A stretch of 64,000 nucleotides of DNA from Candidatus Kaiserbacteria bacterium (GCA_016182485.1 JACPGH010000005.1:64305-128304); one strand, 5' to 3'; shown: positions 1 through 64,000, counted from the first letter of the stretch. The notes: generated from the letters alone by a model not told the origin. A program made the numbers and translations.

Positions 1-71
1 GAGTGCGGCCTTCTCCGCCTGCAATCTGTCTTTGAAACGCTCGGATTTCATCTTGATATGATACCAAATAT

Positions 72-1136
72 CTACTCCTCCCGAGAGGTTGCGAGCCGCT
101 CGAGTATTTCCGCGAAGGCCTCCGGATTGCGCGCGATTATGAGCGTGCTCTGATTCCAATATCCGTAGAGAATGATGCTTCTCCTCTCTGAGTCCCGATA
201 TATCCGTACGTCATGGTTCACTATATCCTCGTCCCGGAAACCGGCGGCAACCGCCGGGACTGGAACCGTAGAGGTAGCTGCTGTTGAGGATGCCGTCGCG
301 CTCGCCCCTGCGGCCCTATAGGGCGGATACAGGAGAGCGAGCGCGCTCGGCATGACCGTTTCCCAGCCGAGCATTCCCGAGAGCGTACTGCCGTAGGAAG
401 TAACCGAGAGGATGAAAAAAGGGCTTTGTTCTCCGCCGGCATTGATCACCCCCGCCATGCTGCCTAACGGCTGAATATTGCGCAAGAGAACTCCGGGAGC
501 TGAGACGTTGAGTTGCGAGAATACGTCTTCGGTCGTCGTCGCAGGAGCGAGATAGAGGAACCGAATGGTCCCCGGAGCGAGTCCGCGAGTAAGCGATTGC
601 TCGATAGCTTGCGTTAGCTTTGCGCCGGTTCCCGAGATCTCTTCGCGCTCATCCACGAATATGGGCGCCCGGACGCTCGGCGCAAGGATCACGGGGACGA
701 GCGTCGACTGGTATCGCAGAAATGCGACGGCCGCGCCAGTGCCGCCGGCGAGGATCAGGATGATCCCCGCGATGACGTAGAGTCGATTGCCGCGCCCGCT
801 AGAGGTGCTTGCCAAACGAACGACACGAGGCGCCGAGTCCTGCTCGGCGGCCAGCACCGTTGCCGGCGAGGCTCCTTCTTTTTGTACTTTGTCAGTGAAG
901 TCGCTGGCATAGGTCTCCAGAGGCGCGACGAGCGGCTCTGGTTTCGGCACGGCAGACGGAATTTTCGCAAGAGGCGGGAGGGGAACCGGAGGAACAAGCG
1001 GCTTTTCTTTCGGGGATTCCCTTGTCGACTGCAAGGGGCTCTCTAATGGAGCGAGTTCAGGGGTGCCCCCTTTCTGGAGCATTTCCATATCGCCCGCGAA
1101 CGTGCGAATGAATTTCTTCGGCAATGCCTTCTCCAT
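72..1136 (-). CDS. hypothetical membrane-anchored protein (Pro-rich N-terminus, single TM helix)
   Basis: Long ORF with a hydrophobic segment (LYVIAGIILILAGGTGAAVAF). No recognisable catalytic motif. Confidence 0.4.
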   Translation of the reverse strand: MEKALPKKFIRTFAGDMEMLQKGGTPELAPLESPLQSTRESPKEKPLVPPVPLPPLAKIPSAVPKPEPLVAPLETYASDFTDKVQKEGASPATVLAAEQDSAPRVVRLASTSSGRGNRLYVIAGIILILAGGTGAAVAFLRYQSTLVPVILAPSVRAPIFVDEREEISGTGAKLTQAIEQSLTRGLAPGTIRFLYLAPATTTEDVFSQLNVSAPGVLLRNIQPLGSMAGVINAGGEQSPFFILSVTSYGSTLSGMLGWETVMPSALALLYPPYRAAGASATASSTAATSTVPVPAVAAGFRDEDIVNHDVRIYRDSERRSIILYGYWNQSTLIIARNPEAFAEILERLATSREE

Positions 1137-1198
1137 CGCCTCTATAGTAACGCAGGAAATGCGCGCGAGTATGGATTATGCCCGCGCGCCGCGTCGTC

Positions 1199-1714
1199 TT
1201 AGCCGCGGGAAGAGATAGTGAAGCGACGCTGATCCTCGCACATGTCGGTGAAGGCGTGCGCCGCCTCCTTGAGCTTGCCGGAGGAGGACTTCCCGAACGC
1301 GATCACTTCCACCTGACAGCCTTCATGCAGATCAAGGTACTGGATGAGCGGAACAAAATCGCCGTCCCCGGTGACAAGCACCACCGTGTCGAGTTTGGGA
1401 GCGAGCTTCACTGCGTCGATCGCGAGCCCGACGTCCCAGTCGGCCTTCTTCGCCCCATCGGCGAACACTTGCAGGTCTTTTACTTTCGTCTCGATGCCCA
1501 TCTTCGTGAGCGCTTCGAAGAAATTCTTTTCTTCGCCGCTCTCCGTTTTTATGACATACGCGATCGCGCGCACGAGGATGCGGCCTCCGACCGCCTCTTC
1601 GAGGATGTTGGCAAAATTCACGCGGGCTTTATATAAGTGCTTGGCGCTGTGATAGAGATTCTGCGTGTCTATGAAAACGCCGACGCGCTGAGCTGGATGT
1701 TTGATTACGGCCAT
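1199..1714 (-). CDS. NYN-domain (LabA/DUF88-like, PIN-fold) protein
   Basis: VGVFIDTQNLY...VLVTGDGDFVPL pattern typical of NYN/LabA proteins. Confidence 0.65.
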   Translation of the reverse strand: MAVIKHPAQRVGVFIDTQNLYHSAKHLYKARVNFANILEEAVGGRILVRAIAYVIKTESGEEKNFFEALTKMGIETKVKDLQVFADGAKKADWDVGLAIDAVKLAPKLDTVVLVTGDGDFVPLIQYLDLHEGCQVEVIAFGKSSSGKLKEAAHAFTDMCEDQRRFTISSRG

Positions 1715-1727
1715 GAAATTAGTTGGT

Positions 1728-1822
1728 TAGGCGCTAGGCTCTAGGCGCTAGCAAAATACATTATTAAAAGTGCACCTTCTCATGCTAACACGCAGCTAGA
1801 GCCTAAAGCCTAGTGCCTGGGC
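1728..1822. repeat. two CTAG-rich heptamer tandem clusters (CTAGGCK)n
   Basis: ggcgctaggctctaggcgctagc at 1728-1752 and gctagagcctaaagcctagtgcctgg at 1794-1822. The same family recurs at seven more sites. Confidence 0.6.
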
Positions 1823-1828
1823 TTTGGC

Positions 1829-2095
1829 CTACTTTTTTAAATCCAGCTTCTTCACGAGCGCATTGTAACGGCGCTTATCGTGCGTCTCGAGATAACGCAG
1901 ATGCGTGCGGCGCGTGGCCACCATCTGCAGAAGCCCGCGGCGGGAATGGAAATCCTTGGGATTCTTCTTCAAATGCTTAGCGAGGTCGTCGATCTGCTTG
2001 GACAGAAGCGCTACCTGTACGTCCGGCGACCCGGTGTCCGCGTCGTGCCGGGCGGCATTTTTAATGATTGCCGCCTTTTTCTTGGTGGTAAGCAT
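1829..2095 (-). CDS. rpsO: 30S ribosomal protein S15
   Basis: 88 aa. GDTGSPEVQVALL...HSRRGLL signature of S15. Confidence 0.9.
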   Translation of the reverse strand: MLTTKKKAAIIKNAARHDADTGSPDVQVALLSKQIDDLAKHLKKNPKDFHSRRGLLQMVATRRTHLRYLETHDKRRYNALVKKLDLKK

Positions 2096-2195
2096 GGATA
2101 TCCGACTTTACCACGCCCAACGCTAAAACGCAAGTCCAGCTTTTTAGCTCGTATCACAGGATTAATGTGCGCACATAGCTTGTTATACTCTTCGC

Positions 2196-3134
2196 ATGAA
2201 TGCGGAGACGGCGAAGCGGCAGTTTCTGGAATATATCGAGATCGAGCGCGGGCGCGCCGTGAAAACCGTCGAGAATTATGACCGGTATCTCTCGCGCTTT
2301 TTTACGCAGATGAAAATAGGGGACGTACGCGATATCGATGAAAAGAGCGTGCGCGAATTTCGCCTGTGGCTCAACCGTCAACCCTCTTTCGCTAAAGCTA
2401 CGGAGGGCGCAGCCGGGACATTAAAAAAGCGGACCCAAAATTATTACATGATCGCGCTCCGCGCGTTCCTGAAGTTTCTGCGCAAGCGGGATATCGCGGC
2501 GATTTCTCCGGAAAAGATAGAGCTTGCTAAGCTGCCGGAGCGTCAACTCGATTTAATTACGCCGGCAGAGCTCGAGCGCCTCATGCGGGCGCCTTCTGAC
2601 GCGCTGGAAAAGGAAAAGGACCCGGACAAAATAACCCGATGCGCGCGCGACCGGGCAATTTTAGAGCTCCTCTTCTCTACCGGCCTGCGCGTCTCGGAGC
2701 TCTGCTCGCTCGACAGCGACCTGGATCTCTCGCGCGATGAGTTCTCCGTGCGGGGCAAAGGCGAGAAAGTGCGGGTCGTCTTTCTCTCCCCTGCCGCCAA
2801 AGAGGCCATTCGCGCTTATTTAAAGCTGCGCAAAGATATGGAAGAGGCGCTCTTCGTGGACGGCCGCCCCGAGAAACCGCACCGCATCACTCCGCGCGAC
2901 GTGCAAAGGCATTTGAAAAAATATGTCGTCCGGGCAGGCATTACGAATATTGTGACGCCCCACACCCTGCGTCACGCATTCGCCACCGATCTCTTGCGCA
3001 ATGGCGCCGACATCCGCTCGGTGCAACAGCTCCTCGGCCACGCTTCCATCAACACGACGCAGATCTACACGCATGTCACCGACGCGCATTTGCGCGAGAT
3101 ACATAAAAAATATCATTCGAAAAATCGCAAGTAA
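2196..3134 (+). CDS. tyrosine recombinase XerC/XerD family
   Basis: N-terminal SAM-like domain plus C-terminal HTLRHAFAT...LLGHASINTTQIYTHV catalytic region with R..HxxR..Y residues. Confidence 0.85.
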   Translation: MNAETAKRQFLEYIEIERGRAVKTVENYDRYLSRFFTQMKIGDVRDIDEKSVREFRLWLNRQPSFAKATEGAAGTLKKRTQNYYMIALRAFLKFLRKRDIAAISPEKIELAKLPERQLDLITPAELERLMRAPSDALEKEKDPDKITRCARDRAILELLFSTGLRVSELCSLDSDLDLSRDEFSVRGKGEKVRVVFLSPAAKEAIRAYLKLRKDMEEALFVDGRPEKPHRITPRDVQRHLKKYVVRAGITNIVTPHTLRHAFATDLLRNGADIRSVQQLLGHASINTTQIYTHVTDAHLREIHKKYHSKNRK

Positions 3135-3212
3135 CCATATCCAAGATAATCGACGGTCGTCCATTATTTTGGATATTCCTTTGTTTTAGTATTTTGCAAA
3201 ATACTAAAATGC

Positions 3213-3869
3213 TCACTTTTCTCGTACCAAGAAGTACTCCGCCTTTGGCGATTTTTCGTACATTTCAAGCAGACCCTTGATATCGCCGATCTGCGACTCG
3301 TGTTGCTTGAGCGCTTCGAGCTTTTTCTGCCAAGTGCCAGTGACGTTGGAAACGTATTTTATGTCCGATTTTTTGTACCCGGGCGGTACATAAATAAAAT
3401 ATTTCCATTTCCGGCGCTTGGGCGTTTCGAGCCTGCAAAATTGCAGAAGCTTTTTCACGAATGGTAGTCGCTCGAATACGTAGTTCGAGACCATCGCCAT
3501 CGTAATATGGTCGATGTGGCCCGAGACGCCGCGCGGCTCGTAGGTGAGAAGAGTATCCGGTTTTATTTTCTTTAAAATGCGTTCGATCTTCCGCGCAATG
3601 TCGTGGTATAGGTTATTCGAGAGCGCCCCGTCCTTAAATCCTAAGAAAAATACCTCTTTTACGCCGAGGATTTTCGCCGCTCGCTTAAGTTCCAGGGCGC
3701 GGATATTCCCGAGCGCTTTTGCGCCCCTCTTTCCCCTATATTCGCCCGCCTCCCCCTTCGTCGCGCATATAAGATAGACGTCGCGCTCCTGCGCGAACTT
3801 CGCGATAGTCCCGCCTGGCCCGAAGGCCTCGTCATCCGGATGCGCGAATATGCAAACCAATGGCTTCAT
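3213..3869 (-). CDS. PIG-L/LmbE family deacetylase
   Basis: MKPLVCIFAHPDDEAFGPGGT motif. The track ORF extends upstream, but the start at M98 (3869) fits the family. Confidence 0.7.
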   Translation of the reverse strand: MKPLVCIFAHPDDEAFGPGGTIAKFAQERDVYLICATKGEAGEYRGKRGAKALGNIRALELKRAAKILGVKEVFFLGFKDGALSNNLYHDIARKIERILKKIKPDTLLTYEPRGVSGHIDHITMAMVSNYVFERLPFVKKLLQFCRLETPKRRKWKYFIYVPPGYKKSDIKYVSNVTGTWQKKLEALKQHESQIGDIKGLLEMYEKSPKAEYFLVREK

Positions 3870-3910
3870 GTTGAGACTATACACCTGCGACAAAGATGTA
3901 GAATACCCGC

Positions 3911-4705
3911 ATGAAACTCGCGTCGTGGAATGTGAACGGCCTGCGGTCGCTTGCGCCGCAGCAAAATCTTTTTGCGAAGCAGACGCCGAATTACTGGGAA
4001 ATTTTCCTTCAAGCAGTAAGGCCTGACATCTTCTGTTTGCAAGAGGTGAAAGCGAGCCCGGAACAAATTCCGGAAGCGATGCGCTCCCCTGCCGGATACT
4101 CCTCATTTTTCTCCGCTTGCCGCACGCGCAAGGGCTATAGCGGCGTCGCGCTTTATACAAAGGTTAAACCTTTGTCAGTTGTATATGATCTCGGCATCCC
4201 GGAATTTGACGAGGAGGGCCGCTTTATCGGCGCCGAATACGAAGATTTCTGGCTCCTGAATGTCTATTTCCCGAACGGCGGCCGCGGCCCAGAACGGCTC
4301 GACTATAAATTGCGTTTCTATGACGCCTTTCTTCTCTTTGCCGAAAAATTGCGTAAAAATAAACCGGTCATATTTTGCGGAGACATAAATACAGCCCACG
4401 AAGAGATCGATTTGGCGCGGCCGAAAGAAAATGAACGCAATACAGGCTTTTTGCCCGAAGAGCGCGCGTGGCTCGACGAGGTTGTGGCCGCCGGTTATGT
4501 GGACTCGTTCCGCCATTTCCATCCGCATACGCGGGATGCCTACTCCTTCTGGGATTCCTACACGTATGCCCGCGAACGCAATGTCGGCTGGCGCATCGAC
4601 TACTTCTTCGTCGCGCGCGAATTTATGCCGCGCGTCCAGAAGGCCGAAATCCACTCCCAAATCTTCGGCTCCGACCACTGCCCTGTTTCTATTGTTCTTT
4701 CGTAA
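3911..4705 (+). CDS. xth: exodeoxyribonuclease III (AP endonuclease)
   Basis: SWNVNGLR...CLQEVK...GSDHCPV motifs of the ExoIII/APE family. Confidence 0.85.
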   Translation: MKLASWNVNGLRSLAPQQNLFAKQTPNYWEIFLQAVRPDIFCLQEVKASPEQIPEAMRSPAGYSSFFSACRTRKGYSGVALYTKVKPLSVVYDLGIPEFDEEGRFIGAEYEDFWLLNVYFPNGGRGPERLDYKLRFYDAFLLFAEKLRKNKPVIFCGDINTAHEEIDLARPKENERNTGFLPEERAWLDEVVAAGYVDSFRHFHPHTRDAYSFWDSYTYARERNVGWRIDYFFVAREFMPRVQKAEIHSQIFGSDHCPVSIVLS

Positions 4706-4749
4706 AATCGCTCTTCTGAACCTCGAATTCGTTTCGAAACTCGGAACAG

Positions 4750-4788
4750 CGGGCGAAGTGATGGGCACGACGTGTCCATCACTTCGCC
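4750..4788. repeat. long perfect hairpin (partial repeat A plus palindrome B) between convergent xth and the XRE gene
   Basis: gggcgaagtgatgggcacgacgtgtccatcacttcgccc, about a 19 bp stem. Likely a bidirectional terminator or repeat element. Confidence 0.55.
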
Positions 4789-4799
4789 CAGTCAGCACT

Positions 4800-5192
4800 T
4801 CAGGAAGCATCGAAAGCCTTGATAGTCCTGATCACCCTCTCTCGAGCTTCCGCAGACAACTTCAACAAGAGATTGATCACCTCGGCTTCATTCACGCTTC
4901 TCGTCAGGGAAGGTCTGGATATACCTCTACTCTGGTTCAGACGATGTTCTTTCTCCCCGTTTAGCAGCATAACCTCGAGCTCCGCACTCTGTTTCGGGGA
5001 GAGTCGGTAGCCCCGTGTCAGGGCCGCAAGCTTTCTGTGCGTGGGGCGGTATTTCCCAGACTCTATTTGCGAGAGGCTCACGCGGTTCCGGATGCCGCCT
5101 TTTACTGAAGACATCCGTTCCAGCACCTCAGCTTGGGTCATCTGGTTTGCTTCTCGGATCTGTCTCAGGTGCGTGCCGATCTCATTCATCAA
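4800..5192 (-). CDS. XRE-family HTH transcriptional regulator
   Basis: HTH_XRE-like N-terminus (LRQIREANQMTQAEVLERM...LSQIESGK). Confidence 0.6.
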   Translation of the reverse strand: MMNEIGTHLRQIREANQMTQAEVLERMSSVKGGIRNRVSLSQIESGKYRPTHRKLAALTRGYRLSPKQSAELEVMLLNGEKEHRLNQSRGISRPSLTRSVNEAEVINLLLKLSAEARERVIRTIKAFDAS

Positions 5193-5246
5193 GATGCCTT
5201 CCTCCTCTACTCACAAGGTTCGCAAGGTCCCTTCCCGGTCTGTAAA

Positions 5247-5272
5247 GTGATGGACACGACGTGGTCCATCAC
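5247..5272. promoter_or_regulatory. palindrome B copy (GTGATGGACACGACGTGGTCCATCAC) ~55 bp upstream of the XRE gene start; candidate operator
   Basis: Inverted 11-mer half-sites. The same palindrome occurs at 4762-4786 and 31441-31464. Confidence 0.4.
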
Positions 5273-5418
5273 TCCTCAAAGTAACTAACAAATATATATG
5301 TATATATTTCCGACATCGTTCTCCTATCAGATATACATATAAAGATTAAATATAGCGTGCTATGCACTAACAAAAATATACTGTTGTCAGAATTTCCGAC
5401 ATATGATACTTTGACGAC

Positions 5419-6189
5419 ATGCTGGAGGAAGGACTGGCCAAAGCTGGCTTAAATGCCAAAGAAGCGGCGATTTATCTCGCCGCGCTTGAGTCGGGCCCCT
5501 CGAGCATTCTGCAACTCAGCCGGAAGACGGGTATCAAGCGGCCGACGATATACGAAATGATGCCCTCATTGCTCCGCTCCGGCGTCATAGCGCAAACAGC
5601 CAAGGGGAAGCGCAAGCAATTCGTGGCTGAGCCGCCCGAGAAGCTCTTTGAGGCCAAAAGGCAGGAGCTGAATTCCCTTCGCGAGCTCCTCCCTACTCTC
5701 GAAGCGTTCCGCAATGCGTCTATCGAAAAGCCGGATATTAAGTGGTTTCAGGGTATTGAAAACATCCAAGAAATTTTGTGGGACATGGTGAGCAACACGA
5801 GCGTGAAAGAGCAGCTGCTCGCAATTGAGGGCCAGTTCAACTCTATCTACCAAAAGCTTGGGGACGAATTCTTCCAGAAACTCTTGAGGGAGAAAGCCCG
5901 CCGTAATCTCGAATCGCTCACAATTTCGACCATGAGTCCGCAGGAGCTGGAGAAAACGGTCCGGGACGCTCCCTGGAGCGTCGGCCACCAGATCGAAGTC
6001 CGCCTTATCGAAGATGCGAATAATGACTTCAAACTCAATTTCTTCATATATCAGGATAAAGTAACGATAATTTCTGCCTTGCAGGAGGTAGCGCTAGTGA
6101 TTGAAAACAAGATCCTGTTCAACAGCCTCAAACTTCTCTTTATGACCCTCTGGAAAACAGCGCGAGAAACTCCCTATCGAATCTCGTAA
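5419..6189 (+). CDS. TrmB-like HTH transcriptional regulator (paralog 1)
   Basis: N-terminal wHTH (AAIYLAALESGPSSILQLSRKTGIKRPTIYEMM). Conserved C-terminal LFMTLWKTARE tail shared with five other ORFs here. Confidence 0.6.
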   Translation: MLEEGLAKAGLNAKEAAIYLAALESGPSSILQLSRKTGIKRPTIYEMMPSLLRSGVIAQTAKGKRKQFVAEPPEKLFEAKRQELNSLRELLPTLEAFRNASIEKPDIKWFQGIENIQEILWDMVSNTSVKEQLLAIEGQFNSIYQKLGDEFFQKLLREKARRNLESLTISTMSPQELEKTVRDAPWSVGHQIEVRLIEDANNDFKLNFFIYQDKVTIISALQEVALVIENKILFNSLKLLFMTLWKTARETPYRIS

Positions 6190-6196
6190 TTCGCGG

Positions 6197-6237
6197 CCCG
6201 ACCACTGCCCCGTTTCGATTGCTCTCTCATAAAACAA
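6197..6237. repeat. imperfect direct repeat of the xth 3' end (matches 4670-4710)
   Basis: ccgaccactgccccgtttcgattgctctctcataaaa vs ccgaccactgccctgtttctattgttctttcgtaaaa, about 36/41 identical. Confidence 0.6.
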
Positions 6238-6406
6238 AACCGCCGGATGTTATCCGACGGTTCAATGCGCAGAGCAGGGTTACAACTGTGGGGTAAGGCT
6301 CCCCTAAATACTCACCTGCTTTCTGGGCGCTGCGCCGCCCCGGTGACGCTCCATATGCCTCAAGCTCTCCGCCTTATTATTGAGGCACACCCGCCACCCG
6401 GCTGAA

Positions 6407-6625
6407 TCAGATCTTTTCGACAATCACAGTCGTCACGTAATAGACGTGACGCGCGATTCCTTGCATCATGCTGCGCTCGGTGCGATAGTCCCACGTTCCG
6501 TGGAGCGCCAAGCTCGTAGTCGCAGACACAATCCGCCAGCTGCTGCCAAGCTCCCGAAGACGCTTCTCAAGCTCTTCCTCAGGCGAATCGTTACGCGAAC
6601 CCACGATGATTACTTTCTGTTCCAT
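6407..6625 (-). CDS. hypothetical small protein
   Basis: ORF only (MEQKVIIVGSRND...). No confident family. Confidence 0.3.
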   Translation of the reverse strand: MEQKVIIVGSRNDSPEEELEKRLRELGSSWRIVSATTSLALHGTWDYRTERSMMQGIARHVYYVTTVIVEKI

Positions 6626-6638
6626 GTATGCCTCCTTT

Positions 6639-6800
6639 CTATTCGTAATCTTCATCGTGAGGAACGGGATCCGCTATCCTTTGGGAGGCAAATGGAAATT
6701 CCTTGCACTTTCGGCAATACAGATCTTTACAGTCATACTGGTTAATTGCGAAAGTGAGGCCACCGCCGCAATGTGGGCAACAAGCATCTCCTCGTCCCAT
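6639..6800 (-). CDS. hypothetical zinc-ribbon protein (CxxC...CxxC)
   Basis: MGRGDACCPHCGG...CRKCKE. The track ORF's N-terminal extension overlaps the repeat A copy, so the internal start is preferred. Confidence 0.3.
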   Translation of the reverse strand: MGRGDACCPHCGGGLTFAINQYDCKDLYCRKCKEFPFASQRIADPVPHDEDYE

Positions 6801-6869
6801 TAGACTCTCCTTATCCTGCCTCCCCTTTCGGATGAGGACTTTCGGCCAAAGAACATGAGCGAACATCTT

Positions 6870-6919
6870 CGCTCTTCTGAAAATCCAATTCGCATCAGAT
6901 TTTCGGAACAGCGGGCGAA
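6870..6919. repeat. repeat A copy (reverse orientation)
   Basis: Exact reverse complement of 21684-21733 (ttcgcccgctgttccgaaaatctgatgcgaattggattttcagaagagcg). Confidence 0.7.
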
Positions 6920-6922
6920 TTC

Positions 6923-7240
6923 TCATTCGCCCTTGCCTCCTTTCTCAAGTAGCGCTCTAACAACCTTGACGACCTCTTCAACCGGGTGGCACTCCAGAAA
7001 GTCGCGATACCCGGCGCTGATGAGTGGACCACGCCCTTTCCCATTGAGTTCGGCATTGACGTCAGAAATGTCGATCCCGATGAGTTGGAAGGCGCGCACC
7101 ACAGCCTCCGCATTCTCATATACGGCTCCGCAGTACTCGATTTCCCCTTTGAAGGAACTGACTGAACATCCCGTGCATCCTTGAACGGCATAGCCGAAGG
7201 CGAGGCGCAGAACAAAGAGTTTCTCCTCGATACTAAACAT
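6923..7240 (-). CDS. hypothetical protein
   Basis: ORF only. Confidence 0.3.
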   Translation of the reverse strand: MFSIEEKLFVLRLAFGYAVQGCTGCSVSSFKGEIEYCGAVYENAEAVVRAFQLIGIDISDVNAELNGKGRGPLISAGYRDFLECHPVEEVVKVVRALLEKGGKGE

Positions 7241-7418
7241 AGTGCCATTCTCCCAGTTCCTGCCTGCCCTTTCGGGTCAGGGCTTATGGGTTCAATGTTC
7301 AACGTCTCTGGCACCACAATAGCAGGCGCAACACCTTTTGTCAATATTGGTTATGACACAATTAAATGTCATTGGTGTTTGCATTACATAGGTATTTTGA
7401 TACGCTGTCATATATCCT

Positions 7419-8192
7419 ATGACAGGCAGATCCGTGACAGAAGAACAGCCATTGATTAACCGCCTTGCGGAATGGGGGCTGACGCGGGCGGAGGCCGAAG
7501 TGTATGTCTATTTGCTCCAGCGGCCGACCGAGAGCGGCGGGTCGAAGATCGCCGTGGGGACCGGCCTACACCGGCAGTATGTCTATATCGCCCTAGAGAA
7601 GCTCCTTGCTGCAGGCCTCGTTGAGGCAATTCCATTCGGCAAGCATAAAAAGTACAGAGCCCGCTCCCCGCTCGAGATCGAGAAGATCACGCGCAAGAGG
7701 AGTGTGGCGGCAAGCGACCTGGTGCACGAATTGAATAAGATAAGCGCCATTCATAGCGAACAGGACTTCGAAGTGCTGCAGGGCGCAAATCAAATCCAGC
7801 AATATGAGATGGACTATGTCTATGGATGTACGGAGGGAGAAGAGGAGCTCATTATCGGCGGGCATTCCAAAGGTTTTTTCGACCTAATGGGCGATGGTCT
7901 AGAGGAATATATAGAGGAGAAAGAGCGTAAAGGCATAAAAGTACAATATATTGGCAGCTTGAGCGAGAAGCCGCTCTACGAGCTAAACATTAGCTCGTAC
8001 GGAAATCAGAATTATCGCTATTTAGAGGGGATGCACGAAGGAGTAACGCACTTGGTGATCCGGAAAGATTCAGTTTCCTTTTGGAGTTTTCTCACTCCCC
8101 CGCTGGTCTATGTGATCAAGTCTGCGACTGTGGCAGATGACTACCGGAAATTTTTCCAGCTGCTTTGGGATATCGCCGGCAAACAGGGCTAA
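7419..8192 (+). CDS. TrmB-like HTH transcriptional regulator (paralog 2)
   Basis: wHTH (AEVYVYLLQRPTESGGSKIAVGTGLHRQYVYIALEKL) plus family C-terminal tail (FFQLLWDIAGKQG). Confidence 0.6.
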   Translation: MTGRSVTEEQPLINRLAEWGLTRAEAEVYVYLLQRPTESGGSKIAVGTGLHRQYVYIALEKLLAAGLVEAIPFGKHKKYRARSPLEIEKITRKRSVAASDLVHELNKISAIHSEQDFEVLQGANQIQQYEMDYVYGCTEGEEELIIGGHSKGFFDLMGDGLEEYIEEKERKGIKVQYIGSLSEKPLYELNISSYGNQNYRYLEGMHEGVTHLVIRKDSVSFWSFLTPPLVYVIKSATVADDYRKFFQLLWDIAGKQG

Positions 8193-8249
8193 AGGACATC
8201 CTTCAACCCGCTCGGGATGAGTTTTCCACAGGGATGTCCTTTACAATGT

Positions 8250-8560
8250 CTTTTATCATTCTAAACTTGGCTAAGGAGGAGGCGGTGTGCGGCTAGGCTC
8301 AGGACCGGCTCCATTGGATGTTCTTTAGGAGTTCTTTTAACATCAGACGCTCTGTGAGTAACCTGCCTGCGCCAGCGGCGATCCGCTAACACTACCGGGC
8401 ACGGGACCCGAACGGAAGCGCAATAGTGCTTTTGACAAAAGCCACCCACCATTTCTCCGACTGAGGCACCATCATTTACGCCCCGCTCCTTTTACGCCGC
8501 AGTCACCCGCTGGGTGGCTTTGTTGTTTACTCTGAGCTTTAGTGAAGGAAGCGAACTGGC
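8250..8560. ncRNA. candidate structured ncRNA (unidentified; weak SRP-RNA-like GGAAGC motif)
   Basis: About 350 nt with no credible ORF between a terminator-like hairpin at 8196-8252 and the palindromic repeats. Hairpins include gccacccacc...gggtggc. No family confirmed. Confidence 0.2.
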
Positions 8561-8610
8561 CTTCCTATTTAAACTAAGAATGTTTCGCGTGAACCATATA
8601 TGCGTCCAAG

Positions 8611-8721
8611 TTGTGAAGGTCTGACCTTCACAACTTAATGAAAGCAAATTACATTCGATATATTCGCATGATTTACAAGATATATCGGACTGTGAAGGTC
8701 TGACCTTCACAAGTTAATGAA
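8611..8721. repeat. two direct copies of a 23 bp palindrome, TTGTGAAGGTCTGACCTTCACAA(C/G)TTAATGAA, about 80 bp apart
   Basis: Copies at 8611-8642 and 8690-8721, downstream of cca. Confidence 0.65.
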
Positions 8722-8760
8722 GTTGCTTTTAACTCCCATTATCTATTGAAATCAATCGAT

Positions 8761-10269
8761 TTAGCACACGTGGTGTTTTTCCATTATTTGGCGTACTTCC
8801 TCATTTTCGGCGGCTTCCCGCCTTTTCTTCCCCGCTTCCCCAAGCCTCTTGAGTTCATTCTCGTCCAGCATTAACAGTTCTTCGGTTCTCTTATCTAGAT
8901 AGTCATGCACGTTTCGCGCGGAATCGTCCAAGACTTCTTCGAGCAGTGCATTCAGGACATATCCTATCCTAGGCCCCGGTTTCGCGTGGAACTTCTCCAT
9001 TATCCTGGTGCCATCTGTCTTCAGCATCTTCACAGAGATAGGATCTCGAAGAGCCTGTTCCACCATAGCTTTGTACTTCCTGAATCTAAAAGGCTGTTCC
9101 TTAGGCCGTCCCGTCCCAATCCGGTCGCATATACGGAGGTTAAGCAAGTCCCAAATATTTTCCTGTCCAACATTCGTAACCATTCTGCGTACGGCCGATA
9201 ACGTTATCTGATCAGGATCAGAAAAGAACATGTGCCACCGGACAAGCTTTACTACCTTGTCTATTGTTTCGCGTGGAAAGTGCAGCTCCTCTAGAGCTTT
9301 TTTGGTTACACGTGAACCAACCACGTCGTGTCCATGAAAGGTCCAGTCTTTTTTTTCGTCGGACCATCGGCGGCTCTCGGGCTTCGCTATGTCATGGAAG
9401 AGCCCGGCAATCGTAACGTCGAAGCCGAAGCGCTTATCCGCCCCGTGCTGCATTGTACGGAGATTGTGCTCAAAGACATCGTAGCTATGCGCCTGGTTTT
9501 GCTCGACGCCAATACCTCGCACTAAATCGCCGACTATGAATTCGAGAATGCCGAGCTGGTGGGCGAGCACGAGCGCATTCATCGGCTTCTTTGACTCTAG
9601 AATACGCACAAGCTCATCTCGAATCCTCTCGCGCGAAATTTGGCTTAAATGCTGACTGTTTTGCTTAATGGCAGCGGCCGTGTCGCTCTCTATGCCGAAG
9701 TCGAGCTCAGCCACAAGCCGCACGGCCCGGAGCATTCGCAGGGCGTCCTCATCAAAGCGTTCTCCGGCGTTCCCGACGGCTCGTATTATCTTGTCCTTTA
9801 TGTCCTTTTGACCATCATACGGGTCCACTATTTGTCCTTTATCTGCATCGAGAGCGATGGCATTTATCGTAAAGTCACGCCGGGCAAGGTCTTGGAGAAG
9901 GGAAGTGCCAAATTCGACCTTGTCCGGCCGACGCTTGTCGGAATAGCCGGATTCGGTGCGGTAAGGTGTCACCTCGACTATTGCCAGCCGCTCGTCCTCT
10001 GAACCGGTCTTCACGCCCACCGTGCCGTATTCATTTTCATAAAAAGAATCAGGAAATACGGCCTGGATTTGCTCCGGGGTAGCGTTCGTGGTGAGGTCCC
10101 AGTCCTTCGGCTCGCGGCCGAGGATAAGGTCGCGGACACAGCCGCCCACCAAATACGCTTCAAATCCCTTTTCATGAAGGGAGTTCGATACCCGAGAAAT
10201 CTCTTCCGGGATAGGGAAGCGCATATCCACAATGCTAGCATAGCGTGCTAACTTAGATTCGAGGAACAT
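8761..10269 (-). CDS. cca: CCA-adding enzyme (tRNA nucleotidyltransferase with HD domain)
   Basis: GGCVRDLILGR...DWD head motif plus C-terminal HD domain (LFHDIAKP). The start at MFLESK (10269) is chosen because the upstream ORF extension translates across a tRNA. Confidence 0.8.
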   Translation of the reverse strand: MFLESKLARYASIVDMRFPIPEEISRVSNSLHEKGFEAYLVGGCVRDLILGREPKDWDLTTNATPEQIQAVFPDSFYENEYGTVGVKTGSEDERLAIVEVTPYRTESGYSDKRRPDKVEFGTSLLQDLARRDFTINAIALDADKGQIVDPYDGQKDIKDKIIRAVGNAGERFDEDALRMLRAVRLVAELDFGIESDTAAAIKQNSQHLSQISRERIRDELVRILESKKPMNALVLAHQLGILEFIVGDLVRGIGVEQNQAHSYDVFEHNLRTMQHGADKRFGFDVTIAGLFHDIAKPESRRWSDEKKDWTFHGHDVVGSRVTKKALEELHFPRETIDKVVKLVRWHMFFSDPDQITLSAVRRMVTNVGQENIWDLLNLRICDRIGTGRPKEQPFRFRKYKAMVEQALRDPISVKMLKTDGTRIMEKFHAKPGPRIGYVLNALLEEVLDDSARNVHDYLDKRTEELLMLDENELKRLGEAGKKRREAAENEEVRQIMEKHHVC

Positions 10270-10334
10270 TGTGGTTCCTCTCTTCGTCCCGGTATCGTTC
10301 AAGCAAATACCGGAGCTCGCTCGGCGAACTCTTC

Positions 10335-10406
10335 GCCCCGGTGGTGAAATGGATATCACAGCTGACTTCGGATCAGCTATTCTGGGTTCGAATCCTGGCC
10401 GGGGCA
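10335..10406 (+). tRNA. tRNA-Arg (anticodon TCG)
   Basis: Hand-folded 72 nt cloverleaf: acceptor GCCCCGG/CCGGGGC, D arm GTGA/TCAC, anticodon stem GCTGA/TCAGC with loop CTTCGGA, T loop TTCGAAT. No encoded CCA. Confidence 0.7.
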
Positions 10407-10454
10407 CATTGCGAAAGGCGGCCTCAGAGAGGCCGCCCTGTGAGATGCGCGGAA

Positions 10455-10667
10455 CTAGGCTTTGTCGCGAGGCGGTATCCAGCGCGGTAGACCTCGAGGG
10501 CCTACTGACCAGTAGCCGCCCCTCCGCTCCAACCGATCCAGGCGATCGAACTCCTCCTCTGTAGGCTTGTGCCATGGCCGCAAAGCCAATGCCCCCAAGA
10601 TTCCAAAAAGAACAGGCAGTCCGATGAGGAGAAACAAGAGCACTAGCCCACTCCAGTCCCCAAACAC
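10455..10667 (-). CDS. hypothetical small membrane protein
   Basis: One TM helix followed by a charged tail. Confidence 0.3.
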   Translation of the reverse strand: MFGDWSGLVLLFLLIGLPVLFGILGALALRPWHKPTEEEFDRLDRLERRGGYWSVGPRGLPRWIPPRDKA

Positions 10668-10669
10668 AG

Positions 10670-10888
10670 CTACCTCCCTTCTGGATGAATGCGTCGAACA
10701 AGGCGGCCAGTCTTGTTGATGTGCAGCTGCCGGAGCGCCTTCCCGATCTGCCGACGCTCGTGCCGGATCGCGGAGGGGAAGTCTTTGTGCTTGCCAGACT
10801 GCACCTCCTTGAGCAAATCTACGTAGCAGGCGTTGAGGAACTGCAAGAGTCCTCTTACTGCCGGTTTGTTGAATCCGCTTGGTGGCAT
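10670..10888 (-). CDS. hypothetical protein
   Basis: ORF only. Confidence 0.25.
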   Translation of the reverse strand: MPPSGFNKPAVRGLLQFLNACYVDLLKEVQSGKHKDFPSAIRHERRQIGKALRQLHINKTGRLVRRIHPEGR

Positions 10889-11012
10889 TTCGCCCTCCTC
10901 TCGTGTACTTGCCCCAAATTGGAATATAAAAACTGTAAATAATTTAGCAAGGAAGCGGGCATATTTCTATGGAAATTGTACTTTTCGTTCAAAATCCATT
11001 ATTCTATCTGCA

Positions 11013-11858
11013 ATGCTTTACAGCAAGGACATCGAACTAGAGGATAAAGTCATCGAATCGCTGGCCGCCGGCAGCATGAGCATCAATGCTATCCACTCGC
11101 GTCTCGGGAAAGATACAAAGGTCTCCCTGCGCGCGGTGTATAAGGCGATAGACAAGCTCCGCAAAGCCGGTGTCCTCTTGAAAGCGGGGAAGCGAGTACT
11201 GATTGATCAAGAGTGGGCCAAGCGAGTCGAGGAGAAATTCAACGCCATCGTCCCCGCTTTTCTCTTGCAGAAGGGCGAGCGCGCAGTCTACTCGTTCACC
11301 TCGATAGAGAACTTGGACGCTTTCTGGAAAACCATCGTCTTGCCGCTCGAGCGTTCCGTTCCGAACGGAGAGATCTTTTTCTATAATCCGCACAATTTCT
11401 GGGCGTACATGCCCGCCCGGAAGGAAAGTGAAGATGCGTATTATCGGCACTTTGCCGAAACTAACCGATTCGGCTTCTTCACGGTCGGCGGAGATACTGC
11501 GGCAGATATTGAATTCAAGCGGGCGTATCAAAACGACCGCCTTCAAATTGACTTGCAGCCCATCGCCGCGCTCGGCCGACGAGACCACATTACCGTAGTC
11601 GGACCCTTCATCATCACCGTTCGGCTTGCTAAAGGCATTGCTGAGCGTATCGACGAACTGTATGCGTCTGGGGAAGGGATCGAGTATCTCCTCCTCGCAA
11701 TTTCTCAGACCTGCGAACGCCCGGGGAAGGTCCGATTTGTCCTTGAGAATAACCCCGCTAGAGCTTCAGAACTACGCCGGCTACTGGCTAAAAATTTCTA
11801 CTTCACCTCCTCTGAGTACGGGCATGGAGGCTCCATACCTGCACCTCGTTCGGCATAA
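11013..11858 (+). CDS. TrmB-like HTH transcriptional regulator (paralog 3)
   Basis: wHTH (MSINAIHSRLGKDTKVSLRAVYKAIDKLRKAG), preceded by an AT-rich promoter region. Start at the internal M (MLYSKD). Confidence 0.5.
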   Translation: MLYSKDIELEDKVIESLAAGSMSINAIHSRLGKDTKVSLRAVYKAIDKLRKAGVLLKAGKRVLIDQEWAKRVEEKFNAIVPAFLLQKGERAVYSFTSIENLDAFWKTIVLPLERSVPNGEIFFYNPHNFWAYMPARKESEDAYYRHFAETNRFGFFTVGGDTAADIEFKRAYQNDRLQIDLQPIAALGRRDHITVVGPFIITVRLAKGIAERIDELYASGEGIEYLLLAISQTCERPGKVRFVLENNPARASELRRLLAKNFYFTSSEYGHGGSIPAPRSA

Positions 11859-11895
11859 TAGAATCAAACTAGTTCGTTTCTCTTAGGTCACTCGG

Positions 11896-11966
11896 TGCGG
11901 GTAGCCGGGATCGAACCGGCGCTAGCTGATTGGCAACCAGCTGTTCTACCACTAAACCATACCCGC
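11896..11966 (-). tRNA. tRNA-Gly (anticodon GCC)
   Basis: 71 nt cloverleaf on the minus strand: acceptor GCGGGTA/TACCCGC, anticodon loop TTGCCAA, T arm GCCGG-TTCGATC-CCGGC. No encoded CCA. Confidence 0.8.
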
Positions 11967-12150
11967 GAACACTGTTTATCTTCTCATATTCCTGCAATCT
12001 ATTCAATTCAGAGGCAAACTGGGGCTTGCCAAACTGAAATGTCGTTGGGGAAAACTCAGTGGATATGTGGATAAAAGACACTTGGGGATTTATGAAGAAT
12101 TCTTAATAGTCCGTGAAATACTACGTATATGAGCCATATTTTTAAAGGCC

Positions 12151-12546
12151 GTGGACTTAAGTGACAAAACGCGGAAAGAGATAGGCGCTTTGGGGGAAAA
12201 TGTAGCCGCGGAGTACCTGCGCCGGCGGGGTTTCTCGATCCTGGACCGAAATTTCGTGCGCAAAACCGGCGAACTCGACTTGATCGCTGCAGAGGGAGAT
12301 ACCCTGCATTTCGTAGAGGTAAAAACTGTTTGTACCGATTCCTTTCCTAAAACAGAGACGGGTGAAGATGAATATGATCCGGCAGTCAATCTACACCAAA
12401 ACAAGATCCGGCATGTTGCGCGGACAGGCGAGTGGTATGTCCTTGAGAAAAACTGGGGAGGGGAGTGGCAGGTGGACGGCTGCCTCGTGTGGCTGCGCCG
12501 CCGTGACGGCGTAGCGCGGGTTCGCTACCTGCCGCAAATTGTGTAA
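12151..12546 (+). CDS. YraN-family (UPF0102) endonuclease
   Basis: GE..AA.YL...GF.IL.RN....GELDLIA....L.FVEVKT pattern. Confidence 0.7.
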   Translation: MDLSDKTRKEIGALGENVAAEYLRRRGFSILDRNFVRKTGELDLIAAEGDTLHFVEVKTVCTDSFPKTETGEDEYDPAVNLHQNKIRHVARTGEWYVLEKNWGGEWQVDGCLVWLRRRDGVARVRYLPQIV

Positions 12547-12668
12547 AGTAAAAGCATGCGAAAGCGGGCTGTGCCCGCCGTAGCATAAGCCTCGGCGGGC
12601 CGGCGTATGACGGTAGTACGCATCCTTTGGGAGGATGATGACCGAGTCCGACTCTCGGCGGCCCGACA

Positions 12669-13646
12669 ATGAACATAAATGATAAGATTTATGGAACGGT
12701 TGAAGTGTCCGAGCCGGTTCTGCTTGAAATTCTCAACGGACCCTCGTTAGAGCGGCTCAAAGATATCGACCAATTCGGATATTTCACACCCTATGCCCAA
12801 GAACGGCATTTCTCGCGTTTCGAACATTCGGTTGGCGTTTTCCTGCTCTTACAAAAATATGGCGCATCGCTTGAGGAGCAAGTCGCCGGGCTTATTCACG
12901 ACGTCTCACATTCAGCTTTCTCTCATTGCGTTGACTATGTTCTTGCTGCCAGCAGGGCAGAGAAGCAAGAGCATCAGGACAGCATCTTTGATACGTTCGT
13001 GCGGCGATCCGAACTGCCCGCTATCCTAGAGAAACGTGGCTTCGAGACAGGCAATGTTCTTGACGATTCTCGTCATCCGCTCAAAGAAACGCAGCTACCT
13101 GACTTATGCGCCGACAGGATTGATTACACTTTGAGAGATATCTGCTTGTCAGGCGAGCGCGAAATTGCTCTCTCATTTCTGGACAAGCTCTCAGCTGAAA
13201 ATGGGCGATGGATCTTTATGGATTATACGAGCGCAAGAGAATTTGCAGAGCGGTACGCGTATCTAAATAAGACTTACTGGGCAGGCGTAACGACCGCCGC
13301 TATGTTTTATACAGTCGGAGAATATCTTAAGCACGCGCTTTCAAAAGCGTATATTCTAGAAAACGATTTGTACACAACTGATACCCATGTGCTTGCAAAA
13401 ATAGCCAAACATCATTCGTATGATACTGAACTTATGCTCTTATACGACAAAATGAATAATCGGATACCATTTAAGAACGACCCGACTAACTACGACGCTA
13501 TCGTGAAATGCAAGTCTCGAGCCATTAATCCTCTCTGCCGGTACGAAAAATCAATCAAACGCGTCTCCGAAGTGGATCCAGCATGGCTCGATGTAATCGA
13601 GAGAGAATCGAAGCCAAAAGTGTTCTATCTAAAATTCGAACGATAG
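12669..13646 (+). CDS. HD-domain metal-dependent phosphohydrolase
   Basis: HSVGVFLLL...GLIHDVSHSAFSH motifs (H...HD). Confidence 0.65.
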   Translation: MNINDKIYGTVEVSEPVLLEILNGPSLERLKDIDQFGYFTPYAQERHFSRFEHSVGVFLLLQKYGASLEEQVAGLIHDVSHSAFSHCVDYVLAASRAEKQEHQDSIFDTFVRRSELPAILEKRGFETGNVLDDSRHPLKETQLPDLCADRIDYTLRDICLSGEREIALSFLDKLSAENGRWIFMDYTSAREFAERYAYLNKTYWAGVTTAAMFYTVGEYLKHALSKAYILENDLYTTDTHVLAKIAKHHSYDTELMLLYDKMNNRIPFKNDPTNYDAIVKCKSRAINPLCRYEKSIKRVSEVDPAWLDVIERESKPKVFYLKFER

Positions 13647-13650
13647 GCCC

Positions 13651-14805
13651 TTAAGGTAGACCCGTCGTAATTATCTTCTCGAGTTCCGGGATGCGGGAGG
13701 CGAAGGCGGCGACAGAGTCCGCTATCGGGGCGGCGAGCAGGAGATCGAGCGCCTGACCAGTCTCGCTCGCATATTGAGCGCGGACATACGTAGCGGAAAG
13801 TGCATTTAGCGAGCGGGAGCTCGTCTCACCGGTAACTGTGCTGGTGGTAATGAGGCCGACGAGCTTTCCAGAGCTGTCTGTCACCCCGCCGCCGGAGGAA
13901 CCTTCCTGCGCCGCGGCGGAACCGCCGAGCGCGAGCACGTCGGCGGTATTCGTGCCGAACGTGAACAGCTCCTTCACCGATCCATACACGACGATAGGGT
14001 AAAGCGCGGAGCGGATCTGCTCTGCGTCCAAGAATTGCGCGCCATAGGAGGCAATGGCGACTCCGACGCCTTGGACTGGCGGCGCGGCAGAGAGAGAAAT
14101 GAACGGGAATCGCGAGGGCAGCGGTTCGGAAGTCATACTCTTCGTGACTGCGAGCAGGGCGTAATCATATTGGCCGTCTCCGTCCGCTTCTGCCTCCGTT
14201 ACCACCCTGGGGTTGGTCTTAAGCCAGGCGGGCGAGACGTACACGAGGGAAGCTTGATACATATCTTTTGCCGGGTTTCCCGAGCGGATCCGACAGGACA
14301 CGCTCTGGTCGGCAAGCAGCAGATACTGGGCTATGTGCGCATTCGTCAGAATTATCCCTTTGGGATCGATGAATATGCCTCCGCCGCTCGTCGAACGGAT
14401 GCGACCGCCTGCGGGCGCATAGCACAGAATGTTGACCAGCGCGCCGCGGAGCATTTGCGCGCCCGCGTCCAGAGAGCCGGCATCCGTGGATGCCTCGATT
14501 GGCAAAGATACCGGGGCGGCAGAAACGGTCGTTTCTGCTGGGGGCGGCGCGACTTTAGCCACCGGAGGCTCTTTCTCCTCCTTTTTCTCCACAACTGTGG
14601 TGGAAGTGGCCTGAGTTGAATTGTCAGCCTCCGAAGAAAAGCCTGCGTCCGTGGCCGGCGAACCGGCGAGAGGGGCAGGGGCATAGTACTGTCGAACTGT
14701 CTCCGCCGGATTGAGGAGCTTGAAAATAGCGAGGCCGCCTACGGCAAACAGGAGAAGGGCAAATAGGTACGGCGCGTACCGGCTCCAGCGGGACATGTTC
14801 TTCAT
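13651..14805 (-). CDS. membrane-anchored trypsin-like serine protease (S1 family, no PDZ seen)
   Basis: N-terminal TM helix. GGGIFIDPKGIILTNAHI and GSSGGGV.DSSGKLVGLIT catalytic-region motifs. Confidence 0.6.
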   Translation of the reverse strand: MKNMSRWSRYAPYLFALLLFAVGGLAIFKLLNPAETVRQYYAPAPLAGSPATDAGFSSEADNSTQATSTTVVEKKEEKEPPVAKVAPPPAETTVSAAPVSLPIEASTDAGSLDAGAQMLRGALVNILCYAPAGGRIRSTSGGGIFIDPKGIILTNAHIAQYLLLADQSVSCRIRSGNPAKDMYQASLVYVSPAWLKTNPRVVTEAEADGDGQYDYALLAVTKSMTSEPLPSRFPFISLSAAPPVQGVGVAIASYGAQFLDAEQIRSALYPIVVYGSVKELFTFGTNTADVLALGGSAAAQEGSSGGGVTDSSGKLVGLITTSTVTGETSSRSLNALSATYVRAQYASETGQALDLLLAAPIADSVAAFASRIPELEKIITTGLP

Positions 14806-14906
14806 ACGCTACCGCACTACTTCGCGACTTTCCAGCCGCTTCGAAGTGCGCGGCAAAAATGCTATTTTGAAAGAAGGCCCTACTTCGTAAAGCTACGAAG
14901 GGCAAT

Positions 14907-14977
14907 GCGGGATTAGTTTAGTGGCAGAACTGCAGATTTCCAATCTGCTAGCGGGAGTTCGATTCTCCCATCCCGCA
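14907..14977 (+). tRNA. tRNA-Gly (anticodon TCC)
   Basis: 71 nt cloverleaf: acceptor GCGGGAT/ATCCCGC, anticodon stem GCAGA/TCTGC with loop TTTCCAA, T arm GGGAG-TTCGATT-CTCCC. Confidence 0.8.
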
Positions 14978-14979
14978 CA

Positions 14980-15258
14980 TTATTCCAATATCCAAAGAAC
15001 GCCGTAGACGAGCGCGGCGCAGAGCAAAGAAACAGGCAGGAGCTGATATTCGGTAGCGCGGCCGAGCAGCCACAAAGCGGAGTTCAAGACCATCCCGAAC
15101 GCGAAAACCCCGAGAGCGCTAAATAAGCGATGCGCCGCGCGACGGCGCGAAGAGAGCAAGGGCACAGCATCTGCGTTTTCCAATCCTTCGATATCCGGCA
15201 CATGAGCGACAGCGCGAGGGACTTCTAATTGCGAAAGGGCAGGGGATGCGGTCTTCAT
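14980..15258 (-). CDS. hypothetical small membrane protein
   Basis: Two hydrophobic segments. Confidence 0.3.
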   Translation of the reverse strand: MKTASPALSQLEVPRAVAHVPDIEGLENADAVPLLSSRRRAAHRLFSALGVFAFGMVLNSALWLLGRATEYQLLPVSLLCAALVYGVLWILE

Positions 15259-15325
15259 AGTAATTACATTTTTTATACAGCGTACTCATTAAAATATTAA
15301 AATCAAATTAAGAAAATTCAGAATT

Positions 15326-15353
15326 TTGACAAGCGAATTCAGTTATGCATAAT
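15326..15353 (+). promoter_or_regulatory. sigma70-like promoter (TTGACA, 16 bp spacer, CATAAT)
   Basis: Consensus -35 and near-consensus -10 in an AT-rich spacer upstream of the 15388 gene. Confidence 0.35.
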
Positions 15354-15387
15354 GAAAAGCGGGAAATCTTTCACGGAGGAGGTCCGC

Positions 15388-15651
15388 ATGTGGCAAGATG
15401 TGCTTCGTGCAATCGGCCGGGGACTCGCGGCGGTGGCCACGGCGCTGTTCCTGCCGCCCCTTCAGGCGACCGGCGATGCCTTGGGCGCCTTCGTCCGCCG
15501 GCTCGCGCCATTCGTGGTGCTCGGGATCATTTTCCTGATCCTATGGCACACGAACCCGCAACTGCTGAACACGCTTCTCGAGTTCGGCATTGCGGTCGCG
15601 GTGATCATCGTCGCCTTCTGGGCGATTGGCAGGGGCCACCGCCGACGATGA
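15388..15651 (+). CDS. hypothetical small membrane protein
   Basis: Strong SD (GGAGGAGG) 6 nt before the ATG. Two TM helices. Confidence 0.4.
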   Translation: MWQDVLRAIGRGLAAVATALFLPPLQATGDALGAFVRRLAPFVVLGIIFLILWHTNPQLLNTLLEFGIAVAVIIVAFWAIGRGHRRR

Positions 15652-15756
15652 GCCGCAAGCGAAACGCTTGCCTCCGGAGGAAGGCGGGCGTTCGTTCCAA
15701 TCGCGGCTCTCCCGAGCCGCGATTTGCTTTATCCTGAAAAAGAGTACGCTAATCCC

Positions 15757-16959
15757 ATGGAACCCCTAGCAGCCCGGATTCGGCCGCAGACCTTGGACGA
15801 GGTCGTCGGGCAGGAACATCTTGTCGGAGAAGGGAAGCCCTTGCGGGTCGCGGTCGAGAAGAAACATTTATTTTCTTTTATTCTCTGGGGCGCGCCCGGG
15901 ACCGGGAAGACAACTATCGCGCGCATCTATGCGCGAGCGCTCGATGCCGCGCTGTATGAGCTCTCGGCGGTCTCCGCCGGCAAAGAAGACATTCGCAAAA
16001 TTGTCCAACCGAGAAGTACCTTAGCGAAGCCTATAGGCCAAACTAAGGTACTGGCGGCAGAAATGGCGCAAGAGAGACCGAAAGTCCTTTTTCTGGACGA
16101 GATACATCGCTTCAATAAAGCACAGCAGGATTTCCTCCTGCCCTATGTCGAGAGCGGGGAACTGACGCTTATCGGCGCGACGACGGAGAATCCGTCGTTC
16201 GAAGTGATCGCTCCATTACTATCGCGCTGCCGCGTCTTCGTGCTCGAGCCGCTCTCTGAAGAAGCCCTGCGCGCCATCGTGAAAAGCACCAAACTGAAAG
16301 TAGATAGAGCCGCGTTCGAGTGGCTCCTCGGATACGCGAACGGCGACGCGCGCAAGGCGCTCGGGATGCTCGAAGGCGCGACGAGCTTGTACGGGAAAGT
16401 TTCTGTTGACACCTTGAACCGCGCGCTCGAATCGCCGCACCTGCGCTACGACAAGAAAGGCGAGGAGCACTACGACACCATCAGCGCATTCATTAAAAGC
16501 ATGCGGGCAAGTCAGCCGGATGCGGCGCTCTATTATCTGGCGCGCATGGTCGAGGCAGGCGAGGACCCGCTCTTTATCGCCCGCAGAATGGTCGTGTTCG
16601 CTTCCGAGGATATCGGCCTTGCCCAGCCGACGGCGCTCGTCGTCGCGAACGAAGTCTTCCGCGCTTGCGAGACGATCGGCTACCCGGAGTGCGCCATCAA
16701 TCTAGCCCACGGCGTCGCGTATCTCGCGCAAGCCAAGAAAGACCGCTCAGCTTACGACGCCCTGCGCGCCGCCCAAGCGGATGTGCGCACCTTCGGCAAT
16801 CTCCCGGTCCCGAAAAAAATCCGCAATCCGGTCACGAAGCTCATGAAAGAGCTCGACTACGGCAAGGGCTATGAAAAATACCCCTCGAAGGGACTCGGGG
16901 CAAGTCCCGACGAATCCTATCTGCCGGACAAATTAAAGAAAAAGAAGTACTTGAAGTAG
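15757..16959 (+). CDS. rarA: replication-associated recombination protein A (AAA+ ATPase RarA/MgsA)
   Basis: Walker A (GAPGTGKTT), Walker B (LFLDEIHRFNK) and the RarA C-terminal region. Confidence 0.85.
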   Translation: MEPLAARIRPQTLDEVVGQEHLVGEGKPLRVAVEKKHLFSFILWGAPGTGKTTIARIYARALDAALYELSAVSAGKEDIRKIVQPRSTLAKPIGQTKVLAAEMAQERPKVLFLDEIHRFNKAQQDFLLPYVESGELTLIGATTENPSFEVIAPLLSRCRVFVLEPLSEEALRAIVKSTKLKVDRAAFEWLLGYANGDARKALGMLEGATSLYGKVSVDTLNRALESPHLRYDKKGEEHYDTISAFIKSMRASQPDAALYYLARMVEAGEDPLFIARRMVVFASEDIGLAQPTALVVANEVFRACETIGYPECAINLAHGVAYLAQAKKDRSAYDALRAAQADVRTFGNLPVPKKIRNPVTKLMKELDYGKGYEKYPSKGLGASPDESYLPDKLKKKKYLK

Positions 16960-16984
16960 CGAAACTCATGTGGACTGCACAAAA

Positions 16985-17809
16985 TCAGCGTGCCGATTCT
17001 TTATTACCCTCCACCTCTGCAATAATCCCTCGTAAAATCTCGTTCGCATCTATGACGCGCGAATGATCCTGCATGAATTTGAGGAACGAGAGCAGCATCT
17101 TTTGGATTTCAGAATTGCGGATCTCAATAACCAGCTCTTCTCCGAGGGCCATCAGGTAGATGGATTGTTTAAAAATGAAGACCTGGCTGGCATGGTTAAA
17201 ATATTCGCCTTCTACCACACCCACTCTCGTCGTGCGGCCTTCGAAATCCCTCGCCCACGAGACTCCCAATTCTCTCGCCATTCTTTCAAGCTCCCCGTCT
17301 TGGAATATTGACTCGGCAATGATGTTGTTTTTCTTCAGCGCACGATTGAAACGGTTCGTCTCCTGAAGAGAGAACGTTTTATTCCAATTTACAGCCGCAC
17401 TATCGCCAACGAGAGAATAGAATCTCTCATTCTTGTGCGCAAAGAGCAGTTCGCCCAGCACCTTTCGAATCGAGTCCTGGCCGCGATGAATGATGACCGT
17501 GGCATCCGAAAGGCCGTGCACCTCCTCAGTCCCTTCCGGAATCTTTAGAAGCGTCCGCTTAGCCGCATACAGCACCCCCTCGATATCTCGCTCGGGGGCG
17601 AGCCGCCACATTTTCTTGCCGCTCGTAATATGAGACTCAGCCAAACCGCGCTTTTTCAGATTGTAGAGAATCGCGTAGGCCGCCGTGCGAGACACTCTCG
17701 TTGCACGCGCCAATAAAAGAGGCGTATCAACACCACTCTGGAGGGCAGTGAGTATCTTTTCTTCTTTCTTTGAGAGTCCAAGTAGCTTGAGGGTTTCAGA
17801 AGCGGGCAT
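16985..17809 (-). CDS. TrmB-like HTH transcriptional regulator (paralog 4)
   Basis: wHTH (EEKILTALQSGVDTPLLLARATRVSRTAAYAILYNLKKRGL). Divergent from the peptide/radical-SAM operon. Confidence 0.6.
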   Translation of the reverse strand: MPASETLKLLGLSKKEEKILTALQSGVDTPLLLARATRVSRTAAYAILYNLKKRGLAESHITSGKKMWRLAPERDIEGVLYAAKRTLLKIPEGTEEVHGLSDATVIIHRGQDSIRKVLGELLFAHKNERFYSLVGDSAAVNWNKTFSLQETNRFNRALKKNNIIAESIFQDGELERMARELGVSWARDFEGRTTRVGVVEGEYFNHASQVFIFKQSIYLMALGEELVIEIRNSEIQKMLLSFLKFMQDHSRVIDANEILRGIIAEVEGNKESAR

Positions 17810-17991
17810 ACCGGAAGGGTAGCAAATGGGGCAATTCTGTCAAGTTATTTAGACACATATATACTCTGAAATTGCTATTTAGAATAAGACTTTTCTATCA
17901 GTAATCACTCTATGACAGGATTATTTTTTACTGTCAACTGCAAGACGAATACACTTAATTCAGACCGATCCTTGAAAGGAGGTGAACGCCC

Positions 17992-18063
17992 ATGCCGACG
18001 GCCAACTCGGGTTCCGCCGGGAAGAGCCGCAAGGCTCTGCCGGCCAAGCGCCCCTCCAAGTAG
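17992..18063 (+). CDS. 23-aa peptide MPTANSGSAGKSRKALPAKRPSK (candidate precursor peptide 1)
   Basis: SD GGAGGTG 8 nt upstream. Near-identical to the peptide 100 bp downstream. Confidence 0.5.
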   Translation: MPTANSGSAGKSRKALPAKRPSK

Positions 18064-18166
18064 GGCGCGGGGAACCTGTCAGCTCCGGGCTGACCGAGTG
18101 CGCGCGCCACTTGGGAACAGAAGTGCGCGCAGCATTCAAAACACCAAGAGAAAGGAGGTGATGTCC

Positions 18167-18238
18167 ATGGCCACAGCCAACGCCGGTTCCGCTGGCAAGA
18201 GCCGCAAGGCTCTGCCGGCAAGACGCCCCTCCAAGTAG
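18167..18238 (+). CDS. 23-aa peptide MATANAGSAGKSRKALPARRPSK (candidate precursor peptide 2)
   Basis: SD AAAGGAGGTG upstream. The alternative start at 18161 gives MSMATAN.... Confidence 0.5.
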   Translation: MATANAGSAGKSRKALPARRPSK

Positions 18239-18244
18239 GAGACG

Positions 18245-18275
18245 GGCGGAAGCGGGGACTTGTCCCCGCTTCTTT
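18245..18275 (+). terminator. hairpin plus T-tract (partial terminator/attenuator) between the peptide genes and the radical-SAM gene
   Basis: ggaagcggggacttgtccccgcttctttgtt. Confidence 0.4.
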
Positions 18276-18297
18276 GTTATCAACCCAGACTGCTACT

Positions 18298-19656
18298 ATG
18301 GAGAGGACAATGGAAGGCCAACCGAAGCAGAAACTCGAGAGCCAAGAAGCGCTGTCAGAACTGACGTTGCAGACCGAGCTGCGCGAGAGCGGGGAGTACG
18401 CCTACGCCCCGTCCGCATCGCACTGGTACTGGAACATGGTGGACGGCAAGCCGTTCAGCGACACGCAGAAAGCGGAGCTTCTCCTGGCGCAAAAAGACGA
18501 GCTTCCGTATCTGGTCTCCGCCTTGTTGGAGAGGACCTGCAATCTCCGCTGCGCGCACTGCATCTACCAAGACGAGCAGAGCAGCAGGAAGGCGTCGGAG
18601 GAAGGCCAGCTAGCGGCGGTCGTCGAGCACATAATCCGTACGATGCCGCAAGGCCCCGCAGAGCAGAGGGCCAAGTTCATGTCCGCCGGCAGAATCCTGC
18701 GGCCGTGGCACCTCGACATCTTCAAGAAACTTCGCGAGAGCCGGCCGGACGTGCAGCTTGGCGTCATCGACAACGGCACGTACACGAAACTGTTGCGCAC
18801 ATGGCCAGAAGGATTGCAACTGGACTGGCTCGACATCTCTGTGGACGGCACCGAGGCGAACCATGACAAGCAGAGAGGGGAGTCCTCATACGCCGCGGCT
18901 ATGGAGGGACTGCGGCATGCGCGCGAAATCACTCGCTCTCGTGAAGAGGGCGGATATGTGGCATCGCTGCTGACGCTCACCAACATCAACGCGGGCGACG
19001 TCTTGCAAGTAGCCAATACTCTTCTCAATGAGAAGGCCGGCGAACCGCTGGCAGACAAGCTGAACCTCACGACCATGGGGCCGACCAACGCGATCAATGC
19101 GCGCCTCGAGATAAGTCAGCTCGACTTCGCGCAGGCGTGGGACGGACTCAAAGAGGCGTGTGCGAAATACAACACGCCAGGCAACGAGCGTGTCTCGCTC
19201 GGCCTGTACCGCGTCGAGGACGTGGAGAAGCTCGCCGCAGTGGTCGGAGAAGGGAAATTCTTAGAGTCCTTTCCAGCCGACGAGGACAAGGCGCGCGAGC
19301 GGGTCACGTTCCGAGGCAACTTCGTCGAAACGCATGTCGACGGCGTGCCCGTCTCCTACCTGCCCATCTCGATCTGGCCGCCTGAAGAATTCTTGATCGA
19401 TGCGGATGGGGCATACCGCCTCGCCTACGAAGGCCAGTTCACGCTCGAGGAGCTGCGTGCGGGCTCACAAGAAAGCTGGGACGGCCACAGCGCGCGCGAC
19501 TACACCGTCACGCAGCTCACGCCAGAGACGGACTTCCGCGCTGTGTACGAGCAAGCCGTGGATATCTACTGGCAACGCTTCGGCCACGCAAAGCTCGATC
19601 AGGAATTCGCCGCGTTCGCGCGAATACGCGAAAAGGCCCGACAAGAGGGCAGGTAA
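18298..19656 (+). CDS. radical SAM enzyme (CX3CX2C; no obvious SPASM cysteines)
   Basis: LLERTCNLRCAHCIYQ radical-SAM cluster motif at about residue 85. Only one other Cys, so a SPASM/twitch domain is unlikely. Start could be 18298 or 18310 (SD GGAGAGG). Confidence 0.7.
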   Translation: MERTMEGQPKQKLESQEALSELTLQTELRESGEYAYAPSASHWYWNMVDGKPFSDTQKAELLLAQKDELPYLVSALLERTCNLRCAHCIYQDEQSSRKASEEGQLAAVVEHIIRTMPQGPAEQRAKFMSAGRILRPWHLDIFKKLRESRPDVQLGVIDNGTYTKLLRTWPEGLQLDWLDISVDGTEANHDKQRGESSYAAAMEGLRHAREITRSREEGGYVASLLTLTNINAGDVLQVANTLLNEKAGEPLADKLNLTTMGPTNAINARLEISQLDFAQAWDGLKEACAKYNTPGNERVSLGLYRVEDVEKLAAVVGEGKFLESFPADEDKARERVTFRGNFVETHVDGVPVSYLPISIWPPEEFLIDADGAYRLAYEGQFTLEELRAGSQESWDGHSARDYTVTQLTPETDFRAVYEQAVDIYWQRFGHAKLDQEFAAFARIREKARQEGR

Positions 19657-19671
19657 AAACATGGATGTAAC

Positions 19672-19708
19672 GGTCCCGCATTCATCGCTGAATGCGGGAC
19701 TTCTTATT
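19672..19708 (+). terminator. rho-independent terminator
   Basis: gtcccgcattcatcgctgaatgcgggac + ttcttatt. Confidence 0.5.
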
Positions 19709-19729
19709 GGTTAGAGCGAAAAGGCCGAT

Positions 19730-19918
19730 ATGGTATACTCGAATCGTATGACTTTAGCTCAAGTCAAAAAACTCGTGCGACAAACGGAGAAGGCGGCGAA
19801 GCTCGTCTCGCGCAACCGCCTCCTCATCGAGACGTATTTGAGCATGCGAGAGGCTAAAGAAGGGAAAGTAACCTCGCATAAATCAACGAAAGCATTGTTC
19901 AAGCGCCTGCATATATGA
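19730..19918 (+). CDS. putative antitoxin of a RelE/ParE-type TA pair
   Basis: 62 aa basic protein. Its stop overlaps the toxin start (ATGA). Confidence 0.4.
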   Translation: MVYSNRMTLAQVKKLVRQTEKAAKLVSRNRLLIETYLSMREAKEGKVTSHKSTKALFKRLHI

Positions 19919-20190
19919 TCCCCGAGCGGCGAATCGATACTACGCCGCACTTTGATCATGCACTCACGCACTTTCTCAAAGCTCACCCAGACCTGCGGGA
20001 GAAGACACTTGTCCTCATTGATCGACTCGCAATAGACCCTTTTGACCCACGCAACAAGACGCATCGGTTATCAGGCCCGCTCAAGTCGCTGTGGGGAGCG
20101 CATATTTCATTTCAGTATCGCCTCATATTCGCGATTTCGGACGACGCCATTTTGTTAATAAACACAGGTTCGCACGATGAGGTGTATTAG
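19915..20190 (+). CDS. RelE/ParE-family toxin (mRNA interferase)
   Basis: C-terminal LSGPLKSLWGAHISFQYRLIFAISDD..LLINTGSHDEVY resembles the RelE/ParE/YoeB family. Confidence 0.65.
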   Translation: MIPERRIDTTPHFDHALTHFLKAHPDLREKTLVLIDRLAIDPFDPRNKTHRLSGPLKSLWGAHISFQYRLIFAISDDAILLINTGSHDEVY

Positions 20191-20201
20191 CAGAGCCTAA
20201 T

Positions 20202-20984
20202 TTAAGCATCGAGCGTCATCCACTGGAGCGCGAAGATGCTTTTCAGCGTTCGGGCGATGCCGGCGCTCTCAATAATGAGCCCGAGCTGGTCCTGAAAGGA
20301 CATGATGCCGATTCTGTCCGGCCCGTAGAGATTGACCTCGACCAAGAGAGGGAATTGTTCCGGGTCGATGAGTTTGGTGGTGCGTAAGGACTTGTTATCT
20401 ATGCCCTTATAGTCCCGGATTATCGGCAGATCCGGCGCGATCGCTTCTACCCAGATCTTTTTCTCCAGCCGCTTCGGCACATAGTATTCATCGAGAAATT
20501 TCTGATCGAATTTATGGATCATTTCTTCCGAAACCCACGTCTGCATCTTTTGATCCGGAAAGCGGAGCGTGTCTTTGTACACGTCTTTAATTCCTTCGAT
20601 GCCTTCGAAATAGCGAATGCGCGGCTTTTTCTTCAGCGTGTTCGTGATGGAGAGCAATTCAGGCAAAATCTTCTCGATCGAAGATTTCTTTTCGTCGAGC
20701 AATTCGACTATTTTCCGCGGGTCCTCCGCTATGTATATGATTTTCTTTTGTCTTTTGGCCGTACTCACGAGTCCGGAACGCTTGAGCGATTCCACGGTGT
20801 CATAAAGGGTCGTCCGTTTCAGCTTAGACTTCTTCACGAGCTGGCCCATGTGAGCCTCGCCAAGCTCGAGGAGAGCCAGGTAGGCCGCAGCCTCCTTGTC
20901 GTCGAGCCCGGTGCCTTTCAAATCAGAAATCGTCATGGTTTTGGTATAAGTGTCGTCCTTTAGGTCAACTTTTACATCATACAC
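20202..20984 (-). CDS. TrmB-like HTH transcriptional regulator (paralog 5)
   Basis: wHTH (KEAAAYLALLELGEAHMGQLVKKSKLKRTTLYDTVESLKRSGL) plus the family C-terminus. Start may be the internal M (20936). Confidence 0.6.
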   Translation of the reverse strand: MYDVKVDLKDDTYTKTMTISDLKGTGLDDKEAAAYLALLELGEAHMGQLVKKSKLKRTTLYDTVESLKRSGLVSTAKRQKKIIYIAEDPRKIVELLDEKKSSIEKILPELLSITNTLKKKPRIRYFEGIEGIKDVYKDTLRFPDQKMQTWVSEEMIHKFDQKFLDEYYVPKRLEKKIWVEAIAPDLPIIRDYKGIDNKSLRTTKLIDPEQFPLLVEVNLYGPDRIGIMSFQDQLGLIIESAGIARTLKSIFALQWMTLDA

Positions 20985-21132
20985 AAAGCCAGTATTTATG
21001 CAACTTTCTAGGCACTATTGGCCGGAATATGACCCATTTATTGACATTACTACTCCACGGTGTCATAATGGCCTCAGGAAGTTGAACATTGATCCGTAAG
21101 TCCTGAGCCGCAAGGCCAGGCAGGACGAGGAG

Positions 21133-21633
21133 ATGGCAATGAAGATCCTGGTGATTGATGACAAGATCGCGAATCAGGAGTCCGCCCGCACCACGCTCGC
21201 GGGACACGACCTGACAGTTCTCGGCACTACCGTCGAGGCCGGAGCCCTGTTCAGCAAGTACAGCAAAGTGAAGTTCGACTTCGACGTCGTGCTGACCGAC
21301 CTCATGATGCCGGTCGATCACAAGGGCTACGCCGGCCAGTCCACGCCCTTCGGGCCTGACGGCACGGCGGTCGACCCTGCGTCCTGCGTCGGCGAAAAGC
21401 CCGTCGGGCTCGGGTTCGCTCTGCTCGCTGCCAAGAAAGGCGCGAAGTTCGTCGCCGTGGTGACGGGTATCGGCCATCACTCCGACCCGATCGTCGCCCA
21501 GTTCGATTTCTTCGGATACGGAGAAAGCACGATTCGCGTGGAGGACGCGAAGGTGATGCTCGTCAACGGTGGCGGCACATCCGAGCACGTGAAGGACTGG
21601 GGAGCGGTCTTAGAAGCGCTCATTAAGAAGTAG
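21133..21633 (+). CDS. CheY-like receiver-domain protein (single-domain response regulator, atypical C-terminus)
   Basis: MKILVIDD...DVVLTDLMMP receiver signature. The overlapping minus-strand ORF 20977-21588 is judged spurious. Confidence 0.6.
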   Translation: MAMKILVIDDKIANQESARTTLAGHDLTVLGTTVEAGALFSKYSKVKFDFDVVLTDLMMPVDHKGYAGQSTPFGPDGTAVDPASCVGEKPVGLGFALLAAKKGAKFVAVVTGIGHHSDPIVAQFDFFGYGESTIRVEDAKVMLVNGGGTSEHVKDWGAVLEALIKK

Positions 21634-21667
21634 CCTCCAGCGTGGAGCAAACCACGTTAAAAAGCTC

Positions 21668-21733
21668 GGGCGAAGTGCAATGCTTCGCCCGCTGTTCCGA
21701 AAATCTGATGCGAATTGGATTTTCAGAAGAGCG
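21668..21733. repeat. hairpin (gggcgaagtgcaatgcttcgccc) plus repeat A copy (21684-21733)
   Basis: 50 bp identical to the reverse complement of 6870-6919. About 150 bp upstream of the NYN gene. Confidence 0.7.
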
Positions 21734-21881
21734 GATGGGGTTATCTACAGCGGCAAGACTTCATGTTGACCTCGTGTGTGGATAGGTTATACTGGCTATG
21801 AAAATCACCGGCGCCTCCCGCAAGGGATTGTGCCGGTTTTTCGTTCTCCAATAACGAGAATCACATGCTACCATCATTTGC

Positions 21882-22550
21882 ATGAGAGAAACCGAACGTG
21901 TCGAGATTCTCATCGACGCAGGGAACTTCTATCATCTTGCGCTTAAGAAACTTGGCGTCGCGGAAATAGATTTCGATTATGAGGCCTTTGTTTCTTTTCT
22001 CATGAACGGCCGCACGCTCGTCCCTGAAGGGAAGCGATTATATGTCGGTACCGTACGCGAAAAAGAAGGCGATTTGAGGACGAAGAACGCGATGGCCGAA
22101 CAGCGCCGGTTCTTGTCAGTGCTCCTATCGGCGAAATGGCAGATAAAGACCAGCAAACTCCGATCGCGCATTGAAGAGATAGCTGTTGATTCGCGCATGC
22201 AGGAGTACAAAACTCTGACTGCCGCGGGTGTTCAAACGATTCACGTTGAACGCATGCGCGAAAAGGGTATCGATGTGAAAATCGCGACTGATCTCATCGT
22301 CGGAGCAGTAGACGATAAATATGATACTGCAATTGTCATCAGTTCAGATACCGATTTAGTTCCCGCCATTGACTGGGTTCGGATGCGAAAGAAGAAACGC
22401 GCCGAGTACGTAGGATTTTCAATTCCCGATGCTCGCGGCAACGCCTATGCGTCGAAGCCGACGTTTGCGCTCATCGCGCGGACGGATGTCCAGCGCATCC
22501 TAGTTGAATCGGACATACGGCGTTTTATTAAGCAAAAACTCATGCCATAG
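21882..22550 (+). CDS. NYN-domain (LabA/DUF88-like) protein, second copy
   Basis: IDAGNFYH...GIDVKIATDLIVGAVDDKYDTAIVISSDTDLVPAI. Confidence 0.65.
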   Translation: MRETERVEILIDAGNFYHLALKKLGVAEIDFDYEAFVSFLMNGRTLVPEGKRLYVGTVREKEGDLRTKNAMAEQRRFLSVLLSAKWQIKTSKLRSRIEEIAVDSRMQEYKTLTAAGVQTIHVERMREKGIDVKIATDLIVGAVDDKYDTAIVISSDTDLVPAIDWVRMRKKKRAEYVGFSIPDARGNAYASKPTFALIARTDVQRILVESDIRRFIKQKLMP

Positions 22551-22557
22551 CGCAACG

Positions 22558-22607
22558 CTTCGCCCGCTGTTCTGAGAACCGATCGAGTTCGGGATTCAGA
22601 AGAGCGG
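22558..22607. repeat. diverged repeat A copy immediately after the NYN gene stop
   Basis: cttcgcccgctgttctgagaaccgatcgagttcgggattcagaagagcgg. Same orientation as 21684-21733. Confidence 0.6.
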
Positions 22608-22824
22608 AACACGAAACAGAAGAGCCGCGACAGGGTCGCGGCTCTTGAAGCAAGCATCGCCTGGCATGCCGGCGGGATGAGGGGATTCCTAGTCGACCCC
22701 GGAGAAGAACTGCCAGATGGGCGCACAGCGCGCCCGCCAGGTATAGAGGTGAATGACCGCGTCAACCAACGCTGCGCATGCGACGAGTGCGAGCAGAGCA
22801 TGGAGCCTCGTCATAGCCGCCTAC

Positions 22825-23010
22825 TCATGCCGACGGGGTGGATGGTTTCGCTTCGTAGACTTCGATGAAGCCCTGGCAGGTGCAGGGCACTTCGACGGAA
22901 CGGAGAGTGATGTAAAAGGCCCCGTTCCTCTTGGCGACGACGACGCCGTCGCACTCGGTGATCGTCTCACCGCGCTTGATGTGAATACGCTCGCGCCTCA
23001 TCTGACCCAT
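22825..23010 (-). CDS. hypothetical small protein
   Basis: ORF only (61 aa, 4 Cys). Confidence 0.25.
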   Translation of the reverse strand: MGQMRRERIHIKRGETITECDGVVVAKRNGAFYITLRSVEVPCTCQGFIEVYEAKPSTPSA

Positions 23011-23076
23011 AGGACCTCCTTAGGGAGCAGTCTGCATAGACTTTAATACGAAATTCATCTTTACAGAAGAGGCCTG

Positions 23077-23595
23077 CTACAGTTGCGCGAGATAGCGTTC
23101 GAGTATGGTAGACTCGTCGAGATCGTCGCGGCCGAAACGCTCTTTTTGCGCGCGCATGAGCGGGATGAGTTCTTCGGCGCTTTTCCATTCAAGCTCGCTC
23201 TTTCCCTCGGCATCGGAGAGGTCGCGCCTTTCACCGGCGTCCTTTTGGTACGTGCTGAGAAAGTAGAGCGTCGTTTTCTGGAATGGCTTCTTGCCTTCGC
23301 GGTCATTACCGGCATAGGCAGTAGCCACGATAGCGCCGAGATAGCCATCGAGGGAGGCGGCGGCGTTAAATTCTTCCGCGAGCCCGCGAGCGAGAGCATG
23401 TTCCAGAGTCTCGTTCGGCTCGAGCGTCTCGCGCATCAAAATATAGAAATCGGTAATGGCCTCTCCCGCCCAGAACCCTTTCGCCGCGTCAGCAGGGAAG
23501 TGGTGGACGCGCACTAACCCTTCGGCATTCCGCATGACAGCTCCTACGGAAATGTGCTGGGCATGGCCCTCGTGACCAGCGTAGTAGTTGTTCAT
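23077..23595 (-). CDS. putative Nudix-family hydrolase
   Basis: Degenerate Nudix-box-like segment (ETLEHALARGLAEEFN). Start taken at the internal M (MNNYY); the upstream ORF part overlaps the divergent gene. Confidence 0.4.
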   Translation of the reverse strand: MNNYYAGHEGHAQHISVGAVMRNAEGLVRVHHFPADAAKGFWAGEAITDFYILMRETLEPNETLEHALARGLAEEFNAAASLDGYLGAIVATAYAGNDREGKKPFQKTTLYFLSTYQKDAGERRDLSDAEGKSELEWKSAEELIPLMRAQKERFGRDDLDESTILERYLAQL

Positions 23596-24313
23596 GCGGA
23601 TAGTATACAAAATGAAACAAAATGTGTTCGATGCTACAGTACGTGTACGAACAATGCCAAGCAACGAGGGGGCTCCAATGGAGAAGGCCGAGCAGATGGA
23701 AACGCACGAGGAGAAGGCGGTGCGTTTATCACGCGCTCTTGAGGAGTCTAGAGACCCGGAGTTTATAAAGCAAAACCTGCCGGAACTCTTCGACATTTTG
23801 GAGAACGAGCTCGGCTTATCGCTACTCAAGGGGAAAGAGGTAAATGCGATATATAGGCGCTTCATTGAAGGCGGGTGCCTCGTGCGTGTGGAAAAATTCA
23901 CACGCATTATGGAAGCGCTCGAATTGAACCATGGCTTCAAGGTCGGCGAGCGCATGGGCGACTCGCACTATGCCAATGCCGTCATCCCGGATCCGGAGGG
24001 CATTAGGCTCGCCTTCGCGGAGGGACAAATGTCCGGGTCGCTCCGAGTCGCCATGGGACTCGGAAAGTCACTGGTCGGATTTCAAACAGCAGCTGACCAT
24101 ATAACCGTATCCGCCGTCGATTTCGCCGAGGAGGATCCGCGCGACACTGGCAAGCGCGGGCATCTCTGCCGGCATGTTGAGGGAGAAATAATGGGGGAGG
24201 ATATTCGCGGCGTCGTGATGCGCATACCTCGCGCGGTGGTTAGCGAGTCTCTACTGACAGACGAGGAGTCAGAAGGAAACGGGCAATTCGTATTTCGCGG
24301 ATTTTTGACTTGA
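23588..24313 (+). CDS. hypothetical protein
   Basis: ORF only. The likely start is the internal MPSNEG at 23654. Confidence 0.35.
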   Translation: MFMRIVYKMKQNVFDATVRVRTMPSNEGAPMEKAEQMETHEEKAVRLSRALEESRDPEFIKQNLPELFDILENELGLSLLKGKEVNAIYRRFIEGGCLVRVEKFTRIMEALELNHGFKVGERMGDSHYANAVIPDPEGIRLAFAEGQMSGSLRVAMGLGKSLVGFQTAADHITVSAVDFAEEDPRDTGKRGHLCRHVEGEIMGEDIRGVVMRIPRAVVSESLLTDEESEGNGQFVFRGFLT

Positions 24314-24332
24314 ATTGCGAACCGCGAATAGC

Positions 24333-24359
24333 GCGGCCCCGACGCACCGTCGGGGCCGC
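24333..24359. terminator. GC-rich hairpin terminator, followed by a CTAG-repeat cluster at 24363-24392
   Basis: gcggccccgacgcaccgtcggggccgc. Confidence 0.5.
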
Positions 24360-24386
24360 GTTGGCTAGAGCCTAGCACCTAACTGG

Positions 24387-24662
24387 CTAGCGGATCGCCT
24401 CCTTGAGCGCCTTCGCCGGGCGGAACTTCGCCGTGCGGGTCGCCGCGATGCGGATCGTCTCGCCGGTGCGCGGGTTACGACCCTCCCGCGCCGGGCGCGC
24501 CTTGGTCGCGAAGATGCCGAGTCCGGCGACCGATACCTCGTCGCCAGATTTCAGACTGGAAACGATACAATCTATCACCGTCTCAACGGCGCGCTCCGCG
24601 TCGGCCTTCGTCGAGCCGAGCGTGCTGTGCACCTTGTCAATTATGTCTGCTTTGTTGGCCAT
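24387..24662 (-). CDS. hup: HU-family DNA-binding protein
   Basis: MANKADIIDKV...GLGIFATKARPAREGRNPRTGE.I.I typical of HU/IHF. Confidence 0.85.
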   Translation of the reverse strand: MANKADIIDKVHSTLGSTKADAERAVETVIDCIVSSLKSGDEVSVAGLGIFATKARPAREGRNPRTGETIRIAATRTAKFRPAKALKEAIR

Positions 24663-24823
24663 GGGAATGTTTAATCGGGTAATGAAATAAGTATAGAATG
24701 CGCCGCTTTTCGCGCAATACCCTTGCCAACTCCCAGTGGATAGCGCGGAATAAAAAACAACAGGCTCCCTCCGCTTCGCCGTTCCGCGAAGCTTCAGGGA
24801 GCCGAGGACGTGCCGGGGCGGAA

Positions 24824-25114
24824 TCATTCTTTTTTCCTGTCCGGCACGCATGTTTCTCCGTCAAAACGGCTGTACTCCGGGTAATTCACCCGGCAGTACT
24901 CGTTCAGAAGCTCGTCCACTAGGACACGAGCCTCCTTGGAGCTGACCTTTTCTGGTAAACGGCGAGCTCGCTCGCACTCTACCAGACGGCCCGCAAGTTC
25001 CGGATGCTCCGAGCAGACAGTGCGGGGCGCCGCTAGGGCGAACGATACCGGCCTTGTGAGCGTTCCTGCGAGCAACAGCACGCAAAGGGATATTGGCAGG
25101 CGGTGGCGGTACAT
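24824..25114 (-). CDS. hypothetical secreted small protein (signal peptide, Cys-rich)
   Basis: MYRHRLPISLCVLLLAGTLT signal-like N-terminus. Confidence 0.3.
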   Translation of the reverse strand: MYRHRLPISLCVLLLAGTLTRPVSFALAAPRTVCSEHPELAGRLVECERARRLPEKVSSKEARVLVDELLNEYCRVNYPEYSRFDGETCVPDRKKE

Positions 25115-25169
25115 GACACACCTCCGTGATCTGGGGAATGGAACGAACTCTGACAAAATACAAGCACAC

Positions 25170-26699
25170 TTACCGTGCGAATTCAACCACCCTATTCTCG
25201 CGGATTATGTTTACCTTGATCTCGCCCGGGTAACGGAGTTCCTCTTGGATACGTGCCGCGATATCCCTGGCGAGCTTGTGCATCGCGATGTCGGAAACCT
25301 TGCCGGGATTCACGAAAACGCGGATCTCGCGGCCGGCGGAGATGGCATACACTTTCTCCACTCCACCGAACGTCGTGGCCAGGCGCTCGAGATCGCCCAG
25401 GCGCTCGAGATAGCGGTCCACCGTGTCGCGCCGGGCGCCCGGCCGGCCGGCCGAGATCGCGTCTGCGACCTGTACCACGACCGCTTCGGGCGTTTCGTAG
25501 GGGAAATCCTCGTGGTGCGACTGCATAGCGAGAATGACGCGCTTGTCGACGCCGAATTTCTCGAGGAGCCGCCGGCCGATCTCGACGTGCGTGCCCTGCA
25601 CTTCGTGGTCCACCGCCTTGCCGATGTCATGGAGGAGCGCTCCGGCCCGCGCGATAGCGGGATCAGCGCCCACTTCGGCGGCGAGCATGCCCGCGATATG
25701 CGCCATCTCTATCGAATGCTGGAGCACGTTCTGGCCGAAACTCGAGCGAAAATGGAGACGGCCTAGCAGAGCGATCAGCCGCGGATCGAGGCCGAGGACG
25801 CCGCATTCGTACGCCGCCTCTTCGCCTTTCTGCTTCACTATCTCGGCGATCTCTACCCGCGTCTTTTCGACTGTCTCCTCTATTTTCGCCGGCTGGATGC
25901 GGCCGTCGGCTATCAACTTCTCGAGCGCGATCTTGGCGATAGCGCGACGCAGAGGGTCGAAGGAGGAGAGCGAGATCCGGTCAGGCGCGTCGTCGATAAG
26001 GACGTCCACGCCGGTCGCGCGCTCGAAAGCCTTGATGTTGCGGCCCTCCTTGCCGATGATCTTTCCCTTCACGTCCTCGGAAGGGAGAGGGACCGAGAGC
26101 GAGACGACATCGGCATTCACCGCATTTCCCAAGCGGTGGATGCTCGAGATGAGGATCTCGCGCGCCTTGGCCTCGAGCCGTTCCCGCCCGTGGGCGGCAA
26201 GCTTCTGCAAGCGCAGGAGGATAGCTTCCTCGTGTGTCCGCTCGATTTCCGAAAAAAGCTGCTCGCGCGCTTTCTCCTCGGTCAGGTGCGCAACCTTTGC
26301 CAATTCTTTGATACGCTCTCCCGCCAGGCGTTCTGCTTCTTGTTTGAGCTTGGAAGCTTCTAGTTCGCGAGTGCGCACCTCGTCTTCTTTCTCGTCGAAG
26401 TCGCGCTGGCGGGAGTCTAGGAATTCCTCCCGCGAGGCAATGTGCTCCTCTCTTGCCGTCAATTTCTCTTCTCGCTCCTCGACAGTCGCCAAGCGCTCGG
26501 TCTCGATGACCTCTCCGCGAAATTCCGCATCGGTGATGATCTTCGCCGCCTGCTCCTTCGCCTGGAGCAGTTTGCGCTTCGTTTCGATCTCGACGGAGCT
26601 GCGCTGGGCAAGGCCGATCAAGACGCGCAGCACATAACCCAAAACGACGCCGCCCACGCCTGAAAGCGCGAGCATTACCAATATTATGTTGAGTGACAT
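25170..26699 (-). CDS. rny: ribonuclease Y
   Basis: N-terminal TM helix, coiled-coil region, KH domain, and HD domain (HSIEMAHIAG...LLHDIGK). Confidence 0.9.
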   Translation of the reverse strand: MSLNIILVMLALSGVGGVVLGYVLRVLIGLAQRSSVEIETKRKLLQAKEQAAKIITDAEFRGEVIETERLATVEEREEKLTAREEHIASREEFLDSRQRDFDEKEDEVRTRELEASKLKQEAERLAGERIKELAKVAHLTEEKAREQLFSEIERTHEEAILLRLQKLAAHGRERLEAKAREILISSIHRLGNAVNADVVSLSVPLPSEDVKGKIIGKEGRNIKAFERATGVDVLIDDAPDRISLSSFDPLRRAIAKIALEKLIADGRIQPAKIEETVEKTRVEIAEIVKQKGEEAAYECGVLGLDPRLIALLGRLHFRSSFGQNVLQHSIEMAHIAGMLAAEVGADPAIARAGALLHDIGKAVDHEVQGTHVEIGRRLLEKFGVDKRVILAMQSHHEDFPYETPEAVVVQVADAISAGRPGARRDTVDRYLERLGDLERLATTFGGVEKVYAISAGREIRVFVNPGKVSDIAMHKLARDIAARIQEELRYPGEIKVNIIRENRVVEFAR

Positions 26700-26791
26700 A
26701 CGCCCGTTTCAATTATCCGCCGCGCCGGCACGGGCGCGGAGGTCAAGAATCAATAAATTCCCCGAACAGCTCCGACTGTAGCACAAAATTA

Positions 26792-27391
26792 TTATTTATA
26801 CACTTGGTCCACCAAGCCGTACTTCTTCGCTTCTTCTGCGGTCATGAAGAAGTCGCGCTCGACGTCTTTTTCTATCTTCTCGAACGGCTGACCGGTATTC
26901 TTCGCGAGAATTTGGTTCAAGCGCTCGCGCAGCTTCACGATCTGCTTCGCGGTGATCTCGATATCGGTCGCTTGACCTTCGGCGCCGCCGTGCGGCTGAT
27001 GGATCATCACCTCGGCATTCGGGAGCGCGAAGCGCTTGCCCTTCTCCCCGGCAGAAAGGAGGATCGCCGCGCCCGAAGCCGCCATGCCCACGCACACAGT
27101 CGAAACCGGCGGTTTGACATGATTCATGGTATCCACCATCGCGAGCGTAGAGGTCACCGACCCGCCCGGCGAGTTGATGTAGAGATAAATGTCCTTCTTC
27201 GGATCCTCCGCTTCAAGAAACAGGAGCTGGGCAATGACCAGATTCGCCGTATCGTCGTCGATCGGCCCGCCGAGAAATACGATGCGCTCCTTAAGGAGGC
27301 GGGAGTAGATGTCGTAGGCGCGCTCGCCGAACTGGCTCTTCTCGACGACCATCGGCACGAGCATGGAAGCACGCGGTGATGTGGTTTTCAT
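26792..27391 (-). CDS. clpP: ATP-dependent Clp protease proteolytic subunit
   Basis: INSPGGSVT...[10 protein letters not shown]...MIHQP catalytic Ser/His/Asp context. Confidence 0.9.
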
Positions 27392-27433
27392 AATATTAGT
27401 ACGCTACCTAAAACCCCGCAATAAATCAAATTC

Positions 27434-27730
27434 CTAAGGGGTAAACCCGGCAGGAATTTGATTTTGCTCCGCGATCCGCTTGCCCCATGTGTAGAAGGCG
27501 CCGATGATGATCATGAGCATAATGACGATTATGGAGAGCACGGCGCCCCACGATTGCCGCTTGGATGAGGGTACGCCCGGTGCCAAATCTGATTTGGCAC
27601 CGGGCATTGCGGGCGTCGTGGTTTTCATGGGTGCAGAAACGGAAACTGGAGCTGAGGGAGCCTGAGGGAGCGCGTCTTCCGTCATCGAGACGCGCAACTC
27701 TTCTTCGGGTTTGAGGAGGAACGATGCCAT
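27434..27730 (-). CDS. hypothetical small membrane protein
   Basis: C-terminal TM helix. Confidence 0.3.
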   Translation of the reverse strand: MASFLLKPEEELRVSMTEDALPQAPSAPVSVSAPMKTTTPAMPGAKSDLAPGVPSSKRQSWGAVLSIIVIMLMIIIGAFYTWGKRIAEQNQIPAGFTP

Positions 27731-27790
27731 GGCATAAGTATAGCAAACCCCGCCTGTTCCTAAGAACAGGCGGGGTGCTTTTTTCAGAAA

Positions 27791-28309
27791 TTATTTGCCC
27801 GATTTCTCTTGATACATATTGTGCGCCCGGTCAAAAGCCGCTTCCGCTTTGCCGCCGAAGCCGGTCACTTCAACAACCTTGTTCTGAAGATTTTTGTACG
27901 TCTTGTAGAAATGCTCCACTTCTTTGAGCGTATGCTTATTGACGTCCTTTAGGTCCTGCACCTCCTTCCATCGAGGGTCATCAACCGGCACCCCGATAAC
28001 CTTATCGTCGGCATCGCCGCCGTCGATCATGTGCATGATGGCGACCGGTCGGACGCGCACCAAGATTCCCGGCGCAAGCGGATAAGTCGTAAGTACGATG
28101 ACGTCGAGCGCGTCGCCGTCATCCCACAATGTTTGCGGCACGAAGCCGTAATCGACGGGGAATTGCTGGGTAGTATAAGAAACTCGATCTAGCGCGATGA
28201 GGCCCGTTTTCTTGTCAATTTCGTACTTATTCATCGAGCCTTTCGGGATCTCGACGATAACGCTCATTTCTTCTTTCGTGCCCGGCTCAATATCGTGCAG
28301 TAAATTCAT
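27791..28309 (-). CDS. ppa: inorganic pyrophosphatase
   Basis: Family I PPase motifs (DYGFVPQT..DGDALDVIVL). Confidence 0.9.
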   Translation of the reverse strand: MNLLHDIEPGTKEEMSVIVEIPKGSMNKYEIDKKTGLIALDRVSYTTQQFPVDYGFVPQTLWDDGDALDVIVLTTYPLAPGILVRVRPVAIMHMIDGGDADDKVIGVPVDDPRWKEVQDLKDVNKHTLKEVEHFYKTYKNLQNKVVEVTGFGGKAEAAFDRAHNMYQEKSGK

Positions 28310-28319
28310 ATGAAAATAA

Positions 28320-29262
28320 AATAGCAGACTGAGGCGCTAGGCGCTACTCGCCTCGCTGAAGTCCGGCGAAGCGGGAGCTTTAGCAGTAATGCAAATCCTC
28401 AATCAACCAACGAGACCCTCGCGGGCTGAACAGAGGAGCAAACGCACGGAACCATCCGGCGTTTGTCCAACCGATTAACCAAAGAACAAAAAGAACTGCT
28501 TGCCCGTCGCGCGAAGCGCGAGCAGGGCTGGAGCCCATTTACGGCTGGGCTCCCCGCACCGGTGTCGCCGCTTAACGGCAGGCGACACGTGCCGTCCACT
28601 TGATTTCTATTTCGTCAGCCGGCAAGTGAATAAACCCGGCTCCTGACTCCCCGCGGATAAGCGGGAAGATACCCTTAGCCCGGCCTGCCCTGAACTTGTC
28701 GAAGGGCAAAGGGCGTCGGGGTATGTCGCCGTCGCATGCGCTTCGTCCCTAGCGTGTTCGCGCTATAGGCGGGACGTCGCCGCACGCGCGGGCGGATGTG
28801 CACTGCAACGGGCTCGCTTAGAGCCCGCTCCACGGATTTTTCATCCGTGCACCTCCTTTCTCGCCGATTTAACCCTCGGGCGCGGGGTTCGCCGCGACGC
28901 GAACTACTTCTTCGCGCGCCTTCAGGGAATCGCTCACCCTTCTTCGCTTTTGAGCTACGAAGGGCGCAGTGCGATCCCTCGTACCGTACCGATCCATACA
29001 ACAAGTAAAGAGGTTTAACCTCTTTACTTCGTCGCGGATGCAGTCCGGCAACGAGGAACAACATTGCAGTAGCCGCTCCGCCCGCTGGCGGACGCGACGA
29101 TTGTTCTGCCTTGTCCCTGGCTACCTATGGGTTCTGTCAGAGAACCACTGGCTTGCTAACACCCTAGCATACTCTGTCTACTTTGTCAAGTAGTTTTTGA
29201 GACCGCAACATGCGCTACTTGAGATAAGCAGCAAATAAGCCAAATTATCGGGCAGGCAGCAG
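28320..29262. other. about 0.95 kb GC-rich ORF-poor region; candidate large structured ncRNA(s), unidentified
   Basis: No credible ORF; the track ORFs here are Arg-rich low-complexity. Many stable hairpins. Contains hairpin C (29003-29029) and is bounded by a CTAG repeat at 29263-29300. Confidence 0.25.
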
Positions 29263-29301
29263 GAGCTAGATTCTAGCAGTCACCTAGCGCCTAGAGCCTA
29301 G

Positions 29302-30711
29302 TTAATCGTCCTTCGCTTTGTCGCGGTCTTCTTCTTTGTCGGCGACGGTCTCGTCGCTCGCGGGAAGCTCGGTCAGTTCTTCTTCGGCAGGCAGGGCGGT
29401 TATCTCGGACGAGTCGTCAGTGATTATTTCAGAGGCTTCAGTAGGCATCGCGCCCATTGCTACAGCGGGCTCTTCGCCGGTACTTCCTGCGTCAGTACTT
29501 CCTGTGTCAGCATCTTCGACACCTTCGGTACTTACGGCACTTCCTGCGTCAGCACTGACAGCTTCGCCGCCGCCAGCCGAAACGATATCGATGTTCCAGC
29601 CGGTCAGCTTCGCGGCCAGCCGCACATTCTGCCCGCCGCGGCCGATGGCGGGCGACTGCTCGTCTTCGGTGACCGTAACCTTTGCGCGGTGGTCGGCCTC
29701 GTCTAGCGCGACCTCGAGCGGCTTGGCGGGGGAGAGCGCTTGCCGCACGAATTCGCGCGCGTCGGAATTCCACTCGATGATGTCGATGCGCTCGCCGCCA
29801 AGCTCGCTCATGACTATCGAGACGCGCACGCCGCGCTGGCCGACGAGCGACCCGACCGGGTCGACGTGCGTATCGAGCGAGACGAGGGCGATCTTCGTGC
29901 GGCTGCCAGGCTCGCGCGCGATAGCTTTCACTTCGATCGCGCCCGAAGCCAATTCCGGCGCTTCAAGTTCGAAAAGTTTAATGACAAATTTCGGATGCGC
30001 GCGCGAGAGCCGCAGATAGACGCCGCGGAAACCTTCGTCCACCGAGTACAAATAAGCACGGATGCGCTCGCCGATACGGTAGCGCTCGCCCGGGATCTGT
30101 TCTTCATAGGGGATAATACCGGTCGTGCGCCCGAGATCCACGAAAATCGCCCCGCGCTCCATGCGTTGGACGATCCCGGATACGATCTGACCCTTCTTCT
30201 CGCTGAATTCTTCCATCATTGATAGCTTTTCAGCCTCGCGGACTTTCTGGATGACGACCTGCTTGGCCGTCTGCGCCGCAATGCGGCCGAAATCGTCCTG
30301 CGGCTCTAGCGGGAAGATGATCTCTTCGCCCACTTGCGCGCCGCGCTTGATGAGCCGCGCGTCGGCGAGCAGGATGTGCTTCTCGGGGTCGAAGCGCGGC
30401 AATTCGCCCTCCTGCAGTTCTTCCTCATGCTCGTAACGGCTGGCTTCGAGTTTCTGGTTTCTGGTTTCTGGTTCACCGGCTTCCGAAGCAAATCGCACGG
30501 TCGTTTCGTCGACGACGGTCTTCACCTGCTCGAAGGCGATAGTGCCCGTGTTGAGATCGAGCTTGGCGCGCACTACCTGCCCGCGCTTGCCGTATTCGCG
30601 CTTATAGGCAGTCGCCATCGCCGCCTCGATAGCTTCTATCATCGTTTCTTTGCTGATGCCCCGGTCCTCGAACTCGCCGAGTACTGCGTGGATTGTTTTT
30701 AGGTCAATCAT
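29302..30711 (-). CDS. nusA: transcription termination/antitermination factor NusA
   Basis: N-terminal domain, S1 and KH domains, acidic C-terminal tail. Confidence 0.9.
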
Positions 30712-30823
30712 GGTCGCTATGGATTATGTATGTACTTACAGCACTAAATCTCTTTGATAACGAAAGCCCCGCCGGGGCTTTCAGATGCGCCAATGCTACC
30801 AAAAGCGCTCTGTCCGCGCAACT

Positions 30824-31012
30824 TCATTCGAATAGCTGCGCATGTGACCCTGTATCTACAAACACAATGATGCGTCCGCCGCGTATCTCATACATCAGCA
30901 ATAAATCGTCTTTAATATGGCATTCGCGATAGCCAGCAAATTCACCCGAAAGAGCATGGTCTCGATACTTTTCCGGCAGAATCTTACCGGAACACAGGTA
31001 TTCTGTTACCAA
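30824..31012 (-). CDS. YafQ/RelE-family toxin (annotated from a TTG; homology extends about 25 codons upstream into the antitoxin 3' end with no canonical start)
   Basis: ILPEKYRDHALSGEFAGYRECHIKDDLLLMY matches the YafQ core. The upstream in-frame FNRSFRKLKK matches the YafQ N-terminus. Confidence 0.5.
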   Translation of the reverse strand: MVTEYLCSGKILPEKYRDHALSGEFAGYRECHIKDDLLLMYEIRGGRIIVFVDTGSHAQLFE

Positions 31013-31056
31013 CTTAAAGTCATATGCGAGGTTGGAGGTAAGCCTTCCAGATTTTT

Positions 31057-31338
31057 TCAGTTTCCGGAATGAGCGGTTGAAAATATGCCGAGATCCTTGA
31101 AAAGTTCTTTGGTGCTGGTGTACTTCTTACCGTTCTTGATAGCATCGGCGACCTCGCGGTCCCATTTTGCCCGCAATGCGGCAGGATTCTTGGTGGGCAT
31201 AAAGGGCAGGCCTTGCTCCGTCACCACCTGATTCAAGAAAAGCTTCACGCCACTAGATAAGTCCAGCCCAACTCCTTCGAGCGCCTTCTTGGCGGCCTTC
31301 TTGGTTTTTTCTTCAATTCTGACATTCAACGTAGTCAT
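31057..31338 (-). CDS. DinJ/RelB-family antitoxin
   Basis: LNVRIEEKTKKAAKKALEGVGLDLSSGVKLFL..V..QGLPF matches the DinJ pattern. Confidence 0.65.
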   Translation of the reverse strand: MTTLNVRIEEKTKKAAKKALEGVGLDLSSGVKLFLNQVVTEQGLPFMPTKNPAALRAKWDREVADAIKNGKKYTSTKELFKDLGIFSTAHSGN

Positions 31339-31440
31339 GCGCCTATGATATACAATGTGCGCTCATCGTCAATACACACTGAAACGCGACGCTACTTTGA
31401 GCGTCCACGCGATCGTGCGGACATGCACCAGGCTGCCACA

Positions 31441-31464
31441 GTGATGGACACGTCGTGTCCATCA
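31441..31464. promoter_or_regulatory. palindrome B copy (GTGATGGACACGTCGTGTCCATCA) ~100 bp upstream of dinJ; candidate operator
   Basis: Perfect inverted repeat shared with the XRE locus. Confidence 0.4.
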
Positions 31465-31482
31465 AACCCACCTCCATTAAAG

Positions 31483-32424
31483 CTAGTCTGCTTTATATTG
31501 GGTTTCTTTGGCGGAGTCCCAGAGCATTTTAAAGAGTTGGCGCTGGTTACGCGCAAGTACGGGATCATAGATTTCTACTAAATAGTGCGGCTTCTCGCGC
31601 GTGCGGACCATCAGAATATAGTCTCCCGCAACCCAGAGAGAAGAATCGAATTCATTTCCCGGCGGGAGCGGCCGCACGCGGCGTTCCCCGTGTCTTTTCT
31701 CCATTTCTCCTTCGATATCTGCGCGATTCGAGAAAAAACGGACTTTTACAGAGGGATCGAACTTCCAACTGGATTCGATAAATTCCTCATATTGCTCGGT
31801 AAAGGAGTGGTCCTGATAACCCCACCAGGTATTGTCGTATCGCTTGCCATTTTTCATCCACGTCTCCATCTGTTTATGCAAGTAGTCGCTTAAATCGCGC
31901 TCTTGAACGAATTTGATCTTTGGGATCGAATAGTTCTGGCTCATCGCCATCTCAGAGAGCTCCGCCGAGAGGGAAGCGGCTAACCGCATCTTATCCCGAA
32001 TCTCCCGCTCTTCCTGCTCAACCGCTCTCATAATGGCATCCGGCCCTTCTGACGCTAAATAAGTGATCTTGCCGCTCAGAGGACTGGGAAATTCGCCGAG
32101 AGCGGCCTTGGACCCGCACAAAATCATGAACGGAGGAGGGTAGCGTGGAGTTAGTGATAAAACTGGTTCGAGAGGTTCGAGTGTAACCCGTACGCATCCA
32201 CTATCAGTGAGCCAGCAGGCTACCGCTTTTTCACCGTGTATCTGTACTTGAGAGACGAACAGGCGAGAGTCAGGACTAGGAGGGCTGACCATAGGGGCAC
32301 AGAAGGCGTACACAGGAGCATCATCGAAGACAGGCTGGCTACAAGAGACGAGCTGCAGGAGGCTTGCTACCGAGCTCATGACAAGTTGGATAGGTTGCTC
32401 AAAATTGAGCAGTACTATCTGCAC
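31483..32424 (-). CDS. TrmB-family C-terminal-domain protein lacking a recognisable HTH (paralog 6, possibly degraded)
   Basis: C-terminus (LFKMLWDSAKETQYKAD) matches the family tail. The N-terminal ~110 aa has no wHTH. Confidence 0.4.
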   Translation of the reverse strand: MQIVLLNFEQPIQLVMSSVASLLQLVSCSQPVFDDAPVYAFCAPMVSPPSPDSRLFVSQVQIHGEKAVACWLTDSGCVRVTLEPLEPVLSLTPRYPPPFMILCGSKAALGEFPSPLSGKITYLASEGPDAIMRAVEQEEREIRDKMRLAASLSAELSEMAMSQNYSIPKIKFVQERDLSDYLHKQMETWMKNGKRYDNTWWGYQDHSFTEQYEEFIESSWKFDPSVKVRFFSNRADIEGEMEKRHGERRVRPLPPGNEFDSSLWVAGDYILMVRTREKPHYLVEIYDPVLARNQRQLFKMLWDSAKETQYKAD

Positions 32425-32614
32425 ACTGCTGGTTGGGAACCGGCAGTCGTAAAAGAGGCGGTACAGCCCATAAGAGAAGAGATCGAGAAGTTGCGCCCGC
32501 TCGCTTCAAAGCTGAAGGCGCTCGCTACAGCGCTGTAAGACAGACAGGCCAAGAGCCTGACTTGCGTAAACGTGCGGAAAACGCGCCGGAGCGAAGCTCC
32601 GGCGCGTTATACTT

Positions 32615-34381
32615 TTGACAATGCAAGTATCCGAAGCCGAGCTCAAGGAGTTTATTCTCGACTCGGGGCTCGTGCCTAAAAAAGAAATTGACGCCGCCGC
32701 CGAAGAGGCGGCGAAGCGCGAGCAATCGCTCGGCGATATCCTCGTCTCCCGCGGCTCGCTTTCTGAAGACGCCCTGCGGCGCATCCAGGCGTACGTGCTC
32801 GGCATCCCGTTCGTGAACCTGAAGGACCATCGCGTGCCCGTAGAAGTGCTCGCGCTCATTCCCGAGCCCATCGCGCGCACGCATAACATCATCGCGTACA
32901 AGAAAGACGAGACCGCCCAGTCTCTTGAGGTCGCCATGCTCGACGTTGCCGATCTCGCCGCGATCGACTCGGTCCGCAAGAAGACCGGCCTTAAGATATT
33001 GCCGAGGCTCACCGACACCGAGAGCATCAAGGCCGCGCTCTTGCAGTATCAGAAATCGCTCAAGGACGAGTTCGGCGACATCATCTCGGCCGAAGCGGGA
33101 AAAATCCGCCATATCACGGAAGGCGGAAAGGATCTTTCGGGCGACGACTTGAAAAAGATGGCGGAGGATCTGCCTATCGTGCGCATCGTGGATACGCTCC
33201 TGCGGCACGCGATAGTCCAGGACGCTTCCGACATCCATATAGAACCGATGGAAACCGAGGTATTGGTCCGTTACCGCATCGACGGCATCCTGCACGATGC
33301 CATGACCCTGCCGAAGATCGCCGCCGCCGGCATCGTCGCGCGCATCAAAGTGCTCTCCAATCTGAAGCTCGACGAGAAGCGGCTGCCGCAGGACGGCCGC
33401 TTCAAAATGGAGACCGAATCGGACCGCGTTTCCTTCCGCGTCTCGATCCTCCCGACCTTCTTCGGCGAGAAGACGGTGATGCGTCTGTTGCGCGAGACTG
33501 GCGAAGGCTTCACGCTCGAGATGCTCGGGCTCCACGGCGAGACGCTCGAGAAGATCCATCAGGCGCTCAAGCAGACGACCGGCATCATCCTAATCTCCGG
33601 CCCGACCGGTTCCGGTAAGACGACGACCCTATATACGATGCTCGACATCCTGAACCAGCCGGGAGTCAACATCTCGACCATCGAGGATCCGATCGAGTAT
33701 CAGATGAAGCGCGTGAACCAGTCGCAAGTGAGCCCCCAGATCGGCTTTACCTTCGCGAACGGCCTGCGCTCTCTCGTGCGTCAGGACCCGGACATAATAA
33801 TGGTCGGCGAGATCCGCGACGGCGAGACGGCCTCGCTCGCCATCAACGCCGCGCTTACGGGCCACCTCGTGCTTTCTACGATCCACACTAACAGCGCCTC
33901 TGGCGCAATTCCGCGGCTCATCGATATGGGAGTGGAGCCGTTCCTTCTCGTTTCCACTATCCGCGTGATCGTCGGCCAGCGCCTCGTGCGCCGGCTCTGC
34001 GAAACCAAGGAGACCTACGCGATGGACGCGGCGATGCGCGCTAAGATCGCGCGCGAAGAAGAATTCGCGAGCGCGTTCCGGGCTCTGACCGAAGAGAAGC
34101 TCGTGAAAGCGGGGGCAACGCTTGACTCGCTTCAGTTCTACCGCCCGACAGCAAGCCCTGACTGCGCAGACGGGTATAAGAGCCGCATCGGGATCCATGA
34201 GGTGCTCGCCGTCTCGCCCGCGATCCGCGACATCATCCTGCACTCCGGCACCTCCGACGCGCTCGAGGCGCAGGCGAAGAAGGAAGGCATGCTGACGATG
34301 ATCGAGGACGGCCTCTACAAAGCCGCGCGCGGCATCACTTCGATCGAGGAAGTGCTGCGCACCGTAACCGAACAAACATGA
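32615..34381 (+). CDS. pilB: type IV pilus assembly ATPase PilB (GspE family)
   Basis: N-terminal GSPII_E_N domain, Walker A (GPTGSGKTT) and the GspE ATPase core. Confidence 0.85.
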   Translation: MTMQVSEAELKEFILDSGLVPKKEIDAAAEEAAKREQSLGDILVSRGSLSEDALRRIQAYVLGIPFVNLKDHRVPVEVLALIPEPIARTHNIIAYKKDETAQSLEVAMLDVADLAAIDSVRKKTGLKILPRLTDTESIKAALLQYQKSLKDEFGDIISAEAGKIRHITEGGKDLSGDDLKKMAEDLPIVRIVDTLLRHAIVQDASDIHIEPMETEVLVRYRIDGILHDAMTLPKIAAAGIVARIKVLSNLKLDEKRLPQDGRFKMETESDRVSFRVSILPTFFGEKTVMRLLRETGEGFTLEMLGLHGETLEKIHQALKQTTGIILISGPTGSGKTTTLYTMLDILNQPGVNISTIEDPIEYQMKRVNQSQVSPQIGFTFANGLRSLVRQDPDIIMVGEIRDGETASLAINAALTGHLVLSTIHTNSASGAIPRLIDMGVEPFLLVSTIRVIVGQRLVRRLCETKETYAMDAAMRAKIAREEEFASAFRALTEEKLVKAGATLDSLQFYRPTASPDCADGYKSRIGIHEVLAVSPAIRDIILHSGTSDALEAQAKKEGMLTMIEDGLYKAARGITSIEEVLRTVTEQT

Positions 34382-34499
34382 TCCCGTTAGAAATCGCGGA
34401 CGCCATTTTATGAAACGCTATACTATAATTGTCGTATGACTAGTTTCTTTAGCAAAAAATGCGGAGTTGAGAGATGGTCCGCGTCCTATTTCTAACGGG

Positions 34500-35717
34500 A
34501 TGAAATTCCGCATCACAGTACGAAAAGAAGGCGTTCCCGATGAAGTGCGCGCCGTCGAGGCGGCCTCCCGCTTTGAGGTGTACGATCACGTGAGGAGCGA
34601 GGGCGGTTTCGTCGTCTCTATCTCGCCGCGCTATAGCTGGTCCTGGAGAGAACTTTCCCGCTTCAATTTTACGATCGGCACGGGCATACGGCGCATCGAG
34701 GTCGTGCGTACCGCCAAGAATCTGGCGGCTATGCTTTCGGCCGGCCTTTCCATCTCGCGCGCGCTCAGCGTCATCGAGCGGCAATCGGGCAATAAGCGGC
34801 TGAAGGCAGTCGCCGAAGGCCTGGCGGAATCAGTAAAAAAGGGTTCTTCATTCCATGAAGCGCTGGCCGGATACCCGCGCGTGTTCTCGCCGCTTTTCAT
34901 TGCGATGGCCCGGGCAGGCGAAGAGTCGGGGACCTTGGCCGATTCGCTCAAGGTCATCGCGCTTCAAATGGAGCATTCCGAGGAGCTCGTGAAGAAGATA
35001 AAAGGAGCGATGATTTATCCGATAATCGTCATATCTGCGGTTATCACCGTCGGCATCCTGATGCTCATCTACGTAGTGCCGACTCTCACAAACACGTTCA
35101 CTTCGCTCGGGGTCGAGGTGCCGCTCGCGACCCGCGTTATTATCGCGTTGTCGAATTTCCTCGTCGGGAATCTCGCCCTCGCGCTTTTTGCGCTCGCAGC
35201 CCTTATTACGGGACTTATCGCGTTCCTGAGATCGAAGCCGGGAAGAACGACCGTGCTCGCCGTAGCGCTCCATCTGCCAGTCATCAAGGACCTCGTACGC
35301 GAAACGTACACGGCGCGCGCGGCCCGGACGCTCTCTTCGCTACTGTCCGCCGGCGTTCCGGTGCTCGAGGCTTTATCCATAACGAAGGAGGTGGTGCATG
35401 CCTCCGCGTTCGCCCGCGTCGTTGAGCTCGCCGAAGAGCACGTGCGGAAAGGGGAACCGCTCTCCGCTTCTTTCAGCCAGCATACGAAGCTCTATCCCAT
35501 TCTCATGAGCGATATGCTCGCCGTAGGCGAAGAGACTGGGAAGGTAGCCGAGATGCTGAAGCAGATCGCCGAATTCTACGAAGAAGACGTCGCGGGAAAA
35601 ACAAAGGACCTCTCGGCGATCATCGAGCCGCTCCTCATGCTCTTTATCGGCGCGTTCGTCGGCATCTTCGCCGTCTCGATGATCGCGCCGATCTACCAGA
35701 TCTCATCGGCGATATAA
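34500..35717 (+). CDS. pilC: type IV pilus inner-membrane platform protein PilC (GspF family)
   Basis: Two GspF repeats and three TM regions. Confidence 0.8.
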   Translation: MKFRITVRKEGVPDEVRAVEAASRFEVYDHVRSEGGFVVSISPRYSWSWRELSRFNFTIGTGIRRIEVVRTAKNLAAMLSAGLSISRALSVIERQSGNKRLKAVAEGLAESVKKGSSFHEALAGYPRVFSPLFIAMARAGEESGTLADSLKVIALQMEHSEELVKKIKGAMIYPIIVISAVITVGILMLIYVVPTLTNTFTSLGVEVPLATRVIIALSNFLVGNLALALFALAALITGLIAFLRSKPGRTTVLAVALHLPVIKDLVRETYTARAARTLSSLLSAGVPVLEALSITKEVVHASAFARVVELAEEHVRKGEPLSASFSQHTKLYPILMSDMLAVGEETGKVAEMLKQIAEFYEEDVAGKTKDLSAIIEPLLMLFIGAFVGIFAVSMIAPIYQISSAI

Positions 35718-35721
35718 AGAT

Positions 35722-36099
35722 ATGCGCTCGAAGGGATTCACACTGATTGAAGTCACGGTCGCGGTAGCGATTATCGCCATCGTCATCACGGGAGTGAGCG
35801 CTGTGCTCGCGCGCCTGCCGATGAACGCCAGGCAGGCGCGCGACCAGAGCCTCGCCCTTACGATGGCCCGAACGCAAATCGAGCGGCTGCGCGGAGCCGG
35901 ATACGGCGCGCTCCCGGCAAGCGGACCGTTCACCGATCCGCTGCTTGCCTCGCTCCCAGGAGCGGCGGCCTCGACGGCCGTGAGTTCGTACAGCGCGCGG
36001 ACCAAGCAGGCGAGCGTGTCCGTGTCGTGGCTCGAGGCGGGGCAGATTGCAGCGGTCGTGCTTACGACCCTCGTCACTCAGGATGCCGGACTGCCATGA
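35722..36099 (+). CDS. type IV pilin (short leader MRSKG|FTLIEV)
   Basis: Canonical prepilin cleavage/methylation motif. Confidence 0.7.
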   Translation: MRSKGFTLIEVTVAVAIIAIVITGVSAVLARLPMNARQARDQSLALTMARTQIERLRGAGYGALPASGPFTDPLLASLPGAAASTAVSSYSARTKQASVSVSWLEAGQIAAVVLTTLVTQDAGLP

Positions 36100-36725
36100 C
36101 GCTGGAAACTAGAGACTTGATACTGGATGCTGGCAAGACGGAGGGAACAACCAGAAACCAGCACCGAGCGGCCAGCCGCCAGGGGTTTACGCTCGTGGAA
36201 ACGAGCATCGTCATTGCGCTCACGGTATTCGAGCTCGCCGCGCTCACGAATCTCTACATCCTTTTCAATTCGACGTACGGGTATGAGGAGGCTTCGATCG
36301 CCACTGCCGGCAGCTCGAGCGCGGCAATGAGCGCCTTCGGCGAAGCCGTCTTGCCCGCCCGACGAATACTCTCTTCCCGCGATTTTACCGGCACGGTCTA
36401 CGAATCTGCTGCCGCGACTCTTGTGCTTGAGGTGCCGGCAGTCGACAGCGCCGGCGGTCTCATTCCAGACACGTACGACCACATCGCGTTCTATACCTCC
36501 GGAAACTCGCTCTACCGACTCACTGAGTCGGCGCCCGGCAGTATCCGCCGCTCTGGTCTTACTCTGCTTTCCTCGACTCTCGCGTCGCTCTCATTCGCAT
36601 ATGACAATCCTGCCGTTGAGAGCTCGACGAGCGTCGCGGCGGACCTCTCGACACGAGCGCAATTCAAACAGCAGGCAGTCGAGAGCCGTCTCTCTGGCAT
36701 TTGGTACTTGCGCAATTTGCCATGA
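36096..36725 (+). CDS. pilin-like protein with a long leader (cleavage predicted at ...RQG|FTLVETSIV)
   Basis: ATGA overlap with the upstream pilin. 29-aa leader with an LxxxDLILDAG motif. Confidence 0.5.
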   Translation: MTLETRDLILDAGKTEGTTRNQHRAASRQGFTLVETSIVIALTVFELAALTNLYILFNSTYGYEEASIATAGSSSAAMSAFGEAVLPARRILSSRDFTGTVYESAAATLVLEVPAVDSAGGLIPDTYDHIAFYTSGNSLYRLTESAPGSIRRSGLTLLSSTLASLSFAYDNPAVESSTSVAADLSTRAQFKQQAVESRLSGIWYLRNLP

Positions 36726-38107
36726 ATCTGGAGCCTGGAAACTTGATACTGGAGGCTGGCGGAAAGAGGCCCAGTAACCAGCAACTAGCAACTAGCAACC
36801 AGCGTGGCTACGTTCTCTTGCTTACACTGGTTTTTATGGGCATCTTCGCAACAGTCGCAACTGCGCTCGTAGGTTCCGTAATTTCTTACGGGAAAGTAGA
36901 GCGATCTAGAGTAGCGAGCGCTCAAGCGCTCGCCATTGCGGAAGGCGCGCTCGATCTCGCCGTCGAGCGATTAAATGACGATCCATTCTACGGCGGCACT
37001 GCTGAAACGTCCCTAGGAGAAGGGACATTCACGATCGAAGTCGCGACCATCGACCAAGAAACAAGGCGGGTCACCGCCACCGGTTATGTGCCGAGCAGCG
37101 GGGAAAGGAGGGCAATGAAGACAGTCCGAGCGAATGTCGGGATAGTGGATTCCCGCATCTCATTCCATTACGGAATACAGTCGGGGAACGGCGGTTTCGA
37201 GATGCGCAACAATTCGATAGTAAGCGGAAATATTTTCTCGAACGGAAGAGTGGCAGGCGACGGGACCAATAATATGGTGTACGGGGATATCATTTCCGCG
37301 GGCGCGAACGGCCTCGTCTACGGCGTGCATGCGACCGGAACCGTGCGCGCGCACTCGATCGGAAACGCATCGGCCAACACGATTATTGACACGGATGCTC
37401 ATTACTATGAGACAAAGGTGAATACGACTGTGGCCGGGACTTCTTTCCCGGGCAGCGCGGATCAGACGAGCGCCCCGCTGCCTATATCCGACGCTCAGAT
37501 CGCTTCTTGGGAAGCGCAAGCGGCCGCTGGAGGAGTCGCGAGCTGTTCGGGAGGCCAGTATACGATTTCTTCCGGAGCAATCTCGCTCGGACCCGTTAAA
37601 ATCCCCTGCGATCTCGTGATAAGCAATAGCGCCGTCGTTACCGTACGAGGCCATATCTGGGTAGCGGGGAATATCTCGGTGCAGAACTCCGCCAAGGTGA
37701 AAATGGACCCGTCGCTGGGATCGAAAAATGTCGCCATCATCGCCGATAATCCGGCGAACCGCTTGACGAGCAGTATAATCACCGTCCGGAATACAGCCAC
37801 GTTCGAGAATTCCGGAACTCCCGGCTCGTTCGTCTTCCTAATTTCGCAGAACAACAGCGCGGAGCTGGGCGGCGCCGTCGTGGCCTTCGAACTGGGCAAC
37901 AGCGCTTCCGCGCTCGTCGCATACGCCGCGCACGGGCTCATTCCGCTTGCCAATTCTGTGTCGCTCAGAGAGGTGACCGGCTACAAAATTACGCTCGCAA
38001 ATTCCGCGAGCATCGTGTACGACACCGGCCTCCCTAGCTCTGTTTTTGAATCGGGTCCGGGCGGGAGCTGGAGCTTCGTCCCAGGCACGTACGCGATAAC
38101 GCGCTAG
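36722..38107 (+). CDS. large pilus-associated protein (PilX-like N-terminus; Gly/Asn-rich repetitive body)
   Basis: ATGA overlap. Leader MNLEPGNLILEAGG...QRG|YVLLLTLVF is paralogous to the previous gene's leader. Confidence 0.45.
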   Translation: MNLEPGNLILEAGGKRPSNQQLATSNQRGYVLLLTLVFMGIFATVATALVGSVISYGKVERSRVASAQALAIAEGALDLAVERLNDDPFYGGTAETSLGEGTFTIEVATIDQETRRVTATGYVPSSGERRAMKTVRANVGIVDSRISFHYGIQSGNGGFEMRNNSIVSGNIFSNGRVAGDGTNNMVYGDIISAGANGLVYGVHATGTVRAHSIGNASANTIIDTDAHYYETKVNTTVAGTSFPGSADQTSAPLPISDAQIASWEAQAAAGGVASCSGGQYTISSGAISLGPVKIPCDLVISNSAVVTVRGHIWVAGNISVQNSAKVKMDPSLGSKNVAIIADNPANRLTSSIITVRNTATFENSGTPGSFVFLISQNNSAELGGAVVAFELGNSASALVAYAAHGLIPLANSVSLREVTGYKITLANSASIVYDTGLPSSVFESGPGGSWSFVPGTYAITR

Positions 38108-38193
38108 CTATTAGGCTCTAGGCTCTAGGCGCTAGCAGCCCCAGATCAGGAATAAGCTAGAGCCTAGCGCCTGTCCGAGTGCCTAGAGCCTGC
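38101..38193. repeat. two CTAG-heptamer clusters
   Basis: gcgctagctattaggctctaggctctaggcgctagc ... gctagagcctagcgcctgtccgagtgcctagagcc. Confidence 0.6.
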
Positions 38194-38205
38194 TACTATT
38201 AAGGA

Positions 38206-38982
38206 ATGCTTATCGTCGCGAATTGGAAGGCATACGTGGAGGACCTCGCCCGCGCGAAAAAGCTTTTGGCCGTCTCTAAGCGACTTGCGCGACAAAGCCA
38301 GGCGACTATCGTACTCGCTCCCCCCGCGCCGCTCTTAGGCGCGCTCGCGCTGAACAACCGGTCTAACGTGGCCTTCGCCGCGCAAGACATATCGGTGACG
38401 ACTGGCGGCGCGCAGACCGGCGAGATAACCGCCGGCGCATTCGAGGCGGTCGGCGCCGCCTATGCGCTTATCGGACACTCCGAACGCCGCGCGAGAGGAG
38501 ATACGGCCGTTTCAGTTGCGGAGAAAATTTCCCACGCGCTCGCTCAAGGTTTGAGGCCAATTCTATGCGTCGGCGAACCTGAACGGGATGCCGAGGGACG
38601 GTATCTCTCGTTCATACGCGAAGAACTGACATCCGCCCTGTCTGCTGTCGCGCCCAGGGAGCGCGCGGAAATAATTGTCGCCTACGAACCGCTCTGGGCG
38701 ATCGGTAAGAGTGCCGACGCAGCCGCGAGCGCGAATGACCTCGGCGAAATGACCCTCTATATCCGCAAAGTGCTCGCCGAACTGCTCCCGGGCCGTCCTT
38801 CGCCGGAGGCTTCGGCGAGGCGAGGCAAAAGCTCGCGAGAATCGCTCGTTCTCTATGGCGGCTCCGTAGAGCCGGACAATATTCGCGACCTCGCGGCAAG
38901 CTCCGGCCTGGATGGGTTTCTTATCGGCCACGCCTCGGTGGATCCCCGACTATTCGCGGCTTCGGTAAAGCAGCTCGCGTAG
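38206..38982 (+). CDS. tpiA: triosephosphate isomerase
   Basis: VANWK, IGHSERR and AYEPLWAIG motifs. Confidence 0.85.
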   Translation: MLIVANWKAYVEDLARAKKLLAVSKRLARQSQATIVLAPPAPLLGALALNNRSNVAFAAQDISVTTGGAQTGEITAGAFEAVGAAYALIGHSERRARGDTAVSVAEKISHALAQGLRPILCVGEPERDAEGRYLSFIREELTSALSAVAPRERAEIIVAYEPLWAIGKSADAAASANDLGEMTLYIRKVLAELLPGRPSPEASARRGKSSRESLVLYGGSVEPDNIRDLAASSGLDGFLIGHASVDPRLFAASVKQLA

Positions 38983-38983
38983 C

Positions 38984-40153
38984 ATGAGGAGCGTCATATC
39001 CATCCCGCGCTTCGAGCACATCCCCATCCTCGTACGCGCGGCGCTCAACGTTCCGATCAAAGACGGGAAAATACTCGACGACTATCGCTTGCGCCGGGCC
39101 CTCACTACGGTCCGCTTTCTCACGCATCGCCGCGCGCGCGTAATCTTAATCGGCCATGTCGGAGAAGCCGGCCTGCCGGCAGGCAGGCAGGGGACGGAAA
39201 CGCTTGCGGATGTCGCGCGAGCGCTTGGTTCCCACATTCCCCACGTATCATTCTGCAAGGAATCGGTCGGGGCCGCCGCGCGAGCGGCAGCGCGCGCGCT
39301 GCCGAGCGGGCACGTGCTCGTACTCGAGAACCTGCGCCGACACCGGGGAGAGACAGCGAACGACCCCGCCTTCGCGCACGCGCTCGCGGAGCTCGCGGAC
39401 GTATTCGTCCAGGACTCCTTCGATGCCAGCCATAGGCCTCACGCCTCGATCGTCGGCATACCGAAAATATTGCCTTCATACGCCGGCCTCCTGCTCGAAG
39501 AAGAAGTGCATGAACTCGAGAAAGCGCGGACGCCCAAGCATCCTGCGCTCGCCGCGATCGGCGGCATGAAATTCAGCACGAAAGAACCGGCGCTGGAATC
39601 GCTAGTCGAAACGTACGACCATGTGTTCGTCGGCGGCGCGCTAGCGACGGATTTTTTGAAAGCGGCGGGCATGGAGATAGGGAAGTCTCTCGTATCAGCC
39701 GCTCCGGATGCGGCAATTAAGACTCTCCTTGAGAATAGGAAGCTCGTCCTGCCGATCGACGCCTGGGTCGTACCGGCTCTTGAGGAAGGGAAACCCGATG
39801 CGCATCGATATGCGCGGCTGTCCTCGATAGAAAGCGTGCGTCCGGATGAAGTCATTCTGGATCACGGCCCCGGCACTGCGGCGCTTCTCGCCGGCCTCGC
39901 GCAGAAAGCGCGCGCTGTCCTATGGAACGGCCCGCTCGGCAATTATGAGAACGGATTCAAGCAGGGAACTCAGGATTTCGCCCGAGCTGTGGCTGACTCG
40001 AGCGCCCGGTCGGTCATTGGCGGCGGCGATACGATCGCGGCCATCGAGGATCTCGGTTTGTTGCCAAGATTCTCGTTCATCTCCACCGGGGGCGGCGCCA
40101 TGCTCGAATTCCTCGCCCGCGGCACGCTCCCAGGCATCGAGGCGTTGAATTAA
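38984..40153 (+). CDS. pgk: phosphoglycerate kinase
   Basis: PGK N- and C-domain motifs (...GGGAMLEFL). Confidence 0.9.
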   Translation: MRSVISIPRFEHIPILVRAALNVPIKDGKILDDYRLRRALTTVRFLTHRRARVILIGHVGEAGLPAGRQGTETLADVARALGSHIPHVSFCKESVGAAARAAARALPSGHVLVLENLRRHRGETANDPAFAHALAELADVFVQDSFDASHRPHASIVGIPKILPSYAGLLLEEEVHELEKARTPKHPALAAIGGMKFSTKEPALESLVETYDHVFVGGALATDFLKAAGMEIGKSLVSAAPDAAIKTLLENRKLVLPIDAWVVPALEEGKPDAHRYARLSSIESVRPDEVILDHGPGTAALLAGLAQKARAVLWNGPLGNYENGFKQGTQDFARAVADSSARSVIGGGDTIAAIEDLGLLPRFSFISTGGGAMLEFLARGTLPGIEALN

Positions 40154-40249
40154 CAATTGGCGCGACCCGTTTCGTTTTTATATGCACTGCGAGCGGAATT
40201 CATCGAGGCCTAAGTTTTAATGTGCATACTAAAAAACGGAAAGGAGGGC

Positions 40250-40564
40250 ATGATGGCCCTTAGTTTGTTTCTCGCGCGGACGCCCGATGGGGGAGTGTAT
40301 GCGGTGAACACGAATCTCTCGACCATTGAATTGGTCCGAGGCTGGCTTGAGGAGGCGGGGAGCAAGGACGAGGTCGTGTGGTTCGAGTCATTCGCGCCCA
40401 CCGCCGAGTCGGACGAGCGCATGAACATCGTCGCCGAAGGATTGGCCGCTCTCTGCCAACTCGGCCCCTTCGCCGACGGGCTCGACCGGCTCCTCACCCG
40501 GCTCGCGCGAGGCGCAATGGATGTGGAGCGCCTGCGCCTCACAATGGCTAATCCCGGGCCTTAG
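40250..40564 (+). CDS. hypothetical protein
   Basis: ORF only. Confidence 0.3.
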   Translation: MMALSLFLARTPDGGVYAVNTNLSTIELVRGWLEEAGSKDEVVWFESFAPTAESDERMNIVAEGLAALCQLGPFADGLDRLLTRLARGAMDVERLRLTMANPGP

Positions 40565-40634
40565 GGCCCGGTTCTTTTTTCTATCCACAAAGATGGACGG
40601 TCGTCGTATATCGTTGATAAGTAAAGAAGCGGGG

Positions 40635-40991
40635 CTACGCTGCGGAAACCGAGTCGCTGAATTTTTGCGGAATGAGGTGGATGTGTACGTGCGGTACGTC
40701 TTTGCCAACGATAGAGAGCCGCACGTAATCGGCGTCATATTTTTCTTTCAATTCTTTGGCTAACGTGCGCGCCACCTTGAAAAGATCATTCGCGATATCA
40801 TCCGGCAATTCCCAAAACCACCGGTAATGCGCCGAGGGGACGACGAGCGTATGGCCCGGCCGTACGGGCCGATAGTCGGGAAACGAGACTATCTTGTCAT
40901 CCTCGTGATGCGCCTTCTCGCTCGGCACTTCGCCCCGCACGATCTTGCAGAAAATACAGCTTGCTTCGGAAGAATTTGTGAGGTCATCCAT
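40635..40991 (-). CDS. HIT-family (histidine triad) hydrolase
   Basis: HVHIHLIP triad. Start at MDDLTN. Confidence 0.7.
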   Translation of the reverse strand: MDDLTNSSEASCIFCKIVRGEVPSEKAHHEDDKIVSFPDYRPVRPGHTLVVPSAHYRWFWELPDDIANDLFKVARTLAKELKEKYDADYVRLSIVGKDVPHVHIHLIPQKFSDSVSAA

Positions 40992-41036
40992 TCCAGTAGG
41001 ATACCGCAATCCATTCTTGGTACAATCGAGTGCACG

Positions 41037-42788
41037 ATGTTCCAATTACATGACCCGCTCGATTCCGTGATCCGAGAAGAACTCTCCGCCTACGACGACC
41101 TCACTGCCGCCCTGCTCGCCCGCCGCGGCATCGCTACCAAATTGGAGGCCGAGAAATTCCTGAACCCTTCCTATGACGCGCATCTCTTCGATCCGCTTCT
41201 TATGACCGACATGCCGCGAGCCGCCGAGCGGCTCGCGGCGGCTATTATTTCCGGAGAGAAAATCGCGGTTTGGAGCGACTACGACTGCGACGGGATTCCA
41301 GGCGGCGTTCTGCTGCACGATTTCCTGAAAAAAACCGGCGCGCACTTTGAGAATTACATTCCGCATCGGCACGAAGAAGGGTACGGCATGAACGTAAACG
41401 GGGTTGAGAAGCTGGCAAAGGAAGGCGTGGCGCTCATCGTCACGGTAGATTCCGGCATCGTGGATGTCGAACCGATCGCGCACGCGAAAGAATTGGGAAT
41501 GGACGTTATCGTGACGGACCACCATTTGCCTCGCCGCGCCGAAGCTTCAAGCGGGGGCGGGCCGAAGATTATTTTGCCGGACGCGTACGCAATAGTGAAC
41601 CCGAACGCCCGTCCCTCTGAAACATATCCGTTCAAAGAGCTTTGCGGCGCGGCTGTCGCGTGGAAACTAGTGTGCGCTACGTTACGTGTCGAGCCGAAAT
41701 TGAGAGAGCGGATACCGCTAGGATGGGAAAAGTGGCTTCTCGACATGGTCGGGCTCGCGACTATCGCCGACATGGTTCCGCTTGTCGGCGAGAACCGCGT
41801 ACTCGCGACCTACGGCTTGAAGGTCTTGCGCCGTTCGCCGCGCCTGGGCCTGCAAAAATTGTGCCGCGCGATGCGGGTGGACCAGCGCGAGCTTACGGAA
41901 GACGATATCGGCTTCATGCTCGCGCCGCGCGTGAACGCGGCGAGCCGCATGGGCGATGCGCGAGACGCGTTTCGTCTCTTCACGACTGCGGACGAGGCGG
42001 AAGCCGAGGCGCTCGCGAAAAAATTGGAGCAGGCGAATAGACAGCGCAAGGCCGAGTCCGGCGCGATTACTCGCGCCGTGCATACGCGGCTCAAAGAGCG
42101 AGAGGTGCGGAGCATAATCGCTCTCGGCGATCCCGCATGGCGGCCCGCATTGCTCGGGCTCGTTGCCGGCACTATTGCAGATGAGTACGAGCGTCCGGTG
42201 TTCTTGTGGGGAAGAGAAGGGAACTTGAGTCTTAAGGGTTCGGCGCGGAGCGGGGGCGCGACGCATATCGTCGAACTTATGCGTTCAACTGAAAATACGT
42301 TCGCCGAATTCGGCGGGCATGCGGCAGCCGGCGGTTTTACCGTTAAAGATACCGAAGTCTTTTTCCTTGAAGACCGTCTGGTCGCGGCGCATGCGCAGCT
42401 TATGAAATATGTAACGGCCGACACCGAATTAGCTCTGCGCGCCGACCTTGTTGTCGCACCCGAAGAACTGGACAGTTCATTCCTCACGCGTATGGAAAAG
42501 CTCGCCCCTTTTGGAGTGCAGAATCCTAAACCAGTGTTCCTATTGCGCGGCATATCCGCGCTCGCTATTTCACACTTCGGAAAAAATGAAGAGCATTTAA
42601 AAGTTAAGATCGGCCCCTCATCTCACAGCCTCGATGCGGTCACTTTCTTCGCGAAGGATTCTCTCCTGCGCACCGCGCGCGAGATGGCGCTCGGCAAGCG
42701 GGCGAACGTTCTCGCGCACATCGAGCGCGACGGCTTCAAACGCGGCAATCTGGTCCGCTTGCGCCTGCTCGACATAAAGCTCGTGTAA
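41037..42788 (+). CDS. recJ: single-stranded-DNA-specific exonuclease RecJ
   Basis: DHH (VTDHH) and DHHA1 motifs. Start at MFQLHD. Confidence 0.85.
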   Translation: MFQLHDPLDSVIREELSAYDDLTAALLARRGIATKLEAEKFLNPSYDAHLFDPLLMTDMPRAAERLAAAIISGEKIAVWSDYDCDGIPGGVLLHDFLKKTGAHFENYIPHRHEEGYGMNVNGVEKLAKEGVALIVTVDSGIVDVEPIAHAKELGMDVIVTDHHLPRRAEASSGGGPKIILPDAYAIVNPNARPSETYPFKELCGAAVAWKLVCATLRVEPKLRERIPLGWEKWLLDMVGLATIADMVPLVGENRVLATYGLKVLRRSPRLGLQKLCRAMRVDQRELTEDDIGFMLAPRVNAASRMGDARDAFRLFTTADEAEAEALAKKLEQANRQRKAESGAITRAVHTRLKEREVRSIIALGDPAWRPALLGLVAGTIADEYERPVFLWGREGNLSLKGSARSGGATHIVELMRSTENTFAEFGGHAAAGGFTVKDTEVFFLEDRLVAAHAQLMKYVTADTELALRADLVVAPEELDSSFLTRMEKLAPFGVQNPKPVFLLRGISALAISHFGKNEEHLKVKIGPSSHSLDAVTFFAKDSLLRTAREMALGKRANVLAHIERDGFKRGNLVRLRLLDIKLV

Positions 42789-42841
42789 CACGAAGTTAGG
42801 ACATCCGATGTCCTAACTTAAGGGAAATCAGACGCCCCAAT

Positions 42842-43285
42842 ATGAGCGTGTATACTCTTAAAATGCAATTCACTATCCACGCCGACGGGGGCGCGAGAGG
42901 AAACCCGGGGCCGGCCGGTGCGGGCGCTATTGTCCGTGACGAACTCGGCAATGCGGTTGCGAGCGTCTCGCAGTTTCTCGGGCATCAGACGAATAATTTT
43001 GCGGAATACGAAGCGGTGATACTTGCATTTGAAAAATTAGCGGCGCTCGTTCCGGAAGGGAAGCGCGGCGGAACCGATGTAATAGTAAAAATGGACAGCG
43101 AACTAATCGTGAAGCAGATGCGCGGCGAGTACAAGGTGAAGCATCCGAATTTAAAAGCGCAGCATGCGCGGCTGCTGCAGTTAATCGGCGCGTTTAAATC
43201 CGTAACGTTCGCGCACGTTCCGCGCGCGCAAAACTCCGACGCCGACGCGCTCGCCAACGCAGCCATGGACCGCGGTGTTTCATGA
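42842..43285 (+). CDS. rnhA: ribonuclease H (type 1)
   Basis: DGG.RGNPG...E..A.......D.ELIV.Q catalytic-residue pattern. Confidence 0.7.
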   Translation: MSVYTLKMQFTIHADGGARGNPGPAGAGAIVRDELGNAVASVSQFLGHQTNNFAEYEAVILAFEKLAALVPEGKRGGTDVIVKMDSELIVKQMRGEYKVKHPNLKAQHARLLQLIGAFKSVTFAHVPRAQNSDADALANAAMDRGVS

Positions 43286-43343
43286 AAATATCAATTCTTA
43301 TCACGGGTGTTTCCGGATCCGGAAAATCAGCGTTTACTAAACC

Positions 43344-45092
43344 ATGAGCATTCTCGTCGCTGTCGTTTCCGGATTCGCGAGCGGAGTGTTCCTCCGCTCG
43401 CTGTTCTTTTTTGGTTCGACTCCGCTCACCACAAGTGACTGGCCGGTGATAGCGTTTTTGTTTTTGCTGGCGACGATTCTTATCGTCGTCCCGAGTCTTT
43501 TCGAGGGACCGCCTCGGACCATTTTCAAACTGGGCGCGTTGTTCTGCATTTTTGCCGCCCTTGGCATGCTGCGTGCCGCGCTCGCTGAGACGCCGTTGCC
43601 GCCAGCCTTCGCAAGCCGCGTCGGCGAGCGCGTCTCGTATGACGGGATCGTAGTTTCGGATCCGGATGTGCGCGACAAGAATCAGCGCGTCGAGATCCGC
43701 GTGGCGCAAGGTAGCGAGTCCGTCAAGGTACTCGCCGTCGCGCCGCGCTCGCCGGCCGTCGCGGTGGGCGAGCGCGTCTTTGTATCCGGCACGCTCGAAG
43801 TGCCCGAACCATTTGCCGCCGACGGCGGGCGTATATTTCGCTATGATAAATATTTGCAGCGCGACGGAGTACGCTTCTTATTAAACTTTGCTTCAATTCG
43901 CATCGAGTCTTCTGCGCCTTGGTACTCCGTGCCGGCGGCGCTTGCCAAAATAAAACACGCGTTTCTTAACGGTGCGCGGACTACGCTGCCCGAACCGTAC
44001 TCCGCGCTTGCGAGCGGCATAGTTATAGGAGGCAAATCAAGCCTCGGTCCGGAGCTCAAGGACGCGTTCACCCGTTCAGGACTTATCCACGTTGTCGTGC
44101 TTTCGGGCCACAACGTGATGATAGTCGCGAGCTGGGCGATCGCGTTTTTCCTGTTCGGTTTCGCGCGCGCGGAGCAGCTGATCCGCAAACGCATTCCGAG
44201 CGGCGCGGGCCCCGTTACAAATCGTATTTCTAACGGGGCGGGCATTGCGGCCGGAGCGATCGCGCTCGTTTTGTTCGTCGGCATCGCAGGCGCTTCGGCT
44301 ACTGCGATCCGCGCCGCCCTCATGGCCCTCTTGGCTCTCTACGCCCGCGCGACCGGCCGCTCCTACGCGGCCGGTCGCGCGCTCTTCGCCGTCATCTTCC
44401 TCATGCTCTTATGGAATCCGCTTTATCTCGCGTTCGATCCCGGCTTCGGCCTCTCGGTCGCCGCGACTGCCGGCCTCATTTGGCTCGCGCCTGTTATCGA
44501 GGAGCGGCTCGTCAGGATGCGTGTGCGGAGAGTAGGCCAAGTGCAGCGACGTCCCCGAGCACCTAAAGGTGCGAGGGGTTCGAGCGAAACGCTCTCCGCG
44601 CATGCAACTGGCGAGCCGCGTCCATCGTGGCGAAACGCTCTCGAAAATTTTTCTTCCGAGCGAGCGCCTTCGTTCTGGCTCAACGCCGTCGCGACGACCC
44701 TCTCCGCGCAGATCGCGGTCCTGCCGCTCCTGCTGTATCAAACCGGCAACCTGTCGTTGGTCGCTATTCCCGCGAATTTGATCGCCGCGCTTCTCATTCC
44801 GCTCGCGATGGCTTCTGCTTATCTTGCCGGCTTCGGCGGCGTGTTATTCTCCGCAATTTACCCTCTGCCTGCAGTTTTGGGCCTGCCCGCCTATCTCGTT
44901 ACTGTCGGGCTCATATGGATCGCGCAAACGAGCGCGGCGCTTCCGTTTGCCGCGCTCGCTCTGCCCGCTTTTCCGTTCTGGCTCGTGCTCGCCGCCTACG
45001 CCCTGCTTATTTATTCGCTCTGCCGGCTGGCGGATTCAAAACGCTTTTCCACGATGCCCCGATTGAGATTCGCGAAGAACGCCTCGATGTAG
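43344..45092 (+). CDS. ComEC/Rec2-family DNA internalisation protein (membrane competence domain)
   Basis: Multi-TM protein with the ComEC competence-domain motif (SGLIHVVVLSGHNV). No MBL domain in this ORF. Confidence 0.7.
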   Translation: MSILVAVVSGFASGVFLRSLFFFGSTPLTTSDWPVIAFLFLLATILIVVPSLFEGPPRTIFKLGALFCIFAALGMLRAALAETPLPPAFASRVGERVSYDGIVVSDPDVRDKNQRVEIRVAQGSESVKVLAVAPRSPAVAVGERVFVSGTLEVPEPFAADGGRIFRYDKYLQRDGVRFLLNFASIRIESSAPWYSVPAALAKIKHAFLNGARTTLPEPYSALASGIVIGGKSSLGPELKDAFTRSGLIHVVVLSGHNVMIVASWAIAFFLFGFARAEQLIRKRIPSGAGPVTNRISNGAGIAAGAIALVLFVGIAGASATAIRAALMALLALYARATGRSYAAGRALFAVIFLMLLWNPLYLAFDPGFGLSVAATAGLIWLAPVIEERLVRMRVRRVGQVQRRPRAPKGARGSSETLSAHATGEPRPSWRNALENFSSERAPSFWLNAVATTLSAQIAVLPLLLYQTGNLSLVAIPANLIAALLIPLAMASAYLAGFGGVLFSAIYPLPAVLGLPAYLVTVGLIWIAQTSAALPFAALALPAFPFWLVLAAYALLIYSLCRLADSKRFSTMPRLRFAKNASM

Positions 45093-45610
45093 TTCTTCTT
45101 ATCCGCAGGCACGTAGTCGACCATATACGCATGCTCCCAGAGGTCGAGTGCGAGCAGGATCGGCAGACCGGCGAGCTGCCCGAGCTCATGATCGGCGACA
45201 AAAACGGTGTGGAGCGTCTTCGCCCTTGGGTCTGCGTAGACCACTACCCAGCCGACGCCTCGACTGCCGGCAACTTCTATTACATGTTCACGGAAATTCT
45301 CTCCGCTTCCATACTTTTCTATAACTGATAGGGCGAGCGCTGAACTGGGTTCCGGTGCCATAGGTCCGCCCTCAAACTGTTCGAAATAGTATTCATGCAT
45401 GCGCATGCCGTTAAATTCAAACGAGAGCCGCCGGCGCAGTTCTGCGATCACATATTGATCGGAGCCGCCTTCTTTCAGTTTCTGGATCTGCTCGATGATG
45501 AGATTCACATGCTTCACATACCCTTCGTACAAACCGAGGTGCACCTTGATCTGCTTTTCGGACAGGCCCTCGAGAGCCGGCAGGTTGAATGTTCTTGGCG
45601 AGTAGGTCAT
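45011..45610 (-). CDS. Fe/Mn superoxide dismutase
   Basis: LP.L.Y.......H...H metal-ligand motifs and DLWEHAYY-like C-terminus (DLWEHAYMVDY). Confidence 0.9.
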   Translation of the reverse strand: MTYSPRTFNLPALEGLSEKQIKVHLGLYEGYVKHVNLIIEQIQKLKEGGSDQYVIAELRRRLSFEFNGMRMHEYYFEQFEGGPMAPEPSSALALSVIEKYGSGENFREHVIEVAGSRGVGWVVVYADPRAKTLHTVFVADHELGQLAGLPILLALDLWEHAYMVDYVPADKKNYIEAFFANLNRGIVEKRFESASRQSE

Positions 45611-45625
45611 ATAAAGTAATCTATC

Positions 45626-46048
45626 ATGAAGCGGATGCCGCGCGAGATCCCAAAATCTTTCTTGCTTATTATCCTCCTCGCGCTGCTCGCTGCGAATTTA
45701 TTTCTAGCCGGAATGTTTTCCGCCTCGACGCGCATTGTCGAATTTGCGGCAGGGAAGGGTAAAGCGGCTCTTCTCCAAACAGGAAGCGGTGCGACTCTTC
45801 TTATAGATACCGGAGCAGACGCGAGTATTCTCCGCGCTATGGGCGAATCACTGCCGCCCTGGCGCCGGCGCCTCGATGCAGTCGTGCTCACTGGCGCCCC
45901 TTCTGGCGGCCTGTCGGCCGTGCTCGAGCGATATTCCGTCGAGAACATAATCCGCTTCGGCACGCGGGAGATGCCCTATGGCGCCCGTTTGAAAATCGAT
46001 GATTCTATAGCCGAGATCGACGGCCCGGGAAAATTCTCGATCAAATGA
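45626..46048 (+). CDS. hypothetical membrane-anchored protein resembling an MBL-fold (ComEC C-terminal-like) fragment
   Basis: ALLQTGSGATLLIDTG... resembles the start of a metallo-beta-lactamase fold without the HxHxDH motif. Confidence 0.35.
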   Translation: MKRMPREIPKSFLLIILLALLAANLFLAGMFSASTRIVEFAAGKGKAALLQTGSGATLLIDTGADASILRAMGESLPPWRRRLDAVVLTGAPSGGLSAVLERYSVENIIRFGTREMPYGARLKIDDSIAEIDGPGKFSIK

Positions 46049-46283
46049 CGCCCGCTTTCTTGAGCGCGGCGAAAGCGCCGTTCTTCTTTATGGTCTTCAG
46101 CCCTTTCACAGAGACGTCTACGATGACGGTCTTTTCGAGCTCCGGAACATAGAGGCGGCGGCGCTGGAGATTGGCCTTCCGGCGGACTTTGCCGGTCGGA
46201 TTGAATTGCGTCGCGCGCGTGCGGTTACTGTATCGGCCGCCGATCTGCGTCGACTTGCCCGTAATTTCACACTGTCTTGCCAT
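46041..46283 (-). CDS. rpmB: 50S ribosomal protein L28
   Basis: MARQCEITGK....G...S....T...F.PN L28 pattern. Confidence 0.85.
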   Translation of the reverse strand: MARQCEITGKSTQIGGRYSNRTRATQFNPTGKVRRKANLQRRRLYVPELEKTVIVDVSVKGLKTIKKNGAFAALKKAGVI

Positions 46284-46323
46284 AATTGCCGCATGCTACC
46301 ATAAGCTTCTGCATAGGTAAACC

Positions 46324-46974
46324 ATGACCCCGGAAATCACCCTTTCCCTCATTATTCTCATTCTCTCGGTCATCGCGCACGAAGTGGCGCACGGGTATGC
46401 CGCTAACGCGCTAGGCGATCCTACCGCACGGCTCGCCGGCCGGCTCACGCTGAACCCCTTGCCGCACATCGATTTCTTGGGATCGGTCATCCTGCCCGCT
46501 CTGCTCGTCTTCTCGGGTTCGCCGATCTTGTTCGGCTGGGCCAAGCCGGTGCCGTACAATCCGTACAATCTTCGCAATCAGCGATGGGGAGAAGCGTTCG
46601 TTGCCGTCGCGGGCAGCGCGACCAACCTCCTGCTCGCCGTTATATTCGGCCTCCTCGTCCGGTATGGATCCGCGGGCGGCATGTTTTTCGTTCCGGGAAG
46701 CCCGGCTCTCTCGCTTGCCGCGACCATCGCATTCGTGAATCTCTTCCTGGGGCTCTTCAATCTGATCCCATTTCCACCCCTCGACGGCTTCACGGTCCTG
46801 CGCTGCGCGCTCCCTTGGAGTCTTTCTCGCGGCCTACTCTCCTTCGAAAGCTCCGTCCGGGGATTGGGCGCCATCTCGCTCATACTTTTCATCCTCATTT
46901 TCGCCTCTGTCCTCGCCAGGCCGTTCTACGGCCTCGTGCTCCTGCTCTTCGGCCTCCTCACGGGAGCGGCTTGA
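46324..46974 (+). CDS. M50-type (site-2 protease-like) zinc metalloprotease
   Basis: HEVAH (HExxH) inside a TM helix. Polytopic membrane protein. Confidence 0.6.
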   Translation: MTPEITLSLIILILSVIAHEVAHGYAANALGDPTARLAGRLTLNPLPHIDFLGSVILPALLVFSGSPILFGWAKPVPYNPYNLRNQRWGEAFVAVAGSATNLLLAVIFGLLVRYGSAGGMFFVPGSPALSLAATIAFVNLFLGLFNLIPFPPLDGFTVLRCALPWSLSRGLLSFESSVRGLGAISLILFILIFASVLARPFYGLVLLLFGLLTGAA

Positions 46975-47170
46975 CGCCCCAGATTTAACTTCTCGGCCGA
47001 TCGGTGATAATCTTTATAATAGAATCCGCAGTGAAAGGAGGTGGCGACATGCGAGTGGGCGCCTATGGGCGGATACCGATGCCCGTAACGCCGTCGAACG
47101 AGCGCGTCGACCAGCTGTGGCTGCGCTGGTTGCGCGAGAAGCTGCGCCGACGGAAACGAGCGCAAGCTGC

Positions 47171-47201
47171 CAAGACGGCCCGCCCCTAGGCGGGCCGTCT
47201 A
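47171..47201. terminator. hairpin terminator
   Basis: gacggcccgcccctaggcgggccgtc. Confidence 0.45.
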
Positions 47202-47266
47202 TATTGATAAGTCATTTTTGCTCGGGGCCATTTGACTAAGTATATACCGGCGTATATACTGCCCGC

Positions 47267-47521
47267 ATGACGACAACGATCCAAAAGTGGGGGAACAGCT
47301 ATGCCGTGCGCCTTCCCAAGACCGCCGTGCGTAAGCTTAATCTGCGGGCTGGTCAGTCCGTGGAGATTCGGGAAGCCGCTCACGGCAACGCGCCTTTCCT
47401 CTCCATTATTCCCACGCGACACCGTGTGCCGCCCCTTTCGGAAATGCTCGCGCGCATCACGAAGAAAAACCGCCATTCCGTCACCGATTGGGGCGAAGCG
47501 GTCGGGCAAGAGATATGGTAG
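47267..47521 (+). CDS. mazE: MazE/AbrB-fold antitoxin
   Basis: IQKWGNSYAVRLPK ... TDWGEAVGQEIW matches MazE end to end. Confidence 0.7.
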   Translation: MTTTIQKWGNSYAVRLPKTAVRKLNLRAGQSVEIREAAHGNAPFLSIIPTRHRVPPLSEMLARITKKNRHSVTDWGEAVGQEIW

Positions 47522-47859
47522 CGAAGCGCCCGCGCGTTCCTTGTCGCGGCGATATCATGTGGCTTGACTTCAACCCGGTTCGCGGGCATGAACAGGACGG
47601 AAGACGCCCGGCGCTTGTAATTTCTCCGGAGAAATACAATGTGGCGGCGGGACTCGCGCTGGTATGCCCCGTAACCTCTAAAACAAAAGGGTATCCTTTC
47701 GAGGTTGAATTCAAAATAAAGGCCGCGCAGGGAATAATACTCGCCGATCAGATCCGCGCGATAGACTGGACAAAGCGCCGCGCGGAGAAGCTCGGGACCG
47801 TATCAGAAGCGGTCATAACAACGGTGCAGGACTGCGTGAGAAAGCTCATCTTGGATTAG
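47516..47859 (+). CDS. mazF: MazF/PemK-family endoribonuclease toxin
   Basis: RGDI.WLDF.P..G.EQ.G.RPALVIS...VCPVTSK; start overlaps the mazE stop. Confidence 0.75.
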
Positions 47860-47977
47860 GTATTGACATATTTAAATAGAGTGTAGTATACTTTAAATTA
47901 GAAGTGCGGCTCTGTCAAAAAACGTTGTAAGTACGCCGCCCGGCGTTCACCGGGCACTGTCCCTGAGGAGGGGCATC

Positions 47978-48421
47978 ATGAAGAAGTTCGCCGCGCAGTT
48001 CACGCTCGCGTTCGCGTTCGTCATTGGGATCGCCGCGCTCGTCGCGCCGGCGCCCGCCGCGGCCGCCCAGGAGTGCGAGATCCGGTTCTGCTGGACCCAG
48101 GGCTACGTCGCCCCGGCCGGGCTCCTGGCGGCCAACCGGGTCCCCGTGCGATTCAACCTTCTCGATGACTTCGGCAACGTCATCGGCCAGATCCTGGTGT
48201 CGTCGGTCGCGATGAGCGACTTCCTGTCGCTCTACTCGACCTTCGGAATGCCGCCGATCGAGGTGGTGACGAAGCCCGTCTTCTACAGGGACGGGACGAT
48301 CGGCGCCGGGTGGGTTCTCAAGCCGGTGTGCCTGTATCCGGCAGAGGGGCCGACCGGCAGCCTCTGTGGCTGGCACGAGCCGGAGCCGACCGAGCCGCCC
48401 GTCCCGGACGGCAAGGGGTAG
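47978..48421 (+). CDS. secreted Cys-containing hypothetical protein (signal peptide); markedly higher GC than neighbours
   Basis: MKKFAAQFTLAFAFVIGIAALVAPAPAAAA signal peptide. About 70% GC with GC-rich third positions. The overlapping minus-strand ORF is judged spurious. Confidence 0.4.
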   Translation: MKKFAAQFTLAFAFVIGIAALVAPAPAAAAQECEIRFCWTQGYVAPAGLLAANRVPVRFNLLDDFGNVIGQILVSSVAMSDFLSLYSTFGMPPIEVVTKPVFYRDGTIGAGWVLKPVCLYPAEGPTGSLCGWHEPEPTEPPVPDGKG

Positions 48422-48572
48422 CACAGTTCCCGAAGGGGTCGTCTCGCCATCGGCGGACGACCCCTTCACTCTTTAGTGCCGAAAAGTGTTTCGAGATTAA
48501 AGAGTGATTAATTAAGTGAGTTTGAACAGCACGATGAAATTCGCGCGCTTCCTACTGGTATACTTATGCGCA

Positions 48573-49013
48573 ATGGAATACCAGGTGCCGCAGTTCATCG
48601 AAGTAGAAGACAAGATCGTCGGGCCGCTGACGCTCAAGCAGTTCATCTACCTCGCAGGCGGCGGGGGACTGTGCATCGTTTTCTTCGTGTACTTGCATCT
48701 CATACTCGCCCTTCTCTTCTCGGCGCCGATCGTCGCGCTCGCCGTCGCCCTCGCGTTCTACAAGAAAAACGGCAAGCCTTTCGTGGAGATAGTCGAGGCC
48801 GGCTTCAATTATTACGTTACCGGCAAGTTGTTTCTCTGGAAGCACGAGGAGCCGACCGCCAAGGAGAATAGCGCTGCCGCCGCGGCGGCGGCGGCGCAAG
48901 AGTCGGCAAGCCGCGCGAAGAATCCCAGACTTACGCGCGGCAAGCTCACCGAACTCGCTTGGGCGCTTGACGTCAAGGCGCTCGGCGGCACCCCGCAGAG
49001 CCGCGAACAATGA
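48573..49013 (+). CDS. PrgI-like small membrane protein (conjugation/T4SS-associated family)
   Basis: MEYQVPQFIEVEDKIVGPLTLKQFIYL N-terminus and two TM helices are characteristic of PrgI-family proteins. Confidence 0.45.
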   Translation: MEYQVPQFIEVEDKIVGPLTLKQFIYLAGGGGLCIVFFVYLHLILALLFSAPIVALAVALAFYKKNGKPFVEIVEAGFNYYVTGKLFLWKHEEPTAKENSAAAAAAAAQESASRAKNPRLTRGKLTELAWALDVKALGGTPQSREQ

Positions 49014-49642
49014 TCATGCCTACGAGAGCCCCCGGAGCCACCCAGCAGTTCGTCCCGGTCAAAGAGATACGGAACGGCGTTGTCGTTCTTAAAGACGGAG
49101 GCTATCGCGGCATCCTTATCTGTTCCTCCATAAACTTCGGCCTGAAGTCGGCCGAGGAGCAGCACGCGATCACGGTAGGCTTCCAGAACTTCCTCAACAC
49201 GCTCGATTTCTCGATCCAGATAGTCGTGAATTCGCGCAAGATGGACCTCCGCCCATACCTCTCGCTTCTTGAGCAGAAAGGCGCCGATCAAAAAAGCGAA
49301 CTGATGCGGATACAGCTGCGCGAATACATGGCGTTCATCCGCTCCTTCACCGAACAGGCGAATATCATGACGAAATCTTTTTATATCGTCGTGCCCTATG
49401 CGCCGCATGTCTCCGCTACGAGCGCCCTCAATATTCTAGGACGTAAAGGTCCCAAAAACACGGCCGAGACGACCTTCGAAGAGGATCGCGCACAGCTGGA
49501 ACAGAGACTCGCGCTCGTCGCGGGCGGCCTCGGCGGCACCGGCGTGCGCGCCGTCCCGCTCGGGACGGAAGAGGTCATCGAACTTCTATATCGATCCTTC
49601 AATCCGGGGGAGTTGGAAAATCCAATAAGGCTAGATAGTTAG
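49010..49642 (+). CDS. VirB4/TraC-like N-terminal domain protein (probably the 5' part of the split VirB4 gene)
   Basis: VPVKEIRNGVVVLKDGGYRGILICSSINFGLKSAEEQ resembles the VirB4 N-terminal region. Overlaps the PrgI-like stop. Confidence 0.45.
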   Translation: MIMPTRAPGATQQFVPVKEIRNGVVVLKDGGYRGILICSSINFGLKSAEEQHAITVGFQNFLNTLDFSIQIVVNSRKMDLRPYLSLLEQKGADQKSELMRIQLREYMAFIRSFTEQANIMTKSFYIVVPYAPHVSATSALNILGRKGPKNTAETTFEEDRAQLEQRLALVAGGLGGTGVRAVPLGTEEVIELLYRSFNPGELENPIRLDS

Positions 49643-49668
49643 GCTCTAGGCGCTAGGCTCTAGCTCAA
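49641..49668. repeat. CTAG-heptamer tandem (left flank of cassette)
   Basis: ttaggctctaggcgctaggctctagctc. Confidence 0.6.
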
Positions 49669-49678
49669 TACAAAAACC

Positions 49679-50137
49679 ATGAAGATTTCGCACGACGAAC
49701 TTGCTAAGTTTCTGGATGCAGCAAACAAGTCGACATACGCAAATAAAGACGCGCCGAAATCAGCGTCTTTGAGACCGTCCTCGGAGGACTACCATTTCGA
49801 GCTGGGGGACCTTGCCTATCATGACACCTACTTTGGTGCGCGCGATTTTATCGGGGAAGAAGTTGTGTACAAAATCTCGAAACCAGTGTGGGGTATGAAT
49901 TATTACGGCTATTTATTGAATCCCGACATATCTGCTGATGAAGTCTACACGGTTCTTCGTTCGGCATTATACAGCGATACATTACCAGTACGAGGACCTC
50001 GAGAGCACATTCGAGGAACTAGTAAGTATGCGAATCAAGTTGATGGAACGCTAAATAGATTTTCGGGCGAAGAAAAGATCTATTTTGATACGGAATTGGT
50101 GTACTGCTGTTGGTATCACGGCGGAAGTATTGAATGA
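49679..50137 (+). CDS. hypothetical protein (DUF5680-like?)
   Basis: ORF only; family assignment tentative. Confidence 0.3.
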   Translation: MKISHDELAKFLDAANKSTYANKDAPKSASLRPSSEDYHFELGDLAYHDTYFGARDFIGEEVVYKISKPVWGMNYYGYLLNPDISADEVYTVLRSALYSDTLPVRGPREHIRGTSKYANQVDGTLNRFSGEEKIYFDTELVYCCWYHGGSIE

Positions 50138-50138
50138 T

Positions 50139-50510
50139 ATGCAAACATTTCGGGATCTCGTCGTTTGGCAGAAGGCGGTCGAACTTGCTAAACAAATATA
50201 TATCCTGACACATCAGTTTCCCACGGAAGAGCGATTCGGTCTGGCTTCGCAAATGCAACGAGCCGCCGTCTCGATTCCCTCGAACATCGCTGAAGGAAAG
50301 CTGCGCGGGTCGTCGAAAGAATTTATACACTTCCTGCGTGTTGCCTTCGGGTCTGGTGGCGAACTTGAGACACAGATAGAAATCGCAAAGCGCTTACCGA
50401 GAACGGCAGCATTGAATTTCGCGTCGGTAGAAGCACTTCTCGATGAAATAATGCGGATGCTGAATGCTATGATTTCTGGTAGCGGGCATAAGCTAGCGCC
50501 TAGAGCCTAG
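50139..50510 (+). CDS. four-helix-bundle protein (family typically found in 23S rRNA intervening sequences)
   Basis: FRDLVVWQKA.EL...IY.LT..FP..E.FGL.SQ..RAAVSIPSNIAEG signature. Confidence 0.6.
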   Translation: MQTFRDLVVWQKAVELAKQIYILTHQFPTEERFGLASQMQRAAVSIPSNIAEGKLRGSSKEFIHFLRVAFGSGGELETQIEIAKRLPRTAALNFASVEALLDEIMRMLNAMISGSGHKLAPRA

Positions 50511-50518
50511 CGCCTGTA
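50491..50518. repeat. CTAG-heptamer tandem (right flank of cassette, inverted relative to the left flank)
   Basis: aagctagcgcctagagcctagcgcctg. Confidence 0.6.
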
Positions 50519-50521
50519 TTT

Positions 50522-52336
50522 ATGGCCTTATTAGACTTTCTCAACCGCAAGAGACAAGAACCGGAGATCGTACCGGTCCTTCCGAAAGACATTTACCGGC
50601 AGGGCTCGCTCAATCTAGTGGATACCATCGCGCCTACGGCGCTCAAGATCTCTCCAAGAGAGCTCGAGCTGGGCGAGAAATTCGTACGCGCGTTCTACAC
50701 CATCTCGTATCCGCGCTTCCTGACCGACAGCTGGTTCTCGCCGGTCATCAACCTCGACAAAGTGCTCGACGTTTCCATTTTTATTCATCCGATCGAGACG
50801 GGACAGGCGCTGCGCGCATTCCAGAAAAAGGTCGCTGAAGTCCAGAGCCAGATCAACGAGCGAGAATCCAGAGGCCTCGTGCGCGACCCTCTGCTCGATA
50901 CTGCGTACCAAGATCTGGAAACGCTACGCGACAGTCTCCAGCAGGCGCAGGAGAAGCTGTTTGAAGTCGGGCTCTACCTTGCGCTCTATGGAGATTCCAA
51001 AGAAGAAATAGACAAGACCGAGGGCGACATACGCGGCATACTCGACGCTAAGCTGGTCTACACGAAGCCCGCGCTCTTCCAGCAAGAGCAAGGCTTTCGT
51101 TCCTGCCTGCCTCTCGGCTCCGACGAGCTCATGGTGCATTCGAAATTGAACTCTTCGCCCATCTCCTCTTTCTTCCCGTTCGTCTCGTTCGACCTCACTA
51201 GCGACCGCGGCATCCTCTACGGCCTGAACCGCCACAATTCCTCGCTTATCCTCTTCGACCGTTTCTCCCTCGAGAACTACAACTCCGTCGTGTTCGCGAA
51301 ATCCGGCTCCGGCAAGAGCTACGCGACCAAGCTCGAGATCCTGCGCTCCTTGATGTTCGGGACCAACGTCATCGTTATCGATCCCGAACGAGAATACGAT
51401 CAACTCGTGGAAGCCACCGGCGGACGCTCCTTCCACATCTCGCTCTCCTCGGAGCACCACATCAACCCGTTCGACTTGCCGCCGATCCGGGAGGATGAGA
51501 ATCCGCGCGACATCCTGCGCTCGAACATCATCACGCTCGTCGGCCTTTTCCGCATCATGCTCGGCGGCCTCTCGCCAGAGGAGGACGCCATCATTGATCG
51601 GGCCATCAGCGAGACATACGCGCTCAAGGATATTACCGGAGACGCCGACTTCTCCGGCGCCGAACCGCCGCTGCTCTCCGATTTCGAGCAGGTGCTCTCG
51701 GGCATGGAAGGCAGCGAGTCGCTCGTCGAGCGGCTCTCGAAGTACACCCGCGGCACGTGGGCGGGGTTCTTGAACCAGCCGACCAACATCGATATCAATC
51801 AGCAGTTCGTCGTCTTCTCCGTACGCGACATGGAGGACGAGCTCAAGCCCGTGGCGATGTACATCATCACGCACTATATCTGGAACGCGGTCCGCCACGA
51901 GCTCAAGAAACGCCTGCTCATTATCGACGAGGCGTGGTGGATGATGAAGAGCGAAGACACCGCTTCCTTTCTCTACTCGGTCGCCAAGCGCGGGCGCAAG
52001 TATTATCTGGGCGTCGCCACCATCACGCAGGACGTCGAGGACTTCTTGAAAAGTCCCTACGGCCGCCCGATCCTCACTAACTCCTCCCTCCAGCTTTTGC
52101 TCAAGCAGTCGACAACGACTATCGACGTGCTGCAGCAGACTTTCAATCTTACCGACGAAGAGAAGTATCTCTTGCTCGAGGCCGGGGTAGGCGAGGGGCT
52201 TTTCTTCGCCGGCTTAAAGCACGTCGCAATCAAGGTCGTCGCGAGCTATACCGAGGATCAGATAATCACCTCCGATCCCTCGCAGCTTCTCGCGATAAAG
52301 GCGGAGAAGGACCGCCATGCCGCAGAGAAACAATAA
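50522..52336 (+). CDS. VirB4/TraC-like conjugal-transfer ATPase (C-terminal two-thirds)
   Basis: Walker A (KSGSGKSYATK), Walker B (LLIIDEAWWMM), and an upstream YPRFL VirB4 segment. Confidence 0.75.
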   Translation: MALLDFLNRKRQEPEIVPVLPKDIYRQGSLNLVDTIAPTALKISPRELELGEKFVRAFYTISYPRFLTDSWFSPVINLDKVLDVSIFIHPIETGQALRAFQKKVAEVQSQINERESRGLVRDPLLDTAYQDLETLRDSLQQAQEKLFEVGLYLALYGDSKEEIDKTEGDIRGILDAKLVYTKPALFQQEQGFRSCLPLGSDELMVHSKLNSSPISSFFPFVSFDLTSDRGILYGLNRHNSSLILFDRFSLENYNSVVFAKSGSGKSYATKLEILRSLMFGTNVIVIDPEREYDQLVEATGGRSFHISLSSEHHINPFDLPPIREDENPRDILRSNIITLVGLFRIMLGGLSPEEDAIIDRAISETYALKDITGDADFSGAEPPLLSDFEQVLSGMEGSESLVERLSKYTRGTWAGFLNQPTNIDINQQFVVFSVRDMEDELKPVAMYIITHYIWNAVRHELKKRLLIIDEAWWMMKSEDTASFLYSVAKRGRKYYLGVATITQDVEDFLKSPYGRPILTNSSLQLLLKQSTTTIDVLQQTFNLTDEEKYLLLEAGVGEGLFFAGLKHVAIKVVASYTEDQIITSDPSQLLAIKAEKDRHAAEKQ

Positions 52337-52946
52337 ACTACCGCCGCGGCCGCCGACCGTAACCTGGAAAAATGCGGTTCCCTTAGTGGCAGTGGCCGCC
52401 GTGTTCGACGCGGCGCGCATGTTCTTCGAGATGTTCTGGCTCTTCGGCCCAGTACTGCTCGGAGCTTACTGCACCGGCAAAGTGAGCGAATACGTAGGAA
52501 TGCTTGGGGGCGCGACCGTGGCGGCCTGCGGCGCCGGCGCCACCATCGTGGGCTACGTTTTTAGCCCTCATCTCGTTGTCTTTGGCTCCATAATGGCTAT
52601 CGCTGTCGGAATTTTTGGCTGGCTCACGGTGATGCTTCTGCTCGCGATGTTTAACGCCCGGATTTTCAAGACAGTCGCGAACGGCTGGCTCTGGTCCCTG
52701 CTCGGCCTCGGCGTCAGCGTCATACCTATTGTAGGCGCAATTCCCTCAATTACACTCTCTTTGCTCAAGCTATATCATGCGCAAATAAAAAAGGATCGCG
52801 CAGGACTCAAGGAGTGGCAAAAAACTACGCAAGAGATCCTCAAAAAAGTGGAGCGCGCCCGGCAAGAAGCGGAACTTGCGCGCTTATATCAAGAACAGGC
52901 CGCCGCCGAGGAAGAAATCCCCGAAGAGAGGCCGAAAGCCGCCTAA
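52317..52946 (+). CDS. hypothetical polytopic membrane protein (T4SS-module-associated)
   Basis: Four or more TM helices, charged coiled C-terminus. Confidence 0.4.
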   Translation: MPQRNNKLPPRPPTVTWKNAVPLVAVAAVFDAARMFFEMFWLFGPVLLGAYCTGKVSEYVGMLGGATVAACGAGATIVGYVFSPHLVVFGSIMAIAVGIFGWLTVMLLLAMFNARIFKTVANGWLWSLLGLGVSVIPIVGAIPSITLSLLKLYHAQIKKDRAGLKEWQKTTQEILKKVERARQEAELARLYQEQAAAEEEIPEERPKAA

Positions 52947-52969
52947 CCGCGCCCGGAGAGATATATACT

Positions 52970-53971
52970 ATGCACATGTACTCTCGCGCCCTGCGAGCCA
53001 CTGCGCTCCTTTCTCTCGCCCTCTTTCTCCCGGCACTGGCAGCCGCGCAGTTCGTCGGCGGGCCGAGCACGGCCCCGTTCTCTATCTCTCTCAGCCCGCG
53101 ATATCCCGCTCCCCAATCCCAGGCCGTTCTCTCGCTTCTCTCAAGCTCGATTAATCTCGCGAATGCGAAACTGTCGGTAACTGTCGCGGGCAAGACAATA
53201 TACGAAGGCGCCGCGCAGCCGGTCGCTATCCCGATCGGCAACACGGGAGAAATAACTTCGATCACTGCCGTCATTTCTGCCGGCGGCCGGAATTATAGCC
53301 AATCCATCCAAGTCCAACCACAGGACGTGGCGCTCATAGTTGAACCTGTCTCCTCGGCGCCGCTTCTCTATCCCGGGAAGCCTATGGTCCCCCTTGAAGG
53401 GAGCGCGCGGATGGTGGCCATCGCGAACCTGCGCGATGGCAGCGGGCGAATGCTCGCGCCGAATACGCTCTCGTACTCCTGGACCGTGGACGGAACGAAT
53501 CTCGCAAGCGCCTCGGGCATAGGGAAGAGCTCGCTCATGGTGGTTTCTCCTTTGCAGTACCGGCAGAGAACGGTATCCGTAAGAGTCGAGAGCCCGGATG
53601 GGAAGCTCTCGGGCGGAGCCGAGCATTCTCTTTCTCCAGCGCAGCCGGTCGCGCGCATTTATCGGAACGACCCTCTCCTCGGCATACTTTTCAACCGCGC
53701 GCTTTCCGGTAATTTCGCGATAACTACTTCAGAGGAGAGCCTTTATGCAGCGGTGTTTTCCCTCCCGGTCACAAGCGGCGCGCCGCTCCTGCAATGGTTT
53801 TTGAACGGCAAGGCGGCCCAGTCCGGGAGCAGCATAACCTTGCGGCCGGGCGGCAACGGGGAAGGGACGGCGTCTCTCTCCCTGACAGCCTCCGCGGCCG
53901 ACACGAAAGCGACAGCGACCCTGCCCCTCTCCTTCGGCACGCCGGCCGGAGGGAATCTTCTCGGCCTATGA
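52970..53971 (+). CDS. hypothetical secreted protein
   Basis: Signal peptide MHMYSRALRATALLSLALFLPALAAA. Confidence 0.4.
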   Translation: MHMYSRALRATALLSLALFLPALAAAQFVGGPSTAPFSISLSPRYPAPQSQAVLSLLSSSINLANAKLSVTVAGKTIYEGAAQPVAIPIGNTGEITSITAVISAGGRNYSQSIQVQPQDVALIVEPVSSAPLLYPGKPMVPLEGSARMVAIANLRDGSGRMLAPNTLSYSWTVDGTNLASASGIGKSSLMVVSPLQYRQRTVSVRVESPDGKLSGGAEHSLSPAQPVARIYRNDPLLGILFNRALSGNFAITTSEESLYAAVFSLPVTSGAPLLQWFLNGKAAQSGSSITLRPGGNGEGTASLSLTASAADTKATATLPLSFGTPAGGNLLGL

Positions 53972-54702
53972 AGAAAATCATTATTGTTGCCGCCCTATTC
54001 CTCCTAAGTCTGGCCCCGCATGCCCTCGCGGCAGAAAGCGGCTTTGTGGCGCTCGCCCCAATTACGGGTCTCACGGATCAAAGCACGACCGCGCTGGTGA
54101 ATTCAGGCGATCTTTCCGCTTTCTTCAACAATCTATACAAATACCTCATCGGGCTCGCGGCCATTCTTGCGATCATTCAAATCATGTATGGCGGCATTAG
54201 GATCGCCACGAACCAAGATAACGTGAGTCTGGTAACGGATATGAGAGGACGCATCGTGCAGGCGCTCTTCGGTCTCGTGCTCGTCCTCTCGCCGGCGATA
54301 GTCTTCTCGATCATCAATCCGCGCATTTTGGATCTCTCTATCGGCCTCTCGCCGCTGGACTTGCCGGCGCCAGTGTCGAGGTCCTCGGACGGGACATCGA
54401 CAACAACTATTTCCGCAGAGGATAGAACCGTTCGGGAAGCAATGGGGGGCAGAGTGGTTTGGAGTTTTACAATCAATAATGCCGCGCAAACGGGACGCCA
54501 GGCAACTGGAGCGATCCTCGACGACAAACAACAGCAGTGTACACGGGATACCGGAGGTACCGGTATTATCTTGCCCGACCCTCAAACTGGCGGAGGTGCT
54601 TTCGCTTATGTCTGTCAGACATGTCCTCCCAATACAACCATGGTCTTGCTCTCGCGCGGGCGCCCAGGTCCTGGGCCACGCGGGGCATGCCAACCGAATT
54701 AG
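53968..54702 (+). CDS. secreted/membrane protein with signal peptide and two TM helices (possible TrbC/VirB2-like pilin) and a Cys-rich tail
   Basis: MKKIIIVAALFLLSLAPHALA plus two hydrophobic helices. Topology resembles T4SS pilins. Confidence 0.3.
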   Translation: MKKIIIVAALFLLSLAPHALAAESGFVALAPITGLTDQSTTALVNSGDLSAFFNNLYKYLIGLAAILAIIQIMYGGIRIATNQDNVSLVTDMRGRIVQALFGLVLVLSPAIVFSIINPRILDLSIGLSPLDLPAPVSRSSDGTSTTTISAEDRTVREAMGGRVVWSFTINNAAQTGRQATGAILDDKQQQCTRDTGGTGIILPDPQTGGGAFAYVCQTCPPNTTMVLLSRGRPGPGPRGACQPN

Positions 54703-54707
54703 CTGCT

Positions 54708-56012
54708 ATGCGCCGCACACTTATCATTGCCGGAATACTTCTGCTCATCATCGGAGCCGGTCTTGCGTACTTCTATTTCTTCGAGAAGCCTCGAGGTATC
54801 GCTGTCGTGCCGCAAGGAGCGGTGAATTTCCCGACGGCCGGGCAGCGGGAACCTACAGCTGGCGGAGGCGCCTCGACCGCCTCAACCCAGACCGCCGCGC
54901 CGGAAGCCGTATCCTCGCGCCTCACGAGGATTAGCGGCGGGCCGGTAGTGCCCGGCGAAGCGGTCGTCGACATTCCGGCCAAAAACGCGAGTCCCGTTGG
55001 AGATCAAATTTCCAACGGGGCAAGCAGCTCCCCCTCCTCGACCTCGCTCGGGGTAAACGACGTCGCAGTTTCGTACATCGAACGGCAGAGCGGGAACGTA
55101 TACGTCTACGTAAAAAGCGCCGGCACGGTGGCGCGCAAAACGAACAAAACTCTCCCAGGCATTCAGTCAGCGCTCTGGGTTCCCGATGGTTCGACCGCCT
55201 TCGTGCGCTACCTCTCGGGCGCCGACTTCTCGAGCGTCAGCACGTATGCATTGCCCGTAGATAACGGGCTATCCGCCGACAGACAGGGATTCTTCCTCCC
55301 GCAAAACCTCGCGGACATCGCCATAGCCTCTTCGAGCCCCGTTGGAAATCCGATTTCCAACGGGGCGAGCATACTCACTCTCGCCTCCGGCGTGAACGGC
55401 TCCGTCGCTTCGCTCGGCAAAATTGACGGTTCGCGCACTTCGGACGCGTTCACTACGCCGCTCTCGGCTCTGCGTATCGCCTTCGCGGGCAAGAACCAAT
55501 ACCTCGCTTTCACCAAGCCGACCTCGTCCTTGCCCGGGTATGCTTTCTTCGTAGATAAAAATGGCCGTTTCTCCCGCGTCGCCGGGCCAGCCAATGGACT
55601 CGTAGCCCTTCCGAGCCCGTCGGGGAAGCACGTGCTCATAAGCTATATCCAAGACGGCTCGATGCAGCTCGCCCTTATTACGGCGGCCACCGGGGAAACG
55701 ACGACCCTGCCTGTGGCGACCATCGCCGATAAATGCGTGTGGACGGCCGATGACTCCGCTGTCTACTGCGGAATCCCCGTATCTCCGTCTGCTATTTATC
55801 AATACCCGGACGACTGGTACCAGGGCGCCGTCGCGTTCTCGGATAGGATCTGGAAGATCGATGTCACCGACCGTTTCGCGCAACTGGTGTTCGACTTTTC
55901 TCTAGAGACCGAGAGCGCGCTAGATGCGCAGGCAATGGCTATCAACCCCTTAGGGACTATGCTCGTATTCGTTAACAAGAACGATGGCTCGCTCTGGGCT
56001 TATTCGCTCTAG
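54708..56012 (+). CDS. membrane-anchored repeat-containing hypothetical protein
   Basis: N-terminal TM helix. Internal repeat (PVGDQISNGASSS / PVGNPISNGASIL). Confidence 0.4.
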   Translation: MRRTLIIAGILLLIIGAGLAYFYFFEKPRGIAVVPQGAVNFPTAGQREPTAGGGASTASTQTAAPEAVSSRLTRISGGPVVPGEAVVDIPAKNASPVGDQISNGASSSPSSTSLGVNDVAVSYIERQSGNVYVYVKSAGTVARKTNKTLPGIQSALWVPDGSTAFVRYLSGADFSSVSTYALPVDNGLSADRQGFFLPQNLADIAIASSSPVGNPISNGASILTLASGVNGSVASLGKIDGSRTSDAFTTPLSALRIAFAGKNQYLAFTKPTSSLPGYAFFVDKNGRFSRVAGPANGLVALPSPSGKHVLISYIQDGSMQLALITAATGETTTLPVATIADKCVWTADDSAVYCGIPVSPSAIYQYPDDWYQGAVAFSDRIWKIDVTDRFAQLVFDFSLETESALDAQAMAINPLGTMLVFVNKNDGSLWAYSL

Positions 56013-56764
56013 ACTTTAGCGGCTAAAGCACCCGCTTCTTTATCGAGCGTGCGGCGTACGTGCCATTCCTGGACCACGCCGGCGAGATTGGTCGTGATGA
56101 AATACAACGCCACCGCGCCGGAAGTCGTGTATGAGATGGTGCCGATGAGGAACGGGAAGACATACTTGAGCTGCATCCCCATCATCTTCTGGAAATCCCC
56201 TTGAAAGCCGCCCGTCCCGGGCGTCGGCTTCATCGTGCCGGAAAGGGCTGCTTGAGCCTGGAAAAATTGCGTTACCGCCGCGAGGACCGCCAGAACGAGG
56301 CTTTTGCCCGCGACTGAAATGAGGCCGAGAAATTGCAGAGAGACTAATTGCGGCACGGGGGTGAAGGCGTAGAGGCGCGCGGCATTGATCGCCGGAAAGG
56401 GCTCGTAGAAGAAGACCCAGTAGAGAGCGAGCAGGATGGGGATCTGTATGAAAAGCGTCAAAATGCTCGCGAACGGGTTTACGCGCGCTTCGCGATAAAG
56501 CGCGAGCGTCTGCACCGCTTCTTTTTCCTTATCTCCCTTATGTTTCTCCTTGAGCTCTTTGAGGCGCGGCTCGAGCTCTTTCATCGCGCGCTGGGTGCGG
56601 GCGGCGGAGAGCGAGAAGGGAAGTAAGACGAGCCGGATAACGATAGTGACAAGGATAATGGCCACGCCCACGTCGCCGTTCGGAATTACCGCTACGAGCG
56701 CGACCAGGGCGTTGTAAATCGGATTATAGAAAACCGCGTGGAAGAACGTTGAGACCCAGGCCAT
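56009..56764 (-). CDS. yidC: membrane protein insertase YidC (short form)
   Basis: Five-TM core with the conserved R (VIRLVLLPFS). Confidence 0.8.
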   Translation of the reverse strand: MAWVSTFFHAVFYNPIYNALVALVAVIPNGDVGVAIILVTIVIRLVLLPFSLSAARTQRAMKELEPRLKELKEKHKGDKEKEAVQTLALYREARVNPFASILTLFIQIPILLALYWVFFYEPFPAINAARLYAFTPVPQLVSLQFLGLISVAGKSLVLAVLAAVTQFFQAQAALSGTMKPTPGTGGFQGDFQKMMGMQLKYVFPFLIGTISYTTSGAVALYFITTNLAGVVQEWHVRRTLDKEAGALAAKV

Positions 56765-56779
56765 CTCGCTATAGTACGG

Positions 56780-57094
56780 TTAACGGTCGGTTTTTGAAAG
56801 CAGTCCTATCAATTCTGCCCGGATCTCGCTGGCCGTCATATCTAGAACCGAGGCTTTTGGGTAGATCAAAAGGGAAGGGGGCAGGGCAGAGAGCGCGCGG
56901 AGAGCTCCCAGGACTCGACGTTTGAGGCGGTGGCGAGTGACTGAGAGCCGGGCGGTCTTTTTAGGGACGATGACGGCATAGCCTGTGGCTCCTCTGGGCA
57001 CTATGACTTGGAAATGCGCGGAGGAGAGCCTCAAGGCGCCTTTAATAGCCTTGGGGAAGGCGGTTCTCGAGAGCCGCTGGCTCCTGGGGAACAC
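56780..57094 (-). CDS. rnpA: ribonuclease P protein component
   Basis: Basic about 100 aa protein; RNR-like motif (RHRLKRRV). Confidence 0.75.
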   Translation of the reverse strand: MFPRSQRLSRTAFPKAIKGALRLSSAHFQVIVPRGATGYAVIVPKKTARLSVTRHRLKRRVLGALRALSALPPSLLIYPKASVLDMTASEIRAELIGLLSKTDR

Positions 57095-57096
57095 GG

Positions 57097-57231
57097 TTAG
57101 ACCGCGAGGCGCGTGCGCCCCGCGCGGCGGCGACGGCGGACGATCTTCCTGCCAGAGCTGGTCTCTGCCCGCGCGCGAAAGCCGTGGGTTCGGGCGCGTT
57201 TACGCTTCTTGGGTTGGTAGGTGAAAGACAT
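57097..57231 (-). CDS. rpmH: 50S ribosomal protein L34
   Basis: Hand translation gives [21 protein letters not shown]...GRKIVRRRR, the L34 signature. Not in the ORF track (<60 aa). Confidence 0.8.
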
Positions 57232-57326
57232 TGTTGAGTCAAGACGCTGCTATGCACACGATAGTAACAGGTTTTAAACAAATTGCCACAGTGTTGCTTT
57301 TCCCGAGCCAGCGTATAATCCAGGCA

Positions 57327-58682
57327 ATGGATCGAAGCAATCCGAGAGAACTCTGGGAATACACGCTGACCCAAGTAGAGCTCTCGATATCTCCCGCTAA
57401 CTTCAACACCTGGTTCCGCAACAGTTTCATACACAAAATAGGAGAGGACGGCGTTATTTATATAGGAATCCCTAGTCAATTCTTTAAGGATTGGTATTTG
57501 AAAAAGTTCCATACTCTTCTCTTAAAGATTTTCCGAGATATCTCGTTTGAGTTCCGGAATATCGAGTACGTCATCGTGAAGGACGAGCGGCGCAAGGCCG
57601 CGCCCCGGGAGACAAAAAGCGTCCCGGGGGCCATGGAACTCCCGCTCAACGAGTTCTACATCAACAAAAGCGACAATTTGAACCCGCGCTACACCTTCGA
57701 TACGTTCGTCATCGGGTCGTTCAACAGCCTTGCTTACGCGGCCGCTCAAGCGGCGCTTGAGCATCCCGGCATAATCTACAACCCGCTCTTTGTCTACGGG
57801 GATACCGGCCGCGGCAAAACGCATCTTATCCAGGCAATCGGCAATCATTTTAAAAAGCAGTACCCGGGCCGCAAGGTCTATTATCTGACATCCGAAAAAT
57901 TCACGGTCGATTACACCGACTCCGTGCAGGCGGGGACTGCGAATCGTTTTAAAGACAAATATCGCCAATACGATCTTCTTATCATGGACGATGTGCAGTT
58001 CCTGTCGAAAAAAGAGAAGACCGAGGAGGAGCTTTTCCATCTATTCAACGCGCTTCACGACGCGAATAAACAGATTATTTTTTCCTCAGACAGGTCGCCG
58101 GCCGCTATCCCAGATATCGCCGAGCGCCTGAAGGGCCGTCTAGCGAGCGGAATGACTGTAGATATAGGCGAACCGGATCCTGAGTCGCGCATGGCCATTA
58201 TCCGCAAGAAATCAGCCTCGCACGGCATCCTCCTCTCGGAGGAGGTTGTAGAGTACGTCGCGACCTCGGTATCCGGCTCGATTCGCGAGCTTGAAGGGAT
58301 GGTAAATAGCATAATTTGCCATGCGCAGGCGCGGGGCTCTACGCCAAACATCTCGGAAGTGCGGCAGTCAATCCGTTCTTTCATGCGGCCGCAGAAGAAC
58401 ATATCAGTGAAGAATGTCGTCGACCGGGTCGCTAGTTTCTATGGTATCGATGAAGAAAGCATCTATGAGAAGACCCGCCGGAGAGAAGTGGTGCGCCCGC
58501 GACAGGTCATCATGTACCTGTTGCGGGAAGATTTCAGTATTTCGTACCCGACTATCGGCACGAAGATAGGCGGGCGCGATCATACGACGGTTATCCACTC
58601 CTGTGAAAAAATAAAAAAAGAAATCGTGGTGGATAACGAGCTCGCAAAAGAGATTCAGAACATACGCACCCTTCTCGTATGA
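57327..58682 (+). CDS. dnaA: chromosomal replication initiator DnaA
   Basis: AAA+ Walker A (GDTGRGKTHL), Walker B (LLIMDDVQFL), C-terminal DnaA box-binding domain. Start at MDRSNP. Confidence 0.9.
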   Translation: MDRSNPRELWEYTLTQVELSISPANFNTWFRNSFIHKIGEDGVIYIGIPSQFFKDWYLKKFHTLLLKIFRDISFEFRNIEYVIVKDERRKAAPRETKSVPGAMELPLNEFYINKSDNLNPRYTFDTFVIGSFNSLAYAAAQAALEHPGIIYNPLFVYGDTGRGKTHLIQAIGNHFKKQYPGRKVYYLTSEKFTVDYTDSVQAGTANRFKDKYRQYDLLIMDDVQFLSKKEKTEEELFHLFNALHDANKQIIFSSDRSPAAIPDIAERLKGRLASGMTVDIGEPDPESRMAIIRKKSASHGILLSEEVVEYVATSVSGSIRELEGMVNSIICHAQARGSTPNISEVRQSIRSFMRPQKNISVKNVVDRVASFYGIDEESIYEKTRRREVVRPRQVIMYLLREDFSISYPTIGTKIGGRDHTTVIHSCEKIKKEIVVDNELAKEIQNIRTLLV

Positions 58683-58794
58683 ACACCTTCTCGGACTTTT
58701 CCACTCGTTCTGAATTATCGCCCACTGCTTTCTACCTAGTCCTTGCTGTATTTTTTGAACTTATACACCTATCCCCACTCCTAATAAATTCCGT
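58683..58794. promoter_or_regulatory. dnaA-dnaN spacer with DnaA-box-like 9-mers (candidate oriC segment)
   Basis: ttatccccac and ctatcccca (TTATCCACA-like, one mismatch) in an AT-rich spacer. Confidence 0.3.
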
Positions 58795-59895
58795 ATGAAT
58801 ATTTCAATAAATAAAAAGATATTCTCTGAGGCTGTGCATAAAGCTTCCAGATTCTCCGAGCGCAAGACCGGAACACTGCCAATCCTTTCTTCCATCCTCA
58901 TTCTCTCAAGCGATGAGGGGATCAAAATGCGTGCGACTAATTTAGAGATCGGCATCGATCTGAAAGTCGAAGGAGAATCTAAATCGCACGGGGTCGCGGC
59001 AGTTCCTGCGACCGTCCTCGGACAGATCGCCGGTTCCTTAAGCGGAGACGGGAATGTAACCCTGGAACATACCGGAGAGCTAGTGTCGTTCAATAGCGGG
59101 ACTGGCAAGAGCCTTATAAAGACCATTCCGTACGAAGATTTCCCCTCGATCCCGTTTCCAGAAAATCCTAAGAACAGGATAGTATTACCGGGAGTCCTTC
59201 TCCAATCCCTCCTGTCTTCTATAGTCTCGTGCGCCTCTGCTTCTACGGTCCGTCCCGAATTGGCGAGCGTTTATCTCTCTGTAGAAGGCGGGGTCCTGAC
59301 GGCGGTAGCGACTGATTCTTTTCGTTTAGCGGAGAAGAAGGTGCCGTTGTCGCAAAAAGGCACTCAAGGGAAATTCCTAATTCCTGCCAAGAACGCGGCG
59401 GATATTGCGCAGACGCTTCCGGACGAGGATGTGATAGTCTCTTTCGACGAACATCAGGTAGCGTTCGTGAGTACTAAGGGAATGATAGTGTCGCGCCTCA
59501 CGAACGCCACCTATCCGGATTACCGGCAGATCATACCCAAGGAATCAATCGTAGAAGCAAGTGTCCTTCGGAAGGATTTTGAATTGGCGCTCAAGCGCAG
59601 CAGTATTTTTTCGGATTCGTTCCAGAAGGTGAAATTGACGTTCGATCCGAAGAAGAACGCACTCTCTCTTTACTCACGCAACGCCGATATCGGAGAATCC
59701 ACGGAAACGCTTCCGGCAAAAGTCGAAGGGAACGCGCTTGAAATATCCTTTAATCACCATTATCTCTCGGCGGCTCTGGGGCTCACGCAAGCCGAAAGCC
59801 TCTCCTTCTGCGCGGCCGGCCCCGGCCGCCCGCTCATCATCAAAGGCCTCGGCGACACATCTCTTCTGTATCTCGTCTCCCCGATGAATCAATGA
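58795..59895 (+). CDS. dnaN: DNA polymerase III beta sliding clamp
   Basis: Three-domain clamp, length 366 aa, N-terminus typical (MNISINKKIF...). Confidence 0.9.
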   Translation: MNISINKKIFSEAVHKASRFSERKTGTLPILSSILILSSDEGIKMRATNLEIGIDLKVEGESKSHGVAAVPATVLGQIAGSLSGDGNVTLEHTGELVSFNSGTGKSLIKTIPYEDFPSIPFPENPKNRIVLPGVLLQSLLSSIVSCASASTVRPELASVYLSVEGGVLTAVATDSFRLAEKKVPLSQKGTQGKFLIPAKNAADIAQTLPDEDVIVSFDEHQVAFVSTKGMIVSRLTNATYPDYRQIIPKESIVEASVLRKDFELALKRSSIFSDSFQKVKLTFDPKKNALSLYSRNADIGESTETLPAKVEGNALEISFNHHYLSAALGLTQAESLSFCAAGPGRPLIIKGLGDTSLLYLVSPMNQ

Positions 59896-59958
59896 GTATG
59901 AAGTCGGTTGTAATTTGCGGGAGTCGCCGTCATATCAACTCCGGAAGAGTTAATACCT

Positions 59959-60320
59959 ATGAAAATAATTCTCGGTTCATCCTCAAAATATCGAAAGCGA
60001 GTTTTGGAAGAAAATGGATACAAGTTCGGGATAATGATTCCGGACATAGACGAAAAGAAAATAAGAACCGAGGATCCTTACGAATTGCCTCTAATGATCG
60101 CTGAAGCTAAAGCGGCTGCACTCATTCCGAAAATTCCCGACCCAGCTCTCTTGATCACTTCAGATCAAATCGTCGTTTGTGATAGGCAGGTGTATGAAAA
60201 ACCACAAACGGAAGAAGAAGCGAGATCCTTCCTTCAAAAATACAGTTCAGGATATCCTCGACAGCGTCATTGGCTTGCCCACAGATCTTCTTAAGAAGCT
60301 ACTGGACGAAGTCGAGCCTT
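59959..60320 (+). pseudogene. Maf-like nucleotide pyrophosphatase, apparently degraded (N-terminal ~95 aa in frame 1; Maf-like C-terminal tail in frame 3)
   Basis: N-terminal Maf motifs (ILGSSS.YR..VL). A +2 frame after residue ~95 reads ...DSVIGLPTDLLKKLLDEVEP*, resembling the Maf C-terminus. The middle ~70 aa are missing. Confidence 0.45.
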
Positions 60321-60329
60321 AGAGATTGT

Positions 60330-60358
60330 GAAGTAAAGAGGTTTGACCTCTTTACTTC
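60330..60358. terminator. perfect 13 bp-stem hairpin C (GAAGTAAAGAGGTTTGACCTCTTTACTTC) between convergent maf-like and PBP genes
   Basis: Same hairpin at 29003-29029. Confidence 0.5.
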
Positions 60359-62534
60359 AGGGCGCCGCGGTCGTAGTCGTGCCAACGGAAGCCGCGTCAA
60401 CAGAAAGCGGCACGGGGAGCATAACGCCGCCGGCGAAGAGGTCCGGGCGCGCGGCGTACCACGCCGACACCGCATATTCCCAATAATTGAACTGCGGATC
60501 TGCCCAAGGGTTGTCCGGAGAAGGCCCTTGCGGATCGTTCTTATTCACCCAATAAAGCTCGCTGTGGGGAACTACCTGCCCCTGTGCATCGGGGATGCGC
60601 CAGTCGCCCCGCAGCATCGGCGGCACGGAGGCATAGATAGGACTGGGCTCGCCGAAATAGGCAGGCGGATATTTCGAGAGAGCATAGGACATCGCCTCTT
60701 TCCACATCGGCGCCGCGATGAGCCCGGCGAGCGATTTAGCCGGCGTGTTGTCGTTGTTGCCTACCCACACGCCGATAGCAATTGAGGGCGTGAAGCCCAC
60801 GGTCCAGGCATCGCGGGAGTTGTCCGTAGTACCGGTTTTGACGGCGACTTCATGTCCGGGGATGTCGAGCACGCCTCCCGGCCGATATTCGGGGATGCGC
60901 GCGATCGGGTCGGAGAGCATTGCCGAGATATCCCGCGCGATGTTCTGCGGAACGACCTGGACCGGCTGCTGCGTATACTTCGCGAGCACATTCCCCTGCG
61001 CGTCCGTGACCTCAAGGATTCCGGTCGGCTTGTTTAAGACGCCGTCGTTGCCGAAAACGCTAAATGCGCCGACGAGATCGAGAAGCCGTACTTCGCCGCC
61101 GCCGAGGACAAGCGTAAGCCCGTATTGGCTCGCGTTGCCGAGCGTCGTAAGCCCGAAGGATTTGGCGAGGTTGACCGCCTCCGTTATCCCGGCCATATAG
61201 AGCACCTTGATGGCAGGAATGTTGATGGACTGCGCGAGCGCCGTCTCGAAGGTCATCGGACCGCGGTGCGCGTTGTCGTAGTTCTTCGGCGCGTAGCAGG
61301 GATAGGTGTTGTTGAACGTATCCGAGGGATTGCAGGCCGTGGAAAATTGCGTCGGCACGTCGAAGACCACCGTATTGCGCGTAAATCCGCGCATGAGCGC
61401 GAGCGCATAAATAAACGGCTTCATGGTGGAACCGGGCTGGCGCAGCGCGAGGGTAGCGTTGTATTGCCCGTCTATCTCCTTGTCAAAGAAATAGCGGGAA
61501 CCTACCATCGCAAGGATTTGTCCCGTCGCGGGCTCGACCGCGGCAAGAGCCGCGTTTTTGGCGCCGCCATTGGCCTGATTCTTTAGCGCGGTCTTATTCG
61601 TGATCTCCTCCGCTTTCACTTGCAGGTCCGCGTCGAGCGTCGTCGTTACTTTGAGGCCGGACATAAGGGCGTTAGGCCCGTACATCTCCTCGAGCTGACC
61701 CAGAATATAAAATACGAAATGAGGGGCAATGATGGCATTTTTTCCGGTGGTAGAGAAAGCGATGTCCTCGGCTTTCGCGGCCGCGAGAGCCGCGTCGTCG
61801 ATGAAGCCAAGCGCGCGCATACGCTCAAGAACGACATCCCGGCGCGCATCGAGCTCCGCTCGATGCGCGCCATAAGGCGAGAAGTAGCTCGGCGCCTGGA
61901 TCATGGCGGCGAGGTACGCCGCCTGAGCGGGGGAGAGATCTTTTGCGCTTATGCCGAAGTACGCTTCAGAAGCGGCCTCGATGCCGTAGAGCGTGCCGCC
62001 GTACGGGATGTCATTCAGATAGGCTTCGAGGATCTGGTCCTTCGCGTACATCTGCTCGAGCTTGATCGCGAGGACTAGCTCCTGGATCTTGCGCGTGAAG
62101 CTCTTCTTGTTGGTGAGGAGAACATTCTTCACCACCTGCTGGGTTATGGTCGAGCCGCCCTGCGAGAGACTTCCGCCGAGAATGTCAGCGATGATGGCCC
62201 GGATTATCGAGGTGATACGAATGCCGCCGTGCTGATAGAAGCTCGAGTCCTCGATCGCAATGGTGGCCTGAATGGCGTTCGGGGAGATGTCCGCTAAAGG
62301 AACGATCTCCCGTTTCGCGTCCCGGTTGTAGTCATAGAGAAGCACTTGCCCGGTGCGGTCATAGATCTTAGTGGACTGGTCTACCTGCCGGGACGCGAAG
62401 GAATTGATGTCGGGCGTCGAGGTAAGCGCCACGTCGAGAAGCATGATGCCGGCGAGAAGGAAGCCGCAGCCGAGCAGTACCAATATAGAAACGACGACCG
62501 TATGTCGTTTCGGCATACGCATTGGGAAACGCAT
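60357..62534 (-). CDS. class A penicillin-binding protein (transglycosylase + transpeptidase)
   Basis: GT51 motifs (EDSSFYQHGG), transpeptidase SxxK (STMKP), SxN, KTGT. Confidence 0.85.
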   Translation of the reverse strand: MRFPMRMPKRHTVVVSILVLLGCGFLLAGIMLLDVALTSTPDINSFASRQVDQSTKIYDRTGQVLLYDYNRDAKREIVPLADISPNAIQATIAIEDSSFYQHGGIRITSIIRAIIADILGGSLSQGGSTITQQVVKNVLLTNKKSFTRKIQELVLAIKLEQMYAKDQILEAYLNDIPYGGTLYGIEAASEAYFGISAKDLSPAQAAYLAAMIQAPSYFSPYGAHRAELDARRDVVLERMRALGFIDDAALAAAKAEDIAFSTTGKNAIIAPHFVFYILGQLEEMYGPNALMSGLKVTTTLDADLQVKAEEITNKTALKNQANGGAKNAALAAVEPATGQILAMVGSRYFFDKEIDGQYNATLALRQPGSTMKPFIYALALMRGFTRNTVVFDVPTQFSTACNPSDTFNNTYPCYAPKNYDNAHRGPMTFETALAQSINIPAIKVLYMAGITEAVNLAKSFGLTTLGNASQYGLTLVLGGGEVRLLDLVGAFSVFGNDGVLNKPTGILEVTDAQGNVLAKYTQQPVQVVPQNIARDISAMLSDPIARIPEYRPGGVLDIPGHEVAVKTGTTDNSRDAWTVGFTPSIAIGVWVGNNDNTPAKSLAGLIAAPMWKEAMSYALSKYPPAYFGEPSPIYASVPPMLRGDWRIPDAQGQVVPHSELYWVNKNDPQGPSPDNPWADPQFNYWEYAVSAWYAARPDLFAGGVMLPVPLSVDAASVGTTTTAAP

Positions 62535-62543
62535 CGCCCTATG

Positions 62544-62661
62544 TTACCATTCTTCCCTTTCGAGCTTGGCCCCGCCGTCTTCCCGAGGGTCAAATTCGTC
62601 TTCTTCAAGCCCCAATTCCTCGTCTTCTATATCCAAAACTTCTTTGTCATCGTCGATCATA
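62544..62661 (-). CDS. putative 38-aa highly acidic peptide upstream of the PBP gene
   Basis: Hand translation: MIDDDKEVLDIEDEELGLEEDEFDPREDGGAKLEREEW. Not in the track (<60 aa). Speculative. Confidence 0.2.
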
Positions 62662-62725
62662 GGGCTATATGTACCAAAAATCTTTTTCCGCGCAAGGGGG
62701 TCTCATTTAGCCTGGGGATAGAGGG

Positions 62726-63325
62726 CTAATGCGAGCGAGCTAGAGCGGTGATGCCGATCGCGATCGCGTCGAGTTCGTCGTCGAGGCGCTTCTTGCCGGC
62801 CGGCGGACGCGGAAGCGCGAGGAGTTTTGGGATCATCCGGGCGATCGCGGCTTTGTCCGCGTTGCCGTAGCCGGTGACGGCGCTCTTCACTTGCTGAGGG
62901 GAGCACTCAAGGACGGGAAGCGCGGCGGCGCCGGCCGCCGCGAGGATGGCGCCGCGCGCCTCCGCGACGCCGATGGCTGTCTTCTTGTTGATACTGAAAA
63001 AAAGCGTTTCGATAGCGAGCGAATTCGGCCGATACTTTTTGATGGCGCTTGTAACCGCTTGAGAAACGCGCGCGAGGCGGGTCGCGCGCGCGCCGGCGGC
63101 AGGCACGACACAGCCGCTCATAAGGAGAGTCGGCCGGGATGGATCGCCCTCGACGACCGCGATGCCGCAACGGTCATATCCCGGGTCGATCGCGAGAACG
63201 CGGGAAATCGGCGACCGGGCGATTTGACGAGCCTTTGGGTCCGCATACCGCGGCTCCGGGTTGCGAGGGCGCCGAGCCAAAGCTCTCGCAAATCGCTCGG
63301 TCGCCTCACTCTTGCGTGCTTTCAT
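62726..63325 (-). CDS. ruvC: Holliday junction resolvase RuvC
   Basis: VLAIDPG...GIAVVEG and the acidic catalytic pattern. The N-terminal ~40 aa extension is uncertain; no canonical start is adjacent to the conserved core. Confidence 0.75.
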   Translation of the reverse strand: MKARKSEATERFARALARRPRNPEPRYADPKARQIARSPISRVLAIDPGYDRCGIAVVEGDPSRPTLLMSGCVVPAAGARATRLARVSQAVTSAIKKYRPNSLAIETLFFSINKKTAIGVAEARGAILAAAGAAALPVLECSPQQVKSAVTGYGNADKAAIARMIPKLLALPRPPAGKKRLDDELDAIAIGITALARSH

Positions 63326-63860
63326 AGCCGCGCGCGTTCGTGAATACCTGCTGGACGTCTTCGTGGTCGTCGAGGGCGGTCAAGAGGGAGGAAAGTCCTT
63401 CCTCGTCTGCCCCCGATAGCTCAAAGAGGGGCTCGTTCGGCGTATATAAGCCCGAACCCTTCGTGAAAGCCCAGCTCGCGGCGCCCGGGCTCGCGAGCGC
63501 TACTCCGTGCTGCGAGAGCAGGTGTTTTATTTCTTGAGTGGTGCGATTTTTATTGTCCGTAAGTGCCTCGACTAAAATCGCAATACCGCCCGGGCCGTAC
63601 GCCTCGTACAGGATTTGCTCCAGATCTCCGGAATCTTTAGAAATGCCTTTCGCGACGGCGCGCTCGATATTCTCTTTGGGCATGTTCGCCGCCTTCGCGC
63701 GGGCGATGACCGCCGCGAGCGCCGGCACCGTCACGGAGCCGCCCGCTTTCTTCGACTCCACCGTGAGCAGGCGCGCGAAGCGGGAAAAAACGCGGCTTCT
63801 CGCGGCGTCCGCCGCACCCTTCTGCCGTTTAATCTGCGCCCATTTGCTGTGTCCGGACAT
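63306..63860 (-). CDS. yebC: YebC/PmpR-family protein (short form)
   Basis: MSGHSKWAQIKRQKG canonical N-terminus. 184 aa is shorter than the typical ~240 aa. Confidence 0.75.
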   Translation of the reverse strand: MSGHSKWAQIKRQKGAADAARSRVFSRFARLLTVESKKAGGSVTVPALAAVIARAKAANMPKENIERAVAKGISKDSGDLEQILYEAYGPGGIAILVEALTDNKNRTTQEIKHLLSQHGVALASPGAASWAFTKGSGLYTPNEPLFELSGADEEGLSSLLTALDDHEDVQQVFTNARGYESTQE

Positions 63861-64000
63861 ACAAATAGTAAACAGTAAGCAGTTTGCAGTAGGCAGTCAG
63901 AAAATGCAATTACAAATCCTCGGGCCGTATGTCAGCAGCTTTTAGTATTTCGTGTAGAGTGCCCTTCGGCAAATCGCGAGTGTGAATCGGCACGCTAATG

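What the first reader, a model, noticed from the sequence alone, without database searches (positions are those of the whole stretch)
28320..29300. About 0.95 kb GC-rich region with no credible ORF between ppa and nusA: candidate large structured RNA
Gene density elsewhere is very high, yet this stretch has only short, Arg-rich low-complexity ORFs. It has many stable stem-loops, e.g. gcaaacgc...gcgtttg, ggctggagccc...gggctcc and gtcagccgg...ccggctcctgac. It also contains the perfect palindrome C at 29003-29029 and ends in a CTAG repeat.

I looked for tmRNA hallmarks (a T-arm GGTTCGA, or an ...ALAA tag ORF) and for RNase P P4 motifs (AGUCCGGGCUCC / ACCCGGCUUA). I found only partial resemblances: GGCTGGGCTCC at about 28543 and AAACCCGGCTCC at about 28632.

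The region may encode an unusual ssrA or rnpB variant, an OLE/ROOL/raiA-like large ncRNA, or a pseudogenised gene.
Basis: seen in the sequence. Interest (0 to 1): 0.55.

Follow-up and report, generated by a model that had tools for sequence, protein, structure and literature searches.

The report
Orphan ORF-less insertion in CTAG hairpin
The 1-kb gene-free stretch between nusA and ppa is real and folds unusually well, but it is a one-lineage insertion inside a repeated intergenic hairpin of a Kaiserbacteria (CPR) genome, not a recognisable or conserved RNA gene, so its function stays unproven.

Summary
Window 28310-29301 (992 nt) is the largest ORF-free gap in the 64-kb window. It shows no codon periodicity, has 11-16 stops per frame, and folds far better than shuffled sequence (z about -9 to -12 on both strands).

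No Rfam family matches (tmRNA, RNase P, OLE, ROOL, GOLLD, raiA, introns), even at E<=10. No protein homolog exists in any frame.

In about 40 relatives, ppa follows nusA directly, most often after about 31 bp. The stretch is therefore an insertion. It was seen only in this organism and in a 99.9 % identical Logan contig.

Its two ends are the arms of a CTAG-heptad inverted repeat. That repeat recurs in the window as two short "empty" hairpins, and as a pair enclosing a DUF5680 + 23S-rRNA-IVS-protein cassette. That cassette is itself an insertion between genes that abut in relatives. Relatives L012 and L034 carry a short hairpin at the same nusA-ppa site.

Best reading: an inverted-repeat-bounded, ORF-less passenger segment (MITE/MIC-like, or nested in a REP-like hairpin), passively co-transcribed. 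An orphan functional RNA cannot be excluded, because there are no homologs and so no covariation test. Interest is low to moderate.

The parts
29302..30711 (-). nusA, the upstream flank. Its native stop codon TAA (29304-29302) directly abuts the repeat arm.
   Evidence: NusA_N, S1 and KH domains. The C-terminal ...[12 protein letters not shown] motif is conserved in relatives.
29273..29301 (-). 5' arm of the CTAG-heptad inverted repeat (CTAGGCTCTAGGCGCTAGGTGACTGCTAG). It carries stop codons in all three frames.
   Evidence: (pairs I2 and I6). It aligns with the left arm of the short hairpins in L012 and L034.
28347..29272 (-). About 925-nt ORF-less, hairpin-rich cargo with no detectable homolog.
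29161..29189 (-). Promoter-like site: TTGACA, 17 nt, TAGGGT. The -35 box is perfect and the -10 box is weak. Inferred only.
   Evidence: Read. The scanner missed it because only 3 of 6 positions match in the -10 box. Relative L028 uses TTGACA-17-TATACT at the same junction.
29003..29029 (.). A 27-nt palindrome (13+1+13), a terminator-like hairpin. The same palindrome sits between convergent genes at 60331-60357.
28818..28861 (-). A 12-nt perfect Shine-Dalgarno sequence AGAAAGGAGGTG (28861-28850), then 5 nt, then ATG (28844) and an 8-codon ORF MKNPWSGL* (stop at 28820-28818).
   Evidence: Only four Shine-Dalgarno matches of 11 nt or more occur in 64 kb. The other three precede small ORFs.
28322..28346 (-). 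3' arm of the inverted repeat (TAGCGCCTAGCGCCTCAGTCTGCTA). It pairs with the 5' arm in both predicted folds.
28310..28323 (-). ppa-proximal TATTTT -10-like box, 8 nt before the ATG. It is homologous to TGCTAWTTT in L012 and L034, so ppa keeps its own promoter region.
   Evidence: inference.
27791..28309 (-). ppa (inorganic pyrophosphatase), the downstream flank.
49639..50515 (+). Sister element. The same CTAG-heptad arms (49639-49664 and 50492-50515) enclose DUF5680 and 23S-rRNA-IVS-protein genes. It is inserted between a TraC-like gene and VirB4, which abut in relatives.
1727..1820 (.). 'Empty' CTAG-heptad hairpin with a 44-nt loop.
38111..38190 (.). 'Empty' CTAG-heptad hairpin with a 19-nt loop.

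Best explanation
The stretch is a lineage-specific insertion of about 925 nt of ORF-less, hairpin-rich DNA. It is bracketed by the two arms of a CTAG-heptad inverted repeat. That repeat belongs to a REP/MITE-like intergenic family found in this genome and in other CPR genomes.

**Shown**
- Relatives have nusA and ppa adjacent.
- Two relatives have only the short hairpin at this junction.
- The same arms elsewhere in the window form short hairpins, or bracket a two-gene cassette that is also an insertion.

**Inferred**
- Either the arms plus cargo behave as a non-autonomous, inverted-repeat-bounded passenger element (MITE/MIC-like, moved in trans), or the cargo landed in the loop of a pre-existing hairpin.
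- The CTAG heptads supply stop codons in all frames on both strands, so insertion at gene junctions is tolerated.
- ppa keeps its own -10 region.
- The insert is transcribed passively from nusA on the minus strand, at least up to the terminator-like palindrome at 29029-29003.
- Its strong folding reflects its make-up of many Watson-Crick hairpin modules rather than one selected RNA architecture.
For: **It is an insertion.**
- In 37 relatives' loci where ppa was found downstream of nusA, ppa follows nusA. The spacer is 31 bp in the typical ones printed.
- Three further close relatives show 12-91 nt.
- An independent Logan assembly has the same 992 nt with no differences, so it is not an assembly artefact.

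**The ends are hairpin arms.**
- The arms are 15 nt long and 93 % complementary, 938 nt apart.
- They align with the two arms of the 87-88-bp hairpins of L012 and L034, and the cargo replaces the loop.

**The arms belong to a repeat family.**
- 18 matches to the heptad pattern occur in the window against 0.8 expected.
- CTAG is otherwise depleted (96 observed against 243 expected) and clusters only at these arms.
- The same 26-mer arm occurs in 18 unrelated metagenome contigs.

**There is a sister case.** The arms at 49639 and 50515 enclose DUF5680 and an IVS protein. The flanking TraC-like and VirB4 genes are only 0-2 nt apart in three of the four relative contigs checked (L094, L095, L097).

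**It is not a gene.**

**The structure is mostly Watson-Crick and symmetric.** Without G-U pairs the two strands fold to -407 and -405 kcal/mol (z -9.8 and -8.3).

**Hairpin loops do not look like those of a complex RNA.** 0 of 19 hairpin loops on the minus strand and 1 of 20 on the plus strand are GNRA or UNCG tetraloops.

**The junction is insertion-prone.** L028 and L035 carry unrelated inserts there.
Against: - No second copy of the cargo was found anywhere: not in the window, in 97 fetched loci, in phages or plasmids, or in JGI metagenomes using six back-translated patterns. Mobility of the cargo itself is therefore unproven.
- No transposase with such terminal repeats was identified, and no clear target-site duplication was seen.
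- At 977 nt the unit is larger than typical bacterial MITEs.
- A streamlined CPR genome keeping 1 kb of useless DNA is unexpected.
- G-U pairs favour the minus strand (35 against 15). The plus strand gains less from G-U pairs than its shuffles do (z +3.0), while the minus strand does not. This hints at RNA-level constraint.
- A perfect 12-nt Shine-Dalgarno sequence plus ATG inside the cargo looks functional.
Confidence: 0.55

Rival explanations
1. An orphan functional structured RNA (or RNAs) on the minus strand. Two versions are possible.
- A roughly 0.9-kb RNA released from the nusA-ppa transcript by cleavage of the roughly 20-bp stem formed by the repeat arms, in the manner of an RNase III-processed rRNA intervening sequence.
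- A smaller unit, such as a roughly 150-nt sRNA running from the promoter-like site at 29189-29161 to the palindrome at 29029-29003, plus a leader with a strong Shine-Dalgarno sequence and a mini-ORF.
For: - The fold z is -10.4 to -10.6 on the minus strand.
- The sub-domain 28990-29156 has z -6.2 with 200 shuffles, and 28347-29002 has z -5.5.
- The minus-strand MFE is 44 kcal/mol lower, with 35 G-U pairs against 15.
- The G-U contribution is asymmetric beyond what composition explains.
- The arms close the whole fold.
- The sister cassette encodes a 23S rRNA intervening-sequence protein.
- The region has persisted in a gene-dense genome.
Against: - There are no homologs, so there is no covariation, and there is no Rfam match.
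- The region is absent from all relatives.
- Hairpin loops lack GNRA and UNCG tetraloops.
- Most of the folding signal is strand-symmetric Watson-Crick pairing.
- An internal terminator-like palindrome would separate the two arms into different transcripts.
- The promoter-like site has a poor -10 box.
Confidence: 0.2
2. A decayed small-gene cassette. Like the inserts of L028 (a 217-aa ORF) and L035 (a 97-aa ORF) at the same junction, it once carried one or more protein genes. Only the promoter-like site, the Shine-Dalgarno sequence plus ATG, and the terminator survive.
For: - The same junction hosts gene-bearing inserts of 523 and 980 bp in relatives.
- The sister element with the same repeat arms carries two genes of similar total length.
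- A perfect Shine-Dalgarno sequence plus ATG is followed by a premature stop.
- A terminator-like palindrome is present.
Against: - No homolog exists in any frame, in Pfam or among 5.8 billion protein clusters.
- There is no similarity to the DUF5680/IVS-protein cassette.
- There is no residual codon periodicity, and every frame has 11-16 stops.
- Decay of a coding sequence does not create a fold z of -10.
- A very old pseudogene would not keep a perfect 12-nt Shine-Dalgarno sequence.
Confidence: 0.15
3. A divergent member of a known RNA class: tmRNA, RNase P RNA, 6S, OLE, ROOL, GOLLD, raiA, HEARO, or a group I or II intron.
For: Only short string resemblances (GGCTGGGCTCC, AAACCCGGCTCC) that are visible.
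Against: - No family reaches gathering score in the window apart from three tRNAs.
- At E<=10 there are only two unrelated noise hits.
- ARAGORN finds no tmRNA.
- The same pipeline does find a relative's tmRNA, in L084 at 120 bits, so such genes in this clade are detectable.
- The region is missing from relatives, which an essential RNA would not be.
Confidence: 0.02

Closest known systems
MITEs and transcribed intergenic inverted-repeat elements (Neisseria Correia/NEMIS, ERIC, RUP); comparison from my own knowledge
   Same: - Terminal inverted repeats.
- Multiple copies at gene junctions.
- No transposase.
- Absent from orthologous sites in relatives.
- Co-transcribed with flanking genes and able to fold into long hairpins.
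   Different: - The unit is 977 nt, whereas these elements are typically 100-300 nt.
- The interior is unique and single-copy.
- The arms are built of CTAGGCN heptads.
- No target-site duplication or parent insertion sequence was identified.
Mobile insertion cassettes (MICs, e.g. MIC231 of Bacillus cereus); comparison from my own knowledge
   Same: IS-type inverted repeats bracket passenger DNA without a transposase. The sister element at 49639-50515 fits this well, with two passenger genes.
   Different: The element studied here has no passenger ORF. The transposase family that would mobilise it is unknown.
REP / REPIN / BIME elements
   Same: Short imperfect palindromic extragenic repeats occur as inverted doublets forming hairpins. 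They are lineage-specific in sequence and occupy intergenic sites.
   Different: REPINs do not normally carry kilobase-scale loops. No RAYT gene was seen. The heptad periodicity with CTAG is unusual.
rRNA intervening sequences (IVS) excised by RNase III; comparison from my own knowledge
   Same: An insertion in a hairpin loop is bounded by a long complementary stem. The sister cassette encodes the PF05635 '23S rRNA-intervening sequence protein'.
   Different: It is located in an mRNA intergenic spacer, not in rRNA. Excision is untested, and this copy has no IVS-protein gene.
Large ornate bacterial ncRNAs (OLE, GOLLD, ROOL, raiA)
   Same: Size of about 0.6-1 kb, no ORF, and many stem-loops.
   Different: - No covariance-model match.
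- No conservation in any relative.
- No GNRA-rich loops.
- It has the character of an insertion.

Membership tests
tmRNA (ssrA) | A tRNA-like domain with a T-arm, plus a tag-peptide reading frame. | tested here: not met
   ARAGORN finds no tmRNA in the window. RF00023 gives no hit even at E<=10. The same model finds the tmRNA of a relative in L084 at 120 bits.
RNase P RNA (bacterial type A or B) | A conserved P4 pseudoknot and core helices, as scored by RF00010 and RF00011. | tested here: not met
   No hit at the gathering score or at E<=10.
OLE / ROOL / GOLLD / raiA / HEARO large ncRNAs | A match to the family covariance model. | tested here: not met
   cmscan against all 4227 Rfam 15 families returns only M23 (20 bits against 41 needed) and Glutamine-II (15 bits against 33 needed).
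Group I / group II introns | A catalytic core (P3-P9, or domain V/VI) detected by RF00028, RF00029 or the D1-D4 models. | tested here: not met
   No hit at E<=10. The element does not interrupt a gene.
Conserved structured ncRNA (any) | Homologs with compensatory base changes supporting the helices. | tested here: inconclusive
   No homolog was found at syntenic sites, in fetched loci, in phages or plasmids, or in JGI metagenomes. The only other copy is identical.
Pseudogene | Translated similarity to an intact protein family. | tested here: not met
   Six-frame Pfam search found only one sub-threshold hit (Hydrophob_seed, E 0.019, 15.7 bits against a 23.4-bit cut-off). Six frames against 5.8 billion protein clusters gave nothing at E<=0.1.
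Pseudogene | Residual codon-position compositional periodicity. | tested here: not met
   The GC frame-plot spread is 0.15 or less across 28300-28990, against 0.3-0.5 in ppa and nusA.
MITE / IR-bounded non-autonomous element | Terminal inverted repeats shared with other copies in the genome. | tested here: met
   Arms at 29273-29301 and 28322-28346. The same heptad arms occur at 1727, 38111, 49639 and 50492.
MITE / IR-bounded non-autonomous element | Presence/absence polymorphism at orthologous sites. | tested here: met
   It is absent from the nusA-ppa junction of relatives. The sister element is absent from TraC-VirB4 junctions.
MITE / IR-bounded non-autonomous element | Small size (less than about 0.5 kb) and multicopy interior. 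| tested here: not met
   The unit is 977 nt. Apart from one palindrome, its interior has no other copy in the window.
MITE / IR-bounded non-autonomous element | A target-site duplication and a cognate transposase. | tested here: inconclusive
   No convincing duplication was seen on reading the ends. No transposase was searched for genome-wide, because only 64 kb is available.
rRNA-IVS-like excised insert | RNase III cleavage of the bounding stem, releasing the insert. | not testable with these tools
   The arms are predicted to pair over about 18-20 bp. No expression data are available.

The most novel reading that the evidence does not exclude
The CTAG-heptad hairpins of Kaiserbacteria/Paceibacteria may be a previously undescribed insertion platform: hairpins or terminal repeats that carry all-frame stop codons and accept or carry cargo at gene junctions. 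In that reading, this cargo is an orphan RNA of about 0.9 kb on the minus strand, excised from the nusA-ppa transcript at the stem formed by the repeat arms. It would be an intervening-sequence-like element living in an mRNA operon rather than in rRNA.
Probability: 0.12. Interest if true: 0.6.

Novelty: new variant of a known kind. Interest (0 to 1): 0.3.

Why it matters
If it is only a passenger insertion, the result is a caution for genome scans. A long ORF-free stretch with a very negative folding z-score is not by itself an RNA gene, and checking syntenic sites in relatives settles this quickly.

The by-product may be of more use. A CTAG-heptad inverted-repeat family sits at gene junctions in CPR genomes, supplies stop codons in every frame, and in two of four paired copies in this window brackets lineage-specific cargo. 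One of those cargoes includes a 23S-rRNA-IVS-protein gene. I found no description of this family in four full-text literature searches. It could help explain how small cassettes spread within streamlined CPR operons, and how rRNA intervening-sequence-type elements move.

Tried and rejected
**Known RNA families.** Rfam at the gathering score over the whole window, Rfam at E<=10 on the region and ARAGORN found no known RNA.

**Pseudogene.**
- Six-frame Pfam gave only one sub-threshold hit (Hydrophob_seed, E 0.019).
- Six frames concatenated against the 5.8-billion-cluster protein database gave nothing.

**Homologs of the cargo.**
- blastn and nhmmer against 48 relatives' loci found only the repeat arm in L012.
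- blastn 'distant' against phages and plasmids found nothing.
- Using the spurious 129-aa ORF as a pseudo-protein to get six degenerate DNA patterns found nothing in the viral collection or the metagenome collection.
- An exact pattern covering the Shine-Dalgarno sequence and mini-ORF found nothing in viral contigs.

**The repeat arm elsewhere.**
- Viral contigs with the heptad pattern are plain tandem heptad arrays, not inverted pairs, and are irrelevant.
- The metagenome scan with the 26-mer arm gave 18 loci from other organisms. None has cargo similarity beyond a weak match to the palindrome in L085.

**Other ideas tested.**
- Decayed DUF5680/IVS-protein cassette: no similarity by tblastn or blastn.
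- Closer relatives by nusA (P0002, P0003, P0005): all have short spacers.
- Extending the genome beyond the window: only 5-kb Logan contigs were retrieved, and one look-up failed.
- A target-site duplication or terminal repeats of the cargo itself: reading the ends gave nothing convincing.
- Literature searches on Patescibacteria REP elements, CPR large ncRNAs, DUF5680 and Parcubacteria MITEs returned nothing relevant.
- My first whole-window z-score scan timed out and was redone on 22-36 kb.

Full report
**1. What is there**

Window 28310-29301 (992 nt) lies between the start of ppa (27791-28309, minus strand) and the stop of nusA (29302-30711, minus strand). The gene identities are confirmed by Pfam annotation of an almost identical contig.

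It is the longest stretch without a plausible gene in the 64-kb window. Each of the six frames has 11-16 stop codons. The codon-phase GC periodicity is pronounced in ppa and nusA (spread 0.3-0.5). It disappears between 28300 and 28990, where the spread is 0.15 or less.

The region is only marginally GC-richer than the window: 57.4 % against 56.0 %.

**2. Is the structure more than chance?**

Yes.
- The whole region folds to -471 kcal/mol on the minus strand and -427 on the plus strand. The z-scores are -10.4 and -12.0 with 20 shuffles, and -10.6 and -8.8 with 60 shuffles.
- In 150-nt windows the mean z is -3.3 (minus) and -2.6 (plus) inside the region, against about -0.5 for 175 windows outside it.
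- Most of the signal is plain Watson-Crick complementarity and is therefore strand-symmetric. With G-U pairs forbidden the two strands give -405 and -407 kcal/mol, with z -8.3 and -9.8.
- There is a modest asymmetry favouring the minus strand. It has 35 G-U pairs against 15. The plus strand gains significantly less from G-U pairs than its shuffles do (z +3.0), while the minus strand gains as much as its shuffles (z -0.6).
- Hairpin loops show no enrichment of GNRA or UNCG tetraloops: 0 of 19 on the minus strand and 1 of 20 on the plus strand.

**3. Known RNAs and pseudogenes are excluded as far as the tools reach**

- cmscan of the window against Rfam 15 finds only three tRNAs at the gathering score.
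- With permissive filters at E<=10 on 28200-29400 it finds two noise hits: M23 at 20 bits and Glutamine-II at 15 bits.
- ARAGORN finds four tRNAs and no tmRNA.
- The pipeline does detect a tmRNA in a related contig (L084, 120 bits). A failure to recognise RNAs of this kind in related organisms is therefore an unlikely explanation.
- Six-frame translations have only one sub-threshold Pfam hit (Hydrophob_seed, E 0.019, below its cut-off).
- They have no hit at E<=0.1 among 5.8 billion protein clusters.
- They show no similarity to the neighbouring DUF5680/IVS-protein cassette.

**4. The key comparative result: it is an insertion**

The organism is a CPR bacterium of the Kaiserbacteria/Paceibacterota group. 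Its nusA is at most 81 % identical to hundreds of MAG proteins.

In 37 of the 48 fetched relatives' loci, ppa is found downstream of nusA. The typical spacer printed is 31 bp and contains a TATAAT-like box about 7 nt before the ATG. Three additional closest relatives have 12-91 nt. The exceptions carry unrelated inserts. L028 has 980 bp with a 217-aa ORF, and L035 has 523 bp with a 97-aa repeat-containing ORF.

The only other occurrence of the 992 nt is a Logan contig from SRR12113424. It is 99.9 % identical over 9.4 kb and has no difference inside the gap. The sequence is therefore real but offers no covariation information.

**5. Anatomy of the ends**

Directly after the nusA stop comes CTAGGCTCTAGGCGCTAGGTGACTGCTAG (29301-29273, minus strand). 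Just before the ppa -10-like box comes TAGCGCCTAGCGCCTCAGTCTGCTA (28346-28322). These are inverted repeats, 15 nt long and 93 % complementary, 938 nt apart. They close the predicted fold on both strands.

Relatives L012 and L034 have, at the same junction, an 87-88-bp hairpin made of the same kind of CTAG heptads. The window's two ends align to the two arms of that hairpin, and the downstream TGCTAWTTT...ATG is shared. The cargo (about 28347-29272) therefore occupies the position of the hairpin loop.

**6. The arms belong to a repeat family**

- The heptad pattern occurs 18 times in the window against 0.8 expected.
- CTAG is otherwise depleted (96 against 243 expected) and clusters only at these arms.
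- Besides the nusA-ppa pair, the arms form two short hairpins (1727-1820 and 38111-38190) and one single arm (24364-24392).
- One further pair (49639-49664 and 50492-50515) encloses exactly two genes, DUF5680 and a PF05635 '23S rRNA-intervening sequence protein'.
- That pair is also an insertion. In the closest relatives checked (L094, L095, L097) the flanking TraC-like and VirB4 genes are 0-2 nt apart. A fourth contig, L096, has an annotated 80-nt gap, but the TraC-like reading frame appears to continue through it. Here the upstream gene ends in the first heptad of the arm.
- The exact 26-nt arm occurs in 18 metagenome contigs of otherwise unrelated sequence, mostly next to gene starts or ends, with or without a partner arm.
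- Because each heptad contains CTAG or TTAG, an arm supplies stop codons in all three frames on either strand. This is read directly from the sequence.

**7. Features inside the cargo (minus strand)**

These are read from the sequence, and their function is inferred.
- A promoter-like TTGACA-17-TAGGGT at 29189-29161.
- The palindrome at 29029-29003. Its only other copy lies between two convergent genes at 60331-60357. It therefore looks like a bidirectional terminator.
- A perfect 12-nt Shine-Dalgarno sequence, AGAAAGGAGGTG (28861-28850), followed after 5 nt by ATG and an 8-codon ORF. Only four Shine-Dalgarno matches of 11 nt or more exist in 64 kb, and the other three precede small ORFs of 23, 23 and 46 codons.
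- Sub-domains fold well on their own: 28990-29156 has z -6.2 and 28347-29002 has z -5.5.
- Apart from the arms and the palindrome, no 12-mer of the cargo recurs in the window beyond chance level.

**8. Searches for homologs of the cargo all failed**

- Relatives' loci.
- Phage and plasmid collections.
- Viral contigs.
- JGI metagenomes, using six degenerate patterns from the central 390 nt.
- The 18 arm-bearing metagenome loci.

Sensitivity is limited. Collection scans need near-exact words, and the genome collection could not be scanned a second time.

**9. Interpretation**

*Shown:* the stretch is a non-coding, strongly self-complementary insertion specific to this lineage. It is bracketed by arms of a repeated CTAG-heptad inverted repeat, and in this genome those arms also bracket another lineage-specific cassette.

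*Inferred, as the most likely reading (about 0.55):* it is an inverted-repeat-bounded passenger segment. Either it is a MITE/MIC-like unit mobilised in trans, or it is cargo that landed in the loop of a REP-like hairpin. It is tolerated because the arms terminate translation and ppa keeps its own promoter. It is transcribed passively from nusA.

*Rivals:*
- An orphan functional RNA on the minus strand (about 0.2). The G-U asymmetry, its persistence in a compact genome and the closing stem support this. The absence from every relative, the symmetric Watson-Crick signal, the loop composition and the internal terminator weaken it.
- A decayed small-gene cassette (about 0.15). The Shine-Dalgarno sequence plus ATG and the gene-bearing inserts at the same junction in relatives support this. 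The lack of any coding trace weakens it.
- A divergent known RNA family (at most 0.02).

**10. Verdict**

The interpretation as a tmRNA, RNase P RNA or OLE-like RNA, or as a pseudogene, is not supported. A 'large structured RNA' remains possible but is untestable without homologs or expression data.

The element is best filed as a new variant of the known kind 'IR-bounded non-autonomous insertion (MITE/MIC/REP-like)'. It is unusual for its kilobase-scale ORF-less structured interior and for its stop-codon-rich heptad arms. Interest is low to moderate (0.3). The repeat family and its cargo-bearing copies are the part that most deserves follow-up.

Noticed in passing
window 17974-18064 and 18149-18239 (+): Two tandem paralogous 23-codon ORFs (MPTANSGSAGKSRKALPAKRPSK* and MATANAGSAGKSRKALPARRPSK*). 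Each is preceded by a perfect 12-14-nt Shine-Dalgarno sequence, and the pair is followed by a terminator-like hairpin. They are probably unannotated small basic peptides.
   Followed up: partly
window 47033-47190 (+): A third small ORF (46 codons, Arg/Lys-rich C-terminus) behind an 11-nt Shine-Dalgarno sequence. In this window all Shine-Dalgarno sequences of 11 nt or more precede very small ORFs.
   Followed up: partly
window 49639-50515 (+): CTAG-heptad inverted repeats enclose a DUF5680 gene and a 23S-rRNA-intervening-sequence-protein (PF05635) gene. The unit is inserted between a TraC-like gene and VirB4 of a conserved PrgI-TraC-VirB4 operon, and these two genes are 0-2 nt apart in three relative contigs checked (L094, L095, L097). 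The last codons of the upstream gene are recoded (IRLDN* to IRLDS*) so that they read as heptads.
   Followed up: yes
window 1727-1820, 38111-38190, 24364-24392; loci L073-L090: CTAG-heptad arms form short intergenic hairpins or occur as single arms. The identical 26-mer arm is found in 18 metagenome contigs from other organisms. CTAG is otherwise 2.5-fold depleted in the window. I found no description of this repeat family in four literature searches.
   Followed up: partly
L001, L015, L029 (nusA-ppa spacers): Other relatives carry a different inverted-repeat family (CCCGTTAGAAAT...ATTTCTAACGGG) at the same junction, with loops of variable length (roughly 45-105 nt). L028 and L035 carry gene-bearing inserts there. 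The nusA-ppa junction is a recurrent insertion site.
   Followed up: partly
relatives' nusA-ppa spacers (e.g. L013, L005, L041): A TATAAT-like box lies only about 7 nt upstream of the ppa ATG, which suggests a leaderless ppa mRNA in this clade.
   Followed up: no
window 60331-60357: A second copy of the 27-nt palindrome AAGTAAAGAGGTTTGACCTCTTTACTT lies exactly between two convergent genes. It is probably a bidirectional terminator motif of this genome. A weaker match exists in L085.
   Followed up: partly
window 22526-22700, 24251-25000, 32501-32725, 34376-34525: 150-nt windows outside the finding with fold z below -5 on at least one strand. On reading, the ones at 22526 and 24740-24850 contain long GC-rich hairpins near gene ends. 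The others were not examined.
   Followed up: partly
window 30824-31338 (-): A RelB/YafQ-type toxin-antitoxin pair lies immediately upstream of nusA. The YafQ-like ORF matches only profile positions 29-88 of 88, so it may be truncated or mis-started.
   Followed up: no
window 27837 vs L049 8875-8880: The only indel between the window and the independent Logan assembly is a 6-nt (two-codon) difference inside ppa. There are also three SNPs elsewhere in the 9.4 kb.
   Followed up: no

What the first reader, a model, noticed from the sequence alone, without database searches (positions are those of the whole stretch)
48573..56012. T4SS-like module with a VirB4-like ATPase gene apparently split by a repeat-flanked four-helix-bundle cassette
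The module comprises a PrgI-like protein (48573-49013), a VirB4 N-terminal-domain ORF (49010-49642), a cassette (49679-50510), a VirB4-like ATPase (50522-52336), a polytopic membrane protein, two secreted proteins, a pilin-like two-TM protein and a large membrane-anchored repeat protein.

This resembles the minimal conjugation-like systems seen in small-genome bacteria.

The 210-aa N-domain ORF plus the 604-aa ATPase ORF sum to ~814 aa, the length of a typical single-chain VirB4. The break coincides exactly with a cassette bounded by inverted CTAG-heptamer repeats.

The cassette encodes a four-helix-bundle protein of the type normally found inside 23S rRNA intervening sequences, and a second hypothetical protein.

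This looks like a selfish-cassette insertion that split VirB4. The ATPase may function as two polypeptides, or it may be inactivated.
Basis: partly seen in the sequence, partly recalled or inferred. Interest (0 to 1): 0.65.

Follow-up and report, generated by a model that had tools for sequence, protein, structure and literature searches.

The report
Selfish cassette between two T4SS genes
The VirB4 secretion ATPase of this ultra-small (CPR) bacterium was not split by the inserted cassette, because the two-gene form is the normal ancestral state; the cassette itself looks like an rRNA-type "intervening sequence" element that here sits between genes of a protein-coding operon.

Summary
PrgI, a 210-aa VirB4-N-terminal-like ORF, a DUF5680 gene plus a 23S-rRNA-IVP four-helix-bundle gene bounded by inverted CTAG-heptamer arrays, and a 604-aa VirB4 ATPase all lie at the stated coordinates.

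The causal reading is refuted. In 78 of 78 related Kaiserbacteria/Paceibacteria loci the N-domain gene ends in a stop, and the ATPase ATG follows 1-50 nt later with no cassette. The stand-alone N-domain protein is the published TrsD component of the Patescibacteria T4SS. The ATPase is intact.

The cassette fills that pre-existing junction. The same junction is occupied in about 11 other scattered lineages, always by left array, variable cargo (DUF5680, SET, an unknown protein, or none), IVP, then right array. Related IVP cassettes sit at other co-directional operon junctions (type IV pilus, ABC transporter, pentose-phosphate genes). Short ORF-less hairpin versions are dispersed, including at least three in this window.

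The architecture matches ORF-bearing 23S rRNA IVSs such as Coxiella's: a terminal inverted-repeat stem, tandem heptamers, and an S23p/IVP ORF.

I read it as an IVS-type selfish cassette riding an essential operon. Excision of the stem by RNase III is inferred, not shown.

The parts
48573..49013 (+). PrgI/VirB3-like small membrane protein of the T4SS operon
   Evidence: Pfam PrgI E 1.5e-10. Conserved directly upstream of the N-domain gene in 78 of 80 related loci.
49010..49642 (+). Stand-alone TrsD/TraC-like protein, equivalent to the N-terminal part of VirB4. Its TAG stop (49640-49642) is the first unit of the left heptamer array.
   Evidence: NCBIfam hits: CD1110 VirB4 positions 1-162 (E 1.2e-5), VirB4_plasma (E 3.9e-7), TrsD/TraD family (E 1e-3). 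Precomputed PF26593 TraC-like label on homologues. It is always a separate gene in relatives.
49631..49664 (+). Left arm: CTAGATAGT, then TAGGCTC TAGGCGC TAGGCTC TAGC. This is a 7-nt-period array with TAG in all three frames.
   Evidence: All 11 cassette-bearing junctions share CTAGAnnnTTAGG at this point, against 7 of 72 empty junctions that have CTAGA.
49679..50137 (+). Cargo gene, DUF5680 protein (152 aa)
   Evidence: Pfam DUF5680 E 8e-30. At the same site other genomes carry a SET-domain gene, an unknown 130-aa gene, or nothing.
50139..50510 (+). IVP / S23p-type four-helix-bundle gene (123 aa). Its stop lies inside the right arm.
   Evidence: Pfam 23S_rRNA_IVP E 7e-37 and TIGR02436 E 1e-34. 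dN/dS is at most 0.1 against copies in other genomes.
50492..50516 (+). Right arm: GCTAGCGCCTAGAGCCTAGCGCCTG, the inverted copy of the left arm
   Evidence: It is nearly identical in L006, L025, L075, L081-L085 and L088 even though synonymous sites of the adjacent IVP gene are saturated.
50522..52336 (+). VirB4-type ATPase (604 aa), intact
   Evidence: NCBIfam CD1110 VirB4 positions 183-733, E 7e-114. PDB 4AG5 E 7e-44. Walker A and B motifs read directly from the translation.
52317..56012 (+). Rest of the T4SS-like operon: a polytopic membrane protein (52317-52946), a signal-peptide protein (about 52964-53971), a VirB2/T4SS-pilin-like protein (about 53968-54702), and a large membrane-anchored protein (ends at 56012)
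   Evidence: ORFs. Weak TrbC/T4SS_pilin hits. Gene order is conserved in related loci. The other assignments come from reading the translations only.
38105..38196 (+). Short ORF-less member of the same repeat family. It starts at the TAG stop of ORF 36701-38107 and ends 10 nt before ORF 38206-38982.
1727..1822 (+). Short ORF-less hairpin member of the same repeat family
   Evidence: RNA fold -46.9 kcal/mol, z -4.0.
24363..24389 (-). Solo heptamer array directly after the TAG stop of minus-strand ORF 24387-24851

Best explanation
The locus is the standard Patescibacteria T4SS operon: prgI/virB3, trsD, virB4, a virB6-like gene, a pilin-like gene and others, next to yidC-rnpA-rpmH-dnaA-dnaN.

The VirB4 N-terminal segment is ancestrally encoded as a separate TrsD-like protein. 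It is translationally abutted to the ATPase gene, with a gap of 1-6 nt in most relatives.

An 880-bp cassette of the intervening-sequence (IVS) type has been inserted into that tiny intercistronic junction. The cassette has two inverted arrays of about three 7-nt units ([C/T]TAGGCN[C/T]) enclosing a variable cargo gene (here DUF5680) and a conserved IVP/S23p four-helix-bundle gene. The IVP stop codon lies inside the right array.

Shown:
- The two-gene state is ancestral.
- The cassette is present or absent among close relatives.
- The cargo is modular.
- The same element type occurs at other operon junctions, and as short ORF-less hairpins.
- IVP is under purifying selection, and the arms are conserved at the nucleotide level.

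Inferred:
- The cassette has no promoter or terminator of its own and is read as part of the operon transcript.
- Each arm supplies TAG/TAA in all three frames on both strands. The upstream gene therefore terminates at the element's first unit, and nothing reads through.
- IVP ends 11 nt before the ATPase ATG, so the chain of closely spaced cistrons is preserved.
- The two arms pair into a long stem that closes off the cassette in the RNA. By analogy with 23S rRNA IVSs, RNase III probably cuts this stem, releasing the cassette RNA and separating the upstream and downstream operon halves without harming them.
- The element persists because it sits in an essential, highly expressed operon where imprecise deletion is lethal.

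How it moves at the DNA level is unknown.
For: Ancestral split:
- 78 of 78 related loci have stop plus ATG. Gaps are 1-6 nt in 57 loci and 8-50 nt in a further 14; one locus has a 14-nt overlap and one an unrelated 113-nt spacer.
- The best 150 of 2,516 homologue clusters are 84-443 aa, apart from one 797-aa fusion.
- The two ORFs are collinear on one VirB4 model, positions 1-162 and 183-733.
- TrsD is published as a stand-alone component (PMC12102498).

Cassette as a discrete, mobile-looking unit:
- It occupies the same junction in L005, L006, L022, L025 and L075 and in L081-L087 and L090.
- These loci are scattered on the TrsD+VirB4 tree. L025's nearest relative, L030 (distance 0.023), has an empty 2-nt junction.
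- Cargo varies: DUF5680, SET, an unknown 130-aa protein, or none.

Other sites with the same or analogous arms:
- Between T2SSE and T2SSF in L088. That locus comes from the same MAG as L039, whose T4SS junction is empty.
- Flanking rpiB (L092-94), and between an ABC ATPase and its permease (L095-97).

Short versions:
- About 67 of 96 array pairs have 18-135-nt spacers.
- Pairs with long spacers and arms of at least 3 units nearly always hold IVP.
- 14 of 17 short elements with two assignable flanking ORFs lie between co-directional genes.

Selection: IVP dN/dS is at most 0.1 with saturated dS, while the arms stay nearly identical.

Stem: 16-17-bp perfect arms. Both the MFE and the centroid fold of 49610-50550 close the cassette with the two arms.

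Expression signals: no promoter-like site, and no plus-strand terminator-like site, in 48300-50700.

IVS parallel:
- The Coxiella 23S IVS has a 28-bp terminal inverted-repeat stem cut by RNase III, an S23p ORF, and three tandem heptamers whose copy number varies (PMC4990558).
- An array of the same family ends a 384-nt insertion in a 23S rRNA hairpin loop in L208.
- A hairpin element sits 12 nt after the 23S 3' end in L178.
Against: - There is no transposase or recombinase in the cassette, and I could not define a target-site duplication.
- The variable positions of the heptamers do not covary between partner arms more than between unrelated arms (0.64 against 0.62 +/- 0.014). Pairing may therefore be a by-product of a repeated motif that has another role.
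- The stop-array idea does not hold universally. GC-rich relatives have CTGG or CGAGG units (L156, L131).
- The closest IVP copies all sit at this one junction, their synonymous sites are saturated, and IVP identity correlates with ATPase identity (r 0.68, driven mainly by L090). An old, largely vertically inherited resident with repeated loss is therefore as possible as repeated homing.
- No RNase III gene or signature occurs in this 64-kb window, and no expression data exist.
- The extra pairing that covers the ATPase AUG in this window is not seen in the other cassette loci.
Confidence: 0.72

Rival explanations
1. One reading: a once-contiguous VirB4 gene was split by the cassette insertion. 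The ATPase now works as two pieces or is dead.
For: The two ORFs are collinear with single-chain VirB4 models and sum to 814 aa. The cassette lies exactly between them.
Against: All 78 related loci have two separate genes. 72 of them have only 1-50 nt between the genes and one has an unrelated 113-nt spacer, with no cassette. Stand-alone homologues number in the thousands. TrsD is a published stand-alone T4SS component in Patescibacteria and in pGO1-type systems. The ATPase motifs are intact.
Confidence: 0.02
2. The cassette is not a selfish element but an old, host-beneficial accessory module of the T4SS operon (for example a regulator or chaperone pair) that has been lost in most lineages. 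On this view the flanking arrays are just generic intercistronic REP-like hairpins common in these genomes.
For: IVP is under strong purifying selection and the copies are old. The closest IVP homologues all sit at this junction. IVP and ATPase identities correlate. Arrays are common without IVP.
Against: It is absent from about 73 of 78 relatives, which retain a tight junction and no remnant. The cargo is swapped between lineages. Near-identical arms and 75-82%-identical IVP occur in an unrelated pilus operon in a genome whose T4SS junction is empty. Other IVPs lie in metabolic and transporter operons. The IVP stop is always embedded in the right array, so gene and arm form one unit.
Confidence: 0.15
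3. The pair is a diversity-generating-retroelement accessory (Avd), or an anti-phage defence or toxin-antitoxin cassette.
For: There are weak hits of IVP to bAvd (Pfam E 4e-6, below cutoff) and to the DGR Avd model (25 bits against a cutoff of 80). The small two-gene layout with a variable partner resembles defence islands.
Against: There is no reverse transcriptase or template/variable repeat; the neighbours are T4SS genes. No PADLOC hit was found for IVP, DUF5680, the SET cargo or the 130-aa cargo. IVP occurs alone in L081, L088 and L090.
Confidence: 0.03

Closest known systems
ORF-bearing 23S rRNA intervening sequences (Coxiella burnetii helix-45 IVS, Leptospira, Brucella; S23p/IVP ORF)
   Same: A PF05635 four-helix-bundle ORF is enclosed by terminal inverted repeats that form a long stem. 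The termini contain tandem heptameric repeats of variable copy number. ORF-less short versions coexist. Distribution is sporadic. The host is a very highly expressed, essential transcription unit (PMC4990558).
   Different: Here the element lies between two protein-coding cistrons, not in an rRNA helix. It can carry a second, variable cargo gene. Its heptamers carry stop codons in every frame. RNase III excision is untested.
TrsD + VirB4 arrangement of the Patescibacteria T4SS and of pGO1/pSK41-type monoderm conjugation systems
   Same: A stand-alone protein of about 210 aa, homologous to the VirB4 N-terminal part, sits directly upstream of a VirB4 ATPase of about 600 aa. It is preceded by PrgI/VirB3 and lies near dnaA (PMC12102498).
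   Different: Nothing differs except the inserted cassette. The NCBIfam TrsD hit here is weak (E 1e-3, below cutoff).
REP/BIME/REPIN-type intercistronic palindromic elements and phage T7 intercistronic RNase III sites
   Same: These are short inverted-repeat hairpins that fill the gap between co-directional genes of an operon and are dispersed in many copies.
   Different: The arms here are tandem 7-nt (sometimes 8-nt) arrays rather than a single palindrome. Some members carry genes in the loop. No RAYT-type transposase was tied to them; the only trace is a weak Y1_Tnp ORF near the L093/L094 copies.
Integron gene cassettes
   Same: There is a promoterless, co-directional and exchangeable cargo gene, bounded by imperfect inverted-repeat structures and expressed from an upstream host promoter.
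   Different: There is no integrase or attI. The repeats flank both ends. A constant IVP gene accompanies the cargo. Insertion sites are scattered operon junctions, not an array.

Membership tests
VirB4 ATPase family | P-loop ATPase C-terminal domain homologous to VirB4, with Walker A and B motifs | tested here: met
   CD1110 VirB4 model E 7e-114, above cutoff. PDB 4AG5 E 7e-44. AKSGSGKS and LLIIDEAW are present in the translation.
VirB4 ATPase family | N-terminal domain on the same polypeptide as the ATPase domain | tested here: not met
   Model positions 1-162 are on a separate 210-aa ORF ending in TAG. The same is true in 78 of 78 relatives.
Patescibacteria / pGO1-type T4SS (TrsD + VirB4) | Stand-alone TrsD homologue directly upstream of virB4, with PrgI/VirB3 alongside | tested here: met
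   TrsD/TraD NF041427 E 1e-3 (weak), VirB4 N-terminal hits E 4e-7 and 1e-5. PF26593 TraC-like label on homologues. PrgI. Described in PMC12102498.
Patescibacteria / pGO1-type T4SS (TrsD + VirB4) | Chromosomal location next to the dnaA/dnaN/rnpA/rpmH origin region | tested here: met
   ORFs 56009-56764, 56780-57094, 57097-57231 (L34 sequence [21 protein letters not shown]...), 57231-58682 and 58795-59895. These were read from the translations and not scanned against profiles.
23S rRNA intervening sequence (IVS) elements | Encodes an S23p/IVP (PF05635) four-helix-bundle ORF | tested here: met
   Pfam E 7e-37, TIGR02436 E 1e-34.
23S rRNA intervening sequence (IVS) elements | Terminal inverted repeats that form a long stem enclosing the element | tested here: met
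   16-17-nt perfect arms; a 50-nt arm pair with 78% complementarity. Both MFE and centroid structures close the cassette with the arms.
23S rRNA intervening sequence (IVS) elements | Inserted in a helix of the 23S rRNA gene | tested here: not met
   It lies between two protein-coding genes, and there is no rRNA in the window. A related array does end a 384-nt insertion in a 23S hairpin loop in L208.
23S rRNA intervening sequence (IVS) elements | Excised from the transcript by RNase III without religation | not testable with these tools
   [quoted passage not shown] No rnc signature is present in this 64-kb window.
DGR accessory protein Avd | Linked reverse transcriptase and template/variable repeats | tested here: not met
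   The neighbours are T4SS genes only. The Avd model scores 25 bits against a cutoff of 80.
DNA transposon / MITE | Terminal inverted repeats plus target-site duplication and a cognate transposase | tested here: inconclusive
   Terminal inverted repeats are present. No transposase is in the cassette. No duplication is discernible when the occupied junction (L025) is compared with the empty one (L030). The left end overlaps and recodes the last 4 codons of trsD.

The most novel reading that the evidence does not exclude
IVP genes and their heptamer-array arms may form a previously unrecognised class of 'operon intervening sequences' in CPR bacteria. This would be the same element family as rRNA IVSs, but able to lodge in the intercistronic junctions of essential operons, to carry and exchange cargo genes, and to leave many ORF-less hairpin derivatives. 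On this reading the pentameric IVP protein binds the 3-5 tandem heptamers to promote the element's processing or spread. That would give PF05635 and bacterial IVSs a function after 30 years.
Probability: 0.25. Interest if true: 0.8.

Novelty: new variant of a known kind. Interest (0 to 1): 0.5.

Why it matters
First, it corrects a tempting misreading. The split VirB4 is the normal TrsD + VirB4 design of Patescibacteria secretion systems, not damage done by a mobile element.

Second, it suggests that bacterial intervening sequences are one branch of a broader element family. Until now they were known only as curiosities that fragment 23S rRNA and carry an ORF of unknown function. Here the same kind of element colonises junctions inside essential protein-coding operons of ultra-small bacteria. 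It carries exchangeable cargo and spawns dispersed hairpin repeats.

That provides many natural occupied-versus-empty site pairs and a defined sequence motif. With these one can test what the IVP protein and the heptamer arms do. I found no paper describing this, in two literature searches: 'four helix bundle protein' with 'Candidate Phyla Radiation' returned no paper, and the only paper combining heptameric repeats with IVS is the Coxiella study.

Tried and rejected
- A profile search of the TrsD-like protein against PDB sequences found nothing significant.
- Its AlphaFold model was poor (pLDDT 59), so I ran no fold search. The homology rests on NCBIfam hits and the precomputed Pfam label.
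- I compared flanking nucleotide similarity among cassette-bearing loci to detect co-transfer of flanks. The comparison was ungapped and broke down beyond about 30 nt because of indels, so I draw no conclusion from it.
- The covariation test on the variable heptamer positions was inconclusive.
- The frequency of TAG in partner arms (95% in low-GC loci, 68% in high-GC loci) cannot separate selection for stop codons from pairing with the pattern-selected arm.
- The PADLOC scan of IVP and cargo proteins was negative.
- Rfam found nothing for the 28.3-29.3-kb non-coding stretch, and an IVP-remnant search there was negative.
- No RNase III signature is present in the window.
- The extended stem that covers the ATPase start codon in this window is absent from other cassette loci, so I treat it as a coincidence or a local adaptation.

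Full report
OBSERVATION

- ORF 48516/48573-49013 is a PrgI-family protein.
- ORF 49010-49642 (210 aa) has no hit in the local Pfam copy. It does match the N-terminal 162 positions of the NCBIfam CD1110-family VirB4 model (E 1.2e-5), positions 104-233 of the mycoplasma ICE VirB4 model (E 3.9e-7), and weakly the TrsD/TraD family (E 1e-3). Its database homologues carry the precomputed label PF26593 'TraC-like'.
- ORF 50522-52336 (604 aa) matches positions 183-733 of the same CD1110 model (E 7e-114, above the curated cutoff) and the solved VirB4 C-terminal domain 4AG5 (E 7e-44). The two ORFs are therefore collinear with one VirB4.
- Between them lie a DUF5680 gene (49679-50137) and a 23S_rRNA_IVP / TIGR02436 four-helix-bundle gene (50139-50510).
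- The pair is bounded by TAGGCTCTAGGCGCTAGGCTCTAGC (49640-49664) and its inverted counterpart GCTAGCGCCTAGAGCCTAGCGCCTG (50492-50516). These arms are perfectly complementary over 16-17 nt in two registers.

THE SPLIT IS ANCESTRAL

A scan of one genome per species returned 80 related loci from Kaiserbacteria/Paceibacteria MAGs. In all 78 that contain both genes:

- The N-domain gene ends with a stop after a conserved ...LENPIRLDx C-terminus.
- The ATPase begins at its own ATG (MALLDFL...), often in a different frame.
- The gap is 1-6 nt in 57 loci and 8-50 nt in 14 more. One locus has a 14-nt overlap and one an unrelated 113-nt spacer. The remaining five carry the cassette.

The wider family points the same way.

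- The N-domain protein has more than 3,000 close homologues, and the top 120 are all about 211 aa.
- In an exhaustive search it has 2,516 clusters at 50% identity. Of the best 150, only one is a 797-aa fusion.
- The literature already describes this. The Patescibacteria T4SS comprises VirB4, a stand-alone TrsD with remote homology to the VirB4 N-terminal portion (2,272 homologues, most next to virB4), PrgI/VirB3, VirB6 and VirB2-like proteins. It often lies next to dnaA, dnaN, rnpA and rpmH, and is essential in Ca. Southlakia (PMC12102498).

The window shows exactly that neighbourhood. The ATPase has intact Walker motifs and is 87-92% identical to its orthologues.

WHAT THE CASSETTE IS

The same junction is occupied in L005, L006, L022, L025 and L075. 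It is also occupied in contigs found independently through IVP homologues: L081, L082, L083/84, L085-87 and L090/91.

Every case has the same plan:

- A left array that begins at the TAG stop of the trsD-like gene. All 11 occupied junctions share CTAGAnnnTTAGG there, whereas only 7 of 72 empty junctions have CTAGA.
- An optional cargo gene.
- An IVP gene tightly abutted to the cargo.
- A right array that contains the IVP stop.

Cargo differs between lineages: DUF5680 (window, L025, L085-87), a SET-domain protein (L005, L083/84), an unknown 130-aa protein (L006, L082, and L075, where the IVP gene is 5'-truncated), or nothing (L081, L090). L022 has an extra internal array and a small minus-strand ORF.

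Occupied loci are scattered over the TrsD+VirB4 tree. L025's nearest relative, L030 (distance 0.023), has an ordinary empty 2-nt junction.

OTHER SITES AND SHORT RELATIVES

An IVP that is 75-82% identical, with virtually the same arms, lies between the T2SSE and T2SSF genes of a type IV pilus operon (L088/89). That contig belongs to the same assembly as L039, whose T4SS junction is empty. Further IVPs sit on either side of rpiB in a gap-rpiB-rpe-tkt cluster, and between an ABC ATPase and its MacB/FtsX permease. All are co-directional with the surrounding operon.

Within the window the array motif occurs 17 times against 0.66 expected:

- As short ORF-less hairpins at 1727-1822 and 38105-38196. 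The second starts at a TAG stop and ends 10 nt before the next gene.
- As a solo array after a TAG stop at 24363-24389.
- As degenerate arms around a 950-nt non-coding stretch at 28332-29301.

A metagenome scan with a 16-nt arm pattern returned 120 loci.

- Most array pairs are short hairpins with spacers of 18-135 nt.
- Pairs with long spacers and arms of at least three units almost always contain IVP.
- Of 17 short elements with two assignable flanking ORFs, 14 lie between co-directional genes, a few nucleotides from the stop and from the next start.

CONSTRAINTS

IVP copies at this junction differ by dN 0.06-0.24 with saturated dS, giving dN/dS of at most 0.1. The protein is therefore functional and the copies are old.

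Over the same divergence the non-coding parts of the arms remain almost identical. This implies constraint at the nucleotide level, or homogenisation between copies.

Different arm families all place a stop triplet at a period that is not a multiple of three, which gives stops in all three frames on both strands:

- TAGGCNN (period 7).
- TAAGGNN in L041 and L075 (period 7).
- TAGCTTTC in L095 (period 8).

GC-rich relatives lose the TAG (L156, L131). I therefore hold this idea with moderate confidence only.

The variable heptamer positions do not covary between partner arms. Even so, both the MFE and the centroid structure of the 941-nt junction RNA close the cassette with the two arms.

There are no promoter-like sites and no plus-strand terminator-like sites in or around the cassette.

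COMPARISON WITH KNOWN ELEMENTS

The Coxiella burnetii 23S rRNA IVS is a 428-nt element with these features (PMC4990558):

- A 28-bp terminal inverted-repeat stem that is cut by RNase III.
- An S23p (= IVP) ORF.
- Three tandem heptameric repeats of variable number upstream of the ORF.

IVP ORFs also occur in rRNA insertions of CPR bacteria (PMC11270868).

The cassette here shares all of these architectural features but fails the defining location test: it sits in an mRNA operon, not in an rRNA helix.

There are some links to rRNA among the fetched loci:

- An array of the same family terminates a 384-nt insertion in a 23S hairpin loop (L208).
- A hairpin element lies 12 nt after a 23S 3' end (L178).
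- An array lies about 300 nt upstream of a 23S gene (L137).

The cassette is not a DGR Avd module, because there is no RT and the score is below cutoff. It is not a known defence system.

MECHANISM AND CONFIDENCE

- About 0.95: TrsD + VirB4 is the ancestral two-gene state, and the cassette occupies a pre-existing junction.
- About 0.7: the cassette is an IVS-type, horizontally spreading selfish unit that rides the operon transcript. Its stop-bearing arms and tight cistron spacing leave upstream termination and downstream initiation intact.
- About 0.35: the arms form an RNase III-processed stem.
- The DNA-level mobility mechanism is unknown.

The main rival is that the cassette is an old, vertically inherited accessory module that has been lost repeatedly. 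I give this about 0.15.

VERDICT

The gene-splitting interpretation is refuted. The T4SS part is already known. The residual interest lies in an apparently undescribed context and modularity for IVS/IVP elements.

Noticed in passing
window 28311-29301: This is a stretch of about 990 nt without a convincing ORF, at 57% GC, between a pyrophosphatase-like ORF (27791-28309, minus strand) and a nusA-like ORF (29302-30711, minus strand). It is bracketed by degenerate heptamer arrays (28332-28347; 29261-29301). It has no Rfam family at gathering score, only chance-level hits at E about 0.5, and no IVP remnant. It may be a cassette with non-coding cargo or an unknown structured RNA.
   Followed up: partly
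window 29003-29030 and 60331-60358: A 28-nt palindrome (ACAAGTAAAGAGGTTTAACCTCTTTACTT-like) occurs at two distant places in the window. This looks like a second small dispersed repeat family.
   Followed up: no
L021, L036, L041, L043, L046, L055, L058, L068, L071, L073, L076, L079, L080 (trsD|virB4 junction): In about 13 relatives the same junction holds a 24-50-nt AT-rich palindromic spacer built on TTTAAATATTTAAATAT, with TAA every 8 nt. It resembles the AT-rich inverted arms around one IVP gene in L092. The junction appears to be a hotspot for more than one family of intercistronic element.
   Followed up: partly
L208 1528-1912 (minus strand); L178 3242-3311; L137 5140-5164: L208 has a 384-nt ORF-less insertion in a 23S rRNA hairpin loop (Rfam LSU model about 2620-2626), ending in GCTAGAGCCTAGTGCCTAAAGCCTAGAGCCT. 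L178 has a heptamer hairpin 12 nt downstream of a 23S 3' end, in the 23S-5S spacer. L137 has a 4-unit array about 300 nt upstream of a 23S gene that also carries a group I intron and a 1.9-kb insertion.
   Followed up: partly
L093 1266-1760; L094 1588-2142: An ORF with a weak Y1_Tnp (IS200/IS605/RAYT-type) Pfam hit lies about 2 kb upstream of the two IVP cassettes that flank rpiB. It is a possible lead to an enzyme that mobilises hairpin-type elements.
   Followed up: no
window 47267-47859: Two small overlapping ORFs sit directly upstream of the T4SS module. By eye they look like an AbrB/MazE-type antitoxin (MTTTIQKWGNSYAVRLPK...) and a PemK/MazF-type toxin (...IMWLDFNPVRGHEQDGRRPALVIS...). 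I did not scan them against profiles.
   Followed up: no
L075 1013-1153: At the same junction the IVP gene is 5'-truncated and fused to the end of the 130-aa cargo gene, while both arms are kept. This is an example of cassette decay in place.
   Followed up: partly
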